Notes: a model not told the origin generated them from the sequence alone. A DNA stretch of 64,000 nt from an uncultured Chloroflexia bacterium (GCA_963751345.1 CAVVUS010000022.1:32001-96000), one strand, 5' to 3'. Shown: positions 1-64,000, numbered from the stretch's first letter. Program-made: numbers and translations.

Positions 1-299
1 GCAATGGCGGCGCTGACCGAGTTACTCAAGCTCTGGGAAGCCATCGAGGACCAGGAGCGAGAGCTAACCCTGGTGGAGAAGGAGCGGGAGAAGATCTACA
101 AGGCGCAACAGCAGATCCAGGGCAACATGGGGGCGCTGGGCCAGACGGGCAAAGAGGGCGCGCTCCGCGCCCGCTACGTCGAGCAATTGGAGGGCACGGA
201 GGGTGAACTGCGCGCCCTGTCCCAGCGAGAGACCCGGGCGCAGGCGGAATGGCGCGGCTTACGCGCGAGGTCGAGAAGAGGGTGCGGGCGCTGTCGTAG
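1..299 (+). CDS. 3' end of a coiled-coil-terminated protein (possibly DUF4139-like), partial, frameshifted near 250
   Basis: Helical C-terminus (ELTLVEKEREKIYKAQQQIQGNMGAL...RARYVEQLEGTE). An alternative frame after ~250 reads ARLTREVEKRVRALS to TAG at 297-299. Confidence 0.5.
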
Positions 300-311
300 A
301 AGCTTGGCCGG

Positions 312-885
312 TCAGCAGTCAGAGCAGGGATCGCCCGCATCCGGCTGGTACAGCCGGTCTTCGGTCCACAGGGCCGGATTTGAGACAATGTAGGCGCGGA
401 TGCGGGCGAGTTCCGCCTGGTTGCGCACAATGTGGTCCCAGAAGTTCCGCTGCCACACGAGCGTGCCTTGCGTGTGGCGCATATGATTGATGCGCCGAGT
501 CGAGACCGACTGAATGTTACCGAGGATGGCGCCCAAAGAACCGGCTACCACACCCTTTGGGCGGGATAACGTCGCCAGTGCCCATAGCGCTGGAATCCGG
601 ACGTCACTCGCCGATCGACATGATCTCAATCAATCCATGCACGTGGTTCGGCATCACCTGAAAAACATCCAGACGAACATTTGGGTTGTGGTCGGGCATC
701 TCCGACCAAAGCGTCGCGACCACGCGGCCAAACGCGTTCAGGTGCATCGTGCCTTCCTGCACCTCCCCAAACAGCCACACACGGCGATACGTGCACAACG
801 TCACGAAATAGTAGCCCGACGATCGGTAGTCATATCCCCGCAGCCGAATCGAACGGCGATGATGTCGATCAGGATCACAGGACAT
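312..885 (-). mobile_element. REP-associated tyrosine transposase (RAYT, Y1 HUH/IS200-like), split by a frameshift at ~605-630
   Basis: N-terminal HHRRSIRLRGYDY..G.YFVTLCT and HUH motif MPNHVHG (ORF 604..933, ATG at 885). C-terminal SLGAIL, WQRNFWDHIVR and YIVSNP with the presumed catalytic Tyr (ORF 312..629). Confidence 0.9.
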
Positions 886-918
886 AAAGGCATCCTTACC
901 CCAAATGCAAAACCGTAT

Positions 919-1177
919 GTAGGGGCGACGCATTCCGCGTCCGGCCGCCTCGTTCAGGCGCCCTGGGACACGCAGCTACCCACATCGCCACGCGTTTCGC
1001 CGGAATGCGTCGCCCCGCGCGTGGCGGACCACCGCACCCGAGGTCACTGCGTGCGTGGGGGCCTCTGCGATCCGCTGGGCGAGGCATTCCCAACACGGCA
1101 TCTTCCCACGACGCTGCCTTCGGGTCCTGACCATGTACGCTACCGACGCACCTACTGCGGGAATGCCTCGCCCCTAC
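919..1177. repeat. Two REP doublets (REPIN/BIME-like) immediately upstream of the RAYT
   Basis: GTAGGGGCGACGCATTCCG (919-937) pairs with CGGAATGCGTCGCCCC (1001-1016), a 16-bp perfect IR. GGGCGAGGCATTCCC (1077-1091) pairs with GGGAATGCCTCGCCCCTAC (1159-1177), a 15-bp IR. GTAG/CTAC lie at the outer ends. Confidence 0.85.
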
Positions 1178-1317
1178 AGCAATCCTGCTACACCGGAATG
1201 TTCGTTTGCTGCAGGTTCAGTATATGGCAGGCAAAAAGACCTCACAAGCCACGGAACGCATCTCCACTCGCGTTTTCGCGAGCCTGGACTAAGATGACGC
1301 GCAGGAGGCGTATCCGT

Positions 1318-2109
1318 ATGTCCACGATCCAGACAGGCTTGGTATCCGTCACGTTCCGCGCGCTCGCACCGCGGGCCATCGTCGAGCTCGTGGCCCAGGC
1401 CGGCGCTCGACGCCATCGAGTGGGGTGGCGACGTCCACGTGCCCCACGGCGATGTAGAAACTGCCCGCGAGGTGCGCCGGATGACACTCGATGCAGGAAT
1501 CCTGATCCCTTCCTACGGATCGTACTATCGCGTCGGCCACGAGGAGACCGGCCCCTTCGAGGCCGTCCTGGAGACGGCGGTCGCGCTGGAGCGCCCGTGA
1601 TCCGCGTGTGGGCCGGCAGAGAGGGCTCAGCCCAGGCGGACGCCGCCTATTGGGATCGTGTGGTGGCCGATTCGCGGCGCATCGCCGATCTTGCCTCGGC
1701 CGAGGGCCTGCGCATCGCCTACGAGTATCACGGCAACACGCTGACCGACACCGATGACGCCGCCCTCCGGCTGCTGCGAACGGTGGACCATCCTGCCGTG
1801 GGCACCTATTGGCAGCGGCGCGACGACGGCGATTTCGCCCAGGATCTCGCAGGACTGCGCGCCGTGCTCCCCTGGCTGGTGCACGTTCACGTCCAGGCAT
1901 CCGCCGGCGGCGCCCGCCTCCCGCTCGACGCGATGGCGGCGGAGTGGCGCCAGGCCCTCGCCATCGTCGCGGAGACCGGTCGACCGCACACAGCAATGAT
2001 CGAGTTCGTCAAGGACGACACACCCGAGCAGTTCCTGGCGGACGCAGCGGTGCTGCGGCGACTGACGTGCGCTGCTCACAGTTCATCGATTTACTACCCT
2101 GTTCTCTGA
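1318..2109 (+). CDS. Sugar phosphate isomerase/epimerase (xylose-isomerase-like TIM barrel), internal frameshifts ~1400-1590
   Basis: AGGAGG RBS before ATG 1318. Reconstructed GLVSVTFR...IEWGGDVHVPHG...SYGSYYR...IRVWAG...EYHGNTLTD...HVHV...IEFV. Confidence 0.8.
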   Translation: MSTIQTGLVSVTFRALAPRAIVELVAQAGARRHRVGWRRPRAPRRCRNCPRGAPDDTRCRNPDPFLRIVLSRRPRGDRPLRGRPGDGGRAGAPVIRVWAGREGSAQADAAYWDRVVADSRRIADLASAEGLRIAYEYHGNTLTDTDDAALRLLRTVDHPAVGTYWQRRDDGDFAQDLAGLRAVLPWLVHVHVQASAGGARLPLDAMAAEWRQALAIVAETGRPHTAMIEFVKDDTPEQFLADAAVLRRLTCAAHSSSIYYPVL

Positions 2110-2154
2110 TTCTTACATTCTCTGATTCGCTCACTCATCCGAAAGGAGATCCCT

Positions 2155-2924
2155 GTGACACATCCGAAATTGACGGCGCAGTTGTACACGGTTCGAGAGT
2201 TCACCAGACGGCGGCTGATTTCCGCGCGAGCATGGAGAAGGTCGCCGACATCGGCTACACCGCGGTGCAGGTCTCGGCCATTGGCCCCATCCCCCACGAG
2301 GAGGTGAAAGCGATCACCGACGAATTCGGGCTCGCCATCTGCATCACCCACGTCGGGTTCGACTATCTGCAGAACGACATGGAGGCCGCCATCGCGCAGC
2401 ACAAGCTCTGGGCGTGTCCCAACGTAGCGGTCGGCAGTATGCCGCCGGCGTACCGCGAGGCTGGCGAGGCCGGCCTCAAGCAGTTCGCCAAGGACGCTAC
2501 GGAGGTCGGCAAGCAGTTGGCCGACGCCGGGCTCACCTTCAGCTACCACAACCACAGCTTCGAGTTCGCCCGCTACGGCGCGCGAACCGGGCTGGACATG
2601 ATCTACGAGGAGAGCGATCCGCGGTATCTGATGGCCGAGCTGGACACCTATTGGGTCCAGCACGGCGGTGGCGACGTCATCGTCTGGATCGACAAGCTAT
2701 CAGGCCGGATGCCCGTGATCCACTTCAAGGACATGGTGATCGTCGAGGGCCAGCAGACGATGGCCGAGATCGGCGAGGGCAACCTCAACTGGGAGGGTAT
2801 CATCGACGCCTGCGAATCATCCGGCGTCGAGTGGTACGCCATCGAGCAGGACATCTGCAGGCGAGATCCGTTCGAGAGCCTGAAAATCAGCTACGACAAT
2901 CTCCGTGCGATGGGAGTGGAGTGA
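2155..2924 (+). CDS. Sugar phosphate isomerase/epimerase (AP endonuclease 2 TIM barrel), frameshift near 2205
   Basis: AAAGGAG RBS and GTG 2155 giving MTHPKLTAQLYTVRE. Motifs YHNHSFEF, ELDTYWVQ, IHFKD, EIGEGNLNW, IEQD. Confidence 0.85.
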
Positions 2925-3212
2925 CGACCGGCGGACGATGAATCCCCAGATGGATCCGTCGTCAGGCGGCACGACGCCATAGCTCTCAATAGCACTCTTG
3001 CACACGCAGGCGCAAATCCGTACGCCCGCGGCGCAAGTTTGTGGTACCCTTAGGGACATCGTTACCGGGGAGGGACCGGCGCCGTTTCGGATCCCTTGCT
3101 GCGGAAGGGACGCCCCGCCGGGCACACCGCCCGATAACGTCAGCGTTTTCACGGAACAGGCAAGGGCCTGTAGGAACGGGCGAAGGCCTGTAGCTAATCA
3201 CGGAGGAATGTT

Positions 3213-3965
3213 ATGCCGATTCTTTTTGGCGTCGGCGCCGTACTTCTGATCGTCGTCCTCATCGGATGGTTGCGAGATAGTGCCGAGCGCCGGCGCGCCA
3301 ACGGCCTGCGCAAGCAGATTGAGCAACTGGGGTTTGAGTTCAGCAAGGAAGGCGACAACCAGATCGTCAAGGGGCCCTCGCGGTTTTTGCTCTTCTCTCA
3401 GGGCATCTCGGCCGAGACGCGTTACGTGATGCGACGCCCGGCGACAGAGCCGGATGACGCGCCCGACTTGGCGCTTTTTGAATACGTCTTCACCGTGCCA
3501 TTCGGACGTTACTATCAGAACTGGATCCAGACCATCGCCCGGTTGGCAGTACCTTCATTTTCGTTGCCCACCTTCTCGGTGATGCCACAGGCGGTCTTCG
3601 ATGCCCTGGCGACGCGCACCCGCGACAAGGAGCTGCGCGAGCGGTTGCTCGAATCGCCCGGCCTGAAATTCGATGGACATCCTGAGTTCACCGAACAGCA
3701 CCACGTACAGGCTTACGATCGCACGGCCGTCCAGGCCCTGATCACAGATGAACTGATTGACTTCTTCGAACATCACGACCGGCTCTGCATGGAGGCCAGT
3801 GAGACGACGGTGCTCCTCTACAGGTTTGACACGCTTACCAAGGCAGCCGAACTGCCGGCGTTCATCGACGAGGCGGAGGAAGCCCTCCGGCTCCTGGAAG
3901 CAAGTCAGCGAGAAATCGATCGGCAGACCAGCGACACAGCGAACGAGCCTGCTTTGCCAGGCTAG
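3213..3965 (+). CDS. Hypothetical protein with N-terminal membrane anchor
   Basis: 250-aa ORF with GGAGG RBS, a hydrophobic N-terminus and a globular remainder. Confidence 0.7.
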   Translation: MPILFGVGAVLLIVVLIGWLRDSAERRRANGLRKQIEQLGFEFSKEGDNQIVKGPSRFLLFSQGISAETRYVMRRPATEPDDAPDLALFEYVFTVPFGRYYQNWIQTIARLAVPSFSLPTFSVMPQAVFDALATRTRDKELRERLLESPGLKFDGHPEFTEQHHVQAYDRTAVQALITDELIDFFEHHDRLCMEASETTVLLYRFDTLTKAAELPAFIDEAEEALRLLEASQREIDRQTSDTANEPALPG

Positions 3966-3989
3966 CGGTCGCCTGAAGCCGCGAGTCCT

Positions 3990-4025
3990 GTGGCACGTGC
4001 TTGCTTGCGTGCCACTTGCTTGTTC
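3990..4025 (+). terminator. Putative intrinsic terminator hairpin
   Basis: GTGGCACG (3990-3997) / CGTGCCAC (4008-4015) stem followed by TTGCTTGTT, just after the stop at 3965. Confidence 0.35.
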
Positions 4026-4067
4026 TGAATGCGTCGATCTGCCTACTCTCACGAAGGAGGGCACACT

Positions 4068-4890
4068 ATGACGATCCCCGTTGGCGCGGTCAGTCTCGGA
4101 TGGAGCGGCACGCCGCTTCCGGAGGTGTTCAGCGAGCTTGCCGCGATGGGCGGCACGTGCGTCGAGATTAACGGCAACTCAGAGCGACACCACGGCATCG
4201 CACTGAACGCCGGGACCGCGCACCAGATCCTAGAATGGGCCAATGATGCGGGGCTCACGATCCGGAGCTTGAGCGGCTACTGTGACTTCGCGCTGACCGA
4301 CGAGGAAGCGCTGGAGACCGAGATCGCGCGGCTGATGGCGACGTGCCGCGCAGCATCGGAGATGCAGGTGCCGGTGGTGCGTACCTTCGTGGGCGACGTC
4401 AAGCCGGGCACGACGCTGGCGGCGGTGCGCCGCCCGATGATCGCGGCGCTCCGCAAGTCGTGTGCGCTCGCCGGGGTGCTCGGCGTGACCCTGGGTATCG
4501 AGAATCACGGGCGGCTGATCAACGATGGCCCCGCGCTGGCAGCCCTGGTGGACGAGGTCGGGGTCGACAACCTGGGCTTTACGATCGACACGGGCAACTT
4601 CGCCTGGGCGGGCCACGACGCCAGCCCAGGTGCGTGCCGACTTCCAGGCGGTCCTGCCGCGCGCCGTCAGCGTGCACGTCAAGGATGGCGTGTGGATCGA
4701 GGGCGGCTTCGAGTTCGTGCCCGCAGGCGCCGGAGATCTGGAGATTGATTGGCTGATCGGCCAACTGAAGGCACAGGCGTATGAGGGTCCACTCTACAGC
4801 GAATACGAGGGCACTGCGGACTTTCGCCAGAGCACCCGGCGGAGCATTGCATATTTGAAGGAGGCGGTGGCCCGGATTCAGCCAGCCTGA
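4068..4890 (+). CDS. Sugar phosphate isomerase/epimerase (TIM barrel), frameshift near 4620
   Basis: AAGGAGG RBS. Motifs GIENHG and IDTGNF, then in the second frame SVHVKD, GAGDLEI, SEYEG. Confidence 0.85.
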
Positions 4891-4892
4891 CG

Positions 4893-7358
4893 TCAGTGCG
4901 TCTCCAACTCCACCAGAAGTGTGTCCGCGTCCGCACCCGTCTGCCACAACGCCATCGTGTCACTCCAATAGGCACCCGTGCGCAGCCAGAGCGACGTGCT
5001 GTCCGCGGGCAAGTCGAAACGATGCCGCTGGACGAAGACGTCCCCTGTGCGCAGGACCAGGGGCCAGACACCAAGTCCATCAGCGTTGGCCATGACATCG
5101 CCCTGCTCGGTCACCAGGTGTGCCACGATCGAGAAGTTGCGCGTGATCGGCGCGTCGACGACGCGCCACCACGTCTCCACCTCAAGCGTGTCCCCCTCCT
5201 CCACCGTCGACACGCCCAGGAAGGCCAGCGGCCCATCGACTAGCGCAGGCAGCATCGTCTTCGGCTGCCGTCGTGGCGCAGACACGCGCGTCACCAAGAT
5301 CAGCCGGCCCGAGCTCCGCGGGCACGGCGTACGCGAGGCCGGCAGGCATAGCAGGACCACCTCCCGGAAGCTGCGCTGCGGCCTCGGCGGGCGTTCCCGC
5401 CTGAGCAGGGCTCCCCGCCTGGGCGGGCGTCCACTCGTAGAGCGCAAAGGGCGAGGAGGCCCGGCGATTCAGATACGAGAACCGCGCGGGGGCCAGTGAG
5501 CGCGCAAGGAAGCCATCGGTAGCGACGGGACGCTGGTTCTGCGCTGCACCGCGTCCCGTGCGCATCACTGAGAAGGTCCCCATCGATCACGTAGACGCCG
5601 TAGGTCTGCCCGCCACCGGGATAGAGCCAGGCCTGCGTGCAGTCGAACCCCACGTTCCGCAGATCCGTACGTCCGAACCCCGTCTCGATGGCCGCCTCAT
5701 CCAGCGGCAGGGTAGGCGTGCCGCACTGTGCCACCCACGCGAGTCGAAAACGGCGGCACATCGTAGACCAGCAGGCTGGCATCGATCGTCGTCGCGGGCA
5801 CCCAATGGCGAAACCACTCATACGCGTACAAATCATCCGTACCGATGCCCTGGAGCGCGGACGCGCCGACCAGGTATCGACCGGGGGCCGGTCGGAGCGG
5901 AGTCTCAGGCGGGCCGGTGTAGACCGGCGAACCGCCCCCGTCACTCGCCGCGGCTTCGAATGCAGCTTCCTGACGCGCCGTCCTCTGTCCCCAGTCGAGG
6001 TTCGAGTCGGCCAAATACCGGTATCCCTGCGTTGGCCCGCCAACCAGGCCGCTGAAGAATGCGAGCTCATTGGGAAAGCACCGCAGGACCACAACCGCGG
6101 ACCAGAGCCCCAGTGCCGCAGGAACCCAGCGTCGCCACGGCGGCGCCCCGCGCCACCAGAGCGCGAGACCGCCCCCGGCGATGAGGTCGAAAAAGGGATG
6201 GATAGGAATGACGTGGCGGTACCCGATGTTCATTCCCTCGAACAACATGGCCAGGACATACAGCAGGGGAAAGACCAGCAGCCACACCAGACTCCGGCGG
6301 GTGCGAGGGGAAACAAAGAGCGTGACACCGGCGGCCAGCCACGCGAGTAGAAGCGGAAGGGGATTCTTGATCACGAAAGCCAGGGGAAAATACCACCATT
6401 GAGATTCGTAGAAGCGGCGCCCCAGCGCGTAGAAGACCGACGTATAGCCGGTCAGGTAGAACGCGCTCTCCCAGTAGGAGGGAGCCGGCACGGAAAAGGT
6501 CGTTCCCCCGACGCTTCCCCACTGAAACCCGTAGCCCGCCCACAGTATCAGGAGCGTCAGGCATCCCGCGACCGCGGCCTGGCGTAGGCCCCAACGGCGG
6601 TCTTTCGTCCGGTAGCCCCGGATCACCGCCGAGGCCATCACGATGGCGGCGCATGCCCCCCAGATGGGCCCTGAGATCTTCGACAGAAGCGTCGCACCCA
6701 ACAATGCGCCGGCGGCAAGACTCCACCGCCACCCGCCCGTACGTGACCACCGCCACGCAGCATAGAGCGCGGCCGTGCCAAAGAACGTGACCGCGATGTC
6801 AGACGTGGCAAGCGATCCGTGGGCCAGCAACGTGGGGTCGACGACCAGGCACGCCAGCGCCAGCAACCCCGCAGGACGTCCGAAGAGCTGACGAGCCCAA
6901 CGCGTGATCAGCGCTGCCAGCAGAAAGCTCAGCCAGATGGTGGGCATCCGGGTCAAGAAGACGGCACGGTCGAAGTCGGGCAGAACCTGCAGGAAGCTCT
7001 CGGCGAAGCGATCGAAGCCATCGGGCCATCCAGGAAGCGTCGTCACGGGAAGGCGGGGGCTCTCCAGCAGGAGCATGCAGCCATCAAGGATGGGAGCCAA
7101 CGGAGGATAGCCGCGCTGGGCAAGCATCTCCAGCGCCGCCGGTCCATCCTCCAACATAGCATAACCGCCGGCCACGTAAGCCGGCTCGTCAGCAGTATAG
7201 GAAAGCGCCCCTGCGCCCAACGTGAGCAATGCGAAGAATGTCAGTAGGAATGCCCAGCTCACACTGAGGACCGGGATCGAGCTCCCCGCTCTCAATCGGT
7301 CGTTCGTGTCCACATCGATCCTTAACGCAATCATGATAGCACATTTGCGGTGAGTCAA
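4893..7358 (-). CDS. GT-C glycosyltransferase (GT39/ArnT-PMT-like), multi-TM, several frameshifts; start approximate
   Basis: TADEPAY, YPPL, DPTLLAHGSLATSD, SKIS, NIGYRH, ADSNLDWGQ. The extracytoplasmic C-terminus continues in ORFs 5300..6094 and 4893..5447 (FSIVAHLV...NADGLG...LRTGAY). Confidence 0.8.
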
Positions 7359-7478
7359 CTTTGCGGGGATTCGGCAAGCCCAGCGGCTAACAGTCGTAAC
7401 CGCACCTGATTGCCCTTGCCGTGATCGGGGGTAGGATGAACGAAGTCAACCGCCCGAACCTACGCCGGGGAGAACTCA

Positions 7479-8436
7479 ATGGACAAGACAACGCATAAAC
7501 CTTGCCTTCGTGGGCAGCGGTGCATGGGCGCGGAGATACCATTTCCCCGCGCTGACCTACCTGCGCCAACACCCCTCGGAGCTGCCCGGCCTCGATCTTC
7601 ATCTGCGGGGCATCTTCAGCCTGGAACCTGAGACCGCCCAGGCTGTCGCCGCCGAGACCGGCTTCGATCGCGTCTACTCGAGCCTGGCAGCCCTTATGGA
7701 GGATCCTGACGTCGATGCCATCGCCGTCGCCGTGACACCGGAGGCCGCTGCCTCGGTGGTACTCCGTGTAGCCGCGAGGGGGGTCCCGCTTTTCAGCGAG
7801 AAGCCCCCCGGCATCAGCACCCGGGAGGCCAGGACACTCAGCGACGGCGTCACGGTGCCCAACGTCCTGGCCTTCAACCGGCGCTTTGCCCCACTCAACA
7901 ACACCTTCAGAAACGTGGTGGGTGCCATGGCCGACATCTATTACGTCGAAGGGCACTTCCTCCGCTTCGAACGCACGGATGAGACGTTCATGATCGGGAC
8001 TGGCATCCACTGGATCAACTACATGGAGTATGTCTGCGGCGAGATCCAGGACGTGACCGTCGACCGGTTCCCGAACCCCGACGGCACGTCGTGGAATCGC
8101 GTCGCCCACCTGACGTTCCCCGGCGGCGTGCGTGGCCTGCTCAAGGTCTTCCCATGCTCGGGCTCCGACATCGAACGGCTTGAGGTGCACAGCCCGCAGC
8201 AGTCGGTCTACCTCGAAGGCCCGCTATGGGACCAGCCGGGGCGCATCACGGTTGATCGAGGCAAGTCGCGAGAGGTGATCGAGACGGACGCAGAGCACCC
8301 TCTTCCCGAGATCGTGCGACTGGGCATTGTGGGGGAGTACGTCGAGTTCTTCACGCAGGCCTGTGCGGGCAGGCCGACCCGCTCAAACTTCCGGAACGCC
8401 GTGAACTCGATGCGGGTCGCGGAGGCAATGGAATGA
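7479..8436 (+). CDS. Gfo/Idh/MocA family oxidoreductase, probable frameshift just after the start
   Basis: Rossmann start INLAFVGSGAWA, DAIAVAV, SEKP, AFNRRFAP, GIHWIN. Confidence 0.85.
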
Positions 8437-8454
8437 AACGATGGAGCCTCAACG

Positions 8455-9763
8455 ATGAGACAGTACTACAAACCGCCCGACGACGACGCCTTTGCGGGCG
8501 ACGCAATGCCCTTCTACCACGACGGCGTCTTTCACGTCTTGTATCTCTTGGATCACGGGCACCACGCGGACCTTGGGGGATTGGGCGGGCACCAGTGGGC
8601 GCATGATTCCTCGACCGACCTAATCCACTGGCAGCACCACCCGCTGGCCCTGGCTATCACCGAGCCCTGGGAGGGCTCAATCTGCACGGGCTCGGTCTTC
8701 TACAATCAGGGAATCTTCTACGCCTTCTATCCGACGCGGATGCGGGATCGGACCGAGCGCCTCGGCGTTGCCACCAGCAGCGACGCGATCCACTTCACGA
8801 AGCACCTCCCATCGCCGTTCGCCCTGCCGGGGCCCGAGTACTCGCCCTACCACTATCGCGACCCCTTCGTCTTCCGCGATCCCGACACCGGCCTGTTCCA
8901 TATGCTGATCACGTCGATGTTGGCCTCGCCCGAGGCCGGCCAACCGGGCGGATGCCTCGCGCACCTGGTCTCGCCGGATCTGCAGACGTGGAAGACACGC
9001 GAACCATTCCTGATCTCTGAGTTTCCGGGCGCGCCCGAATGCTCCGACCTCTTCACCTGGAACGGGTGGAGCTACCTGATCTTCAGCCACGGGTTGGTCG
9101 CGCACTATCTGATGGCCCGCAGTCCGCTCGGCCCATGGATCCGCCCCGAGGTCGACACCTTCGACGGACCGATGGCCTCTGTGATGAAGACAGCACCCTT
9201 CGGGCCGGACCGCCGCATCGGCGTTGCCTGGGTTGGGACGCGCAAGGGCGACCGGGACGACGGTGAGCGCCAGTGGGGCGGCAATCTCGTCTTCCGCGAG
9301 GTGGTCCAGCGCGCGGACGGCACACTGGGCACGCGCTTCCCGCCCGAACTCCAGCCACCCACCGGGTCGCCGCTCCCCTTCCCCGAGACGCTTTCCGTGC
9401 CGGAGGGCCATCCCGACCGGACAGGGACCGACCTCCCGCGCGACGTCCGCATCACCTGCCGGATTCTGTCCCGCCGCAGGGACGCGTGCCTTTGGCATCT
9501 ACCTGGGGGGATCGGAGACGAGCCTCCGGTTTCTCCCCGGCGAGCGGACGGTCAGCCTGGGTAACGCATCCATCCACGACGTCGCAGGGCTCGACGGACC
9601 GCTTTCGATCGATCTCGTGGCCTGCGGGGACATCGTCGACCTCTACATCGACGGTGACCGCTGCTTGATCAACCGGCTGCCGGAGCGCGGCAGTGGCGTA
9701 TCGTTCTTCTCGGAGGGCGGGGCGACGGAGTTCGTGGACATTTGTGCGCGACCACTGTTGTAG
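8455..9763 (+). CDS. Glycoside hydrolase family 32-like (five-bladed beta-propeller), frameshift near 9470
   Basis: GDAMPFYHDGVFH, WAHDSSTDLIHW, CTGSV, YRDP and PECSDLF motifs. The beta-sandwich tail continues in ORF 9224..9763. Confidence 0.8.
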
Positions 9764-9891
9764 AGACGTGCCGGTGGCCGCCGTCCGAGGCGCCGCGTCT
9801 TCCGGCGTGCAGACACCGTCGGATGCCTGTATGACTTTCGTCGTACACACCTTCACGTCGGCGGAGACGCCCCACCAAGGCGTCTCTACAA
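9758..9891. repeat. GTAG-type REP doublet (second REP family)
   Basis: TTGTAGAGACG (9758-9768) / CGTCTCTACAA (9881-9891) IR. The right copy carries its own palindrome GAGACGCC-N7-GGCGTCTC next to TAC. Confidence 0.65.
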
Positions 9892-9959
9892 GAGCCGTAC
9901 TGGTTGCGGATAAGTGACCACCCACAATAGGGTAGAAAAGGTGCCGCACACTCTGTCTC

Positions 9960-9968
9960 TGCTATAAT
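9960..9968 (+). promoter_or_regulatory. Extended -10 promoter element
   Basis: TGCTATAAT about 90 bp upstream of the MraY-like gene. Confidence 0.5.
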
Positions 9969-10058
9969 GGCCGATGACAATCGTCGACGCCGATCATTGC
10001 AGCGCCGCCGCACGCTCGCCACGTTGTTGAGCGGTCAACACACTCAAGGAGAACAACA

Positions 10059-11105
10059 TTGCTACCCTGGCTTGGTGAGCAGCTTACTCAGTTCTGGGGC
10101 CCTTTCCGACTTTTCAACTCCTACCTCTTCCTCGCCAGTGTCGGAACCGCAATTGCAGCACTCGGCACGTGGTTTCTGCTGCCGAAACTCTGGAATGGTC
10201 TGCCACAGGACGGCGGACGGGCATACGCCGTCGACGCCGAAGGTGCGAGGGGCAAGCCGGTGGGCGCCGGCATCATATTCATAAGCATCTTTGCCGTTAC
10301 CACGCTGCTCGTCGCCCCCTTCGACTGGCGCATCGTCGGCATCACGGGATGTCTGATTCTCTCGATGCTTGAGGGCTATCTTGACGATCGGAGTCATGGC
10401 CTCAGCGAGTACACGCTGGGGGTGCTCGACCTGGGCATCTCCCTCCTTGGCGCGATCACACTGTGCCAATTCCACAACTACGTCATCTGGCTCCCATTGA
10501 CCAAGACGCCCATCGTCCTATCGCCCTGGATCTTCATTCCGCTGACCACCCTCATCCTGTGGTTGATGATCAACGCCACGAACTGCACGGACGGCGTCGA
10601 CGGCCTCTCGGCCAGTCTGTCCATCCTGGCATTCATCTATCTCGGCGGCATCCTCTACGGTATCGTTGGCCATAGCGACATCTCGCGCTACTTGCTGGTG
10701 CCCCACTACCCCGATGGTGCCAGTTGGGCGCTGCTGGCTTTCATTATGGTCGGCTCTCTTGCGGGGTACCTGTGGCACAATAGCCTGCCGAGTGCCGTCT
10801 TGATGGGGGACGCGGGATCACGACCGATAGGGCTACTTCTCGGGCTCCTGGTGATGGCGTCGGGCAACCCGTTCCTGGTCTTCATCGTGACCGGCGTCGT
10901 ACTGGTCAACGGGGCCACCGGACTTCTCAAGGTGACGCTGCTCCGGTTCTTCAAGATCAGCATCTTCAAATCCGTACGCTATCCGCTGCACGACCACGTC
11001 CGTCACACGTTGGGATGGTCGAACACCCAGGTGCTGGTGCGCTTCGTGCTGTTACAGGCCATCGGCACACCCGTTCTGCTCGTCCTTCTCTTCAAGGTCA
11101 GGTAA
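10059..11105 (+). CDS. mraY: MraY-family phospho-N-acetylmuramoyl-pentapeptide transferase (PNPT superfamily)
   Basis: About 10 TM segments with KPVGAG, GYLDD, NATNCTDGVDGL, LMGDAGS and YPLHDH motifs. TTG start after AAGGAG. Confidence 0.7.
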   Translation: MLPWLGEQLTQFWGPFRLFNSYLFLASVGTAIAALGTWFLLPKLWNGLPQDGGRAYAVDAEGARGKPVGAGIIFISIFAVTTLLVAPFDWRIVGITGCLILSMLEGYLDDRSHGLSEYTLGVLDLGISLLGAITLCQFHNYVIWLPLTKTPIVLSPWIFIPLTTLILWLMINATNCTDGVDGLSASLSILAFIYLGGILYGIVGHSDISRYLLVPHYPDGASWALLAFIMVGSLAGYLWHNSLPSAVLMGDAGSRPIGLLLGLLVMASGNPFLVFIVTGVVLVNGATGLLKVTLLRFFKISIFKSVRYPLHDHVRHTLGWSNTQVLVRFVLLQAIGTPVLLVLLFKVR

Positions 11106-11151
11106 CATCGGCAACGTCTGACACACACCAGTATGGGAGTGAACGTCTGAT

Positions 11152-12733
11152 ATGCGGAAGAAGAAGGTCCAGGTCCAGAAGAAGGTCGTTGTCATCGGCG
11201 CCGGCATTTCCGGTCTCACGGCCGCGGCCTATCTTGCCGGTGCAGGCCATCCGGTCACCCTCTACGAGCAGTCACCCGAGGTCGGCGGGGTCACGGCGAC
11301 GATAGGTCAGGACGGCTTCAGCTGGGACCTCGGGCCACTCCTTCTGGAGGGCTTCGCGCCGGACGAACGCGCAGGCCGCATCCTCAAGGAGATCGACGTC
11401 GCGGACCGGGTCCCCCTCAAGGAGGGCGACCGCGGATACGTCTTCCCGGATTTCGATCTCCGGAAGCCCGAGATTTACGAGGGACCGAACTGGCGCCGGG
11501 ATCGGATGAAGGAGCTCTTCCCGGCGGAACAGAGCAGCGTCGACAGCTATTACGCCTTCTACAACCAGGTTATGAACCTGGTCACACTCAACATGCGCGC
11601 CGGCCTGACGCATGGTCCGGCGGGGCAGCTGCTCAAGCTGCGCCTATGGCGCGCTTACAACAAGGTGAAGCTGCGAAAGGATTGGTCCGCCCAACAGCTT
11701 ATGGACCACTTCTTCGTCGACGAGCGGCTCAAAGCGATTTTCACCTCGATCCTCGCCGACTTCGTCGTACGCCCAAGCCGCTTCCCTGCGTTGGGTATTC
11801 CTGTGCTGAACGTGGAGAACAGCTTCGATCGCCGGATCCCTCGAAGAGCTTCGAGTGCGGGAAAGCGGCCCAGCTACCACTACATCCTGGGCGGATGCGG
11901 GGTATTGGTCGGAGCTATTGGCGACCGCCTCCGCGAAAAGGGCGCCCGTATCTACACCAACGCCACCGTCGAGAAGATCCTGGTTGACGGTGACCGGGTG
12001 CGCGGCGTCGAGCTCGCCGGCGGCCACGTCGAGCAGGCGGACATCGTGATTGCGACGGGGGGCGCACGGGAGACTTTCCTCCGAATGGTGGGGCGAGAGT
12101 ATCTCACCGCGGGCTTCGCCTATCTGGTGGATGAACTCGAGCTGATGGAATCGGTGTTGATGGTCCAGCTTGGCGTCGATCTGGACCCCCGGCCCTACCA
12201 ACCGGGACCGCTGTGCTATTACTACGGCACGTATGATATCGAGGGCGGGGTGGCGGCGTGCCAGCGCGGGGCTTACCACGAGGGCCGGGATGGGTTTGTG
12301 GTCTACATCCCATCACTACACTCACCGGAGATGGCGCCGGCTCGGGCAGCATGCCATCACAATCTACACCATCGCCCCCAACGTATTGAACGAGGGCACG
12401 TGGCAGAGCCGGCGTCGCGAGCTGGCAGTCAAGCTGGTCGCCTGCGCCGAGGCTGTGATCCCGGGACTCCGCTCGCACGTCATGACACAGATGATCATCA
12501 CGCCGGACGACTTCCAGGAGCGAACCCACCAGCAGCATCATGCCTTTGGCGGGCGCGCACCTATGATTGGGCAGGAGGGGCCCGGATACGAAACGCCGAT
12601 CGCCGGGCTCTGGTTCATCGGGTCGCAGAGCAAGAGCGGGGGCGGAGTACAGAACGTGATGGTCGGCGCTCGCGACGCCGTTCGACAGATACAGGCCACA
12701 CTCCCTCGCTCTCCGCGGGGAAGGCAGAGGTAA
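11152..12733 (+). CDS. Phytoene desaturase-like FAD-dependent oxidoreductase, frameshift near 12340
   Basis: VVVIGAGISGLTAA...YEQ...VGG dinucleotide-binding motif and PSLHSPEMAP. C-terminus (TPDDFQE...TPIAGLWFIG) is in ORF 12170..12733. Confidence 0.8.
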
Positions 12734-14519
<1,786 letters not shown>

Positions 14520-14524
14520 GAGCC

Positions 14525-14643
14525 GTCAGCGATCAGCAAGGAGTAGGAAATACGGAGTAAGGAGTACGGGCTCGCATGCACGCCTACTTCATACTCCTTA
14601 CTCCTTACTTCTTCCGATCGCTGAAAGCTGATTGCTGACCGCT
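14525..14643. repeat. Nested inverted heptamer tandem repeats
   Basis: GGAGTAAGGAGTA (14554-14566) / TACTCCTTACTCC (14592-14604) perfect IR lies inside GTCAGCGATCAGC (14525-14537) / GCTGATTGCTGAC (14627-14639). Both show 7-nt periodicity. Confidence 0.75.
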
Positions 14644-14673
14644 ACGAGTTTTCTTCAAAAAGGAGGACACATC

Positions 14674-15177
14674 ATGGACACACTCGAGACCCTGTTCACC
14701 CGCCGCAGCATTCGGAAATACACGAGGGAACCGGTGTCTGACGAAGAGCTGCACACCATCCTGGAGGCCGGGATGAACGCACCGTCGGCAAACAACCGGC
14801 AGCCGTGGCATTTCATCGTCGTCGACGATCGCGAGAAGCTCAACAGCATCATGGAAGTGCATCCCTACTCGAAGATGCTTGCCCAGGCGCCCCTGGCGCT
14901 CGTGGTCGTGGCCGACACGGAGACATCAAGGAGCTACTTCCCGCAGGACTGCGCCGCCGCCATCGAGAACATCCTCCTGGCCGCGAAGGCCCTTGGCCTC
15001 GGATCGGTCTGGATGGGTGTTTATCCCAACGAGGCGAGGGTCACGGGGATCCGCGCGCTCTTCAACATCCCCGGCCCCTACGTGCCCGTCGCGCTCGTCG
15101 CCCTGGGTCACCCGGCAGAGGAGGGAGGGCGGGTCGAGCGTTGGTCGGACGAGAAGGTTCACCAGAACGGCTGGTAG
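14674..15177 (+). CDS. Nitroreductase family protein
   Basis: AGGAGG RBS. TRRSIRKY, APSANNRQPWHF, DCAAAIENILLAA, LGSVW. Confidence 0.93.
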   Translation: MDTLETLFTRRSIRKYTREPVSDEELHTILEAGMNAPSANNRQPWHFIVVDDREKLNSIMEVHPYSKMLAQAPLALVVVADTETSRSYFPQDCAAAIENILLAAKALGLGSVWMGVYPNEARVTGIRALFNIPGPYVPVALVALGHPAEEGGRVERWSDEKVHQNGW

Positions 15178-16373
15178 AGGAACCCGGCGGCGCATCCGAC
15201 CCGCGGGCGCCCAAGATTCCCTACTCTCCTCCCACCTCCTCGGTCAACCGCGTCGTCATCGTCGACCTGCCGGGCTTGCCCATCGACGCGGAGGTACGGG
15301 GAAAGCAGGCATACCACCTGCTCTCCGTCCCCGCGCTCATCCGGTATGCCCGGCTTGACGCCGATGCCCTGGACCTCCCACAGACGTTCAGGGAGGGCGA
15401 CCCGGAGTCAGCTTGGCTGCGCCGCGAGCTCCCACTCTGGGTCGACGGTCGCCTCAGCAGCGCGGACGACAGCGTCCGGACCGCAGCCCAAGCCCTGGCC
15501 CGGCGCCTGGGGCGCAACCTCGGCTACCTCCTGGCGACGCTCCACCGCGGCGATGAGGTAAACCGGGCGGCGCGATCGGACTGGTCCGCGACGGAATGGC
15601 AGCACTGGCAACGCGTGCAGCGGGTCTGGCTGGGCGGCGGCGTGGTGAGCGGCGACCTCGGGGACAAGATGGTGCACCACGCCCGGACCGTGTTGGAAGA
15701 GACGGGCTGCGCCATCGCGATCGACAAGACGCCCTACCCCAGACACATGGCCACGCTGGGCGCGGGGCGCTTTATGCCACGCCCAGCCGAGCCGGAGACG
15801 TGCCAGCGGGGGCTGGTCCTGGACTTCGGCCAGACGTCGGTCAAGCGGGCCATCCTCACCTATCGCGGCAACGACTTGGTTCGCGCCGACCAGCTAGCGA
15901 CGCAGCCCGTCGTATGGCGATGGCGGAATAGCCCGGTTGCCGCCCTAGATCTCGATCCCCACGAGGTACTCGACCTTGTCGCCGGGACGCTCTGCGAGAG
16001 CCTGGCGTTGAGTGAGCGCGTGGGCCTTCCGGTCGGGCCGGACGTCGTGGTCAGCATCGCTGCTTACGTGCGCGGGGGCGAACTCCTGGGGAACGGCGGC
16101 TATGCCCGGATGCGGCAGTTGGCCGAGGACGTTCGGCCACTGATTGCGGACCGGGTGTCGGCGACGTGCGGGCGCAGGATCCGCATCGCCATCGTCCACG
16201 ACGGCACGGCGGCAGCCGCCGTTCACGCCGGGGAGATGGCGGACGGCGCGGAGAGTGCCGTCATCGTCGTGGGAACGGCGCTGGGCGTCGGATTCCCGCC
16301 GGCGAGCGCCGAAGGGCTCAGGGGCCTCGCGCCGGATTTGGCGATCGGGAAGGTGGAACCCGGAAACGACTGA
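15178..16373 (+). CDS. ROK/ASKHA-like protein, apparently circularly permuted; start codon unresolved
   Basis: ROK C-half motifs (LGRNLGYLL, WLGGGV, TLGAGR) precede N-half motifs (LDFGQTSVK, SIAAYV, VHDGTAAA, VGTALGVG). Confidence 0.6.
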
Positions 16374-16380
16374 CGTCGTG

Positions 16381-16418
16381 ACTACGAACCTTGTTCGCAG
16401 CAGGGGTAGGTTCGTAGT
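16381..16418. repeat. Inverted repeat between convergent genes (REP-like or bidirectional terminator)
   Basis: ACTACGAACCT (16381-16391) / AGGTTCGTAGT (16408-16418), containing CTAC/GTAG. Confidence 0.5.
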
Positions 16419-16441
16419 AGATGCTTGAGCGCCTCCCCAGC

Positions 16442-17345
16442 CTACGCGAGGTCCAGCCGCATCTCAATCCGTCGGAACGACTCGAGATAGCGCATCGCCA
16501 AGCAGACCCGGCAGATGAGGATCCGCGGCGGGCAGGTTCTCCGTTTTGGTGTCCTCTATCGGATGCCGGGTATGGAGGGCATGCGCCAAGGCCCGTGCGA
16601 CCCGCGCCGGATCGCCCTGCTCCGTCTGGAGCACCAGCCTTCCCAACTGGAAAACTGTGCTCTGGTAGACGAGCCAGCCGCAGTCACCGTCATCGCAGGT
16701 CACCTCGAGAGCCGACAGGCCCCCGCTGTTTCGCAGCGACGGATACTCGTCAAGCCAGGAAGGAACGCTGCGGCGCTGCCGCAACAGCGCCAGGGCCCGG
16801 TCTTGGTCGCCGTGCGTGACGGTATAGGCAGGTACCGCCCCTGTAGGGGGACCGGGCGGACGACGAAGAACCAGCAATTCCCGCGTCTCGACAAACCCCA
16901 GCTTGCAGAACAACCGGTGGGCGGGCTCGTTGTTCTTGATAACTTCAAGGATGATATGATCGGCGCCTAACTTGCGGGATTGGCTCACCAGATAACGCAT
17001 CATGGCCTCGCCGGCGCCGCTGTGTCGACGAACCGGTAGGACTCCTAACCGCGTGATCCAGGTGTGACGGGGCCGCACGCCCAACATCGCCAATCCGAGT
17101 GTCTCGCCCTCGTCCTGGGCGACCACGGAGCGGCTCAGATCCACCTCATAATCATCGACATACGCCTGAAGCCGTGCCACGTTCATCGGCATCGGCACGA
17201 TGTAGTCGATGCGTGATTGGTTGTAAGCTTCGGTCAGCTCCTCTACGGTGAACTCCGAGGCCGGTATGAGCCGGCACGGCGGAACGTAGCCAGGCATCAG
17301 ACCGCAGTCGGAGGAGGGGTGAACGGTGTTCCCGCTGACAGTCAT
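16442..17345 (-). CDS. GNAT family N-acetyltransferase, frameshift near 16500
   Basis: WITRLGVLPVRRHSGAGEAM (motif A), LEVIKNNEPAHRLF.KLGF. The corrected C-terminus is MRYLESFRRIEMRLDLA, stop at 16442-16444. Confidence 0.85.
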
Positions 17346-17453
17346 GGACCTCCCTCAACAAGGAATCGCATAATGACAAAAAGGGGCAGCCGGACACTCC
17401 GGCATCAAAGGGAGAAGGCAACACACGCCGGATCTCCGCGGCGTCCGGGCCTT

Positions 17454-17876
17454 CTACATATCAGACGCCGCATTTGGAGTGGCTTCGCACGCGTCCTCTT
17501 CCCCCGCATCTGCTGGGACCAGGAAACTGCCGACCTGGTTGGCAAACTCACGCGCGCTGATTGGCTTGCTGAGATAGCCATCGCAGCCGTAGGCGTCTGC
17601 CATCTCGGCGGCAAAGTCCTGGGGCCACGCCGTAACCACTACCAACGGAATCTTGGACAACAGCGACGACCCCTTGATCAGGCCCGCCACCGTCTGTCCG
17701 TCCAAATCCGGCAATCCCATATCGAGGAGAATCAGGTCCGGCACGGTGCTCATCGCCATCCGGAGGCCGCCCTCCCCGTCGGGCGCAACCACCACGCTGT
17801 AGCCCGCATACTCCAGCAGGCGTCGCATCAGTCGTGACTGATGCGGATCATCTTCCATAATCAAGATGGTTGTCAC
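17454..17876 (-). CDS. Single-domain response regulator (REC)
   Basis: ILIMEDD, LILLDMGLPDLDG, VVTA, YLSKP. The GTG start overlaps the upstream stop (GTGA). Confidence 0.93.
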   Translation of the reverse strand: MTTILIMEDDPHQSRLMRRLLEYAGYSVVVAPDGEGGLRMAMSTVPDLILLDMGLPDLDGQTVAGLIKGSSLLSKIPLVVVTAWPQDFAAEMADAYGCDGYLSKPISAREFANQVGSFLVPADAGEEDACEATPNAASDM

Positions 17877-18259
17877 GCTTCGACCTCCCGTCTTTCGAAG
17901 AAATGATCTACCTTGGCCAACAACTCGGCGACGTGGATGGGTTTCGAAAGGTAGTCGTCACACCCTTGGCTTAGGAAGCGCTCACGGTCACCATGCATTG
18001 CGGATGCCGTCAGCGCGACGATCCACGTGTCGCGGAGCCCGGGGTCCTGTTTCACCCTCGCGGCGATGTCCAGGCCGTCGAGCTCGCCGGGCAGTGCAAT
18101 ATCCAGCAAAAGCAGAGCGGGATGATGGGCCTCAAGCATGTCCCATCCCTCCGCACCTGTCTCTGCCAATAACACCTGGTACCCGTGGGAACCCAGGATC
18201 TTCTCGACCAGGCGACGGTTATGGTAATGATCCTCGATGTAGAGCACGGTCCTGTTCAC
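17873..18259 (-). CDS. Single-domain response regulator (DivK-like REC)
   Basis: VLYIED, LLLLDIALPGELDG, ALTASAM.GDRE, YLSKP. Confidence 0.93.
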   Translation of the reverse strand: MNRTVLYIEDHYHNRRLVEKILGSHGYQVLLAETGAEGWDMLEAHHPALLLLDIALPGELDGLDIAARVKQDPGLRDTWIVALTASAMHGDRERFLSQGCDDYLSKPIHVAELLAKVDHFFERREVEA

Positions 18260-18261
18260 GG

Positions 18262-20359
18262 CTACCTCGCCAGAATGGCCTCGACCTGAGCCAGGAATGC
18301 GCTGCGGTCGAAGGAGGATTTCGACCAGATGGAGGTGACGTTGGACGCCAAACGGGCACGCATTCGGGCGTCAATGTCGTCGTCCGACGTCACGACGATG
18401 ACGGGCGTCTCCATCGTCTGCTCACGGGTCCGCAGCATCACCAGGAGCTTCTCGCCGCTGACGTCCGGCAGGACAAGATCGAGGACAATCAGATCAGGCG
18501 GCGCCTGCTCTACCAGGGTCAGGGCCTCCGCACCCGAGTGAGCCTCGTAAACCTGCGAGCCGGGCCGCGTCTCAAGGAGGCGCCGAATCAACCTCGCCTC
18601 CGGCGCATAGTCGTCAACTACGAGAATCCGCTGCCGACCTTCGCGCCCAAACCTGCGCTCCGGCGGCGCGCCATCGGACGGCAACGCCGCCCGCGGTCCC
18701 TCCTCAACGATACCCACGACGTGGTCCACCAGGTCGCGGGCGCTGAAGCTGCCCTTCTGCCACACCGATGCGGCATACTCGTCGAGCCGCGCGCGTTCCT
18801 CCGGCTGCAGGGTCTTTGCCGACACGATCACGACCGGAATCTTGGCGGTGCGCGGGTCGGACTTCAGCACGTCCATCACGGCGAATCCGTCCATCTCCGG
18901 CATCATAAGGTCGAGGAGCACCAGATCGGGCTGGCGCTGACGGACGAGATCGAGGCCGTCCTTGGAGGAGTTGGCCTCAAAGACGCGGTACTGGCGGTAG
19001 TTCTTTAGGAAACGACGGATCAGCCGGCTGTCGTGGGGGTTGTCGTCGATGATGACGATCGTGGTGATACGCTCGTCCAGTTCCTCCAGCATCGTCGCGA
19101 GTCCCTCGGTGGGCCGGACGGCCTGCGATGACTTGACCGAGAGGTTGAGGATATAGCGATCTTCGAGCGCGTACTTCTCCGCGCTAAACGTGTGGCCGGA
19201 GCAGTTGACGACGACAGTCTCTTCGGATCCGATGATTCCCTGGTCCAGCAGCTTCTCGAGACCTGCGAATGCGACGCTTGCCGCGGGCTCCATAGAGATC
19301 CCTTCGACCCGGGCAACGCGGCGCATGGCGCGGAAGGCCTCCCCGTCGCCGACAGACACCATCGCGCCGCCGTAGCTATCGGCCGCCTGCTTGAGCAGGC
19401 GATACGCAAGCCCCGGATTTCCCGTGGCCAACACGGTGATCAGACTGTCAGGCTGTTCCACCGGCACGGCTTCGTCGAGCCCCTGGACCCAGGCACGAAC
19501 CATCGGATCGCACCCCTTGGTCTGCACCACCGCGATCTTCGGCACGTGGTCGATCATGCCTGCAGCGACCAACTCTTCAAACCCCTTGAGGACCCCCAGC
19601 GGCCCGATACCACCCGAGACTGCCTGAACGTACCAGTCCGGGGCGCCCCACACCGGCTGCGAGGCATCCCCCGACCTGGGCCAGGCTTCCGCGATCTCAA
19701 ACGCGATGGTCTTCATGCTCTCTTTGCACGGGATCGACTTGGCCCCGCCGTCGAGGGCCAGCCCCCGACGCTTGGCGAAGTTGGCCGCAACCTCTTTGGC
19801 CTGGTCATACGTGCCACTGACCTTGATCACCTCGGCATCGTAGAGCGCCAACTCGCGCATCTTCTCCGCGGGCACGCTGCTGGTCACAAAGGCCCAGAGC
19901 TTGATCCCGGCCCTGGCACAGTAAGCAGCATAGGCCGCGGCGGCATTGCCGGTCGAGGCCAGCACGATCTCGTGTACCCCGGTGGCCTTCAGGGCGCTGA
20001 CGGCTGTAGCGGCCTGCCGGTCCTTGAAGGAGCCGGTCGCGTGCTGGCGTTCGTCCTTGATCCAGATACCGCCGTGTCCGGTCTCTGCCGCCAGCCCCTC
20101 GGCCGGCAGTAACGGCGTGCACCCTTCGCCCATCGTGACCGGACGGAAGTCCGCTGGGAAGGGAAGGAGTTCCTCGTAGCGCCAGAGCGACATAGACCTT
20201 CCGCTTGAGCTCGGAGGGCCAGAGGTTCGCCAGGCGTCCCGTCTCGTATTCGGCATGCAGCCAAGCGCTGCCGCACGCCGTACACGTTGTTGTGTACGGA
20301 TCGGGCGGCATCCTGTGGCCGCACTCGAGACACCGCACAGCCGAGAATAGCGTCGTCAT
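18262..20359 (-). CDS. Threonine-synthase-like fold-type II PLP enzyme fused to two C-terminal receiver domains; frameshift near 20200
   Basis: N-terminal CLECG..CTACG zinc ribbon, GEGCTPL, TGSFKDR (PLP Lys), ASTGNAA, EPAAS. Then REC1 (IIDD, LLDLMMP, VSA, QKG) and REC2 (VVDD, VLDLVLP, VTS, SKS). The ATG overlaps the kinase stop (ATGA). Confidence 0.9.
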
Positions 20360-23300
20360 ACGCTCGCCTTCTCCACAGCGTCCTCAGCCGGTTCACCCCT
20401 CTCGGGGTCAACGTCGCCGACGGGAAGGCAAACCGTGAAGGTGCTGCCGCGGCCCACCTCACTCCGCACCGTCAGCGTGCCCGCGTGCATCGCAACCAGG
20501 TGCTTGGTGATCGCCAGCCCGAGCCCCGTCCCCTCCGCGCGCCGCGTGCTTGAACCATCCACCTGGCGGAAGCGTTCGAAGAGGACCGCAAGATTCTCCT
20601 CAGAGATACCCACCCCCGTGTCGCTGATGTCGATGCAGACACGATCGGGCTGAGGATCGTACCGCGCATGCAAGTGCACCTCCCCCTCCTCGGTAAACTT
20701 GATGGCGTTGGAGACGAGATTGTTGAGGATCTGAGAGAGTCGCATAGGATCCGCCATAATCACAGGCACGTCATCATCTGCCGACACGGAGAGCGTTACG
20801 GGCTTGGGCTGTTTATGTAGCAGCCCCATACAGTGAGACTTCGCTTCCTCGAGCATGAGCAGAACGGCAACGGGAGCCTTCGTCAGGGTCATCCGACCCG
20901 CCTCGATCTTCGTCAGATCGAGCACGTCGTTGATCAGCTTGAGAAGCTGCTGGCCGTTCTCGAAGATGGCATTGACGTCCTCATCCATGTCGGGTGTCAG
21001 CTCCCCGTCGATGCCCATCAGCATCACCTCGGCGTACCCCAGGATGGAGTTGAGCGGCGTACGCAGTTCGTGGCTCATATTGGCGAGGAACTCACTCTTG
21101 AGACGATCTACCTCTCGGAGACGCTCGGCGACGGCCTGGACTTCCTCGAAATACCGCGCGTTACGCAGTGCAATGGCAATCTGTCCCGCAAGCGCGCTAA
21201 AGACGTCCACCTCGGACTCGCTGAATCGCCCGATGGTGTCGTCCTGGACGTCAAAAACGCCGACGACTTCGTCACCGACCAACATCGGGATCGCCACTTC
21301 CGAGCGCGTCTCCGGGAGCAACGGATTGGGCATAAAGGAAGGTGCTGCCCTCACGTCGTTCACGAGGACGACGTTCTTGCTCCTGGCCGCTTCCGCGACG
21401 AGGCTCGGTCGTTGATCGAGCGCGATGGCGTGGCCCCGCTCACGCATAATCCGCCCGGCATTTCCCGAGCCGACACGCATGATCAGGCGCCGGCTGCCGG
21501 GATCCAACGTGTAGACGTGCAGATGATAGAGATCGAATCGCTCCTGAACCAGCGGCACGACCGCCTCCAGCAGGGCGGTCGGATCTAGAATCGCATTGAC
21601 CTGTGTCGAGACATCCGCCGCGGTGCGCAGCTGCAGGGCGAACTGCCGCAGATCGGCCTCCGCCTTCTTGCGGTCGGTGATGTCGCGGACAATCGTCGCG
21701 ACACTGATGGGCTCGTCTTTCTCTCCCCTGACGGAGAAGAAGGTCAGGGAGGCCTCAAAGCGGGTGCCATCCAGGCGGGTTTGGGCCACCTCGCCCTGCC
21801 AGCCTCCGGCCCCGGCAGCCGGCAGCACCTGCTCGATGAGCTTCACGACCTCCTCCTCAGGCCAGAGGGCAGTGATGCTCGTGCGCACCAGCGTCGAAGG
21901 TGACGCGTCGTCGCCGAAGAGCCTCAGGCAAGCGGGATTTGCATAGATGATCTGTCCGGCGAAATCCACCATCATGATGGCGTCCACCGCGTTCTCTGCC
22001 AACGCCTGGAACCGCGCGATCTCGCGACGCGCGCGCTTCCGCTCGGTGATATCACGTGTGATCGACACAACGCCCAGGGGTTCCCCCACTGGATCCCAGA
22101 GCAGAGCAGAGCTCCGCTCGGCGTCGAAGGAGCTACCGTCCTTGCGCAGCATCGTATACTCTTCGATCCGGCCCTGTCCGGATTCCAGCGCTTGGTACAT
22201 ATTCTCTGCCAGCCTGGACCAACCGGACTTTGTGACCAACTCCATCGCGCTCCTGCCCAGCAACTCCTCGCGCGCATCATAGCCGTGAAGTCGGAGGGCA
22301 GCCTCGTTCAAGTCGGTGATCCTGCCCATCATATCGGTCACCATGATGCCCTCGGTCATCGCGTCGAAGATCGCCCGCACGGTTTGAACGGCGCTTCGCA
22401 GATTCTCCTGCATCTCGGTCTGGCGGGCAAAGAGCATCGCGCTGTAGAGTGCGTTGGCAAGTTGTCCCGATAGGGTACGAAAGACGTCGAGGTCGGCCGG
22501 CGTGAAGTATCCGAGCTGATCGGATTGCACGTCGAAAACCCCGAGCACCTGATCGCCGATGGTGATGGGAACGGCTACCTCAGATCGTGTTCGCGGGAGC
22601 AGCATGTTGGGGAGGAAATCCGGATCGGCAGAGACGTCATTGACCAACACGGGCTCGCGGGTATTCGCCGCACGCGCCACGAGACTGTGAGGGTGATGGA
22701 GTGAGATTCGGTGATTCTGCTGCACCATAATGCGGCCGATCCGACCATAGCCGGCCCGGAGGACGAGGTCATCGCCATCGACGAGATACACGTGGGCGTG
22801 GTAGAGTGCGAATCGCTCCTTGAGAAGAGGAATCACGGCGTCCAGCAGCTTATCGGGATCCAGAATCGCCCCCACCTGCTCGGAAATCTCCGCCGCGGTG
22901 CGAAGCTGGACGGTGAAGTGCTCGCGCTCCTTCTCGGCCTGTTTCCGCTCCGAGATCTCCCGGGCGAAGACGCAGTTGAACTCCTGATCGCCGTATTTCA
23001 GGTAGTTGGCCGTCACCTCCATCGGGACCAGCTTGCCCGTCTTTGCCCGATACTCCGTATCAATGGTGAAGCGCCGCTCTGCCTTGACCTTCTGCCAGTG
23101 AACCGCCCAGACGCTGGGAATCATGTTGGGGTCGAGACGCGAAATCGCAGGCAGTGACAAAAGCTCTTGCTTCGTGTATCCGAGAAGCTGACACGCCGTA
23201 TCGTTGGCGGAATAGAGGCTGCCGTCGGGCCGGATCCAAAGGATCGCAGCCGGCGCGCCGTCAACGGAGAACTGTGTCAGGCTGAGGCGCTCCACGTAGC

Positions 23301-23904
23301 GGGCGTTCTGCAGCGCGGTCGCAATCTGACCGGAAAGTGTGAAGAGGACATCCTGTATGGCCTGACTGAAAGCTCCAACTTCGTCATCCTGGACGTCGAA
23401 CACCCCCAGGACCTCGTCACCGACCACCATGGGGAGCGCAAGCTCGGACCGGGTGTCAGGAAGCAGCGGGTTGGGAAGAAAGCCCGGATTTCCGGTCACG
23501 TCGTTCACGACGACCGGCGCCCGCGTGCGAGCAGCACGCGCCACGAGGCTCTGCTCGGCGTCAAGCGAGATCTTATGTCCGCGCGCCAGCATCTGGCGAC
23601 CCGGCTCGCCATATCCGGACCGCAGCCGGAGCTCACAGCGCTCGTGGTCGAGCGTGTAGACGTGAACGTAGTAGACGCCAAACCCCTCCTTGAGCAGCGG
23701 GATCACAGTTGCGAGTAGTTGCTCGGGATCAAGGATCGCGCTGACCCGGCCCGAGATCTCCGAGGCGGTTCTCAGCAGGCTGGCCAGGGAAGGCACCGAC
23801 CCTTCAGTCGACTTCAAAGCAGCGTCGCCAGGATGAGCAGCGCCATGGAATGCACCGGACGTGACCGTTGACGAAACGGCAGGACGATGACATCTCCGTC
23901 GCAT
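20356..23904 (-). CDS. Cytoplasmic sensor histidine kinase GAF-PAS-GAF-PAS-PAS-GAF-HisKA-HATPase; start approximate
   Basis: Three GAF copies (SLVA.AA...VNDV...F.PN.LLP.TRSE.A.P...GVFDVQ) and three PAS/PAC ending in REISERK, RDITERK, RDITDRK. H-box FLANMSHELRTPL, N-box NLVSNAIKF, G-boxes DTGVG and GTGLGL. No TM segment. Confidence 0.95.
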   Translation of the reverse strand: MRRRCHRPAVSSTVTSGAFHGAAHPGDAALKSTEGSVPSLASLLRTASEISGRVSAILDPEQLLATVIPLLKEGFGVYYVHVYTLDHERCELRLRSGYGEPGRQMLARGHKISLDAEQSLVARAARTRAPVVVNDVTGNPGFLPNPLLPDTRSELALPMVVGDEVLGVFDVQDDEVGAFSQAIQDVLFTLSGQIATALQNARYVERLSLTQFSVDGAPAAILWIRPDGSLYSANDTACQLLGYTKQELLSLPAISRLDPNMIPSVWAVHWQKVKAERRFTIDTEYRAKTGKLVPMEVTANYLKYGDQEFNCVFAREISERKQAEKEREHFTVQLRTAAEISEQVGAILDPDKLLDAVIPLLKERFALYHAHVYLVDGDDLVLRAGYGRIGRIMVQQNHRISLHHPHSLVARAANTREPVLVNDVSADPDFLPNMLLPRTRSEVAVPITIGDQVLGVFDVQSDQLGYFTPADLDVFRTLSGQLANALYSAMLFARQTEMQENLRSAVQTVRAIFDAMTEGIMVTDMMGRITDLNEAALRLHGYDAREELLGRSAMELVTKSGWSRLAENMYQALESGQGRIEEYTMLRKDGSSFDAERSSALLWDPVGEPLGVVSITRDITERKRARREIARFQALAENAVDAIMMVDFAGQIIYANPACLRLFGDDASPSTLVRTSITALWPEEEVVKLIEQVLPAAGAGGWQGEVAQTRLDGTRFEASLTFFSVRGEKDEPISVATIVRDITDRKKAEADLRQFALQLRTAADVSTQVNAILDPTALLEAVVPLVQERFDLYHLHVYTLDPGSRRLIMRVGSGNAGRIMRERGHAIALDQRPSLVAEAARSKNVVLVNDVRAAPSFMPNPLLPETRSEVAIPMLVGDEVVGVFDVQDDTIGRFSESEVDVFSALAGQIAIALRNARYFEEVQAVAERLREVDRLKSEFLANMSHELRTPLNSILGYAEVMLMGIDGELTPDMDEDVNAIFENGQQLLKLINDVLDLTKIEAGRMTLTKAPVAVLLMLEEAKSHCMGLLHKQPKPVTLSVSADDDVPVIMADPMRLSQILNNLVSNAIKFTEEGEVHLHARYDPQPDRVCIDISDTGVGISEENLAVLFERFRQVDGSSTRRAEGTGLGLAITKHLVAMHAGTLTVRSEVGRGSTFTVCLPVGDVDPERGEPAEDAVEKASV

Positions 23905-24001
23905 TGACTTCCTGCTCCCGAGTCATATCTCCGGCATCCTCCTGAGGGTTAGGGCAACAACAACCAGGGCTCCACTAACCGGCGCCACAACACCGCTAAC
24001 G

Positions 24002-24029
24002 ATTCTAAAACCATCCGTGGATTTGGCAA
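24002..24029 (-). promoter_or_regulatory. Putative sigma70 promoter for the kinase operon
   Basis: Minus strand TTGCCA-N16-TAGAAT. Confidence 0.45.
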
Positions 24030-24048
24030 AGCGTCCGAGGCGCCGCGG

Positions 24049-25134
24049 TCAGGGCGCCTGGAACACGAAGATGTACTCGTGCTTGAAGACATAGAAGCCC
24101 CCGGCAAGCGCACGATAGCGCCACAGCGCTTGCTGATCGCGTTTCGCCCGAGTTCTGTCCAGATTCTTGACGACGATGCTCTTGAGTGTGCACCCCTGGT
24201 CAAGCACGACCTGCATCGCCTGAAAACCCAACGGCACCCACGCGCTTCCCTGGTACTTGTCGCCAATCACCACGACGAGCACGTGCCCGGGCGCCAGCAC
24301 GTCCAGGGCACGAGCAACGACCGCGGAGAAGCGACTGAGGAAATCCTCCACCGTCGGTGCGCTGGAGAGATCCGCGCCTCCCCCGCCAAACCGGATAATA
24401 TCGTGGTAGGGAGGGTGCAGGATGACCAGGTGCGCTTTCTCGACGCTGCGCGCCGCCAGAGCAGCCTCCAGATCAAACGTGGCGCTATCGCCAACGGCAA
24501 TTTCGGTGCTGACATGGTGCGGGTTGGGCTCCTGTGCCACGACCTCGGCGGCGTGGGCTGCCACATCGGGGTTGAGTTCCACGCCGAACCCATTGCGCCC
24601 CAGACGCCGGCACTCGATAAGCGTAGTACCACTGCCCACAAAGGGATCGAGGACCCAATCGCCCGGCCGCGTGAAACGCAGCATCATCTGGTGTGGGATC
24701 TGCGGGATGAAATTGCCCCAGTACCAGGCCCCATGGGCACCGGAAGTATCCCGACGATTGACAATCCACAGACTGTCGGTCTGAATCTCGTCGTACTCCT
24801 GCCAACGATTGAGGTTGATATCGTTGAGCGCGCCGGTGCGTACCTCGTCGACGGCCCGCCGAAGACGAGCGAGGTAGTAGGTGGCTCGCCGCGCCGTGCG
24901 CGCCGCAAGGATCTGCTCCAGTTGGTCGAGCAACACGTCACGCCGGTACAACACAGAGTCAGCACTGACATCGGGCGGCGCCGACGGGTGCCAGGCCGGC
25001 GGTGCCTCGACGACAGGCGCGACCTCTACCACACGCCCAAATGCGACCACCAACTCCCGAAGAACCTGCAGCTCGGTGACCTCATCGCAGGCGTCGAACA
25101 AGCTTCTGTAGCTCGGATCTGGTGATCTGCACAT
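24049..25134 (-). CDS. Orphan N4/N6-type (TRM11-like) SAM-dependent DNA/RNA amino-methyltransferase
   Basis: GNFIPQIP, VLDPFVGSGTT (motif I), GVELN, ILHPPY (motif IV), KHEYIFVF. No adjacent endonuclease. Confidence 0.8.
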   Translation of the reverse strand: MCRSPDPSYRSLFDACDEVTELQVLRELVVAFGRVVEVAPVVEAPPAWHPSAPPDVSADSVLYRRDVLLDQLEQILAARTARRATYYLARLRRAVDEVRTGALNDINLNRWQEYDEIQTDSLWIVNRRDTSGAHGAWYWGNFIPQIPHQMMLRFTRPGDWVLDPFVGSGTTLIECRRLGRNGFGVELNPDVAAHAAEVVAQEPNPHHVSTEIAVGDSATFDLEAALAARSVEKAHLVILHPPYHDIIRFGGGGADLSSAPTVEDFLSRFSAVVARALDVLAPGHVLVVVIGDKYQGSAWVPLGFQAMQVVLDQGCTLKSIVVKNLDRTRAKRDQQALWRYRALAGGFYVFKHEYIFVFQAP

Positions 25135-25168
25135 AGGAGGTCTTGGGAGATCGGCTAACCATTCAAGT

Positions 25169-25196
25169 TTTATATCGCAGTTCCGGGTGGTGTCAA
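25169..25196 (-). promoter_or_regulatory. sigma70-type promoter for the methyltransferase
   Basis: Minus strand TTGACA-N16-TATAAA. Confidence 0.55.
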
Positions 25197-25380
25197 CCAA
25201 TGTATGATGGTGGGGAGACAGGGCGCGACGTTCCGGAGAGTCAACGTTCGAACTTCTTCTCACGGAAGTGGACAGAGCACGGGGCTGCGGTACACTGGTC
25301 GGCGCAGGTCAGGCTATGCCGACGCCGCGAGGCGTGTCGCCGTCCGGCGACCCAGCGGCGGGTAGAAAGGAACAACACGT

Positions 25381-27359
25381 ATGTCCAAACGTAAGGTGGC
25401 TCCGTATGGCTCGTGGGTCTTCTCCCGTTACATCGGACCTGATCGTTTCTCAGACGATTGGGCTGGGCGGTCCCCTGCTGGATGGTGCGGACCTCTATTG
25501 GTTGGAGAGCCGCCCCACGGAGGGCGGTCGCAACGTCGTCGTCAAGTACGGACCTGACGGTGGCAATGTGGACGTGAACCCCGCGCCGTTCAACGCTCGT
25601 ACCCGGGTTCACGAGTATGGTGGCGGGGCCGTGATCGTCAAGGACGGCGCACTCATCTTCTCGAACTACGCCGATCAGCGACTCTACCGCGCGGCGCCCG
25701 GAAGTACACCTCAACCGATCACGGCGGCTGGCTCTTTGCGCTATGCCGATGGCGTTGTGGACGAGGCACACGCCGGCGACGGCGGGCGCCTGATCTGTGT
25801 GCGCGAGGATCACGGCGAAGCTGCCCTGGCGTCCAACCACGGTGACGCGGTCAACACTATCGCCGCGGTGTCGCTGGCAGACGGTTCGCAGGAGGTTCTG
25901 GTTGCCGGTAATGACTTCTATGCCTCTCCGAGGCTGAGCCCGGACGGCGCGCAGCTCGCGTGGCTCACGTGGAACCATCCCAACATGCCGTGGGATGGAT
26001 GCGAACTGTGGGTCGCGGATGTCAATGCGACCGGGAGCTTGTTCAATGCCCGCCTCATCGCCGGGGGCGTGGAGGAGTCGATCTTCGGCCCGGTATGGTC
26101 GCCCGACGGCGTCCTCACCTTTATCTCCGACCGGACAGGTTGGTGGAACCTCTACCGTTGGGAGACGTCCGCCGATGGCGACCACCAAGTACGCGCGCTG
26201 GCAGAGATGGCGGCGGAGTTCGGACGGCCCCAGTGGGTCTTTGGGATCACGACTTATGCGTATGTATCGCCGTCCCGCCTGGTCTGCAGCTACACCCAGG
26301 AGGGTATCGACAGACTGGCCTACCTGGACGTGGCGAACGGCAGCCTCACGGAGATTGCGACCCCCTACACCAGCATCGGCGGCGTAGTGGCTGATGGGCG
26401 GCGGATCGCCTTCAAGGGAGGTGCGCCTACCTTGGTCGGCGCGATTGTGGAGATCGAGATCGCGACGGGCGAGATGAGCATCCTCAAGCGTGCCGCCACG
26501 CTGAACGTGGATCGTGGCTATCTCTCAGTGCCCGAATCCTTGACGTTCCCGTCGGGCGACGACCGGGAAGCCTACGGCCTGTTCTATCCGCCGGCAAACC
26601 AGGACTTCGAGGCACCCGAGGGCGAGAAACCGCCGCTTCTCGTCATCAGCCACGGCGGCCCGACCGGAGCCACGTCCAGTTCGCTCTCCCTTGGCATCCA
26701 GTTCTGGACCAGTCGCGGCTTCGCGGTCCTCGACGTGAACTACGGCGGCAGCACGGGCTACGGGCGAGCGTACCGCAATCTGCTTCGCGGACAGTGGGGC
26801 ATCGTAGACGTAGACGACTGCGTCAACGGCGCACTCTACCTTGTGCACCAGGGCAAGGTCGATGGGGAGCGCCTGGCCATTCGCGGGGGCAGTGCCGGTG
26901 GCTACACGACACTGAGCGCTCTGACCTTCCGCCACGTTTTCCATGCCGGAGCCAGCCACTACGGGGTCAGCGACCTCGAGGCCCTGGCCCGAGACACACA
27001 CAAGTTTGAGTCCCGCTATCTCGACCGGCTTATCGGCCCCTACCCCCAGCGGCTTGACCTCTACACCGAACGATCGCCTATCCATCATCTGGAGAGACCT
27101 CGGTACTCCCCTCATCTTCTTCCAGGGTCTGGAGGATAAGGTGGTCCCGCCGGCCCAAGCTACGACGATGGTGGAGGCACTGCGGCGCAAGGGTGTCCCG
27201 GTCGCGTACCTGGCGTTCGAGGGCGAGCAGCATGGTTTCCGGCGGGCCGAGAACATCAAGCGGGCGCTCGATGCGGAGCTCTACTTCTACGGGCGGATCT
27301 TCGGCTTCACTCCGGCTGACGCAATCGATCCCGTCGAGATTGACAACCTGGAGAGTTGA
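25381..27359 (+). CDS. S9 family (prolyl oligopeptidase/acylaminoacyl) peptidase, frameshifts near 25417 and 27090
   Basis: [32 protein letters not shown] (Ser), FQGLEDKVV (Asp), EQHGF (His). Confidence 0.92.
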
Positions 27360-27440
27360 CCGAGAGGGGTTGCCGCCTAGAATACGTATCTATCGTAGAC
27401 CCGACCTCCGGCCCGCAAACAGGATAACAAGGAGCAAGCT

Positions 27441-28466
27441 TTGAGCCACAACACCGCAGCCAACCCCGCGGAGGGGAATGCCCACGGCGCCCTGGATGAC
27501 ACGATGGGCGACGTCTTGATGTTCAGCGGATCGGCACACCCCATGCTGGCCAAATCGATCGCGAGCTACTTGGGGATTCGGGTAGGCCCTACCATCATCC
27601 GCAAATTCTCCAACGACGATTTCTACATCCAGCTCGGTACCAGTGTGCGGGGCAAGCAGGTTTTCATCGTCCAGCCCCTCTGCCCCCCCTGCAGCGACAA
27701 TCTGATGGAGCTCCTGCTGATGCTGGACATCGCGCGCAGCGGTGCCGCCAAGGATGTCTGCGCCATCATTCCCTACTACTCCTATGCCCGCTCCGACAAG
27801 AAGGATGCGCCACGCATCTCCATCGCAGCGCGGCTAGTGGCCGACCTGCTCGTTACGGCAGGCGCCACGCAGATCATCACCATGACGCTGCACTCGCCCC
27901 AGGTCCACGGCTTCTTCAGCGTGCCCACCGACCACCTGACGGCGCACTCCGTCTTCGTCGAGCACCTTGGGAAAAAGGACCTCAGCAACAGCGTCGTCGT
28001 GGCGCCGGACGTAGGTCACGCCAAACGCACCGGCAAGCTCGCGCAGGCACTCGACCTGCCGATGGCGGCTGGAGAGAAGACTCGCCTGAGTGATAACACC
28101 GTCGCCATCACGGGCGTCATGGGTGATATCAATGGCAAAGACGTGATCCTGCTCGATGATGAGATCGCCACAGCGGGCACAATCACGGAGATGGTGCGTC
28201 ACATGCAGGAGAAACACAACATCCGTCGCGTCACCGTCGCCGGCACCCATGGGCTCTTCACGGGACCGGCGGTCGAGCGTCTCAACGCCATTGATGCCAT
28301 CGACGAGATCATCATCACCGACACCGTGCCCCTGCCCGATAACCGCCGCCCCGAGCGCCTCGTAATACTCTCGGTGGCCCGTATCTTCGGCGAGGTGATC
28401 CGCTGCAACGTGCAAGGCAAGTCGGTGGGATCCCTGTTCGAGTTCTGGCCAACGTCCAATCCGTGA
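27441..28466 (+). CDS. prs: Ribose-phosphate pyrophosphokinase
   Basis: FSGSAHP, PYYSYARSDKK, LHSPQVHGFF, APDVG, LLDDEIATAGT, THGLF. Confidence 0.92.
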   Translation: MSHNTAANPAEGNAHGALDDTMGDVLMFSGSAHPMLAKSIASYLGIRVGPTIIRKFSNDDFYIQLGTSVRGKQVFIVQPLCPPCSDNLMELLLMLDIARSGAAKDVCAIIPYYSYARSDKKDAPRISIAARLVADLLVTAGATQIITMTLHSPQVHGFFSVPTDHLTAHSVFVEHLGKKDLSNSVVVAPDVGHAKRTGKLAQALDLPMAAGEKTRLSDNTVAITGVMGDINGKDVILLDDEIATAGTITEMVRHMQEKHNIRRVTVAGTHGLFTGPAVERLNAIDAIDEIIITDTVPLPDNRRPERLVILSVARIFGEVIRCNVQGKSVGSLFEFWPTSNP

Positions 28467-28498
28467 GGCCGGGCGCCAGCGATCCAAGGAGGAGAGAG

Positions 28499-29050
28499 AT
28501 GACGGAGTCTCCAGATCTCAACGAGCAACCGGGCAGTGTGGGGCCTGGCGATGGCGGTTCCAACGAAGCAGGCGATCTTGACGAAGAGCACATAGGCGGG
28601 TGGCGCGCGTTCGCCACGCTGTCAGAGTTTCTTCGTGACGACGGCTGGCACCCCCAACAGCTCGACGACAAGACCATCTTTCGAGTCTACTTCTCCGGGG
28701 AGCACGGAGACGTGCGCTGCTATGCCCAGATTCGGGTCGATCTGGAGCAGTTTCTCTTCTACGTCATCGCCCCGGTGAAGGCGCCTGACGCGGTCCTCTC
28801 CGCCGTGGTGGAGTACACCACCCGCGCCAACTATGGACTGCGCATCGGCTGCTTCGAGGTCGACTACACCGATGGCGAAGTGCGCTACAGGAGCAGCCTG
28901 GACTTTGAGAACGAGACCCTGACACCGGGGCTGATCCGCAACGCGATCTACCCGGCAGTCCACACCATGGACTTCTACCTGCCGGGTCTGCTCGCCGTGA
29001 TGTATGGCAACAAGACGCCGAAAGAGGCTATCACCGAAATCGAGGGATAA
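28499..29050 (+). CDS. YbjN domain-containing protein
   Basis: AGGAGG RBS. EYTTRANYGLRIGCFEVDYTDGEVRYR signature. Confidence 0.8.
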   Translation: MTESPDLNEQPGSVGPGDGGSNEAGDLDEEHIGGWRAFATLSEFLRDDGWHPQQLDDKTIFRVYFSGEHGDVRCYAQIRVDLEQFLFYVIAPVKAPDAVLSAVVEYTTRANYGLRIGCFEVDYTDGEVRYRSSLDFENETLTPGLIRNAIYPAVHTMDFYLPGLLAVMYGNKTPKEAITEIEG

Positions 29051-29085
29051 CTCCGGCACCATCCCGTCGAAGGAGGAATGAGATC

Positions 29086-29865
29086 GTGACCCAATTCAAG
29101 ATCGCGACGTTTAACGCCAACTCCATCCGTGTGCGGCTGGACCAGATTCTTCGGTGGATGAAGGACAACGACGCGGACGTGGTCTGCGTCCAGGAGACCA
29201 AGGTTCAGGACCAGGATTTCCCCAAGGACGCGATCGAGGATGCCGGATACAGCGTCGTCTTCTCCGGGCAGAAGTCTCACGCCGGCGTGGCCACCATCAG
29301 TCGGGAGGCCCCGGCAGAGACTCAAGCCGGATTCGACGATGGGTCGGAGGCCACGCGCCTGCTCTACACGCAGATTGCCGGGCTGCACATCCTCAATTCC
29401 TACGTGCCTCAGGGGCGTGAGCCGGACAATGATGAGTTTCGGCACAAGCTAGCCTGGTTCGACCAGTTCAAGACCTGGCTCGCCGGACACTACACGCCGG
29501 ACGACCGCGTGATCTGGCTGGGCGACCTGAACGTGGCCCCGAAGGACATCGACATCTACGACCCGGCGGGCCACGTGAACCACGTCGATTTTCATCCGGA
29601 TGCCAAGGCAGCGCTGGAGCGGGTGCGTGAGTGGGGGTTCATCGACGTCTTCCGCAAATACCACCCCGACGAGCCCAACCAGTACACCTATTTCGATTAT
29701 CGAGCGAGGAACCCCATCGCGCGCAACGTCGGATGGCGCATCGACCACATCTGGGTCACGGAGCCGCTGGCCGAGACCGCGACCGGTTCCCACATCGATG
29801 TCGAGGCCCGCAAGGCCGACCGCCCGTCGGACCACACCTTCCTCGTGGCAACATTCGACCTGTAG
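29086..29865 (+). CDS. xth: Exodeoxyribonuclease III
   Basis: KIATFNANSIR, VQETK, YVPQG, GDLNVA, GWRIDH, SDH. Confidence 0.95.
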   Translation: MTQFKIATFNANSIRVRLDQILRWMKDNDADVVCVQETKVQDQDFPKDAIEDAGYSVVFSGQKSHAGVATISREAPAETQAGFDDGSEATRLLYTQIAGLHILNSYVPQGREPDNDEFRHKLAWFDQFKTWLAGHYTPDDRVIWLGDLNVAPKDIDIYDPAGHVNHVDFHPDAKAALERVREWGFIDVFRKYHPDEPNQYTYFDYRARNPIARNVGWRIDHIWVTEPLAETATGSHIDVEARKADRPSDHTFLVATFDL

Positions 29866-29911
29866 TATCCGCGCTCAGGTTTGTGGGTGCCGCTTCAGCG
29901 ATGCCGGGCGA

Positions 29912-30529
29912 TCACTGCACCCGCAGTAGATCGGCGACCCACGCGATCCCCATATGCCCGGCCCACGCCGCAACACAGGCCTTGATCGTCTTTCCGGCCC
30001 ACGTCGCCAGCATGAACCGCCACAGCGGATACCCCACGAGCCCGCCCGCCATCGCCGCGAGATCGAAGAAGGGCACGGGAAAGAGTGAGAGCACAAAGAT
30101 CGTCAGGTCGCCGTTGCGCTCCATGTAGCGCTTCAGCCTGATGTAGAGCTTGTGCTGTTCCACGGCGCCCTCCACCGCGTAGCCTGCGACATAACCCGTG
30201 ATCTCACCAAGCGCGTCGCCAAGACCTGCCGAGAGTCCCGCCAGCCACGGGTTCAGCACCGAGCCCATCGTAAAGGTGAAAGCGAGGTGCGGGATGGGAA
30301 GCAGGACCGTCGAGCTCCCGATCAGGGCCATCAGGAAAACCCCGCCATAGCCAAGGGTCCTGAACCAGCCGACGCTCAGCCGATCGTGCCAGATTACTGC
30401 CGCGACTATGACGGCGACCAGGAAGACGATGAGCCCGACTTTGACAGGAGTGCGCTGCGGAGTCCGCGGCTGCTCGCGACTGGGAGCAGAATTCGGTGCG
30501 GCAACGACCGACCGTTCCGGGCCCGTCAC
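29912..30529 (-). CDS. VTT/DedA (SNARE-associated) membrane protein
   Basis: Hydrophobic. GDALGEITGYVAG, P.PFFDLAAMAGG, FMLATWAGK. Confidence 0.85.
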   Translation of the reverse strand: MTGPERSVVAAPNSAPSREQPRTPQRTPVKVGLIVFLVAVIVAAVIWHDRLSVGWFRTLGYGGVFLMALIGSSTVLLPIPHLAFTFTMGSVLNPWLAGLSAGLGDALGEITGYVAGYAVEGAVEQHKLYIRLKRYMERNGDLTIFVLSLFPVPFFDLAAMAGGLVGYPLWRFMLATWAGKTIKACVAAWAGHMGIAWVADLLRVQ

Positions 30530-30974
30530 TCACACCGACCGTAGGCAACTGCGATTTGCGGCTGCGGGTCGTCAAGTAAGAGGAACACTCCACCGATGAT
30601 ATCACACAACCGCGCAGTGACCAGAAGCCAGATGCCTGGGAGGGCTCACCTGAGCAGGGAATCACCGCCCTGCGTGACTTCTCTCGTATCCGCTCGACGA
30701 GGGCCTCGTCCTCGAGCCCCTCACCGACGGCCGAGATGTGGGAGGCATCGAACTCCGCCTGGCCCAACGCAGCCTCTAGCGGACATGCACCGGTGCGGTA
30801 GTCGAGGATGGAACGAATGCCGTGATAGCCCATCGAATGGCCAGCGCGCCCTTGCTTTTGGCCGGTTGTGCTAGAATCTTCCTCGGTTTGTTGCCGCGCC
30901 TACCATCAACCGTATGCCAAGAATACGACAGCCGGCTCTTGCGTCCCAGATGCTGCTCTACGGAGAAGACCGAC

Positions 30975-33527
30975 ATGATGACAAAAGACACGTTCGTGGT
31001 GATCCCCCACACTCACTGGGAAGGGGCGGTGTTCAAGACCCGCGAGCAGTACCTGGAGATGGGCCTGCCGATCATCCTGCGGGCCCTGCGGCTGTTGCGC
31101 CTCTACCCCAACTACCGCTTCGTGCTCGACCAGGTCTGCCTCGTGCGGCCGTTTCTCGAGCGACACCCGGAGGAGGCCGAGGCGTTCAGGGCCTTCGTCA
31201 GAGAGGGGCGACTGGCCATCGTCGGGGGCCTCGACGTGATGCCCGACGTCAACATGCCCAGCGGCGAGTCGTTCGTGCGCCAGTTGCTCTACGGCAAGGG
31301 CTACTTCCGCAGGGAGCTCGGTGTCGACGTCACCGTCGGCTGGCAGCTGGATGCCTTCGGGCACCACGCCCAGATCCCCCAGTTGATGCGGCTGGCAGGC
31401 TACTCCTCGTTCTGGTCGCAGCGCGGCGTGCCCAACGGCGACCTGCCCTCGGAGTTTCTCTGGGAGGGGCTGGACGGTACGCGCATCCCCTTCTACTGGC
31501 TGCCGGGGTCATATGCCATCGCCTACGGATCGCCTGGCACCATGCCTGCATTCGCGGATTTCATGGAACAGAGATACGCAGCCCTCGATGGACACAGCCT
31601 CGGCGCAGGGCGCGTGGGCCTGGCCGGCGCCGACGTCTGCCTGCCCGAGGAACATATCCCGGATCTGGTGGATCAGTTCAACCGGCGACCCTACAAGCCT
31701 TTCGAGATCCGCATCGGACTGCCTGCCGACTATGAAGCCATGGTCGAGATGCGACCCGAGGAACGACCGGTGGTCAAAGGCGACCTCAACCCCATCTTTC
31801 AGGGGACCTACAGCAGCCGGATCGAATTGAAGCAGTGGACCCGAGACCTGGAACGTCTCCTGATCACGGCGGAGGAGTTGGGCGCCCTGCTCATCTCGCT
31901 AGGCGACACTGTGGACAATGCGTCGCTGTGGCGCGCCTGGGAACCCGTGCTCTTCAACCAGGCGCACGATCTGATGTCGGGCGTGATGACGGACCAAGTG
32001 TGGGAGGATACCTGTCGCGGCTTCGACTTCTCCAGAAAGCTGGCTAACGAGGAACTGGATGCCCGGCTGCGGCGCCTCGTCGCGATGATCGACACGCGCG
32101 GTGAGGGTGTGGCACTCGTCGTCCTCAATACGCTGGGCTGGCAGCGCACCGACGTCGTCTATGCCACGGTCGGCTTCACCGAGGCAACTGCGGACGGCCT
32201 GGACGTGCTTGGGCCGGACGGAAGGACGGTCCCCGTCCAGGTGCTGGAGGCTGAGCGCGCCGACAACGGGGCCCTCATACGCGCAAAGGTGGCCTTTGTC
32301 GCGGAGGATGTGCCGGCCCTGGGGTATGCCGTGTATCGCGTGGTTCCGCGTCCGGGTGTGAGGAACGATCGCCCGGCACGCGGCGACAGCATTCTCGAAA
32401 ACGAGGTCTGCCGCGTGGAGGTCGACCCTGCGGACGGGACCATTCTCAGCCTGGTCGACAGGCGCTCCGGGTGGGATGCGATCGACGGCAGGGCCAATGT
32501 CGTGGCGATGGAGGAGGACCACGGCGACCTATGGGAGCCTTACCGCGGCCTCAACGGTGGTCAAGCCGTCACGATGAAGGAGCGCCATCCCGCGCCGCAG
32601 GGGTCCGCAGCGCTTAGCGGAACCGCCGGCGTCATCACCCACGGGCCGGTGTTCTCTGAGTTCTGCGGTGAGGACGGCAACCTCAGCACGCGGATTCGCC
32701 TCTTCGCCGGCCTGCCGCGGGTTGAGATCCATACCCGACTTCTCAACACCGACAGCCACGTCCGCTACCGGGCCTGCTTCCCGACCTCCATCCGCCACGG
32801 GACGAGCTTTCACGAGATCCCATTCGGCGCCGTGCCCCATCCCGAGGGTGTCGAGTGCCCGGCGCAGAACTGGATTGATCACGGCGACGGCAGCAAGGGA
32901 CTGGCACTGCTCAACCGTGGCCTTCCGGGCAACAACGTCGCCGATGACGTCGTGCTGCTGTCGCTCCTGCGCAGCGCCACCATCGGCGGGTACGGCTATG
33001 GCGGGGGCTACGAGCCGGGGATGGGATCCGACACAGGGCTGGAGCTCGGCAAGCACTTCGCATTCGACTACGCCCTGCTGCCCCACGCCGGTACATGGGC
33101 CGAGGCCGGGATACCCCGTGAAGGGATGGCCTTCAACCACCCCCTCATCGCCGTGACGGCTGCGTCCCGACCCGGTGTACTTCCGCGTCGCTGGGGTTTG
33201 CTGGAGTTGGATAGTCCGGGTATTCTGGTCTCGGCGCTCAAGCCTGGAGAGTCGGGCGACATCGTGCTGCGTCTGGCGGAGGCCGCGGGGCAATCGATCG
33301 AGGGGGTCAGCCTCCGGCTGGCGGTGGATGTGATCTCCGCCGAGGAGGTAAACCTGATGGAGGATCCCGGTCGAGCGCTCGTCCTTAGTGACGGGAGCGT
33401 GCGCCTGGACTTCGGGCCCTTCGAGATCAAGACCATCGTGCTGCGAATGGCCCACGGCGACGGGAGTGGCCCGAGGCTCCCAGATGCAGAGAGGCCGGAC
33501 CACGATTGCGGCGTCACCGGCCCGTGA
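30975..33527 (+). CDS. Glycoside hydrolase family 38 (alpha-mannosidase-like)
   Basis: IPHTHWEG, PSGESFVRQ, WQLDAFGH, EFLWEGLDG, NQAHD, EIPFG, SLLRS, FEIKT. Confidence 0.9.
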   Translation: MMTKDTFVVIPHTHWEGAVFKTREQYLEMGLPIILRALRLLRLYPNYRFVLDQVCLVRPFLERHPEEAEAFRAFVREGRLAIVGGLDVMPDVNMPSGESFVRQLLYGKGYFRRELGVDVTVGWQLDAFGHHAQIPQLMRLAGYSSFWSQRGVPNGDLPSEFLWEGLDGTRIPFYWLPGSYAIAYGSPGTMPAFADFMEQRYAALDGHSLGAGRVGLAGADVCLPEEHIPDLVDQFNRRPYKPFEIRIGLPADYEAMVEMRPEERPVVKGDLNPIFQGTYSSRIELKQWTRDLERLLITAEELGALLISLGDTVDNASLWRAWEPVLFNQAHDLMSGVMTDQVWEDTCRGFDFSRKLANEELDARLRRLVAMIDTRGEGVALVVLNTLGWQRTDVVYATVGFTEATADGLDVLGPDGRTVPVQVLEAERADNGALIRAKVAFVAEDVPALGYAVYRVVPRPGVRNDRPARGDSILENEVCRVEVDPADGTILSLVDRRSGWDAIDGRANVVAMEEDHGDLWEPYRGLNGGQAVTMKERHPAPQGSAALSGTAGVITHGPVFSEFCGEDGNLSTRIRLFAGLPRVEIHTRLLNTDSHVRYRACFPTSIRHGTSFHEIPFGAVPHPEGVECPAQNWIDHGDGSKGLALLNRGLPGNNVADDVVLLSLLRSATIGGYGYGGGYEPGMGSDTGLELGKHFAFDYALLPHAGTWAEAGIPREGMAFNHPLIAVTAASRPGVLPRRWGLLELDSPGILVSALKPGESGDIVLRLAEAAGQSIEGVSLRLAVDVISAEEVNLMEDPGRALVLSDGSVRLDFGPFEIKTIVLRMAHGDGSGPRLPDAERPDHDCGVTGP

Positions 33528-33597
33528 TGGGGCCGAGGACAAGAATCCATGATCTCGGGCAGGCATCGACTATTGCGGCACACCACAGAGGAGCTGA

Positions 33598-36513
33598 GTG
33601 CAGATGACGAACACGAGACAACTAGAGCGAATGGTACACGTGAGCGAGATGTGGCAGAAAGCGGCCTGGATGCGAATCCGCTCCCAGATAAGGTTCGCCG
33701 AGCACCTGGCGGCGACGGATGAAGAGCACGAGGCAGCGTGGCAGACCGTGGTCGGAGACGCCAAGGACGCAGCTGCGGAAGCCCTTGCGTCCGCAGGGGT
33801 CGACTGGCCCGCAGTGGTGAGCCGGATTGAGGCCATCCTGGCCCCGATGACGGAAGCTGCCAAGGCACGCACGCTTTACCTGGCGGGCCACGCGCACATC
33901 GATATGAACTGGATGTGGTCGTGGCCCGAGACGGTATCGGTGACCCTCGACACCTTCCGCACGATGTTCGACCTGCTCGAGGAGTTCCCCGAGTTTCACT
34001 TCTCGCAGAGCCAGGCCAGCGTCTACGCGATCGTCGAGACCTATGCACCGGAACTGATGCCTCGCATCGCCCACTACGTGAGAGAGGGGCGTTGGGAGGT
34101 GACGGCCAGTCACTGGGTGGAAAGCGACAAGAACATCGTATCAGGCGAGGCACTCGCCCGCCACATCCTCTACACCCGCGCCGCGATGGCACGCTTGTTT
34201 GGTCTGAGGCCTGAGGATGTGGCCATCGACTGGTCGCCTGACACCTTCGGTCACGCGGCCACCGTGCCCACCTATCTGCGTCAGGGCGGCGTGCGGTATC
34301 TCTATATGCATCGGCCGGGCATCGAGCAACAACCCGTTCCGGAGGCGTTCTGGTGGGAGGCTCGGGACGGCGCGCGCGTCCTGGTGCGCAACGACCAGAG
34401 ACGCGGTTACGGCGGCACCATCCAGCCCGAAAGCGTCATCGAGGCAATGGAGGCGATGCAGCAATCGGTGGGGCTCGACTTCGCCATGCTGGTGTACGGC
34501 GTGGGCGACCACGGCGGGGGTCCAACGCGGCGCGATCTGCTCGCCGCACGCGAGATGAGCAAGTGGCCAATCTTCCCCACCCTCAAGTTCGCGCCCACGC
34601 AGGCTTTTTTCCGCAAGCTGGAACAGGACGGCGGGGATCTGCCGGTCCTGCGAGGCGAGCTGAACACCGAATTCGCCGGGTGCTACACGACGCAGTCGCT
34701 GATCAAGCGCGCCAATCGCCTCGCCGAAGCGCGCCTCGCCGACACCGAATTTGCGGCGGTCGCTGACCGGCTCGCGACGGGCGCTGCCTACCCCGCCGAG
34801 ACCCTGGCCGAGGATTGGCGCCGGACGCTCTTCTCACACTTCCACGACATCATCCCCGGGTCTGGCGTGCGCGACACGCGCACGTACGCCCACGGCCACT
34901 TCCAGGAGACCGCGGCCAGCACGGCGGTGGTCACAACACGGGCACTGCGGCACGTCGCAGCGACCGTGAACACTGCCGCACTCAGCAGCGCCAGCGATAC
35001 CGGTGCGGCACTTCCGGCGTTGTTCACGTCCAGCGGGCAGGGCTCAGGCGCGGGAATCTATGCCGAGGAGGGGCGCATCAGTGTCGCGGACCGCCACGGG
35101 CTGTCGCCCGTTCGCCCCTTCGTGATCTTCAACTGCGACGGCGGTGGACCGGCACGAGGTGGTGCGATTGACCCTTTGGGACCGCGAGCCGGCCGGCACG
35201 CCGGTCCCGTTTCACAGCAAGGTCTTCGAAGCACGCGACGCCGCCGGCCAGCCGCTGGCAGCACAGGTCGTGGGCCAGAGCGCAGCGTGGGGGCACCAGA
35301 ACCAGACGTTGGCCGTGCCGGTGACCGTGCCCGCCTTGGGCTACACCACAGTCGTGCTCTCTGAGAGCATGGCGCCGCCTGCGGTCGTTCCGGGCGCCTG
35401 GCTCACCCGCCACAAGCACCACTGCGTCTACTCGAGCGTGGAGCGCGATGTGATCGGGCTGGAAAACGATCTGGTCGCTGTTGCCTTTGACAAGCAGACC
35501 GGGCGGATCGTCTCCTACTTCGACAAGGTGGCGAACGCGGAAAGGGTCGACGCCTCGACGGGTGGCATAGGCTTCGAGTTCAGCGTGGAGCGCCCGCATA
35601 CCATGACCGCGTGGGTGATCGAGAACAGCGGGCCAACCGAGTATCCGGCACTCCGGCAGGTCACCGAGGTCGCGGACGGCCCGTACGTTGCCGAACTGAC
35701 GTTGACCTATGGCATACGGGCCTCCACGATCAAGGCACGGTACGCCCTCCACGCGGGTGACGCCGCGTTACACATCGACCTGGAGATCGACTGGTTCGAG
35801 CGCGGCGATGCCGAGACCGGCGTGCCGAACCTGCGCCTGGCTGTGCCCACGGCGCTCGAGGACCCGACAGCGCGGTACGAGATACCTTTCGGGGCCCTAG
35901 ACCGGGCGACGGCCCGTGACCAGGAGGTGCCGGCTCTCCGTTGGGCCTGCCTCTCGGGCGCGTCGAGGACCGGGCCGCGTCCGTGGTTCTCTTCAACGAC
36001 TGCAAGCACGGCCACGCCGTGGATGGGGCGACGCTCCGGCTGAACCTGATCCGTTCGAGCTACGATCCTGATCCCTTGCCTGAGATCGACCGACACCTCG
36101 TGCGGCTGGCGCTTCTCGCGACCGAGGGCGTGCCGACCGATGCGACACTGATGGCTCGCGCTGCAGCACACAACCAGCCGCTGCTGGCTATCGGCACCGA
36201 CGTCCACGACGGACGGCTGCCGGTTTCGCAGAGCCTGCTGACCGTGAGTGGCGCCGATGCGGCGCTCTCCGGCCTCAAGTGGGCGGAGTCGGGCGAGGGA
36301 CTGGTTGTGCGGCTGACCAACTCAAGTGACGAGCCGGCTACCGCTCAAGTGGGATGTGCGGAGATCCTTGGAAGCTTGGAATCGGCGCAGGCGCTCGATC
36401 TGATGGAGCGTCCCCTCGGCGCTGCATCGCCCGCGCGGGCAGGCGCAGTATCGCTCACGGTCCCTGCCCACGGGCTCAGCACCTGGCTGATTCGGGTAAC
36501 CGATAACCCTTGA
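33598..36513 (+). CDS. Glycoside hydrolase family 38 alpha-mannosidase, frameshifts near 35135 and 35960
   Basis: GHAHIDMNWMW, SGEALARH, WSPDTFGH, YGVGDHGGGPT, HFHDIIPG, YEIPFG, LNLIRS, spread over ORFs 33598, 35144 and 35941. Confidence 0.92.
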
Positions 36514-36577
36514 CGGGCCGGATCAGATAGAGCCAATCCCGCAAGATCGGAACGACCTGCTAAGTCGCAGAATGCAG

Positions 36578-36611
36578 ACCGGGGGACAGCGCTGACGCGC
36601 CGTCCCCCGGT
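36578..36611. terminator. Hairpin between the convergent GH38 gene and tRNA (probable terminator)
   Basis: ACCGGGGGAC / GTCCCCCGGT 10-bp perfect IR. Confidence 0.55.
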
Positions 36612-36628
36612 TCAAGTTGTGCGCCGCT

Positions 36629-36705
36629 TGGTACCCCAGAGAGGACTTGAACCTCTAACCTTGTGCTTAGAAGGCACTTGCTCTATCCGATTGAGCTACT
36701 GGGGC
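36629..36705 (-). tRNA. tRNA-Arg (anticodon UCU)
   Basis: Minus strand GCCCCAGTAGCTCAATCGGATAGAGC...anticodon loop CTTCTAA...GGTTCAAGTCC...TGGGGTACCA. 77 nt with encoded CCA. Confidence 0.97.
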
Positions 36706-36718
36706 GAAAAGTGCGCCG

Positions 36719-37174
36719 CTATCTTCCCTTGACAATCGGGCGCAGGCCCAGGCGCACAGTCCGGCCTGCCAACACCCGCAGGACCTGCTCGGGCCGGTGT
36801 CCCACGAGCGGCGCTAGTTTTCGCGACGTTAACGGCTGATTTGCGTTGCTCAAGAAAGCTCGAAAGACGGCCTCGATCAGGGTCGGAGCCTGCAGAACAT
36901 AGCCCGGCTGCTGGCTGCAGTGCGTGGTAATCACGTATTGCAGGCCATCGACGGGGCGCACCTCGCCGGTTTCCCAATCCACCCAATCGATCTCGTCACC
37001 CATGGGCTGCCCTTCAAAGGCTTCCCGGTGCTCCGGGCAGAGATGCGACACTAGCTTGATATTGACGTCCAGCCCCTCGTGCTCCCACCAATCGAAATCA
37101 ATGTGGAAAGGTGTGTCCAGCGTGGGTTTGATGAACTGAGTAAGTGCGGGGTCCGGTGGAAGCGCGACCATCAT
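36719..37174 (-). CDS. Hypothetical protein with possible metal-binding Cys/His and a C-terminal HTH
   Basis: KPTLDTPFHIDFDWW, HLCPEH, HCS, and C-terminal PLTSRKLAPLVG. ATGA overlap with the upstream gene. Confidence 0.75.
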   Translation of the reverse strand: MMVALPPDPALTQFIKPTLDTPFHIDFDWWEHEGLDVNIKLVSHLCPEHREAFEGQPMGDEIDWVDWETGEVRPVDGLQYVITTHCSQQPGYVLQAPTLIEAVFRAFLSNANQPLTSRKLAPLVGHRPEQVLRVLAGRTVRLGLRPIVKGR

Positions 37175-38736
37175 TCCTCCCCTCGATAGGCCCAGTAGTT
37201 GTCACCCAAAGACACGTAACGTGGCGAGGTCACCAGCGCGGCGAGCATCGGCGCCGGGGGCACCCGACGCATCAGGTTCAACACGCTGTACAGTGTCATC
37301 GCGTGCACCGCCCGCTGCAAACTGAGTCCCGCCAGACCGCTGAAAGCGCGCTCCAACAGGGATTCCAACGATGCCCGGTTGAACTGGTCACGCAAGGCAT
37401 CCACAGCCGACGGATCGTCCACTGCAATCGCTGCCAACTCGTCAAACTCGCACGCAGCCGGCACGCGGGTCACTTCAAAAACGAGATTGTCGCCTTCCAC
37501 GGTGACGGTGCGCAGCCACTCACGCCGTTGCGACTTGATCTGCCGCACGCTGACGCGAACGAGCCCGGGTTCCTCGCCCTGGGCCATGTCAACGTACGCC
37601 CCGACAAAGACCTGCTTGCTCTTGTACCACTCCGCCAACCCATAGACGTAGCGACCGCTTCGCACTACCCAGCCGGGGAACTCGCGGCCCGTCTGATCGT
37701 CCACGAACGTGAATCGGATGCGGTCGGTAACCCGCGCCGTCGGGAAGAAGTTCGCGACGTGTGAGGCCAGTGGCAGCGTGCCACTGCGCCAGTGGGGATA
37801 GTTGAGCACGATGGTGACCGGCTCACCGTCTGCCACCGCTACCGGCAGCTCCGACCACTCATCGGCGACCTGCTGCTCAAGCGAGAGCATCACGCTGTCC
37901 AGGACCTGCCGGTTATGAGGGATCGGGATATATTGTAGCTGCCGGGGCGTCTCCAGGACGCCCTTTGGCTCCAGGCTGCGCAGGTGCCACAGGGCATAGC
38001 CCGCCGGCCCCACCTCGTCGAAGCGGTGATCGCGCAGGAGCGTGTACTCCAACGAGAAACGCTGCAAAGGTTCGGAGATCTCATCAGGCAGGTCGATCTC
38101 GTTGAGCAGGTCATCGGTGCGCACCGGGCCGCCGCCCGCCATATCGAGCATCGCCTCGACAATATTGATCTGGCCGGGCGATATGTCGATGAGCAGGGCC
38201 CGCACGAACCACATAGGCCCGATACTCACGAACTGCGCGCTGGTCTCCAACGCCCGCTGCAGCTTGGAACGAATCTCGTCCCCATACGCTGCGTAGATCT
38301 CCTCGGCTGTGACCTCATCGTCGGGCAGATACGTCGCAGTATTGAGCGGATGCGGCTGCGCGAGATCGGCAGCAAACTCACGCTCCCCGTCATCCTCGAT
38401 CTTGAGACTGACCACCGAGAAAGGCTCGTACTCCGGGTTTCGTCCCGGGCGGACGCCCACGACCTCACCCTTGATGTTGCCCAAATGAGCCAGGATCACA
38501 TTGTCGCCGACTTCATAGCTCTCGCCCGGGCGATAGATGCGGCCCTGCGAGAGAGTGTCTTCCAGGAGGCTCGTGACCTGTTCGAACCGGTAACGGGTCA
38601 ACTCAGATGCGAGTTCGTCCAGCGTGTGGGGTCGCTCGCTTTCAACGAGGAAGTTGACGAGGTGCTCAAGGTCCTTTGCCAGAACGGTGAATTGCTCCCA
38701 ATACTGATCGTTGCTCAACGTGCTACTAGTGCTCAT
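37171..38736 (-). CDS. Large hypothetical protein, probably nucleic-acid binding
   Basis: 521-aa intact ORF with its own promoter. Repeated L...RF/Y...G...W motif. Confidence 0.8.
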   Translation of the reverse strand: MSTSSTLSNDQYWEQFTVLAKDLEHLVNFLVESERPHTLDELASELTRYRFEQVTSLLEDTLSQGRIYRPGESYEVGDNVILAHLGNIKGEVVGVRPGRNPEYEPFSVVSLKIEDDGEREFAADLAQPHPLNTATYLPDDEVTAEEIYAAYGDEIRSKLQRALETSAQFVSIGPMWFVRALLIDISPGQINIVEAMLDMAGGGPVRTDDLLNEIDLPDEISEPLQRFSLEYTLLRDHRFDEVGPAGYALWHLRSLEPKGVLETPRQLQYIPIPHNRQVLDSVMLSLEQQVADEWSELPVAVADGEPVTIVLNYPHWRSGTLPLASHVANFFPTARVTDRIRFTFVDDQTGREFPGWVVRSGRYVYGLAEWYKSKQVFVGAYVDMAQGEEPGLVRVSVRQIKSQRREWLRTVTVEGDNLVFEVTRVPAACEFDELAAIAVDDPSAVDALRDQFNRASLESLLERAFSGLAGLSLQRAVHAMTLYSVLNLMRRVPPAPMLAALVTSPRYVSLGDNYWAYRGEE

Positions 38737-38798
38737 AAGCCTCGCAATCTGGACCCGCCAACAATCAATGTAGGCTTGTTTTCATACCACCAGTGGGC

Positions 38799-38847
38799 AT
38801 TATACCAGGACTCAACCCTATTGACAACTGTCACACTCTGTTACACT
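38799..38847. promoter_or_regulatory. Overlapping divergent sigma70 promoters
   Basis: Minus: TTGTCA-N17-TATAAT with TG extension. Plus: TTGACA (38821) and TG-T-TACACT (38842). Palindrome TGACA-AC-TGTCA at 38822-38833. Confidence 0.6.
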
Positions 38848-38899
38848 AAGGCCCCCGGCAAAGCGGGGCAACAGGAATCACGCGGAAAGGAATATCCGT

Positions 38900-39244
38900 A
38901 TGGGAAGTGATGATTGGGATGCAGGGCTCGTGACGGTCTACGTGACGCACGGTATGCTGCGCGCCAACGTGATCAAAGGTTTGTTTGAGAGCGCGGGAAT
39001 TCCGTCGATGTTGACGTATGAGGCGGCGGGTCCTGCCATCGGGCTGACCGTCGACGGCCTGGGGCGGGTCGAGATCAGGGTTCCTGCAAAGTGGGCGCAG
39101 GAGGCACGCGACCTGCTGGAGGCGGAGCCGGTCGATACGGCAGAAAGCGCTGCGGACGAAGACGACGATGGGTTCGATGACGATGAGTTCGACGAGGATG
39201 AGTCTGACGAGGATGCCAACACCTCCCGCCAAGGAGCATCGTGA
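38900..39244 (+). CDS. DUF2007 (GlnB-like) protein with acidic tail
   Basis: [14 protein letters not shown]...VEIRVP...EARDLL pattern and a D/E-rich tail. Confidence 0.75.
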
Positions 39245-40626
39245 GCGACACGGTCACCGTCATCGGAGGCGGGCTGGCCGGATGTGAGGCAGCGTGGCAG
39301 GCGGCGCGCTCTGGGGCCCGTGTGATCCTCTATGAAATGCGCCCGCACACCACGACGCCGGCACACACCACCGGCGAGTTGGCCGAACTGGTCTGCTCGA
39401 ACTCGCTTGGCTCCAACCTCGTCGGGCGTGCGCCAGGCCTGCTCAAGGAGGAATTGCGGAGGTTGGGATCGCTTGTCATCGACGTAGCCGATGCCACGTG
39501 CCTGCCGGCGGGGAGTGCACTGGCCGTGGATCGGGAGGGCTTTGCCGCCGCGGTAACCGCACGTATCGAGGCCAATCCGGCGATCACGTTGGTGCGGCGG
39601 GAAATCACAGACGTGCCAAATCCTGCCGGCACCGGCCCGGTGATCATCGCCAGCGGCCCCCTCACCTCACCGTCCCTGGCACAGTCGCTTCAAGAGCTGA
39701 TGGGCCGTGAAAACCTTTACTTCTTCGATGCCATTGCCCCCATCGTGGAGGCAGAGAGCATCGATATGTCGATCGCATTCCGCGCCTCACGGTACGACAG
39801 AGGCGAGTCGGAGGATGGGGACTACATCAACTGCCCCATGACCGAAGCGGAGTATGACGCGTTCTATGAAGCCCTCGTGGGCGCCGAGCGCATCCCACTG
39901 CCGGAGTTTGACACAGCCTCGCCGGGGCCGTCGTCTGAAGCCGAGACCGCCGATCATTGCTTCTTCGAGGGGTGTCTTCCGGTGGAGGTCCTGGCAGCCC
40001 GCGGAAAACGGGCCCTCGCTTTCGGACCGCTGCGCCCGGTGGGGCTCAGCGACCCGCGCACCGGCGGGCGCCCCTATGCCGTCGTGCAGTTGCGCCAGGA
40101 CGACGCGGCGGGCACCCTCTACAATCTCGTGGGGTTCCAGACGAACCTGAGATACGGCGAGCAGGACCGGGTTCTGCGGATGATCCCGGGATTGGGCGGG
40201 GCAGAGTTCGTGCGTTATGGCTCGATGCACCGGAACACGTACGTCAACGCACCGACGCTTCTCCAACCGACGCTCCAGCTTCGGCCCCGCCACGACCTGC
40301 CGAATGCCGAGCACTTGCTGCTGGCGGGCCAGGTCGCGGGCCTGGAGGGCTATGCGGGCAACGTCGCCGGAGGATGGCTCGCAGGTATCAACGCGGCCCG
40401 GTTGCTGACCGGCCTTCCTCCGGTGACGATGCCCGAGGAAACGATGATCGGTGCCCTGATGCACTACATCACGCACGCAGCGCCCAAGGGCTTCCAGCCG
40501 ATGAAGGCCAACTTCGGGCTGATGCCCCCGCTTGAGACGCGCGTGCGGGGCAAGCGCGCTCGGGGCGAGGCACACTCAGAACGCGCGCTCGCCGCGCTGG
40601 CCGACGTGGCTGGAGACCCATCCTGA
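39241..40626 (+). CDS. trmFO: Folate/FAD-dependent tRNA (uracil-54) methyltransferase
   Basis: [63 protein letters not shown]. Confidence 0.96.
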
Positions 40627-40667
40627 ACTGAGCGCCTGACCCGCTCCCCCGGTGAGTCCGCAATCGC

Positions 40668-41891
40668 TTACGAGTTAGGCCGCACCCCCAGCACGACGGG
40701 CACGACCGACGTCTCACCGTCGCGCCAGTACGTCACCTGCACGGTATCTCCCGGCTGCTTGTAGGTCTCCAGGTAGGCAATCAGATCCTTCGCCGTCGTC
40801 ATCGGCGCGTCGTCGAGGGCGGTGATCACGTCTCCCCCCACAGGGATCTGCCCGTAACGCGTGCTGATCTGCTGCTGTGCACCCCGCAGTCCCGCTTGGG
40901 CTGCCCCCGAGTCGGGGTCGACCGTGATCAGCAGCAGCCCCTGATCGGGTACGTCATAGCCCTGATCGTGGAGAAGCTGAACGAGCTGCGGCGTCAGCAA
41001 GGCGTCACCCACTCCCATCCAAGGGTGCTGGTACGAGCCGGTCGAGATCAACTGCGGCACCACGCGCTTGACCAACCGGGCCGGGATGGCGAACCCGATG
41101 CCGGCGTTCGCCTGGCTCGGGCTGACGATCTGGGCATTGACGCCGATAACCCGCCCTTCTAGGTCCAGCAGTGGTCCGCCCGAGTTACCTGGGTTGATCG
41201 CGGCATCGGTTTGGATAGCCTCGCCGATATAGCGATTGTCCGGACTCTGGATGATCCGCCCAAGGCTGCTGATCACGCCGAAACTCACCGACTGCTCCAG
41301 GCCAAAGGGGTTGCCGATAGCGACGACGAACTGGCCGATCGTGAGGGCCTCGGAGTCTCCCAGGGTAACGGGGTGCAGCTCGTGCCCCGTTGGGTCAACC
41401 TTAACGATCGCGAGATCGGAGGTGGGATCCTGCCCCACAACATCCGCAACCAGCGTTGTTCCGTCCTTGAAGGTCACGTTGATCGTGTCGGCTCCCTCGA
41501 CCACGTGATAGTTCGTCACAATGTGGCCCTGATCGTCGTAGACGAAGCCGGAACCGGTGCCTTCCTGGGATACAGGATTGTAGAAAAAATCGTAACCAAT
41601 AACGGTGACACCAATATTGACAACCGAATCGCCGGCTGCGGCGTAGACAGCCTCCACCTGCGTCTGCAAGTTCGAAAGCGCATTATCAGGGGGGGCGACG
41701 ACCAGCGGCGCCACCGTCGCGGGCACTGCCGTAGGGGCACCTGTCACGGCAGGTGGCACAGTCGCGACCGGTACAGTCGGCACCGGCTGTTGGCTAACCA
41801 ACGTGGGCACGGATAGACAGCCAAGGGACAACACGACGAGCAGCGCCGCGATCGGCAGCAGGCGTAACCGCAAGTGAGACTGAGTCTTCAT
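40668..41891 (-). CDS. HtrA/DegP-like serine protease with PDZ domain, probable lipoprotein
   Basis: Signal peptide with LSLGC lipobox, TNYHVV, SDLAI, QTDAAINPGNSGGPL, C-terminal PDZ. Confidence 0.93.
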   Translation of the reverse strand: MKTQSHLRLRLLPIAALLVVLSLGCLSVPTLVSQQPVPTVPVATVPPAVTGAPTAVPATVAPLVVAPPDNALSNLQTQVEAVYAAAGDSVVNIGVTVIGYDFFYNPVSQEGTGSGFVYDDQGHIVTNYHVVEGADTINVTFKDGTTLVADVVGQDPTSDLAIVKVDPTGHELHPVTLGDSEALTIGQFVVAIGNPFGLEQSVSFGVISSLGRIIQSPDNRYIGEAIQTDAAINPGNSGGPLLDLEGRVIGVNAQIVSPSQANAGIGFAIPARLVKRVVPQLISTGSYQHPWMGVGDALLTPQLVQLLHDQGYDVPDQGLLLITVDPDSGAAQAGLRGAQQQISTRYGQIPVGGDVITALDDAPMTTAKDLIAYLETYKQPGDTVQVTYWRDGETSVVPVVLGVRPNS

Positions 41892-41911
41892 TCTAGCTCC
41901 TGTAAGGTGGG

Positions 41912-42005
41912 AACCTTGCGAAGGTTAGCGCCATGCCCCCTTGAAAGGGTGCCCGGTACACGCAAATGCGTCGGCGAACAGGCACTCAGTAACCTTCGCA
42001 AGGCT
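41912..42005. repeat. Inverted pair of palindromic AACCTT-N3-AAGGTT units
   Basis: CCTTGCGAAGGTTA (41914-41927) / TAACCTTCGCAAGG (41990-42003), a 14-bp perfect IR. Each unit is itself near-palindromic. Confidence 0.65.
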
Positions 42006-42026
42006 TTGTATAGCCCGTATTATGCC

Positions 42027-42449
42027 TCAAGGAACCAGAAAAACAGGGCACGGCGCGTGGCGCAGCACCTCGGTGCTGACGTCGCCAAGCAGCAGGTCCG
42101 ATACCTGCGTGGGGCCTCGCGTGCCCAGGACGATCAGCGACACTTCCTCGTCCCGGGCCATCTCGACAATAACCCGCGCCGTCGACGAGCCCGCCGCGAC
42201 GGCTCCCACCGCCGAGACCCCTGCGTTTTGCAGGTACTCAACCGTGTCGCTCACCACCTCGTGAGCGACAGTCTCCAGTTGCTCGACCAGCTGTATATAC
42301 CCCGCCGTCGCCGAGTAGCGCTCCAACGACTGGTAGACGTGCAGGACGACGACCTCCGCCTCCTCCTGCCGCGCCAGGTGCTCCAGGTAGATCAGCGCGC
42401 GCTCTGCAGCGGGCGTAGCATTATGTGCAAACAGGATCTTCCGAAACAT
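42027..42449 (-). CDS. Universal stress protein
   Basis: MFRKILFA...LIVLGTRG...LLGDVS.EVL.HAPCPVFLV. Confidence 0.92.
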   Translation of the reverse strand: MFRKILFAHNATPAAERALIYLEHLARQEEAEVVVLHVYQSLERYSATAGYIQLVEQLETVAHEVVSDTVEYLQNAGVSAVGAVAAGSSTARVIVEMARDEEVSLIVLGTRGPTQVSDLLLGDVSTEVLRHAPCPVFLVP

Positions 42450-42462
42450 GCAGGCCTCTCTC

Positions 42463-43452
42463 TCACTTACGCAGTTGGCGGAGTTCCTCGAAGAGCTCGC
42501 GCTCCTTGTCACTCAGCCCATCGGGCAAGACCACGTCCGCGATCGCAAACAGATCCCCTCTGGCATTCTGACGCCCAAGTACCGGCATCCCCTTGCCTCG
42601 CAGCCGAAACCTCGTCCCGTTCTGAGTCTCAGGCGGAACACGGAGCATCACCGAGTGTCCATCCGGCAACGGCACCTGTATTTCGCCACCCAATTCGGCA
42701 GTATAAAGATCCACCGGCACCTTAGTCTCAAGGTCGTCTTCATCGCGACCGAACTGGGGGTGTTCCGCGACGTTGATGACCAGAAACAGGTCCCCGGCGG
42801 GCCCGCCGCCGGCACCGCCGGCGCCCTTCCCGGCAACCCGCACCCGCGTGCCTGTCTTGGCGCCGGCCGGAATCGTCACCTCAATACGCTGGTCACCGAT
42901 CTGGAAGAGCCGCTTGGTGCCGTGGTAGGCCTCCTGCAGCGAGATCTCGACGGGCTGCTCGTAATCACGCCCTCGCCGAGTCTGCGGGGCGCCTCGTCCC
43001 CCCATCCCACCGAAGAGGTCACCAAAGCCACCCTCGTACTCTCCGCCGTAGCCCCGGCCCCCCCGCCCACCGAAAAGCTGCTGGAAGAAGTCGGAGAAGC
43101 CACCTTCTCCCCCCATCCCACCCGGTCCGGTGGTATAGGTGTAGCGCACGCCGCCGGGCCCTGTCCCCTGTGGCTGTCCGCCCCACTGCTGCCAGAAATC
43201 ATCCGGCGCGCCGCCTCGCTGCTCCCAAGTCTTCCACTCGCTGCCGAACTGATCGAAGAGCTTGCGCTTCTCAGGATCGGATAGTACCTCGTAAGCCTCG
43301 TTGACCTCTTTGAACTTCTCCTCGGCAGACTTGTCATCCGGGTTCATATCGGGGTGATACTTGCGTGCCAACTTGCGGTACGCCTGCTTGATCTCTTTCT
43401 CGGACGCTTCCCTCGATACTCCCAGCGCGCCATAGTAGTCCTTATAGTCCAT
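42463..43452 (-). CDS. Class II DnaJ (CbpA-like) co-chaperone
   Basis: J domain with YHPD, G/F-rich linker, DnaJ C-terminal domain. No CxxCxGxG zinc finger. Confidence 0.93.
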
Positions 43453-43511
43453 AGTCACCCCCTACCCGTCGTCGAATGTATCAAACCCCACGTGGATCAA
43501 CGCGCCCGCGG

Positions 43512-44144
43512 TCATGCGCCGCGCTTGGCGACGACCACTTTCGCAGGGCGCAGCACGCGCCGACTTCCCGAGTTTGGCTCAACCAACAGATAGCCCGGTG
43601 CCATTACCTCAACGACGTGCATGTCACCGGTCTCGCCTGACTCGGCAGGCACCATGGCAACAGCCTCGTGCTTTGTAGGATCAAAGGGCCGGCCTTGAGC
43701 GAAGACGCGCTCGACACCCTCACGGAGCAGCAGTGCCAGCATACTGTCATATGCCATCTGGACCCCTTGATGCGCGGGATCCTGCGGATCAATGTGGTGC
43801 AATGCCTGCTCCAGGTTGTCGACAACCCCCAAAAACTCCCGCAAGAAACGCTCCTTCTCGCGCAAGGCCTCGTCCTCCGCCCAACGCTTCTGGCGCTTGC
43901 GGAAGTTGTCCATTTCAGCCTTGAGCCGGAGTGCAACGTCCCGCCAATCCACTACCTCGTCGCCGCCCATCGCTTTGCTCGGTTGGGCGGACGTCCGAGA
44001 GGCAGGTGAGGCCGTCGACGTTTCACGCGTCACGTCCGGCACACTCTCCCTTCCTTCCGGTTCCAGTCTACTCTCATCAGTCATCATTCGACTCTCCCCC
44101 TCTCGCCTGATGGGGATCCGAGTGGCTTTATCTGACATCACCAT
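43512..44144 (-). CDS. grpE: Nucleotide exchange factor GrpE
   Basis: LRLKAEMDNFRKR, VVDNLEQAL, FDPTKHEAV, GY...VLRPAKVVV. Confidence 0.93.
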   Translation of the reverse strand: MVMSDKATRIPIRREGESRMMTDESRLEPEGRESVPDVTRETSTASPASRTSAQPSKAMGGDEVVDWRDVALRLKAEMDNFRKRQKRWAEDEALREKERFLREFLGVVDNLEQALHHIDPQDPAHQGVQMAYDSMLALLLREGVERVFAQGRPFDPTKHEAVAMVPAESGETGDMHVVEVMAPGYLLVEPNSGSRRVLRPAKVVVAKRGA

Positions 44145-44177
44145 ATACTCACATCCTATGCTTTCCCTGTCCAGAGA

Positions 44178-44205
44178 ACAGGGGGTGGCCGAAGCCACCC
44201 CCTGT
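44178..44205 (-). terminator. UUCG-tetraloop hairpin between dnaK and grpE
   Basis: Minus strand ACAGGGGGTGGC-TTCG-GCCACCCCCTGT with a 12-bp stem and weak U-tract. Confidence 0.6.
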
Positions 44206-44269
44206 CAGTGCGGTCTACCGCAACTTCTAACGTCGGCGCAGCTTCATCGGCTGCACACGGGTCTGTCCC

Positions 44270-46208
44270 CTAGTTGACCTCGCGGTACTCACCTTCGACA
44301 ACGTCAGGGCCTTCCCCGCCGCTGCCGCTTTCCGGTGCGTGACCGTAGCCGGGGCCCACATTCGGGCCGGGCATCGGGCCGGTCTGAGCGCCGCCCTGGT
44401 CATAGGCCTGTTGGCCCATCTTCATCGACACGTCGCGGAGTTCATCCATCTTGCGGCGAATCGCTGCCGCATCCTCACTCGTATCCTTGAGCGTCCGCAG
44501 ATCGTTCATCAGACCTTCGAGCTGCGCACGGATATCGCCCGGGACTTTCTCACCGAGGTCCTCCATACTGCGCTCGATCTGGAAGATCATGCCGTCCGCC
44601 TCGTTCCGCGTATCCACCAACTCCTGGCGCTTGCGGTCCTCCTCCTGGTGCAACTCGGCCTCTTCAACCAGCCGATCCACCTCGGAGCCGCTCAGGTTCG
44701 TGCTTGCCGTAATCGTAATATGCTGCTCACGGCCCGTGGCCTTGTCCTTCGCCTGCACATTCAGGATACCATTGGCATCGATATCAAAGGTGACCTCGAC
44801 CTGCGGGACCCCACGTGGTGCCGGCGGGATACCGTCGAGCCGGAACTGGCCCAGCAGCATGTTGTTCGCCGCCATTGGGCGCTCTCCCTGGTAGACCTTG
44901 ATGTCAACCGCGGTCTGATTGCTCTCAGCCGTGGTGAAGGTCTCGCTCTTCTTGACGGGCACCGTCGTGTTGCGCGGGATTAGGTTGGTCATTCGACCGC
45001 CCAGCGTCTCCACACCCAGCGACAGAGGCGACACATCCAGCAACAGAATATCGGTCACGTCGCCGGCCAAGAACGCCAGCCTGAATCGCCGCGCCTACAG
45101 AAACTACCTCGTCAGGGTTGACACCCTTGTGAGGCTCTTTGCCGTTCGTCAGCGAGCGCACCAGCTCCTGGATCATCGGCATACGCGTGGCGCCACCTAC
45201 CAGGACGACCTCATTGAGATCTCCGGCAGCGATCTTCGCATCCGACAAAGCCCGCTCGAAGGGATGCCGGCACCGGTCGACCAGGTCAGCCGTCAGCTGC
45301 TCGAACTTCGAGCGCGTCAGCCGAATCTGAAGGTGCTTCGGACCGGTCGCATCCGCAGTAATGTACGGCAGATTGACCTCGGTCTCCATCATCGTGGAGA
45401 GCTCGATCTTCGCTTTCTCCGCGGCCTCACGCAGCCGCTGCATGGCCTGGCGATCCTTGGACAGATCCACGCCCTGCTGCTTTCGGAACTCCTCGAGCAT
45501 CCAGCGCACAACTCGCTCGTCCCAGTCATCGCCACCCAAGTGTGTATCGCCGTTGGTGGACTTCACCTCGATCAGCCCTTCGCTGACCTCGAGGATCGAT
45601 ACATCGAAGGTGCCCCCACCAAGATCGAAGACGAGGATGGTCTCATCCTTGGCCTTGTCCAGACCATAGGCCAGCGCAGAAGCCGTGGGCTCATTGATGA
45701 TTCGCATCACCTCGAGGCCTGCGATCTGCCCTGCATCCTTGGTCGCCTGGCGCTGGCTATCGTTGAAGTACGCAGGCACCGTGATGACGGCCTGTGTCAC
45801 CGGCTCACCAAGATAGGCCTCGGCATCCTTCTTTAGCTTCTGGAGGATCATCGCCGAGATCTCCTGCGGTGTGTAGACTTTATCCTGCACCGGCACACGC
45901 ACGCGCGCATCATTCTGAGGCCCCGCCACGATATCATACGAGACCATCTCACGGGTTACTTCGACCTCGGGCTCATCCGCGCGACGTCCCATCAGTCGCT
46001 TCACCGAGTAGATCGTGTTCTCGGCGTTGACCACAGCCTGACGTTTCGCAGGATCCCCGACCAAGCGATCACCATTCTTGGTGAACGCCACTACCGAAGG
46101 GAGTAAACGACGCCCCTCCGCCGTCGGAATAACGGTGACCTGCCCACCTTCCATCACTGAGACAACGGAATTCGTCGTCCCCAAGTCAATGCCTACAATT
46201 CTGGCCAT
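44270..46208 (-). CDS. dnaK: Chaperone DnaK (Hsp70), frameshift near 45070
   Basis: [37 protein letters not shown], then [11 protein letters not shown] and FDIDANGIL. Confidence 0.96.
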
Positions 46209-46403
46209 GTTTTACCTCCGTCCTTAATCATTCCTGTCCCAGTATAAAGGGTAAGTATTGGAATGACATAAGAGGACGATAAGAATCGCGTATAAGCGTG
46301 ACGAGTGAGTTTGACGGGTAGCGATAGATCAGGAGGAGACGAACCACGAGCAGCCTAACGATGGCAGGTAGTGGCGGTCACTCGTTGCTTTCAGGAGGTC
46401 CGA

Positions 46404-47867
46404 TCACCCGTCAATCGTCACCCGTGAGTCTACAATGAAGACCCGCGCGTCCAATGGCGGAACATCGAGGCGCAAGTAGCCTTCTTGCGCGGACATAGAG
46501 GTGCCTGTCCACGCTTCATGGACGACGCTCCCCTCGGGCATCAGGGGCGCCACGTGCAACTCAACACGCTCGGCGGCATCCCCCAAGTTGAGGGCCACGA
46601 TGACGGTCTCGACAGCATCGTGACGGGCAAAGGCATACAGCGTCTGGGTCGCTGCGAGTAGCGTATAGCGCCCCCCACGCAGCGCGGAGTGGGCCTGGCG
46701 CAGCGCGATGAAGCGTCTGAACTCCGCGTGGAGCTCGCGGTCCCAATGACGCTCGTCCCACGAGAAAGCACGCCGGCAATCCGGATCGCTTCCGCCCTCC
46801 ATCCCGATCTCGTCGCCGTAGTAGATCGAGGGGGCTCCGGGAAACGCCATCTGGAAGAGGGTCGCCAGCCGTAGCCGCCGCTTGTCGCCGCGCACCATCG
46901 TCAGGAAGCGGGGCTCATCGTGGCTGCTGATCAAATTGTACTGCGCCTGCGTGACCGCAGGAGCATACAGCCCAAGCAAGCGCTCGATCTCACCTGCAAA
47001 GGCGAGACCACCTAGGGGCGCGACCTGAAAGCCACCGGGCCGCTGCGAGGTATCCAGCCAAGCGCCTCCGAAGAAACCATAGCACGCTCGGTTGAAGCCG
47101 TAGTTCATCACAGCATCGAAGTGCTCTCCCTGCAGCCAGGGCTTGGCATCGTGCCAGATTTCCGCCACCAGGTAGGCATCTGGGTTGACCGATTTCACGC
47201 GCTCGCGAAACTCCTCCCAGAACCCCGGCGTCTGAATCTCCAGCGGTACGTCGAGTCGCCAGCCATCGATCCCCCGCCTGAGCCACGTCTCCGCCACGTC
47301 CATGATGAAAGCGCGAACCTGTGGGTTCTCAGTGTTGAGCTTTGGCAGCTCGCGGTTATTCCACCACGCGGCATAGTTGGGCGTACGATGGCTATCGAAG
47401 GCCCACAGTGGAAAGCCATAAACTGAGAACCAGTCGAGATAGGGCGATTGGTCCCCGTTCTCCATGATGTGGTTGAACTGATATAGTCCCCGCCCCGCGT
47501 GGTTGAAGACGCCGTCGAGGACGATGCGGATCCCGGCTTGATGCGCACCCGCCAGAAGCGCATCAAAGGCCTCGTTACCCCCAAGGAGAGGGTCAACCTG
47601 GTAGTAATCGTAGGTGTGATAGCGGTGGTTCGCCGCCGACTGGAAGATGGGGTTGAGGTAGATCGCATTGATCCCGAGGTCCACCAGATAGTCGAGGTGC
47701 TCCAACACACCAAGCAGATCCCCTCCCTTGAAGCCGCGTTGCGTTGGGGGAACGTCCCAGGGCTCCAGGTTGCCCGGCTTGGGCACGTGCCGGCTGGAGG
47801 CAAACCGGTCAGGGAAGATCTGGTAGAAAACAGCGTCCTTGACCCAATCAGGTGGGTGAGGGGTCAC
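46404..47867 (-). CDS. GH13 neopullulanase/cyclomaltodextrinase-like glycosidase
   Basis: PDWVKDAVFYQIFPDRF, DGVFNH, GWRLDV, AEIW, SHD, YYGDE, DPDCRR. GTG start overlaps the upstream stop. Confidence 0.93.
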   Translation of the reverse strand: MTPHPPDWVKDAVFYQIFPDRFASSRHVPKPGNLEPWDVPPTQRGFKGGDLLGVLEHLDYLVDLGINAIYLNPIFQSAANHRYHTYDYYQVDPLLGGNEAFDALLAGAHQAGIRIVLDGVFNHAGRGLYQFNHIMENGDQSPYLDWFSVYGFPLWAFDSHRTPNYAAWWNNRELPKLNTENPQVRAFIMDVAETWLRRGIDGWRLDVPLEIQTPGFWEEFRERVKSVNPDAYLVAEIWHDAKPWLQGEHFDAVMNYGFNRACYGFFGGAWLDTSQRPGGFQVAPLGGLAFAGEIERLLGLYAPAVTQAQYNLISSHDEPRFLTMVRGDKRRLRLATLFQMAFPGAPSIYYGDEIGMEGGSDPDCRRAFSWDERHWDRELHAEFRRFIALRQAHSALRGGRYTLLAATQTLYAFARHDAVETVIVALNLGDAAERVELHVAPLMPEGSVVHEAWTGTSMSAQEGYLRLDVPPLDARVFIVDSRVTIDG

Positions 47868-48547
47868 TGCGTCACAGTCCTCCGCTGCTGCCGGCACCCG
47901 CGTCCCCGCCATATCCCGACTCCCAGGAGCAGCAGCGAGCACAGGCTCACGGCACCGGCAACGATCAGCCCCGCATCTTGCCAGAAGGGTAAGGGAAACA
48001 GGCGGATCAAGGTGTCGGAATACGAGAAGGTCCAGGTGCCGGGCTGGAAGAAGAGCCCGTGGAAGAACGTGAAGAATTGGTCGAAGCCGGTGAGCATCCA
48101 GACGCCCAGGGTCAGCAGCACAGCCAGCGTGAGGCCGCCGCCTTCTGCAATCGCATCCCAAATACCGCAACGGTCGCCGAGGCGCGCCAGGACAGCCGCA
48201 GCTATCACAGCCACCAGCAGCATTGCACCCGCCAGCAGTGTCAGCCGGCTGAACACCCGCTTGACGTCGACCATATGCGAGAACTCGCGTTCGTTGTAAG
48301 CCGGTTCGCCGTTAGGAAGCCGCAGGTCCGTCAGAAGCTCCGCATGACCCGGGACGTTGAGGAAGCGAATGGACGCCTGTGCGAGGCTCAGGCGCTCCTG
48401 CTGCGTCAGGCCGAACGAATCCTGCGGGAAGCCAGGGCGCGCGTACTCAAACGCCGGATACCAGGGCAGCGTCAAAGCACGCACCACGACCATCGTCAGG
48501 ACAATGGGAACAGCCAACACGATCAGTAGACGTAGAATCGCTCGCAT
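47864..48547 (-). CDS. TIGR01906/DUF1461 family membrane protein
   Basis: EFSHMVDVK, FDQFFTFFHGLFF, W.F...DTLIRLFP. Confidence 0.85.
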   Translation of the reverse strand: MRAILRLLIVLAVPIVLTMVVVRALTLPWYPAFEYARPGFPQDSFGLTQQERLSLAQASIRFLNVPGHAELLTDLRLPNGEPAYNEREFSHMVDVKRVFSRLTLLAGAMLLVAVIAAAVLARLGDRCGIWDAIAEGGGLTLAVLLTLGVWMLTGFDQFFTFFHGLFFQPGTWTFSYSDTLIRLFPLPFWQDAGLIVAGAVSLCSLLLLGVGIWRGRGCRQQRRTVTQ

Positions 48548-48671
48548 AGCCACCTCTCAGGCGTGGACTTGAGTTATACACCGGAATAGGTAGAATGAAA
48601 GTGCTATGTCATGGGTTGTTACAAGCCGGCACGATTTGACACGCACTCTCAACATTCACTTGCAGCAGCCG

Positions 48672-48680
48672 TGCTATAAT
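48672..48680 (+). promoter_or_regulatory. Extended -10 promoter for minCDE
   Basis: TGCTATAAT ending 9 nt before ATG 48690. Confidence 0.55.
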
Positions 48681-48689
48681 GGAGACATT

Positions 48690-49364
48690 ATGGAAGAATC
48701 GCCGATCATGTTGAAGGGAACCGCAGATGGTATTCTCCTTCGGCCCAAATCCTTCGACTGGGCGACCGTGTTGGTGGCGCTCGAACAGGCACTCCAGGAA
48801 GCCGAAGCCTTCTTTCGAGGCGGGCGCCTGATCCTGGAACTGGGCACACGCGAGTTGACCCAACCACAACTCATATCCATGCGCACGTTGCTCACGCAGT
48901 ACGACATTGAGCTCTGGGCGGTTCTCAGTGAGAACGAGAAGACCGTCCATCTCGCGCGCTCCAACGGCGTGCTGACCCGCTTGCCCAAGGATAATGAACC
49001 CAGAAAGCCCACCGTCGAGATCCCTGCTGGACAGCAGGCGCTTTTCGTCCATCAAACCCTGAGATCAGGCCAAAGCATCCATCACCCGGGTCACGTTACC
49101 CTGTTGGGCGATGTGAACTCGGGCGCGGAGATTGTAGCAGGAGGTAACATCATCGTCTGGGGCGCCATTCGAGGCGTGGCCCACGCCGGAGCCTTTGGCG
49201 ATGACACGTCCGTCATCTGTGCGCTGGATCTACAGCCTGCACAGATACGGATCGCCGGGTATATCGGGCGGCCGCCGGAACAACAGCGGCAGGCGCCCGA
49301 GCCGGAGATCGCCTGCGTGGAAGGGGGGCATATTATCGCCGAAGCTTGGAGCAGAAAAGGATAG
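48690..49364 (+). CDS. minC: Septum site-determining protein MinC
   Basis: LKGTADG, TLRSGQ, GDVNSGAEIVAGG, GVAHAGAFGD, QIRIAG. Confidence 0.95.
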   Translation: MEESPIMLKGTADGILLRPKSFDWATVLVALEQALQEAEAFFRGGRLILELGTRELTQPQLISMRTLLTQYDIELWAVLSENEKTVHLARSNGVLTRLPKDNEPRKPTVEIPAGQQALFVHQTLRSGQSIHHPGHVTLLGDVNSGAEIVAGGNIIVWGAIRGVAHAGAFGDDTSVICALDLQPAQIRIAGYIGRPPEQQRQAPEPEIACVEGGHIIAEAWSRKG

Positions 49365-49366
49365 GT

Positions 49367-50152
49367 ATGGCCGGAAAGATCATCACGGTTTCCTCGGGAA
49401 AGGGCGGCGTGGGCAAGACCACGACAACCGCCAATCTGGGTATCAGCCTGGCTATGCTGGGACATCGGGTCACGTGCATCGATGCGGACATCGGTCTGCG
49501 TAACCTGGACGTTATGCTGGGACTGGAAAACCGCATCGTCTACGACATCATCAACTACATCGAGGGACGCTGCAGGCTGAGGCAGGCGCTCGTACGTGAC
49601 AAACGCTTTCCGGAACTCTTCCTCTTGCCCGCGGCGCAGACGCGAGACAAGGACGCGATTAGCGTCGATGACATGGCGAGGGTCGCCCGTGAGGCTGCCG
49701 AGTTGTCAGACTTCGTATTGATTGACTCCCCTGCCGGTATCGAGCATGGTTTCCGTTGCGCCGTTTCGGCAGCGGATCTCGTGCTGATCGTGACCAACCC
49801 CGAGGTCACCGCCGTCCGCGACGCCGATCGCGTGGTCGGATTGCTCGAAGCTGAGGGATGGGCATCCGCGAAGCTGGTGATCAACCGGTTCAAGGCGGAT
49901 CTGGTGCGCAGTAACCAGATGCTCGACTCGGACACCGTGGTGGATCTGCTCGCCATTGACCTGATCGGCATCGTGCCCGAAGACACCAAGATCCTGTCAG
50001 CCAGCAACCAGGGGCAGCCCGTGGCTCTGGATGACCGGGCCCCTGCCGGGCGAGCGTTTCGCAATATCGCGCGACGGCTGTCAGGCGAGGAAGTGCCCTT
50101 TGACGTTCTCCAGAAGCAAACGTTCTTCCAGAGGCTCTTCAGCTCTCGCTGA
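49367..50152 (+). CDS. minD: Septum site-determining ATPase MinD
   Basis: SGKGGVGKTT, DIGLRNLD, DSPAGIE, AVRDADR, C-terminal amphipathic FFQRLF. Confidence 0.97.
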   Translation: MAGKIITVSSGKGGVGKTTTTANLGISLAMLGHRVTCIDADIGLRNLDVMLGLENRIVYDIINYIEGRCRLRQALVRDKRFPELFLLPAAQTRDKDAISVDDMARVAREAAELSDFVLIDSPAGIEHGFRCAVSAADLVLIVTNPEVTAVRDADRVVGLLEAEGWASAKLVINRFKADLVRSNQMLDSDTVVDLLAIDLIGIVPEDTKILSASNQGQPVALDDRAPAGRAFRNIARRLSGEEVPFDVLQKQTFFQRLFSSR

Positions 50153-50163
50153 AAGGAGCGCGT

Positions 50164-50463
50164 ATGAAACTACGTGATTTGTTCCGTCGCAGTTCCGCAT
50201 CGAGCCAGGACATCGCTGCGCAGCGATTGCGCCTGGTCCTGACTCACGATCGTGCTAATATCTCGCCCGGCATGCTAGAGGTGTTGAAGGACGAGATCAT
50301 CGCCGTGATCTCAAAGCACTTGGACATCGACACCGACAAAGTCGTCGTGAATTTCACCGAGGACAACCGGGAAACCCGGCTGATGGCAGATATTCCGGTC
50401 CACTCCGGGCGCGCACGCCGCACGGACGAGCGACCGGCTGAGCCGGCGAGACAAACGAGATAA
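50164..50463 (+). CDS. minE: Cell division topological specificity factor MinE
   Basis: AAQRLRLVLTHDR...LKDEIIAVISKH...ADIPV, directly after minD. Confidence 0.93.
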   Translation: MKLRDLFRRSSASSQDIAAQRLRLVLTHDRANISPGMLEVLKDEIIAVISKHLDIDTDKVVVNFTEDNRETRLMADIPVHSGRARRTDERPAEPARQTR

Positions 50464-50523
50464 GGAGGGAGGAAGCAGTTACAACCGCGGCAGTGCACTT
50501 TTGGCCGCGGCTCTTCCAGACAT

Positions 50524-51618
50524 ATGCGCAGATCACCTTGGCAGTACTTTGACTGGGGTCTCCTGCTGATTGCCATTGCGCTGACCTTGATAGGCTTGGC
50601 GATGATCTTCAGCGCGACCCAGGGTTCGGATGACCTCGCCGACATATGGCGCCAGCAGGCAATCTATGCCGCGATTGGCGTCGGCCTGATGTTTTTCGTT
50701 GCCTCCGTCGACTACCGCCTTCTCGAGAGCCTCGAATGGCCTCTCTACTTTGTGGTTCTGGCTATCCTCGTCTTCACCCTCTTGTTTGGTTCCAGCGAAA
50801 TCGGCGAGGTGCGCCGCTTCATCTACATAGGCGGTAGATCGATTCAGCCCGCGTTCCCTGCCCTGATCCTGCTGATCGTCAGCCTGGCCAGCTTGCTGGC
50901 GCGCAATGCCCCCTCCCCTCCCGGTCTCGGCGAGTTCGCAGGGTCCATCGCGCTGACGGGAGCAGCGGCCTTCCTCGTCTTCAGCCAGCCCAACCTGAGC
51001 ACCGCGACCCTCTACATTGCGACCTGGGCGGTGATGATCTACACATCCGGACTCCGATTCATCTACCTCGCGGGCGCAGGTGCCCTGGGGTTGGCGGCGG
51101 TGCCCATCGTGTGGGCCAATATGGACACCTACATGCGCAGCCGCGTTGAGAACTTCCTCGACCCCACTCTCGACCCAGGCGCCTACTATAACGTTCAACA
51201 AGCGCTCATCAGCATTGGCTCGGGAGGACTATGGGGCAAGGGATTTGCCACCGGGACACAGAGCCAACTCCACTTCCTGCGTGTGCGCCACACCGACTTC
51301 ATCTTCTCGGTTATCTGTGAGGAGCTGGGGTTTGTGGGTGCGATTCTGATCTTGCTGGTCTTCGGCCTCCTTCTATGGCGTCTCTTGCGCATCGCCGGCA
51401 ACGCCGACGACATCACAGGCCGGCTGATCGTGGCCGGCGTCACGACCTATATCTTCTACCAACTGCTCATCAATCTTGGCATGAACCTCAACGTTATCCC
51501 CGTGGCGGGCCTGCCCATGCCGTTCATCAGCAGCGGCGGCAGTGCGTTGGTCGTGACGTTCCTCGGCCTCGGCCTTGTGCAAAGCGTGGTCATGCATCAG
51601 AGGAGATTGGAGTTCTAG
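50524..51618 (+). CDS. rodA: SEDS family rod shape-determining protein RodA
   Basis: Multi-TM. IGSGGLWGKG, HTDFIFSVICEELG, PFISSGGS. Position after minCDE fits rodA. Confidence 0.85.
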   Translation: MRRSPWQYFDWGLLLIAIALTLIGLAMIFSATQGSDDLADIWRQQAIYAAIGVGLMFFVASVDYRLLESLEWPLYFVVLAILVFTLLFGSSEIGEVRRFIYIGGRSIQPAFPALILLIVSLASLLARNAPSPPGLGEFAGSIALTGAAAFLVFSQPNLSTATLYIATWAVMIYTSGLRFIYLAGAGALGLAAVPIVWANMDTYMRSRVENFLDPTLDPGAYYNVQQALISIGSGGLWGKGFATGTQSQLHFLRVRHTDFIFSVICEELGFVGAILILLVFGLLLWRLLRIAGNADDITGRLIVAGVTTYIFYQLLINLGMNLNVIPVAGLPMPFISSGGSALVVTFLGLGLVQSVVMHQRRLEF

Positions 51619-51670
51619 CGAAATCACCTATAATGAGGGACCATCTCTACCAGGAGGAGGAGTAGCATCT

Positions 51671-53152
51671 ATGACCGTACGGGTTCGCTTCGCCCCCAGT
51701 CCCACTGGCTATCCTCACATCGGCAACATCCGGACCGTCGTCTTCAACTGGCTCTATGCCCGGCAGAAGAGCGGCAAGTTCATCCTGCGCATCGAGGACA
51801 CGGACCAAGGGCGGTTTGTCGAGGACGCGCTGCAGGTCATCGAGGACAGCCTGGAATGGCTCGGCATCGATTGGGATGAAGGCCCCGGTGTGGGAGGCGA
51901 TTACGGACCCTACGTCCAGTCGAAGCGGCTTTCGATCTATCGAGAGAAAGCCGAGGAGTTGGTCGCGACAGGAAAAGCCTATCGCTGCAACTGCTCGCAG
52001 GAGCGTCTCGACGCCGTCCGCGAGGAGATGCGGGCCAGGGGCGAGACCCCGATGTACGATGGCTTGTGTCGCGCCAAGCCCCCCGGTGCCGTCTCGCCGG
52101 ACGAGCCTCACGTGATCCGTCTCAAGGTGCCCCACGAGGGGACGACGACCTTCCACGATGCCCTCCGCGGTGACATCACCTTCGAGAACGCCCTGATCGA
52201 CGACCAGATACTGCTCAAGACCGACGGCTTTCCCACCTACCATCTCGCCGTCGTCGTGGATGATCACCTGATGAAGATCAGCCACGTGATGCGCGGTGAT
52301 GACTGGATTCCCAGTATGCCTAAGCGTATGCTCATCTACGAAGCTTTCGGATGGGACCTGCCGATCTTCATCCACGTGCCGCTGGTCCTGGGGCCGGACG
52401 GGAAGAAGCTCGGCAAGCGCCACGGGGCGACCTCGGTCGATGAGTTCCGCCGCCAGGGATACCTGCCTGAAGCACTCGTGAATTTCCTGGCCCTCCTGGG
52501 TTGGGCGCCTGGCGAAGGGGACGAGCAGGAGATCTTCACTCGCGAGGAGCTGATCGCGCGCTTCGACATCGACCGCCTCAACCTGTCACCGGCGATCTTC
52601 TCCTACGACAAGCTGGACTGGATGAACGGCCAGTATATCCGGCAGTTGAGCGAGGAAGAGCTGCTGGACCGGCTCATACCGTTCTGGGCAGACGCCGGCC
52701 TGATCTCCGACCCGGTATTGGTCGAAACGCTTCCCACGTTGCGGCTCCTGGTACCGCTGGTCCGGGAGCGGCTGAAGACGCTGCGCGACGTCGTCGACCT
52801 CACCGATTTCGTCTTCCTGGACATCGCCACACCGAACGTCGAGAGCCTCATCGGAAAGCGGATGACGGCAGAGGAGAGCATGGCCGCCCTGCGCGCCGTA
52901 CAGCACTTGCTGGGGAGCCTGGTCCAGTTCACGGCAGACGCTATGGAAGCCCCCATGCGCTCGCTGGCGACAGAACTGGGACTAAAGGCAGGCCAGCTCT
53001 TCAGCATCGTACGCAACGCCGTCACGGGCAAAGAGGTTTCCCCCCCGCTCTTCGGCAGCATTCAAGCCGTGGGCCGCGAGCGCACCTTGCGGCGGCTTGA
53101 GGCCGCTGAACAGGTGTTGTTCGCACATATCGAGGCAACGGAAACGGCCTAA
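51671..53152 (+). CDS. gltX: Glutamate--tRNA ligase
   Basis: RFAPSPTG, HIGN, RIEDTD, PTYHLAVVVDDH, KLGKR. Confidence 0.96.
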   Translation: MTVRVRFAPSPTGYPHIGNIRTVVFNWLYARQKSGKFILRIEDTDQGRFVEDALQVIEDSLEWLGIDWDEGPGVGGDYGPYVQSKRLSIYREKAEELVATGKAYRCNCSQERLDAVREEMRARGETPMYDGLCRAKPPGAVSPDEPHVIRLKVPHEGTTTFHDALRGDITFENALIDDQILLKTDGFPTYHLAVVVDDHLMKISHVMRGDDWIPSMPKRMLIYEAFGWDLPIFIHVPLVLGPDGKKLGKRHGATSVDEFRRQGYLPEALVNFLALLGWAPGEGDEQEIFTREELIARFDIDRLNLSPAIFSYDKLDWMNGQYIRQLSEEELLDRLIPFWADAGLISDPVLVETLPTLRLLVPLVRERLKTLRDVVDLTDFVFLDIATPNVESLIGKRMTAEESMAALRAVQHLLGSLVQFTADAMEAPMRSLATELGLKAGQLFSIVRNAVTGKEVSPPLFGSIQAVGRERTLRRLEAAEQVLFAHIEATETA

Positions 53153-53170
53153 CCCTTCGTAGCAAGGTTT

Positions 53171-54070
53171 TCAGATCAGCGGCGACAGCCCGGCGTAGAC
53201 TTGGCCCCACTCCGCGATTGAGAGCGTCTCGGCCCGCCGGGTAGCATCGATGTCCTGCCGCAGAAGTGCATCCGCGACCATCTGCGGGTCAAGCGCCAGA
53301 TCCGACGAAAGCGAGTTTCGGAGTTGCTTCCGACGCTGCGCGAAGCCGGCTCGCACGACCCGGAAGAAGCGCTCTACGTCTGCAACGGGAAACGGTGGAT
53401 CGTCGTAGCTATCGATGCGCACGACCGCCGACTCCACTTTGGGCGGCGGATAGAAAGCCCCGCGCTTCAGTCTCAAACAGAGGCTGGGCACCCCGTAAAA
53501 CTGGACACTGACGGCCAGCAAACTCATGTCGCCGGGCTCCGCCACCATTCGCTGCGCTACCTCCCGCTGCACGGTCAACACCATATGGGAAGGGCGCACG
53601 CGTGCCTCGAGCAGATGGCGGACAACGGCGTTGGTGATGTAGTAGGGCAGGTTGGCCACGACATCATAGTGTGGGAGCCGTACGCCCCACAGCGGCTGCG
53701 ACGGGGATGTACCCGCGACCTCGCGGGTGGAGAGGAGTGCGGCGGGGTCCAGCTCCAGGATATCGCCCTGGACGATCGTCAGGTTGGGTGTCGCCCCCAT
53801 CTCGGCCGTCAGGACATCAACGAGCATTGCATCGGTCTCAACGGCAATCACGTGGCCCGCCCGCGCCACAAGCGCGGCCGTCAGTGTGCCCACGCCTGCC
53901 CCCACCTCCAGGACCGTGGCCTCACGGTCCAAGCCTGCACACTCGGCAATCCGGTCCGGCGCGGTCGGATCTACAAGGAAGTTCTGACCCAGGGATTTGC
54001 GGGGCCAGAGATTATAGCGGTGGAGAATGGCGCGCGGGTCCTCAGAATGTCGCCGTGGTGCATCCGTCAT
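53171..54070 (-). CDS. rsmA: 16S rRNA adenine dimethyltransferase RsmA/KsgA
   Basis: KSLGQNFL, LEVGAGVG, ANLPYYIT, VQREVA, FYPPPKVES, QRRKQL, RAETL. Confidence 0.96.
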   Translation of the reverse strand: MTDAPRRHSEDPRAILHRYNLWPRKSLGQNFLVDPTAPDRIAECAGLDREATVLEVGAGVGTLTAALVARAGHVIAVETDAMLVDVLTAEMGATPNLTIVQGDILELDPAALLSTREVAGTSPSQPLWGVRLPHYDVVANLPYYITNAVVRHLLEARVRPSHMVLTVQREVAQRMVAEPGDMSLLAVSVQFYGVPSLCLRLKRGAFYPPPKVESAVVRIDSYDDPPFPVADVERFFRVVRAGFAQRRKQLRNSLSSDLALDPQMVADALLRQDIDATRRAETLSIAEWGQVYAGLSPLI

Positions 54071-55443
54071 GGCCCGGTGCTGTAGGTGATATAGTCGGGA
54101 ACTGGGGTCAGCAAGTAAACGTCGACCCACCGGTACCAGAGCTGCAGATCGGCATCAGTGTAGCCGAGGTCAACGCGTTTGCCCTTGATCGCGCCACCGG
54201 TGTCCCCGGCCAGACCCACGCCGTAGCCCGGCACGTAGACGTGGCTTCCCAGTGAGATGACGTTCGGGTCTACCGCTACGATGCCATTGCCCATCGTGAG
54301 GCCGGTGGCCGTACGCCCGTAATGGGCTGAGCTGGAGGAGACGCCTGCCGTGCTGGCACTGTAGGAGGTCGCCAGCATACGCACGACGCGCCAATAGTCC
54401 ACGGGGCCGCTCTCGGTCTGCAGCGTGCGCACAATGATCTTGGTGCCGTAGCCCATCACGCGGTTCTTGGGTGCGAGGATCACACTCTCGCCTTCAACAC
54501 GACGGTCCACGACCTGGCCGTTCTCGTAACGCAGGCGGGTACGCCGCTCCAGAACGCCGGATTCACCCTCCTGCATCAGGCTGGTCGTATCGATCTCCGA
54601 GTCAGGATCGGCCTGCCAGACGGAGTCGAAGGGCACCGGGCTCTGCTCCACGATGACGCTCTCATTGACGCGGACAACCTGGATCTCCATCCCCTCACTC
54701 AGCGCAGCATCGAGCGCCGGGGAAGTGTAGTCTTGACCGTTGACCGTCACCCCCAAGTCGGCCAGCACCTCGCCGACACGACTTCTATGGGTGCGCGTGC
54801 GCAAGACGTGCCCATCCACGCGCACGTCGATGGGCACCGAACGTTCGAGGCTGATGTGCATCCCGTTCTCAAGCGGCGTCGCGGGATCTGGTGAGATGCG
54901 GTCGGCTCGATAGAGCTTGATCCCGGCACCCAGGACCGCCTCGCCGACGGTATCTGCGTGTGAATACAGGCTCGTCCGAACGCCGCCCTCCTCCAACTGC
55001 ACTTGCTTGGCTCGGTCGACAACCACCCGCAGCCGGGTATCGCGTGGATCTGTGACCGAGGGTGGCCGTACACTGACGCTGTCGTGCAAATCGAGCGAGA
55101 CGCCCGACTCTGCGAGCAAATCGGCGGGGGTCTCATCGTGTGCGTAGATAGTCCGTTCCCGTCCATCCACCACCATAACGACCGGATGAGCCCGATCAAT
55201 TCGGATCTCCATATGCGGAGACAGAGAGACAGCGGGGCCGGGCAGGAGCCGATCTTCCGGGCGAAGACTGATGCCAAGGTCTGCAAGCAACATCTCCACC
55301 GTGGGTTGGTGGGAGTTGACCAACGTCGCTTCCCCGTCGATGACCAGCACCACGGGTGTTAACGTCGCACGATATCCGGCAACCAGCACTACCATGGCAC
55401 ACAGCGATAGCGCTACAGCCGCAAGCCTTTGTCCCCAGCGCAT
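54067..55443 (-). CDS. YabE/RpfB-like cell-wall protein (DUF348 repeats + G5 + 3D domain); start uncertain, up to 55542
   Basis: N-terminal TM, repeated ubiquitin-like TV..LL...GI.L...D units, G5-like region, 3D domain (ATSY, VAVDPNVI.LG, GDTGGAIKGKRVDL). Confidence 0.88.
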   Translation of the reverse strand: MRWGQRLAAVALSLCAMVVLVAGYRATLTPVVLVIDGEATLVNSHQPTVEMLLADLGISLRPEDRLLPGPAVSLSPHMEIRIDRAHPVVMVVDGRERTIYAHDETPADLLAESGVSLDLHDSVSVRPPSVTDPRDTRLRVVVDRAKQVQLEEGGVRTSLYSHADTVGEAVLGAGIKLYRADRISPDPATPLENGMHISLERSVPIDVRVDGHVLRTRTHRSRVGEVLADLGVTVNGQDYTSPALDAALSEGMEIQVVRVNESVIVEQSPVPFDSVWQADPDSEIDTTSLMQEGESGVLERRTRLRYENGQVVDRRVEGESVILAPKNRVMGYGTKIIVRTLQTESGPVDYWRVVRMLATSYSASTAGVSSSSAHYGRTATGLTMGNGIVAVDPNVISLGSHVYVPGYGVGLAGDTGGAIKGKRVDLGYTDADLQLWYRWVDVYLLTPVPDYITYSTGP

Positions 55444-55619
55444 TCCGGTGTGTTCGCGCTCCGGAAGGACGGCAAGGCCCAGAAGGCGTTCGCGTCCCAG
55501 ACTCTCCTCCTTAGAACCGAAAAGGGCGATAGTCGAACCCATCGCCCCAGTTGGTGATCTCCGGCACTATGGCGAGGCCGGCCTCCGACCATCGCCGTCG
55601 ACGGGGATGTCAGTCCACC

Positions 55620-55860
55620 CGATCGAGTGCCGCAGAAAGACACCGCGCCGAGGTCCCTTCACCGGGACGATGGCCGAGACGTACTGAGGATTAGGCACCC
55701 CTGCGGCACCCGGAGTGATCTCCTTACCGTTGCTTCCTTCCGGACCTGGCGGGATTCGAAGGTCTCCGCCGCGCAGGACCCAAGCCTCAGTACACGTCGA
55801 ACATCGTTCCAAGGGACGACGGACTTCGATGCTGCATTCCACCACCCACTGCCGTCGATG
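55620..55860 (-). ncRNA. ffs: Signal recognition particle RNA with extended helix; boundaries approximate
   Basis: Minus strand TTGGGTCCTGCGC...CAGGTCCGGAAGGAAGCAAC...GTGCCGCAGGGGTGCC (domain IV). Outer stems 55681-55689/55785-55793, 55667-55672/55802-55807, 55653-55659/55811-55817. Confidence 0.9.
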
Positions 55861-55866
55861 TTTCCA

Positions 55867-55894
55867 ATGGTACAGAAGACCGGGAGATTGTCAA
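55867..55894 (-). promoter_or_regulatory. Promoter for SRP RNA
   Basis: Minus strand TTGACA-N16-TACCAT. Confidence 0.6.
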
Positions 55895-55979
55895 GGTTGC
55901 CGCCGACGTGCTTTGCGCCTACAATGACCTCACTTGGGAATCAGAGACCAAGGCCATCTCATCATCACGAAAGGCAGCT

Positions 55980-56981
55980 ATGGCCGAAGAGACCATCCTC
56001 CAGCAGGAGGCGTCTACACCCGGCGGTACCGTCAAGGCCTTCACCAACGACATTGTTGAGAACGTCGAGAAGGTGATCGTCGGGAAACACACACAGGTAG
56101 AGCTGCTTATGGTCGCCATGCTGTGTCAGGGGCACATCTTGATCGAGGACGTCCCGGGCACGGGCAAGACGATGCTCGCCCGAGCGGCCGCGACCAGCAT
56201 GGGGCTGGACTTCAAACGCCTCCAATGTACGCCGGATCTCCTGCCCAACGACATCACCGGCGTCGAGATCTTCAACCAGAAGGACAGTGTCTTCGAGTTT
56301 CAGCCGGGGCCGGTCTTCGTCAATATCCTCCTGGCCGACGAGATCAATCGCGCAACGCCGCGCACCCAGGCAGCGCTGCTGGAGGCAATGCAGGAGAACC
56401 AGGTCACAACGAGCGGCATCACGCGCAGACTCCCGGCGCCCTTCCTCGTCCTGGCCACCCAGAACCCAATTGAGTATGAGGGGACATTCCCACTGCCGGA
56501 GGCACAGCTCGACCGCTTCCTGATGCGCCTTTCGTTGGGATACCCGGACAAGCAGGATGAGATCGCCATCATCCGCGGCCAGCGCAAGCGACATCCTATC
56601 GAGGACATCGGCCAGGTGGTCGACGGGATCGATCTGTTAAGACACCACGAGGCTGTCACGGACATCCACGTGGACGAGACCATCGAGCAGTACATTCTTG
56701 ACATCGTTCGAGCCACCCGCACGCATGCAGACGTGACATTGGGCGCCAGCCCCAGGGGGTCGTTGGCCCTGTACAGAACCTCACAGGCCTGGGCGTTACT
56801 GCGCGGCAGGGACTACGTGATACCCGAGGATGTCAAGATGCTGGCGCCTCTGACCCTGCCCCACCGGCTCATCCTCAAACCGGAGAGCCAGCTTCGGGGA
56901 CGCAGTGCCCAGGGCATTGTCGCCGAAATCCTGGAGCGTGCCGAACTGAGTCTGGATGGAGGAGACGATGCTGAAGCTTGA
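55980..56981 (+). CDS. MoxR family AAA+ ATPase
   Basis: EDVPGTGKT, QCTPDLLP, LLADEINRA, ATQNPIE, LPEAQLDRF, GASPRG. Confidence 0.96.
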   Translation: MAEETILQQEASTPGGTVKAFTNDIVENVEKVIVGKHTQVELLMVAMLCQGHILIEDVPGTGKTMLARAAATSMGLDFKRLQCTPDLLPNDITGVEIFNQKDSVFEFQPGPVFVNILLADEINRATPRTQAALLEAMQENQVTTSGITRRLPAPFLVLATQNPIEYEGTFPLPEAQLDRFLMRLSLGYPDKQDEIAIIRGQRKRHPIEDIGQVVDGIDLLRHHEAVTDIHVDETIEQYILDIVRATRTHADVTLGASPRGSLALYRTSQAWALLRGRDYVIPEDVKMLAPLTLPHRLILKPESQLRGRSAQGIVAEILERAELSLDGGDDAEA

Positions 56982-57880
56982 TCCCTGCCACTCTCAAGGT
57001 CGTACCTTTCGGACCGGCTCACCTTCCGGCCTTCACCGCTTGGTTCGCCGCCCTGCCGGGCAACGAAGCCTGGACGGAGCCGTGGGTGCGCTTCAAGACG
57101 CTGGAGGACGACACGTACGACCCCGAGCTCATGATCACCGCGGAGGCAGACGGCGAACCCGTTGGCTTTCTGATAGGTAACGTGGCGAACGACGTGGGCT
57201 GGATACGGAGTTTCATCGTCCACCCGGCCCTGCGTCGACAGGGCATCGGCACGCTGCTATTCGACGCCGTCGAGCAGCGGCTGCGGGAGCGCGGTATCAC
57301 CGACATCAACGTCGGGTGGGCACTTCCGCGATATCTACTCCCGGGAATCGACGTCACGTACACCCCGGCGATCATTTTCCTCGACCATCGCGGCTACCAG
57401 ACCAACCGAGAGACGCGGGTCAATATGGACGTCGTGCTGGCCGGGCGCGACTTCGGGACGGCAGAGGCCGAGGCTCGCCTCGAAGGGCTGGGCGTTGCGG
57501 TTCGCCGGGCCACACCGGAGGATCGGGACCAGATCGAGGCGCTATGCCACGCCGAGGGCTACAGCGGCTGGGCGGCTGAGACCGGCCTGGCGCTCGAGAT
57601 GACGCGCATACCTGTCTTCGTCGCCGTAGCATCGAACAAAGTCCGTGCCTTTGCCGCACACAGCCTCGGCGGACCTATCCATTTCGGCCCCATGCTCACG
57701 GCTGCCGACCTGCGCGGTCTGGGGATCGGCTCCGTGCTCCTGAAGCGATGCCTGCAGGATTGGCAGCGAGACGGCGTCGAGCGTTGTGAGATCTCCTGGG
57801 CGGGACCCCTTGCCTTCTACGCCCACTCCGTAGGGGCGACGATGGGGCGCGCGTTCTGGACCTTCCACCGCTCGCTATGA
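56978..57880 (+). CDS. Tandem GNAT acetyltransferase
   Basis: Two acetyl-CoA motifs: VHPALRRQGIGTLL and FGPMLT..DLRGLGIGSVLL. TTG start overlaps the MoxR stop. Confidence 0.85.
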   Translation: MIPATLKVVPFGPAHLPAFTAWFAALPGNEAWTEPWVRFKTLEDDTYDPELMITAEADGEPVGFLIGNVANDVGWIRSFIVHPALRRQGIGTLLFDAVEQRLRERGITDINVGWALPRYLLPGIDVTYTPAIIFLDHRGYQTNRETRVNMDVVLAGRDFGTAEAEARLEGLGVAVRRATPEDRDQIEALCHAEGYSGWAAETGLALEMTRIPVFVAVASNKVRAFAAHSLGGPIHFGPMLTAADLRGLGIGSVLLKRCLQDWQRDGVERCEISWAGPLAFYAHSVGATMGRAFWTFHRSL

Positions 57881-59178
57881 GTGCGCCTGCGTGGCCTGAC
57901 GATCGACACAGGATGCCGGCGGCGTCGGGGGCAGCGTGGCCGCACGCAGGCGGGCCGGTTGTGCGAAACCTGATTCCCGCTCTCATTGGGCTCTTTGTCA
58001 TTGCCGCGCTGCTGCGCATCGACACCTACTTCAGCCTGGTCTACCTGCTGGCAGCAACGTACGTCTTGGGACGGATCTGGTCTCGGCAGAGTATGAAGCA
58101 GCTCCAGACTCAGCGCAGGCTCGTAAGCCGCGCCTTCCCCGGCGAGACCATCTCAGTGGAGCTGCGGGTCCGCAATGACGGCTGGCTGCCCGTCCCGTGG
58201 GTGGAGATGCACGACTCGCTGCCCGTCGATATGGCCTCCCCGCCCTACTACCGCAGGGTGCTCACCATGATGCCGCATCAGGAGTGCCGCTTCGACTACC
58301 GGTTATCGGCGTCCAAACGCGGCTACTACTTGATTGGGCCGATGACCTGGCGCACGGGGGACCTGCTTGGCTTCGCGCCACAACAGACAGGGCATCACCA
58401 ACCGGAGACCATCATCGTCTATCCGCGTGTGGTATCGCTGGACAGCTTGGGGCTTCCGACACGGTCCCCCCTGGCATCCATCGCAGCACCTACGCCGCTC
58501 TTCGAAGATCCCACGCGTGTCGTTGGCGTGCGTGACTACCAGATCGGTGACTCGCCACGGCGCATCCACTGGACTGCCAGCGCAGGGGCTGACCGCTTGC
58601 TGGTCAAACGCTATCAGCCCGCCATTGCGCGCGAGACGCTCATCTGCCTCGATCTCGATCAGGACGCCTACTCCTTTCAGCGGCTGTACGCCGCCTCAGA
58701 GCTGGCGATCATCACCGCAGCCTCGCTCGCCAACCATATCATCGTCCACGAGGGCCTCGCCGCGGGGTTGACCACCCAGGGCGTCGATCCCCTGGAGGAC
58801 AGAATCGCGGCAATGTCAGTTCCCGCCCGTCGCGGGCGAGCGCACCTGATGTCCATTCTGGAGATTCTGGCCCGCGCCCAGACCTACCACGTGGAGGCCG
58901 GTGGCGACTTGCCCTCCGGCAACGCTCCGCTGCCGCTGGCAGATTTCCTCCGGCGAGCAGCCCTGAGGCTATCGTGGGGCGCTACCATCGTCCTCATCAC
59001 CGGTAAGGAGACCGACGCGATTCTCGGCGCCCTGCTCCACCTACGACAGCAGGGGTTTGCCGTCGCGCTCATCCTCGTGATGCCCGCACCACCAGATGAC
59101 GCGAGCAAATCCGGTGCCGCGGCGTTGAGGCTGCCCATCCACCACGTGTGGCGCGAGGAGGAGTTGGAGCGCATATGA
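57877..59178 (+). CDS. DUF58 domain protein
   Basis: N-terminal TMs, KRGYY.IGP, IVYP, VRDYQIGDSPRRIHW.ASA, LLVK. ATGA overlap, alternative GTG at 57961. Confidence 0.9.
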   Translation: MSAPAWPDDRHRMPAASGAAWPHAGGPVVRNLIPALIGLFVIAALLRIDTYFSLVYLLAATYVLGRIWSRQSMKQLQTQRRLVSRAFPGETISVELRVRNDGWLPVPWVEMHDSLPVDMASPPYYRRVLTMMPHQECRFDYRLSASKRGYYLIGPMTWRTGDLLGFAPQQTGHHQPETIIVYPRVVSLDSLGLPTRSPLASIAAPTPLFEDPTRVVGVRDYQIGDSPRRIHWTASAGADRLLVKRYQPAIARETLICLDLDQDAYSFQRLYAASELAIITAASLANHIIVHEGLAAGLTTQGVDPLEDRIAAMSVPARRGRAHLMSILEILARAQTYHVEAGGDLPSGNAPLPLADFLRRAALRLSWGATIVLITGKETDAILGALLHLRQQGFAVALILVMPAPPDDASKSGAAALRLPIHHVWREEELERI

Positions 59179-60788
59179 CCACGGGTGCCGAACGCCGGAC
59201 ACGGGAGCCGCGCATCGCGGTTCGAGAGACGGACGAATATGTGGAGCATCAGGAGGACGCCCCCCCACCCGATCCCCCTTCCCCCTGGGTGCGCAGCGTC
59301 TTCCAACCGGCCGCCGTGGGCGTGCTCGTTGCCTGTGTGGCGTGGTCTGTCGCGCGTGTCATCGATGTCTTCACGCAACTTTCCCACGTGACCTTGTTTT
59401 GGCTCGTGCCGGCAGCTATGGCGCTCGTGGGGTTCACCACTCAGCGAATCGTGCAGCGACGATTCCACAGCGGCTCTGACAGCCTGCGATTCCGTATCGT
59501 CGAACTGGGGGTGATGTTTCTCGCCGTCAAAGTGGCCGGCTTGCTCGGCGACACGGTGCCTGAGGTGTTGGCCGCCGCACGTGCGTGGAGTTTGAGCCCC
59601 CTGACGTTCTTCGACGCCACCACGATGATTGCGTTCCTGCTGGGTGCCATCGCGTGGCTGATGGCCGGCCTGACGGCGCGGGATCTGGATGCCCTGGTCG
59701 ACCCGATGATGTACCTGGGGGAGACGGAGCCGACCACGCGCCTGGTCAAGCGCTACTTTGCCGGCGGTGCCATCCTCCTCATCTGCACTGCCATCTCGCG
59801 CGTCGATCTTGGCACGCTCATCGAGATGGAGAACGCGCGCATTCGCACGCCAATCCTCAGCGTGCTGCTTTACTTCTTCCTGGGGGTGGTCATGCTCGGC
59901 CAGATCCAGTTCTCCCGCCTGTCCGGGCTCTGGCGTCGTGAGAAGGTCACGGTCGTCGAGAACCTGAGCGCGCACTGGATCCGCTATACGCTAGCCTTCA
60001 TTGCACTCGCGGCCCTCATCGCGTTTGTCCTGCCCACAGGCTATACGGTGAGCATCCTGGACCTGGTCGCTACGCTGATCTATGTGATCAGCTACGCCGC
60101 ATTGATCCTCTACACACTCGTCCTTTGGCCATTTGCCATGCTGCTGGCGCTCGTCTCGGGCAAGAAACCGACCGTCGAAACCCCGTCGGCATCCAACGTC
60201 CCCTTCGCGCCGCCCCCTCTATCCGCGTCGGATGCGTCAGGAGGGGCCTGGTGGGCCGTAGTGCGGTCGATCGTCTTCTGGGTCGTGCTCCTCTCCGTGG
60301 TCTTCTACCTGGTCCGGAGTTACCTTCGGGATCGCCCCGAGCTGGGACATTCCCTACGGCGGTTCGCGCCGTGGCGATGGCTCGCCGAGGCGTGGCGCAC
60401 CATCGGTCGCTGGTTTCTGGGCTGGGGACGCACCCTCGGCGAGGCAGTGCCCGCCTTGGTACGGCGGGTCCTACGTCCAAGGGCACGAACCCGCAATCTT
60501 CGGCGTGCGCGGGGACGGAGCCTGCGTGAGCAACTCCGCTACGCCTACCTGGTCACACTGGATCGTGCCGGCGAAGAGGGCGTGCCACGCCGGCAGACCG
60601 AGACGCCGTACGAATACAGCCACAAGCTCGACCGGCAGCTCGCAGAGGGCAGCGAAGCACTGGAAGCCCTGACCCAAGCCTTCGTCGAAGCCCGCTACAG
60701 CACACACCCCGTCACAGCAGAGGATGTGGCTACCCAGGAAGCCAACGCCGAGAAAGTCCGACGCGGACTGCGACCCGACAACGGCTAG
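59175..60788 (+). CDS. Multi-TM protein with C-terminal DUF4129 domain
   Basis: Many TMs and C-terminal GVPRRQTETPYEY...LTQAFVEARYS. ATGA overlap. Confidence 0.85.
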   Translation: MTTGAERRTREPRIAVRETDEYVEHQEDAPPPDPPSPWVRSVFQPAAVGVLVACVAWSVARVIDVFTQLSHVTLFWLVPAAMALVGFTTQRIVQRRFHSGSDSLRFRIVELGVMFLAVKVAGLLGDTVPEVLAAARAWSLSPLTFFDATTMIAFLLGAIAWLMAGLTARDLDALVDPMMYLGETEPTTRLVKRYFAGGAILLICTAISRVDLGTLIEMENARIRTPILSVLLYFFLGVVMLGQIQFSRLSGLWRREKVTVVENLSAHWIRYTLAFIALAALIAFVLPTGYTVSILDLVATLIYVISYAALILYTLVLWPFAMLLALVSGKKPTVETPSASNVPFAPPPLSASDASGGAWWAVVRSIVFWVVLLSVVFYLVRSYLRDRPELGHSLRRFAPWRWLAEAWRTIGRWFLGWGRTLGEAVPALVRRVLRPRARTRNLRRARGRSLREQLRYAYLVTLDRAGEEGVPRRQTETPYEYSHKLDRQLAEGSEALEALTQAFVEARYSTHPVTAEDVATQEANAEKVRRGLRPDNG

Positions 60789-60809
60789 CCACCGATTCGC
60801 CCGGGCCTG

Positions 60810-62544
60810 CTAGGGCGTGGTGGCGCCTTGGCTCAAAGACCAGTCGGTCTCCCCTTGAACTACCACACCGTATTGCTCTGACACACTGTTGCCGTCGCAG
60901 TCCTTTGCCATCAGATCGTAGGTATCCGCAGCGGCAAAGAAGATACGCACGCCACCGGCCGACATCACCTCATACTCGCCCATCTGATCGTCTCCCCAGT
61001 TGTCGCTGGTCTCCGGCGAGATGTACATATAGCAGACGTCCTGGCTGAGATCATTGGTCACACGCACCGGCACGAGGCCCGGGGCCGAGATCTGGATATT
61101 CTGGCTTGTCGAGAACTTCCACGCTGTCGCCATGATTGCCTCATCACAGGCTCGGGCCTGGAAATCATAGCTTCCCGCTGGGACGTCGAACCGGCGGATG
61201 GCGCTCGAAGCGATCGTCTCGTCTGAGGCCAGCCAGTCTTCTCCCCACGAATCGGAATCCGCGGCGGAGATGAAGACATAGCAGACCGGGTAGGGCGACG
61301 AGTTCTGCACGGTGACCTGGATCTGTTCGCCACTCGGAACGAGCGTGGCGGTGGCGAGCTCCGAGCCAGGGGTCGCGGTCGGGGACGCAGGTCCGGCGGT
61401 GGGTGTCTGGGTGGCGGAGGCAGGTGCTGCCGTCGGGCGTGGAGTCTGTGTCGGGGTCTCCGTCGGAGAACGCATTCCCGCAAGTATCGGCCTGCCGATA
61501 AAGTAACCGCCACAGGACAAGCGCTATGCAGAGCAGCACCGCTCCGACGATCCCCAGCCAGAACCCCTTGGGCCGTTGACGCGCCACGGGCGGGCTCCCC
61601 CCGACAGGCTGCACGGGGACACCACCGCCGGTCGGGCGCATCCCCTGCCCCCCAAAGGTTTGCGGCGGAGCCTGGGCAACCTGCGTGCGTGGATATTCGG
61701 TCCGTACGGGCTCCGGCAGTGGACCGGAGACCAGCACGGCGAGCATCTCGCGGGCGGACTGCCACCGCTCACTCACCGAAAGCGCCAGTGCTTTCATCAC
61801 GAGATATTCTGCCTGATTGCTCACGCTGGGAACGAGCTGGCGAATCGGGACGAATTGCTCGGGCATGGCCATCCGCTCGGTGGCGGAGGGGGGCGACTGC
61901 CCCGTCAGGAGATGATAAAGCGTCGCTCCGAGGCTGTAGATATCACTCGGGGGCCCTGTATGGTCCTTGGTAGCGCCATACTGCTCCGGTGGTGCGTATT
62001 CGGGAGTGCCCATGCCGCGCATCACGGTCCGTGTCTGAGGATCGTTGGGATCCCAAAGCTTGACGAGGCCGAAGTCCACCAGCATCACGCCGCCGTCGGG
62101 CTTGAGGATGATGTTCTGTGGCTTGATGTCCCGGTGAACAACCCCGTGGGTGTGGCAATAGTCGAGCGCCTCCAGAAGCTGCCGCGCCCATCCCAGCACC
62201 CTGGTCTCCGACTGGGCTCCCTCCTGGACGACCAAGTCGGCCAGGCTGCGCCCCTCGACGAAATCCATCACCAGATACGATTTGCCGCCTTCGTCAAAGA
62301 AGTCAAAGACGCGCACGAGATTGGGATGGTTGAGGCGGGCAAGCACACCGGCCTCTTGCTCGAATTGGTCGCGCAGGCCGGCCAGGGTCTCCGTGTCAAG
62401 CCCGGGCTGGGGCAACAGTTCCTTCAGTGCAACGGGCACCTTCAGGCGCAGGTCCCAGGCTCGGTACACCGAGCCCATGCCCCCCTGCCCCAGCAGCTTT
62501 ACGATGCGATAGCGCTCTTGTACGACGGTCCCTGTCTCAAGCAT
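60810..62544 (-). CDS. Membrane Ser/Thr protein kinase (Hanks type) with extracellular tandem repeat domain; frameshift near 61515
   Basis: LGQGGMGSVY, VALK, HRDIKPQN, DFG, GTPEYAPPEQ, DIYSLG, then TM, Pro/Thr linker and two ~80-aa repeats (ORF 60810..61520). Confidence 0.92.
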
Positions 62545-62604
62545 TCCTTCTCCCCATTCTATGCTTCAGAACCCGGCCGCGGCCCATAGGTGACCGGACG
62601 CACC

Positions 62605-64000
62605 TCACACCCAGAGAAACACCGGCGCAGGTACGCTTTCCGCAATCCGGGCGCTTTGCGCCCGCCACGCGTCGTGACTCGCAGCGACCAGCAAAGACGG
62701 CGTAGAGGACATCCACCGAGCTTCCGGTGGTGGAGCCGCGGTCACCGACGCTCCCTGGGCCGAAGCGTGAATCTCATCAATGTACACGGTGCCCTGCGAA
62801 GGATTGTCGGCGGGCCTGTCAAGAACGATGGCGTAGAACCGTACCGGGTAGTCTACGACGCCGTTATCCGGACCGTAGACGTGACCCGATGGCCAGCCTA
62901 GGCCAGGAGCCAGCTTTCCTGACATCTGCTGCCACCCCGCGCCACCCACGGATCCCAGATGCACCGACCAGACCTCATCCTGCGCATCGGCAATCCACAG
63001 GTTGAGATACTGTCCCGACCCATCGCCATAGACCCAGGCGCTGAAGGTGTCCGGCTGCCCACCGACCGCGTGAGGTTGCACGAAAACGACGTAATCGTCC
63101 GCCACATCGGGAAAATCGTACGTCAGCTTCCCGGCATATTGGCCGCCATAGACTTGGTCCTGGGTTTGCACAAAGTCACCATACGGTTGATCCCCCCGTC
63201 GCCACGTCCCCCATTGCTCGAAGCCCACAAGCGCCCCCGTCGGGACCGCCTCCGGAGGAGAGGTCGGGGTGGGCGTTGGCGGATTCGAAGTGGCGGTGGG
63301 TGGAGCCGGCGTAGGCGTAGGTGGAACCGGCGTCTCGGATGCATAGGGCACCGGCGTCGCCGTGGGCGGCTCAACTGTAGACGTAGGCATCGGCGTCTCG
63401 GTCGCCTTCCCGCCGCCCGCCGCCGAACTTGCGTCGGACGTGATGGTAGGCGAGGGGACCGCAGGCTCGGTCGCCGTCGCCGAGGGACGCGGTGTCGAGG
63501 TCGCTACGGTGACGGGCGTCGGCTGAGCCGGAGTGGGCACGACTCTCGGTGCTGATCCCACCGGATACGTCGGGCGCCGCAAGCCACGGCGTCCAGCTCG
63601 ACGGGAGGCCAAAATCGACGATGCCGGTCAGTGCCAACACTGCCACCACTCCGACGCCGCCAAAAAGGACGACGGCCATGCCAATCGCCGGTATCCAGAG
63701 TGGGATTCGGCGGCGTGGCTCGCTTCTGGAGCCCGCCGACAAGGGGCCGTACGCTGTCGTCGCTATCGCCGGCCCTGTCGCCTGCGACGGCGGCATCATC
63801 GCGGTTCTCCCGTGGCCGGCAACGGCGGCTTCCTGGGGGGAAGGCGTGTAGTCTCCTCTCCCACCCCGCGCCCCGGGAACGTAGGCCAGCGCCTGCGCCA
63901 TCGCAGCAGCCGATTCCCAGCGCTTGGTTCGCGCAAGCTCCATCGCACGTTCAATTGCCGAGGCCGTCTGCGGAGAGACGCCAGGGGCTACGGACCTTAA
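62605..64000 (-). CDS. C-terminal part of a probable second Ser/Thr kinase with TM, Pro/Thr linker and CBM-like jelly-roll domain; partial, frameshifted
   Basis: Kinase subdomain XI-like (AIERAMEL...RW.SA..M), TM LWIPAIGMAVVLF, PT-rich linker, then GKLTYDF...WVYGDGSG...GWQQM...YIDEI. Confidence 0.7.

Follow-up and report, generated by a model that had tools for sequence, protein, structure and literature searches.

A lineage-specific gene module in Anaerolineae-type Chloroflexota predicted to couple a two-component system to a threonine synthase-like PLP enzyme

The window analysed here is a stretch of 64,000 nucleotides from an uncultured Chloroflexia bacterium, with positions counted from its first letter, and the locus of interest is a row of four abutting open reading frames on its minus strand (Table 1), the second of which is open over 18262..20256. 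The close packing described in an earlier reading made from the sequence alone (the sequence-only reading) is indeed present, with an ATGA overlap at 20356-20359, a 2-nt gap at 18260-18261, and a GTGA overlap at 17873-17876. Seven promoter-like sites occur in the region, where shuffled sequences average 1.7. A GNAT gene follows the row and is possibly the last member of the unit; GNAT genes also follow two receiver (REC) genes in the related loci L004 (65% identity), L018 (44%), and L109 (90%), and no specific NCBIfam or PDB assignment was found for the GNAT protein.

Table 1. Features of the locus, in window coordinates.
Feature	Position	Strand	Basis or remark
Promoter-like site TTGCCA-16-TAGAAT	24002..24029	-	10/12 consensus match only; 144-nt gap upstream of kinase gene
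Soluble sensor histidine kinase, 1182 aa	20356..23904	-	Pfam; GAF-PAS-GAF-PAS-PAS-GAF-HisKA-HATPase_c
N-terminal four-Cys putative zinc-ribbon segment of PLP enzyme	20195..20359	-, frame -1	ATG overlaps kinase stop (ATGA)
Frameshift site, one base more than in-frame relatives	20201..20210		Alignment with L086 and L087; X1 contig
ThrC-like PLP enzyme body and two receivers	18262..20193	-, frame -2	Annotated as 643 aa from internal ATG 20193 (P0001)
PALP domain of PLP enzyme	about 19195-20139	-	PLP Lys codon 20023-20025
REC1 of PLP enzyme	about 18712-19065	-	Phospho-Asp codon 18910-18912
REC2 of PLP enzyme	about 18265-18633	-	Asp codon 18478-18480
Stand-alone receiver REC_A, 128 aa	17873..18259	-	Asp53 codon 18101-18103
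Stand-alone receiver REC_B, 140 aa	17454..17876	-	Asp52 codon 17721-17723
GNAT acetyltransferase, 293 aa	16464..17345	-	Pfam; 108 nt downstream of REC_B

The kinase has the GAF/PAS architecture that had been proposed for it, as Pfam detects three GAF domains, three PAS domains, HisKA (936-1003), and HATPase_c (1052-1162), and its H-box reads HELRTP, with the phospho-accepting H945 encoded at 21070-21072. Its predicted solubility also stands, since no hydrophobic stretch occurs in the protein (the highest 19-residue Kyte-Doolittle mean is 1.26). The term phosphorelay, under which the operon had been described, is unsupported because no Hpt domain was found: Pfam detects none in the four operon proteins, and a PF01627 search of the genome (93.4% complete), which left Spo0B-like proteins outside its reach, gave no match at E <= 0.001, when 9 of 14 control genomes did give matches. 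Judged by its domain content, the operon appears to be a branched two-component system with one kinase and four receivers. The proteins of the four genes contain no HTH, GGDEF, EAL, or HD-GYP domain according to Pfam, as had been stated. However, the further claim that the PLP enzyme is the only output goes too far, because single-domain receivers can themselves be outputs and the gene row that holds the module in L004 also contains a REC-adenylate/guanylate cyclase.

Each of the four receiver domains exceeds the PF00072 cut-off of 30.2 bits (the two single Response_reg proteins at E values of 4.5e-24 and 1.2e-21), and the residues read from the translations agree with the earlier description in that all four retain the acidic pair, the phospho-Asp, the Ser/Thr, and the Lys. 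Among 120 family members, REC1 keeps the phospho-Asp, the Ser/Thr (119 Ser, 1 Thr), and the Lys in all 120, and conservation is looser for REC2 (Asp in 113, Ser/Thr in 115, Lys in 118). REC1 is the orthologous receiver across all architectures, and the nearest relatives of REC2 are REC1-type domains. On this conservation, REC1 would be a canonical phospho-acceptor. In L004 and L018 the corresponding slot is occupied by REC_A orthologues (50-62% identity). Outside these, REC_A is closest to the receiver domain of an L017 protein with the architecture REC-HisKA-HATPase; REC_B also has orthologues in L004 and L018 (53-65% identity).

The enzyme itself consists of a PALP domain (E 2e-66) and two Response_reg domains in Pfam, and has the fold-type II PLP fold with the SFKDR Schiff-base lysine and the STGN loop. 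The PLP lysine, the STGNA loop, and the glycines of VSGG.GP.G are each present in 120 of 120 family members, and the PALP part is invariant at about 150 alignment columns across 95 sequences. The AlphaFold model of the enzyme-REC protein has confident domains (mean pLDDT 87.4) separated by low-confidence linkers at 390-428 and 556-571, and the top PDB matches in Foldseek are threonine synthases (E 2.4e-25, TM 0.85 on the target). The N-terminal ribbon segment contains two CxxC pairs, and its modelled strands reach pLDDT 90-96, but its zinc-ribbon Pfam matches all lie under their cut-offs (E 0.003-0.009); C26 and C29 are present in 118 of 120 family members and C10 and C13 in 94-95, the remainder being gaps. 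The junction between enzyme and receiver at 19080-19150, which had been singled out for checking, is in frame and is bridged without gaps by independent contigs (X4 record 25 and X3 record 18).

The domain content that the sequence-only reading gave for this protein is thus correct, but a single open frame from ATG 20359 is not present, as that reading ran straight across 20201-20210 and overlooked a frameshift there. The ATG of the putative zinc ribbon lies in a different frame from the PLP domain (the stretch from 20359 to 18262, at 2098 nt, is not divisible by 3), and a 90%-identical homologue, P0002, matches 20359-20195 in frame -1 with residues 1-55 and 20190-18265 in frame -2 with residues 57-697. 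Alignment with two genomes of the same genus places one extra base within 20201-20210, where both relatives read through, and a 97%-identical metagenome contig omits one base at 20204. The window reads 'ctc aagc gga' where the P0002 protein has L-S-G-R; the form 'ctc agc gga' for P0002 is a back-translation from the protein and not an observed nucleotide sequence. The single-copy dnaK of the genome has a similar 1-nt insertion, in a two-base run. Because the only dnaK shares this type of insertion, pointing to assembly indels, and because the same-genus relatives are in frame, the frameshift is probably an assembly error, and this is the most likely explanation on the sequence comparisons made here. 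A real frameshift would leave either a pseudogene or a 643-aa protein that starts at the internal ATG 20193 and lacks the ribbon segment. The extra base does stand in the sequence as given, GGAAGG lies upstream of this ATG at a spacing of 3 nt, the public gene call on the contig corresponds to the 643-aa form, and the read sets covering 20201-20210 all derive from strains other than the source strain. Nevertheless, the other 1.9 kb of the frame are uninterrupted and share 91% identity with P0002, and together with the dnaK insertion and the three in-frame relatives this makes a real frameshift quite unlikely.

The fusion of enzyme and receiver is clearly not restricted to this locus. The Pfam architecture and neighbourhood survey that had been proposed reveals a large conserved family: the best 120 homologues listed all combine PF00291 with PF00072 (643-799 aa), and a fused homologue is present in 40 of 401 sampled Chloroflexota genomes, including 24 of 24 in one family and 6 of 6 within one genus of another class. 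This distribution argues that the fusion is genuine and common rather than chimeric. As in the window, where the two genes share the ATGA overlap, the gene immediately upstream encodes a GAF/PAS histidine kinase on the same strand in 31 of the 33 other loci (15 of 16 in one set and 16 of 17 in a second set, the two sharing no duplicates), and the two loci that lack it, L017 and L103, each have a REC-kinase gene just downstream. A HATPase_c-PALP read-through protein in the database (P0134) reflects the same adjacency of kinase and enzyme. The other partners of the module vary and are an EamA transporter, GNAT, or a true thrC. Taken together, the family would represent a lineage-specific module of Anaerolineae-type Chloroflexota, namely a response regulator with a metabolic enzyme as its output.

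What this enzyme does depends on its relation to threonine synthase (ThrC). Neither the window enzyme nor its intact relatives reach the cut-off of any curated threonine synthase equivalog: the window ORF scores 225.3 against the NF006050 cut-off of 303 and 136.4 against the TIGR00260 cut-off of 167.1, P0002 scores 237.8 and 134.6, and the form in L010 scores 250.8 and 148.7. Cysteate synthase (TIGR03844) is no better a fit, at 120.6-128.4 bits against a cut-off of 324.9. Two other ThrC paralogues in the genome, L002 and L003, pass TIGR00260 with scores of 231.7 and 237.7. In a quick tree, the fused proteins form one clade (98% SH-aLRT) apart from both of these; the tree needs at least three label changes on well-supported branches, and four short REC-less proteins, three of them partial, nest within the fused clade. 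From these comparisons, the enzyme appears to be a divergent paralogue, distinct from the housekeeping threonine synthase, and the label "threonine synthase", which many databases give to the fused proteins, is probably wrong. The family also has invariant motifs of its own (GAK, KESMK, and NCSGHTFSAEK.ALEDRY) where ThrC has others, and these suggest a chemistry as yet undocumented in the threonine synthase fold. Residues T88, N154, S155, R160, and N188 of Thermus ThrC, which we take to form the substrate-phosphate site and whose positions were confirmed in the alignment, are replaced in the family by A (120/120), a variable residue, G (120/120), G/C, and G, respectively, whereas the genome's own paralogue L003 keeps the canonical residues. 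Such replacements might reflect an altered reaction or a role other than catalysis. However, threonine synthases that score strongly with NF006050 deviate at these positions as well, so that this argument is weak in either direction.

A genuine threonine synthase isozyme, with the kinase gating flux from O-phosphohomoserine to threonine and, in the relatives, with coupling to an RhtA-like EamA exporter of threonine or homoserine, therefore has to be weighed. It would account for the best sequence and fold matches being threonine synthases, for the EamA transporter gene just downstream in L017, in every one of the 11 single-REC loci that could be evaluated (L006-L016), and in 8 of the 17 further loci, and for the strong NF006050 threonine synthase gene (566-581 bits) that follows the module in 4 of these 17. 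RhtA and EamA, which belong to the family of the neighbouring transporter, export amino acids. Yet the sub-cut-off scores, the separate clade, the two paralogues that already pass TIGR00260, and the family's own motifs all speak for something else, and a neighbouring thrC fits a different but linked reaction equally well; an isozyme thus seems unlikely.

We consider it somewhat probable (roughly 0.55) that the locus is an Anaerolineae-type two-component module in which the kinase signals through REC1 to a divergent ThrC-like enzyme, with the spare receivers competing for phosphate and the frameshift being an error. The soluble multi-GAF/PAS kinase would autophosphorylate and pass its phosphate to REC1, which a long flexible linker would tether at the C-terminus of the ThrC-like enzyme with its putative zinc ribbon, and phosphorylation of REC1 would then switch the enzyme. 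In CheB, phosphorylation relieves an inhibitory contact, and in PleD it changes the oligomer state; either kind of switch could operate here. Competition for the same phosphate would come from REC2, which probably arose by duplication of REC1, and from both single-domain receivers, each acting as a sink, buffer, or side output. The enzyme would probably carry out beta/gamma chemistry of the ThrC type on an activated amino acid, and its product would be exported in most relatives (EamA) or acetylated in this genome (GNAT).

The order of the domains allows another direction of control. REC stands on the C-terminal side here, whereas in most response regulators the order is reversed, so the signal could run in the opposite direction. 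The PLP domain would then be a sensor or pseudoenzyme in which binding of an amino acid or PLP tunes the uptake or retention of phosphate by the receivers, and the protein, as an input or sink, would adjust the true outputs of the kinase, for example the single-domain receivers. Such a role would suit the enzyme-then-REC order, which resembles sensor-then-transmitter layouts, the two additional receivers without an output domain, the fusion of the REC_A type to a second kinase in L017 and L103, and the replaced Thermus-type residues. However, the complete conservation of the PLP lysine and the PLP-phosphate loop and the many invariant PALP columns exceed what ligand binding alone usually needs, and the tight linkage to a transporter, GNAT, or thrC fits a product-forming reaction, which makes a sensor role very unlikely.

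Among known systems, ThrC (TIGR00260, NF006050; PDB 2d1f, 2zsj, and 1uim) shares with this enzyme the fold-type II PLP fold, the SFKDR lysine, and STGN, and its putative N-terminal zinc ribbon resembles that of NF006050-type ThrC; unlike ThrC, its closest match in sequence and fold, the fused family carries one or two receivers, besides differing in clade, scores, Thermus-position residues, and motifs. Fusions of a ThrC-like enzyme with a LeuA allosteric domain (P0205, P0225, and P0236; about 35% identity), which to our knowledge are uncharacterised, belong to the same superfamily and provide a precedent for a C-terminal regulatory module, although their regulator is a ligand-binding domain and not a phospho-receiver. 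Cysteate synthase (TIGR03844; PDB 9k3c, CapA2) is derived from ThrC and has a changed chemistry, which shows that the threonine synthase fold can acquire new reactions; it lacks a receiver.

Literature searches found no description of the PALP-REC architecture, in line with the earlier statement that no characterised REC-controlled fold-type II PLP enzyme was known. The novelty is nonetheless narrower than that statement implied, because fusions of REC to ordinary metabolic enzymes are already a known theme (PMC5847659, section 14). CheB, PleD, and the fusions noted in PMC5847659 likewise combine a canonical receiver and a neighbouring kinase, and carry an enzyme instead of a DNA-binding domain; the output here differs in being a PLP enzyme of amino-acid metabolism, with REC C-terminal and often doubled. 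In Rv2531c, a fold-type I PLP decarboxylase, a receiver-like, CheY-like domain is joined N-terminal to the catalytic domain (PMC12329521). The PLP fold is thus another one, and the accessible passages of PMC12329521 name neither a partner kinase nor a phospho-acceptor site, in contrast to the full set of phospho-acceptor residues and the adjacent kinase found here.

If a receiver does gate an amino-acid PLP enzyme, this would be a clear case of protein-level signal-to-metabolite control and a new entry among enzymatic outputs. Nearly all response regulators studied act on transcription, second messengers, or chemotaxis. As a tentative and rather doubtful extension, the module might be a transcription-free two-component system in which phosphorylation of the receiver directly activates a novel PLP reaction yielding a non-proteinogenic amino acid. 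This amino acid might act as a signal, antimetabolite, or stress solute; EamA in most relatives, or GNAT in this genome, would provide export or self-protection, and a neighbouring true thrC, in the loci that have one, would point to a shared substrate pool. Anaerolineae are abundant in sludge, sediments, and soils, and the module probably serves an important physiological switch in them, since the fused family is large and conserved there, all members of one sampled family carry the fusion, and some genomes have two copies of the fused enzyme.

Proteins that join a PALP enzyme to receiver domains are a widespread class of response regulators, as yet uncharacterised, whose output is a fold-type II PLP enzyme. 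In the window, ORF calling gives four minus-strand ORFs, each abutting the next, to which Pfam assigns a 1182-aa kinase with three GAF, three PAS, HisKA and HATPase_c domains, an ORF with PALP (E 2e-66) and two Response_reg domains (REC1 and REC2), and two small ORFs with one Response_reg apiece. The kinase carries the H-box HELRTP and no membrane-like segment was found in it; no DNA-binding or cyclic-nucleotide domain was detected by Pfam among the four operon proteins. The gene order, junctions and domains of the sequence-only reading are borne out, as is its statement that the acidic pair, phospho-Asp, Ser/Thr and Lys are retained in each of the four receivers; the single open frame that it gave the enzyme gene is not, a frameshift having been overlooked. 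The kinase gene is preceded, across a 144-nt gap with a promoter-like site, by an N6/N4 DNA methylase gene, which is outside the conserved module of relatives. Elsewhere in the window, two GH38 alpha-mannosidase genes stand in tandem; the downstream one (588 aa) has N-terminal and middle domains only and may be truncated.

Positions of the features discussed, in window coordinates (P0002, intact homologue from the same genus; L086 and L087, same-genus genomes)
Feature	Position	Strand	Detail
N6/N4 DNA methylase gene	24049-25263	minus	
ATG of the zinc-ribbon part	20359	minus	ATGA overlap with the kinase stop
PALP-receiver ORF	18262..20256	minus	frame differs from that of ATG 20359
P0002 residues 1-55 (tblastn)	20359-20195	minus	frame -1
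P0002 residues 57-697 (tblastn)	20190-18265	minus	frame -2
One base fewer in L086 and L087	20201-20210		relatives read through
One base omitted in metagenome contig	20204		191-nt contig, 6 mismatches
Internal ATG	20193	minus	preceded by GGAAGG
2-nt gap	18260-18261		
GTGA overlap	17873-17876		
dnaK	44270-46211	minus	upstream of grpE and dnaJ
1-nt insertion in dnaK	near 45060-45070		'cttggccggc'
Two tandem GH38 genes	30822-35364	plus	

The enzyme-REC junction is in frame and is crossed gap-free by independent contigs, and these contigs, together with the fused homologues, rule out an assembly chimera at this point. PF00291 and PF00072 occur together in all of the best 120 homologues listed, which are 643-799 aa long, are named in the database as 'pyridoxal-phosphate dependent enzyme' or 'threonine synthase', and come, where a source is named, from Anaerolineae, Anaerolineales or Thermoflexales MAGs. 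When the phylum was sampled evenly, 40 of 401 Chloroflexota genomes (38 of the 322 of high quality) had a fused homologue (E <= 1e-80), including all 24 genomes of one family and all six of one genus in another class, with two copies in several genomes. One receiver is the majority form and two receivers the minority form; REC1 is the orthologue of the single receiver in one-receiver members (41-47% identity), and since the closest relatives of REC2 are REC1-type domains, REC2 looks like a duplicate. A search of 1.84 billion representatives returned fused proteins (51-60% identity), stand-alone proteins 380-435 aa long (40-54% identity) with the SGG.GP.G loop in common with the fused enzymes, and, at ~35% identity, fusions of a ThrC-like enzyme with a LeuA allosteric domain. 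A protein-cluster search gave 'threonine synthase family' clusters only.

The reading frame of the window enzyme requires comment. The PALP-receiver ORF is out of frame with the ATG of the zinc-ribbon part because the 2098 nt from 20359 to 18262 are not a multiple of 3, so that the zinc-ribbon peptide (MTTLFSAVRCLEC...) and the PLP domain (..SLWRYEELLPFP..) are read one base out of step, while in P0002 (697 aa, 90% identical) both parts share one frame. The tblastn frames of P0002, the DNA of two genomes of the genus (L086, the source of P0002, and L087) and the metagenome contig all agree, so the window gene carries a 1-nt insertion. This insertion is probably an assembly error, a reading based on the window dnaK, whose frame is broken by an insertion of this kind too: its frame 1 ends '...AIQAGVLG' and the sequence continues in frame 2. 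No second dnaK was found in the 5.4-Mb assembly, and an insertion in the sole dnaK found suggests that the assembly probably contains indel errors. A search of sequencing runs gave fragments of the stretch, with no RNA run listed and no run containing half or more of its sequence words, and none of the fragments from the identical strain spans the site. The insertion may instead be a real mutation; in that case the internal ATG would give a 643-aa form, which is also the form of the public gene call, P0001. A programmed +1 frameshift was rejected, as relatives read through here in one frame and dnaK has the same defect.

The surroundings of the fused gene were compared in a first set of 16 loci from species-representative genomes and a second set of 17 loci from 12 families, with no duplicates between the two. 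In 15 of the 16 loci and 16 of the 17, respectively, the gene immediately upstream of the fused gene, on its strand, encodes a GAF/PAS histidine kinase; in the two exceptions (L017 and L103) a REC-HisKA-HATPase gene is found just downstream. In many single-receiver loci, such as L010 and L013, the kinase is of the hybrid type and itself contains two receivers. The genes downstream of the enzyme differ among loci. An EamA-family transporter gene stands just downstream of the single-receiver enzyme in 11 of 11 evaluable loci (L006-L016; L005 ends at a contig edge and is outside this count), follows the REC-kinase gene in L017, is represented by a weak match in L047, and occurs in 8 of the 17 second-set loci (L097, L098, L100, L102-L105 and L108). 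No EamA gene was found in the window and no clear orthologue in its own genome, where the top match is 36% identical and on another contig. Two single receivers followed by a GNAT gene occur in the window, L004, L018 and L109; a specific family or structure assignment was sought for the GNAT and none was obtained. In L093, L094, L106 and L107, the gene after a single receiver encodes a threonine synthase with a strong NF006050 score (566-581 bits); it is on the same strand as the fused gene, some 2.1-3.6 kb further downstream, and ties the module to the threonine branch. Taken together, these partners (transporter, GNAT and thrC) suggest that the product is an amino acid related to the homoserine/threonine branch.

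Additional regulatory genes are seen at some loci. In L004, from a 71%-identical relative, the genes for the kinase and the PLP-REC-REC protein are separated by one for a REC-adenylate/guanylate cyclase (6737-7807 of that locus, plus strand), and a downstream gene on the opposite strand encodes a large cyclase-AAA protein. In L010, L013 and L016, genes for an OmpR-type response regulator and for one or two more GAF kinases lie convergently just past EamA (about 11.4-16.9 kb), and these may belong to the network of the module.

The top sequence and fold matches of the enzyme are threonine synthases, and the enzyme and its intact relatives fall below every curated ThrC and cysteate-synthase cut-off. 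The same genome has two further ThrC paralogues, L002 and L003, above the TIGR00260 cut-off; L002, whose gene on contig C18 comes straight after one for carbamate kinase, passes the NF006050 cut-off by a narrow margin (303.6 vs 303). The Schiff-base Lys, S-T-G-N-A and the VSGG.GP.G glycines are invariant in 120 family members, as is a junction motif, NCSGHTFSAEK(H/Y)ALEDRY. In an alignment with checked numbering, T88, N154, S155, R160 and N188 of Thermus ThrC, which we take to be the substrate-phosphate site and on which a literature search found nothing, correspond in the family to A, a variable residue, G, G/C and G, and L003 has the canonical residues; this difference is of limited weight, because strong NF006050 enzymes differ there too. 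A quick maximum-likelihood tree with a midpoint root placed the fused proteins in one 17-row clade (98% SH-aLRT), comprising 13 rows with REC and four short rows without it, three of them partial; this clade is nested in one of 28 rows, and that larger clade is separate from the 52 rows that include both of the genome's own ThrCs. An AlphaFold2 model of P0002 from a 95-sequence alignment (mean pLDDT 87.4, pTM 0.66) has confident domains and low confidence at residues 390-428 and 556-571, so flexible linkers appear to tether the receivers; part of the invariant junction motif falls inside the first of these stretches.

In the most likely model, the GAF/PAS array of the kinase would sense a cytoplasmic cue, the kinase would phosphorylate REC1, and the state of REC1 would set the activity of the attached PLP enzyme, with REC2 and the two single receivers drawing on the same phosphate. 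We infer this mechanism from strict conservation at three levels: the pairing of kinase and enzyme, the phospho-acceptor residues and the catalytic residues. A kinase-controlled enzyme, as proposed from the sequence, is a plausible part of the earlier interpretation; its term 'phosphorelay' is not supported, there being no Hpt domain in the operon and none found in the 93.4%-complete genome by a search that gave matches in 9 of 14 control genomes, nor is the view of the enzyme as the only output. The system is better described as a branched two-component system.

Attachment of REC to ordinary metabolic enzymes is a recognised theme (PMC5847659), and a receiver-like domain is known from PLP decarboxylases of fold type I (PMC12329521). 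Fusion of a receiver to a ThrC-like enzyme, or to a PALP enzyme of any sort, was not found in any paper by a literature search that did not extend to the 2010 response-regulator-output review or the supplementary tables of PMC5847659, which might list such fusions. The LeuA-domain fusions P0205, P0225 and P0236, ThrC-like PLP enzymes of ~620 aa with a LeuA allosteric (dimerisation) domain, represent another C-terminal regulatory fusion in the superfamily of the window enzyme.
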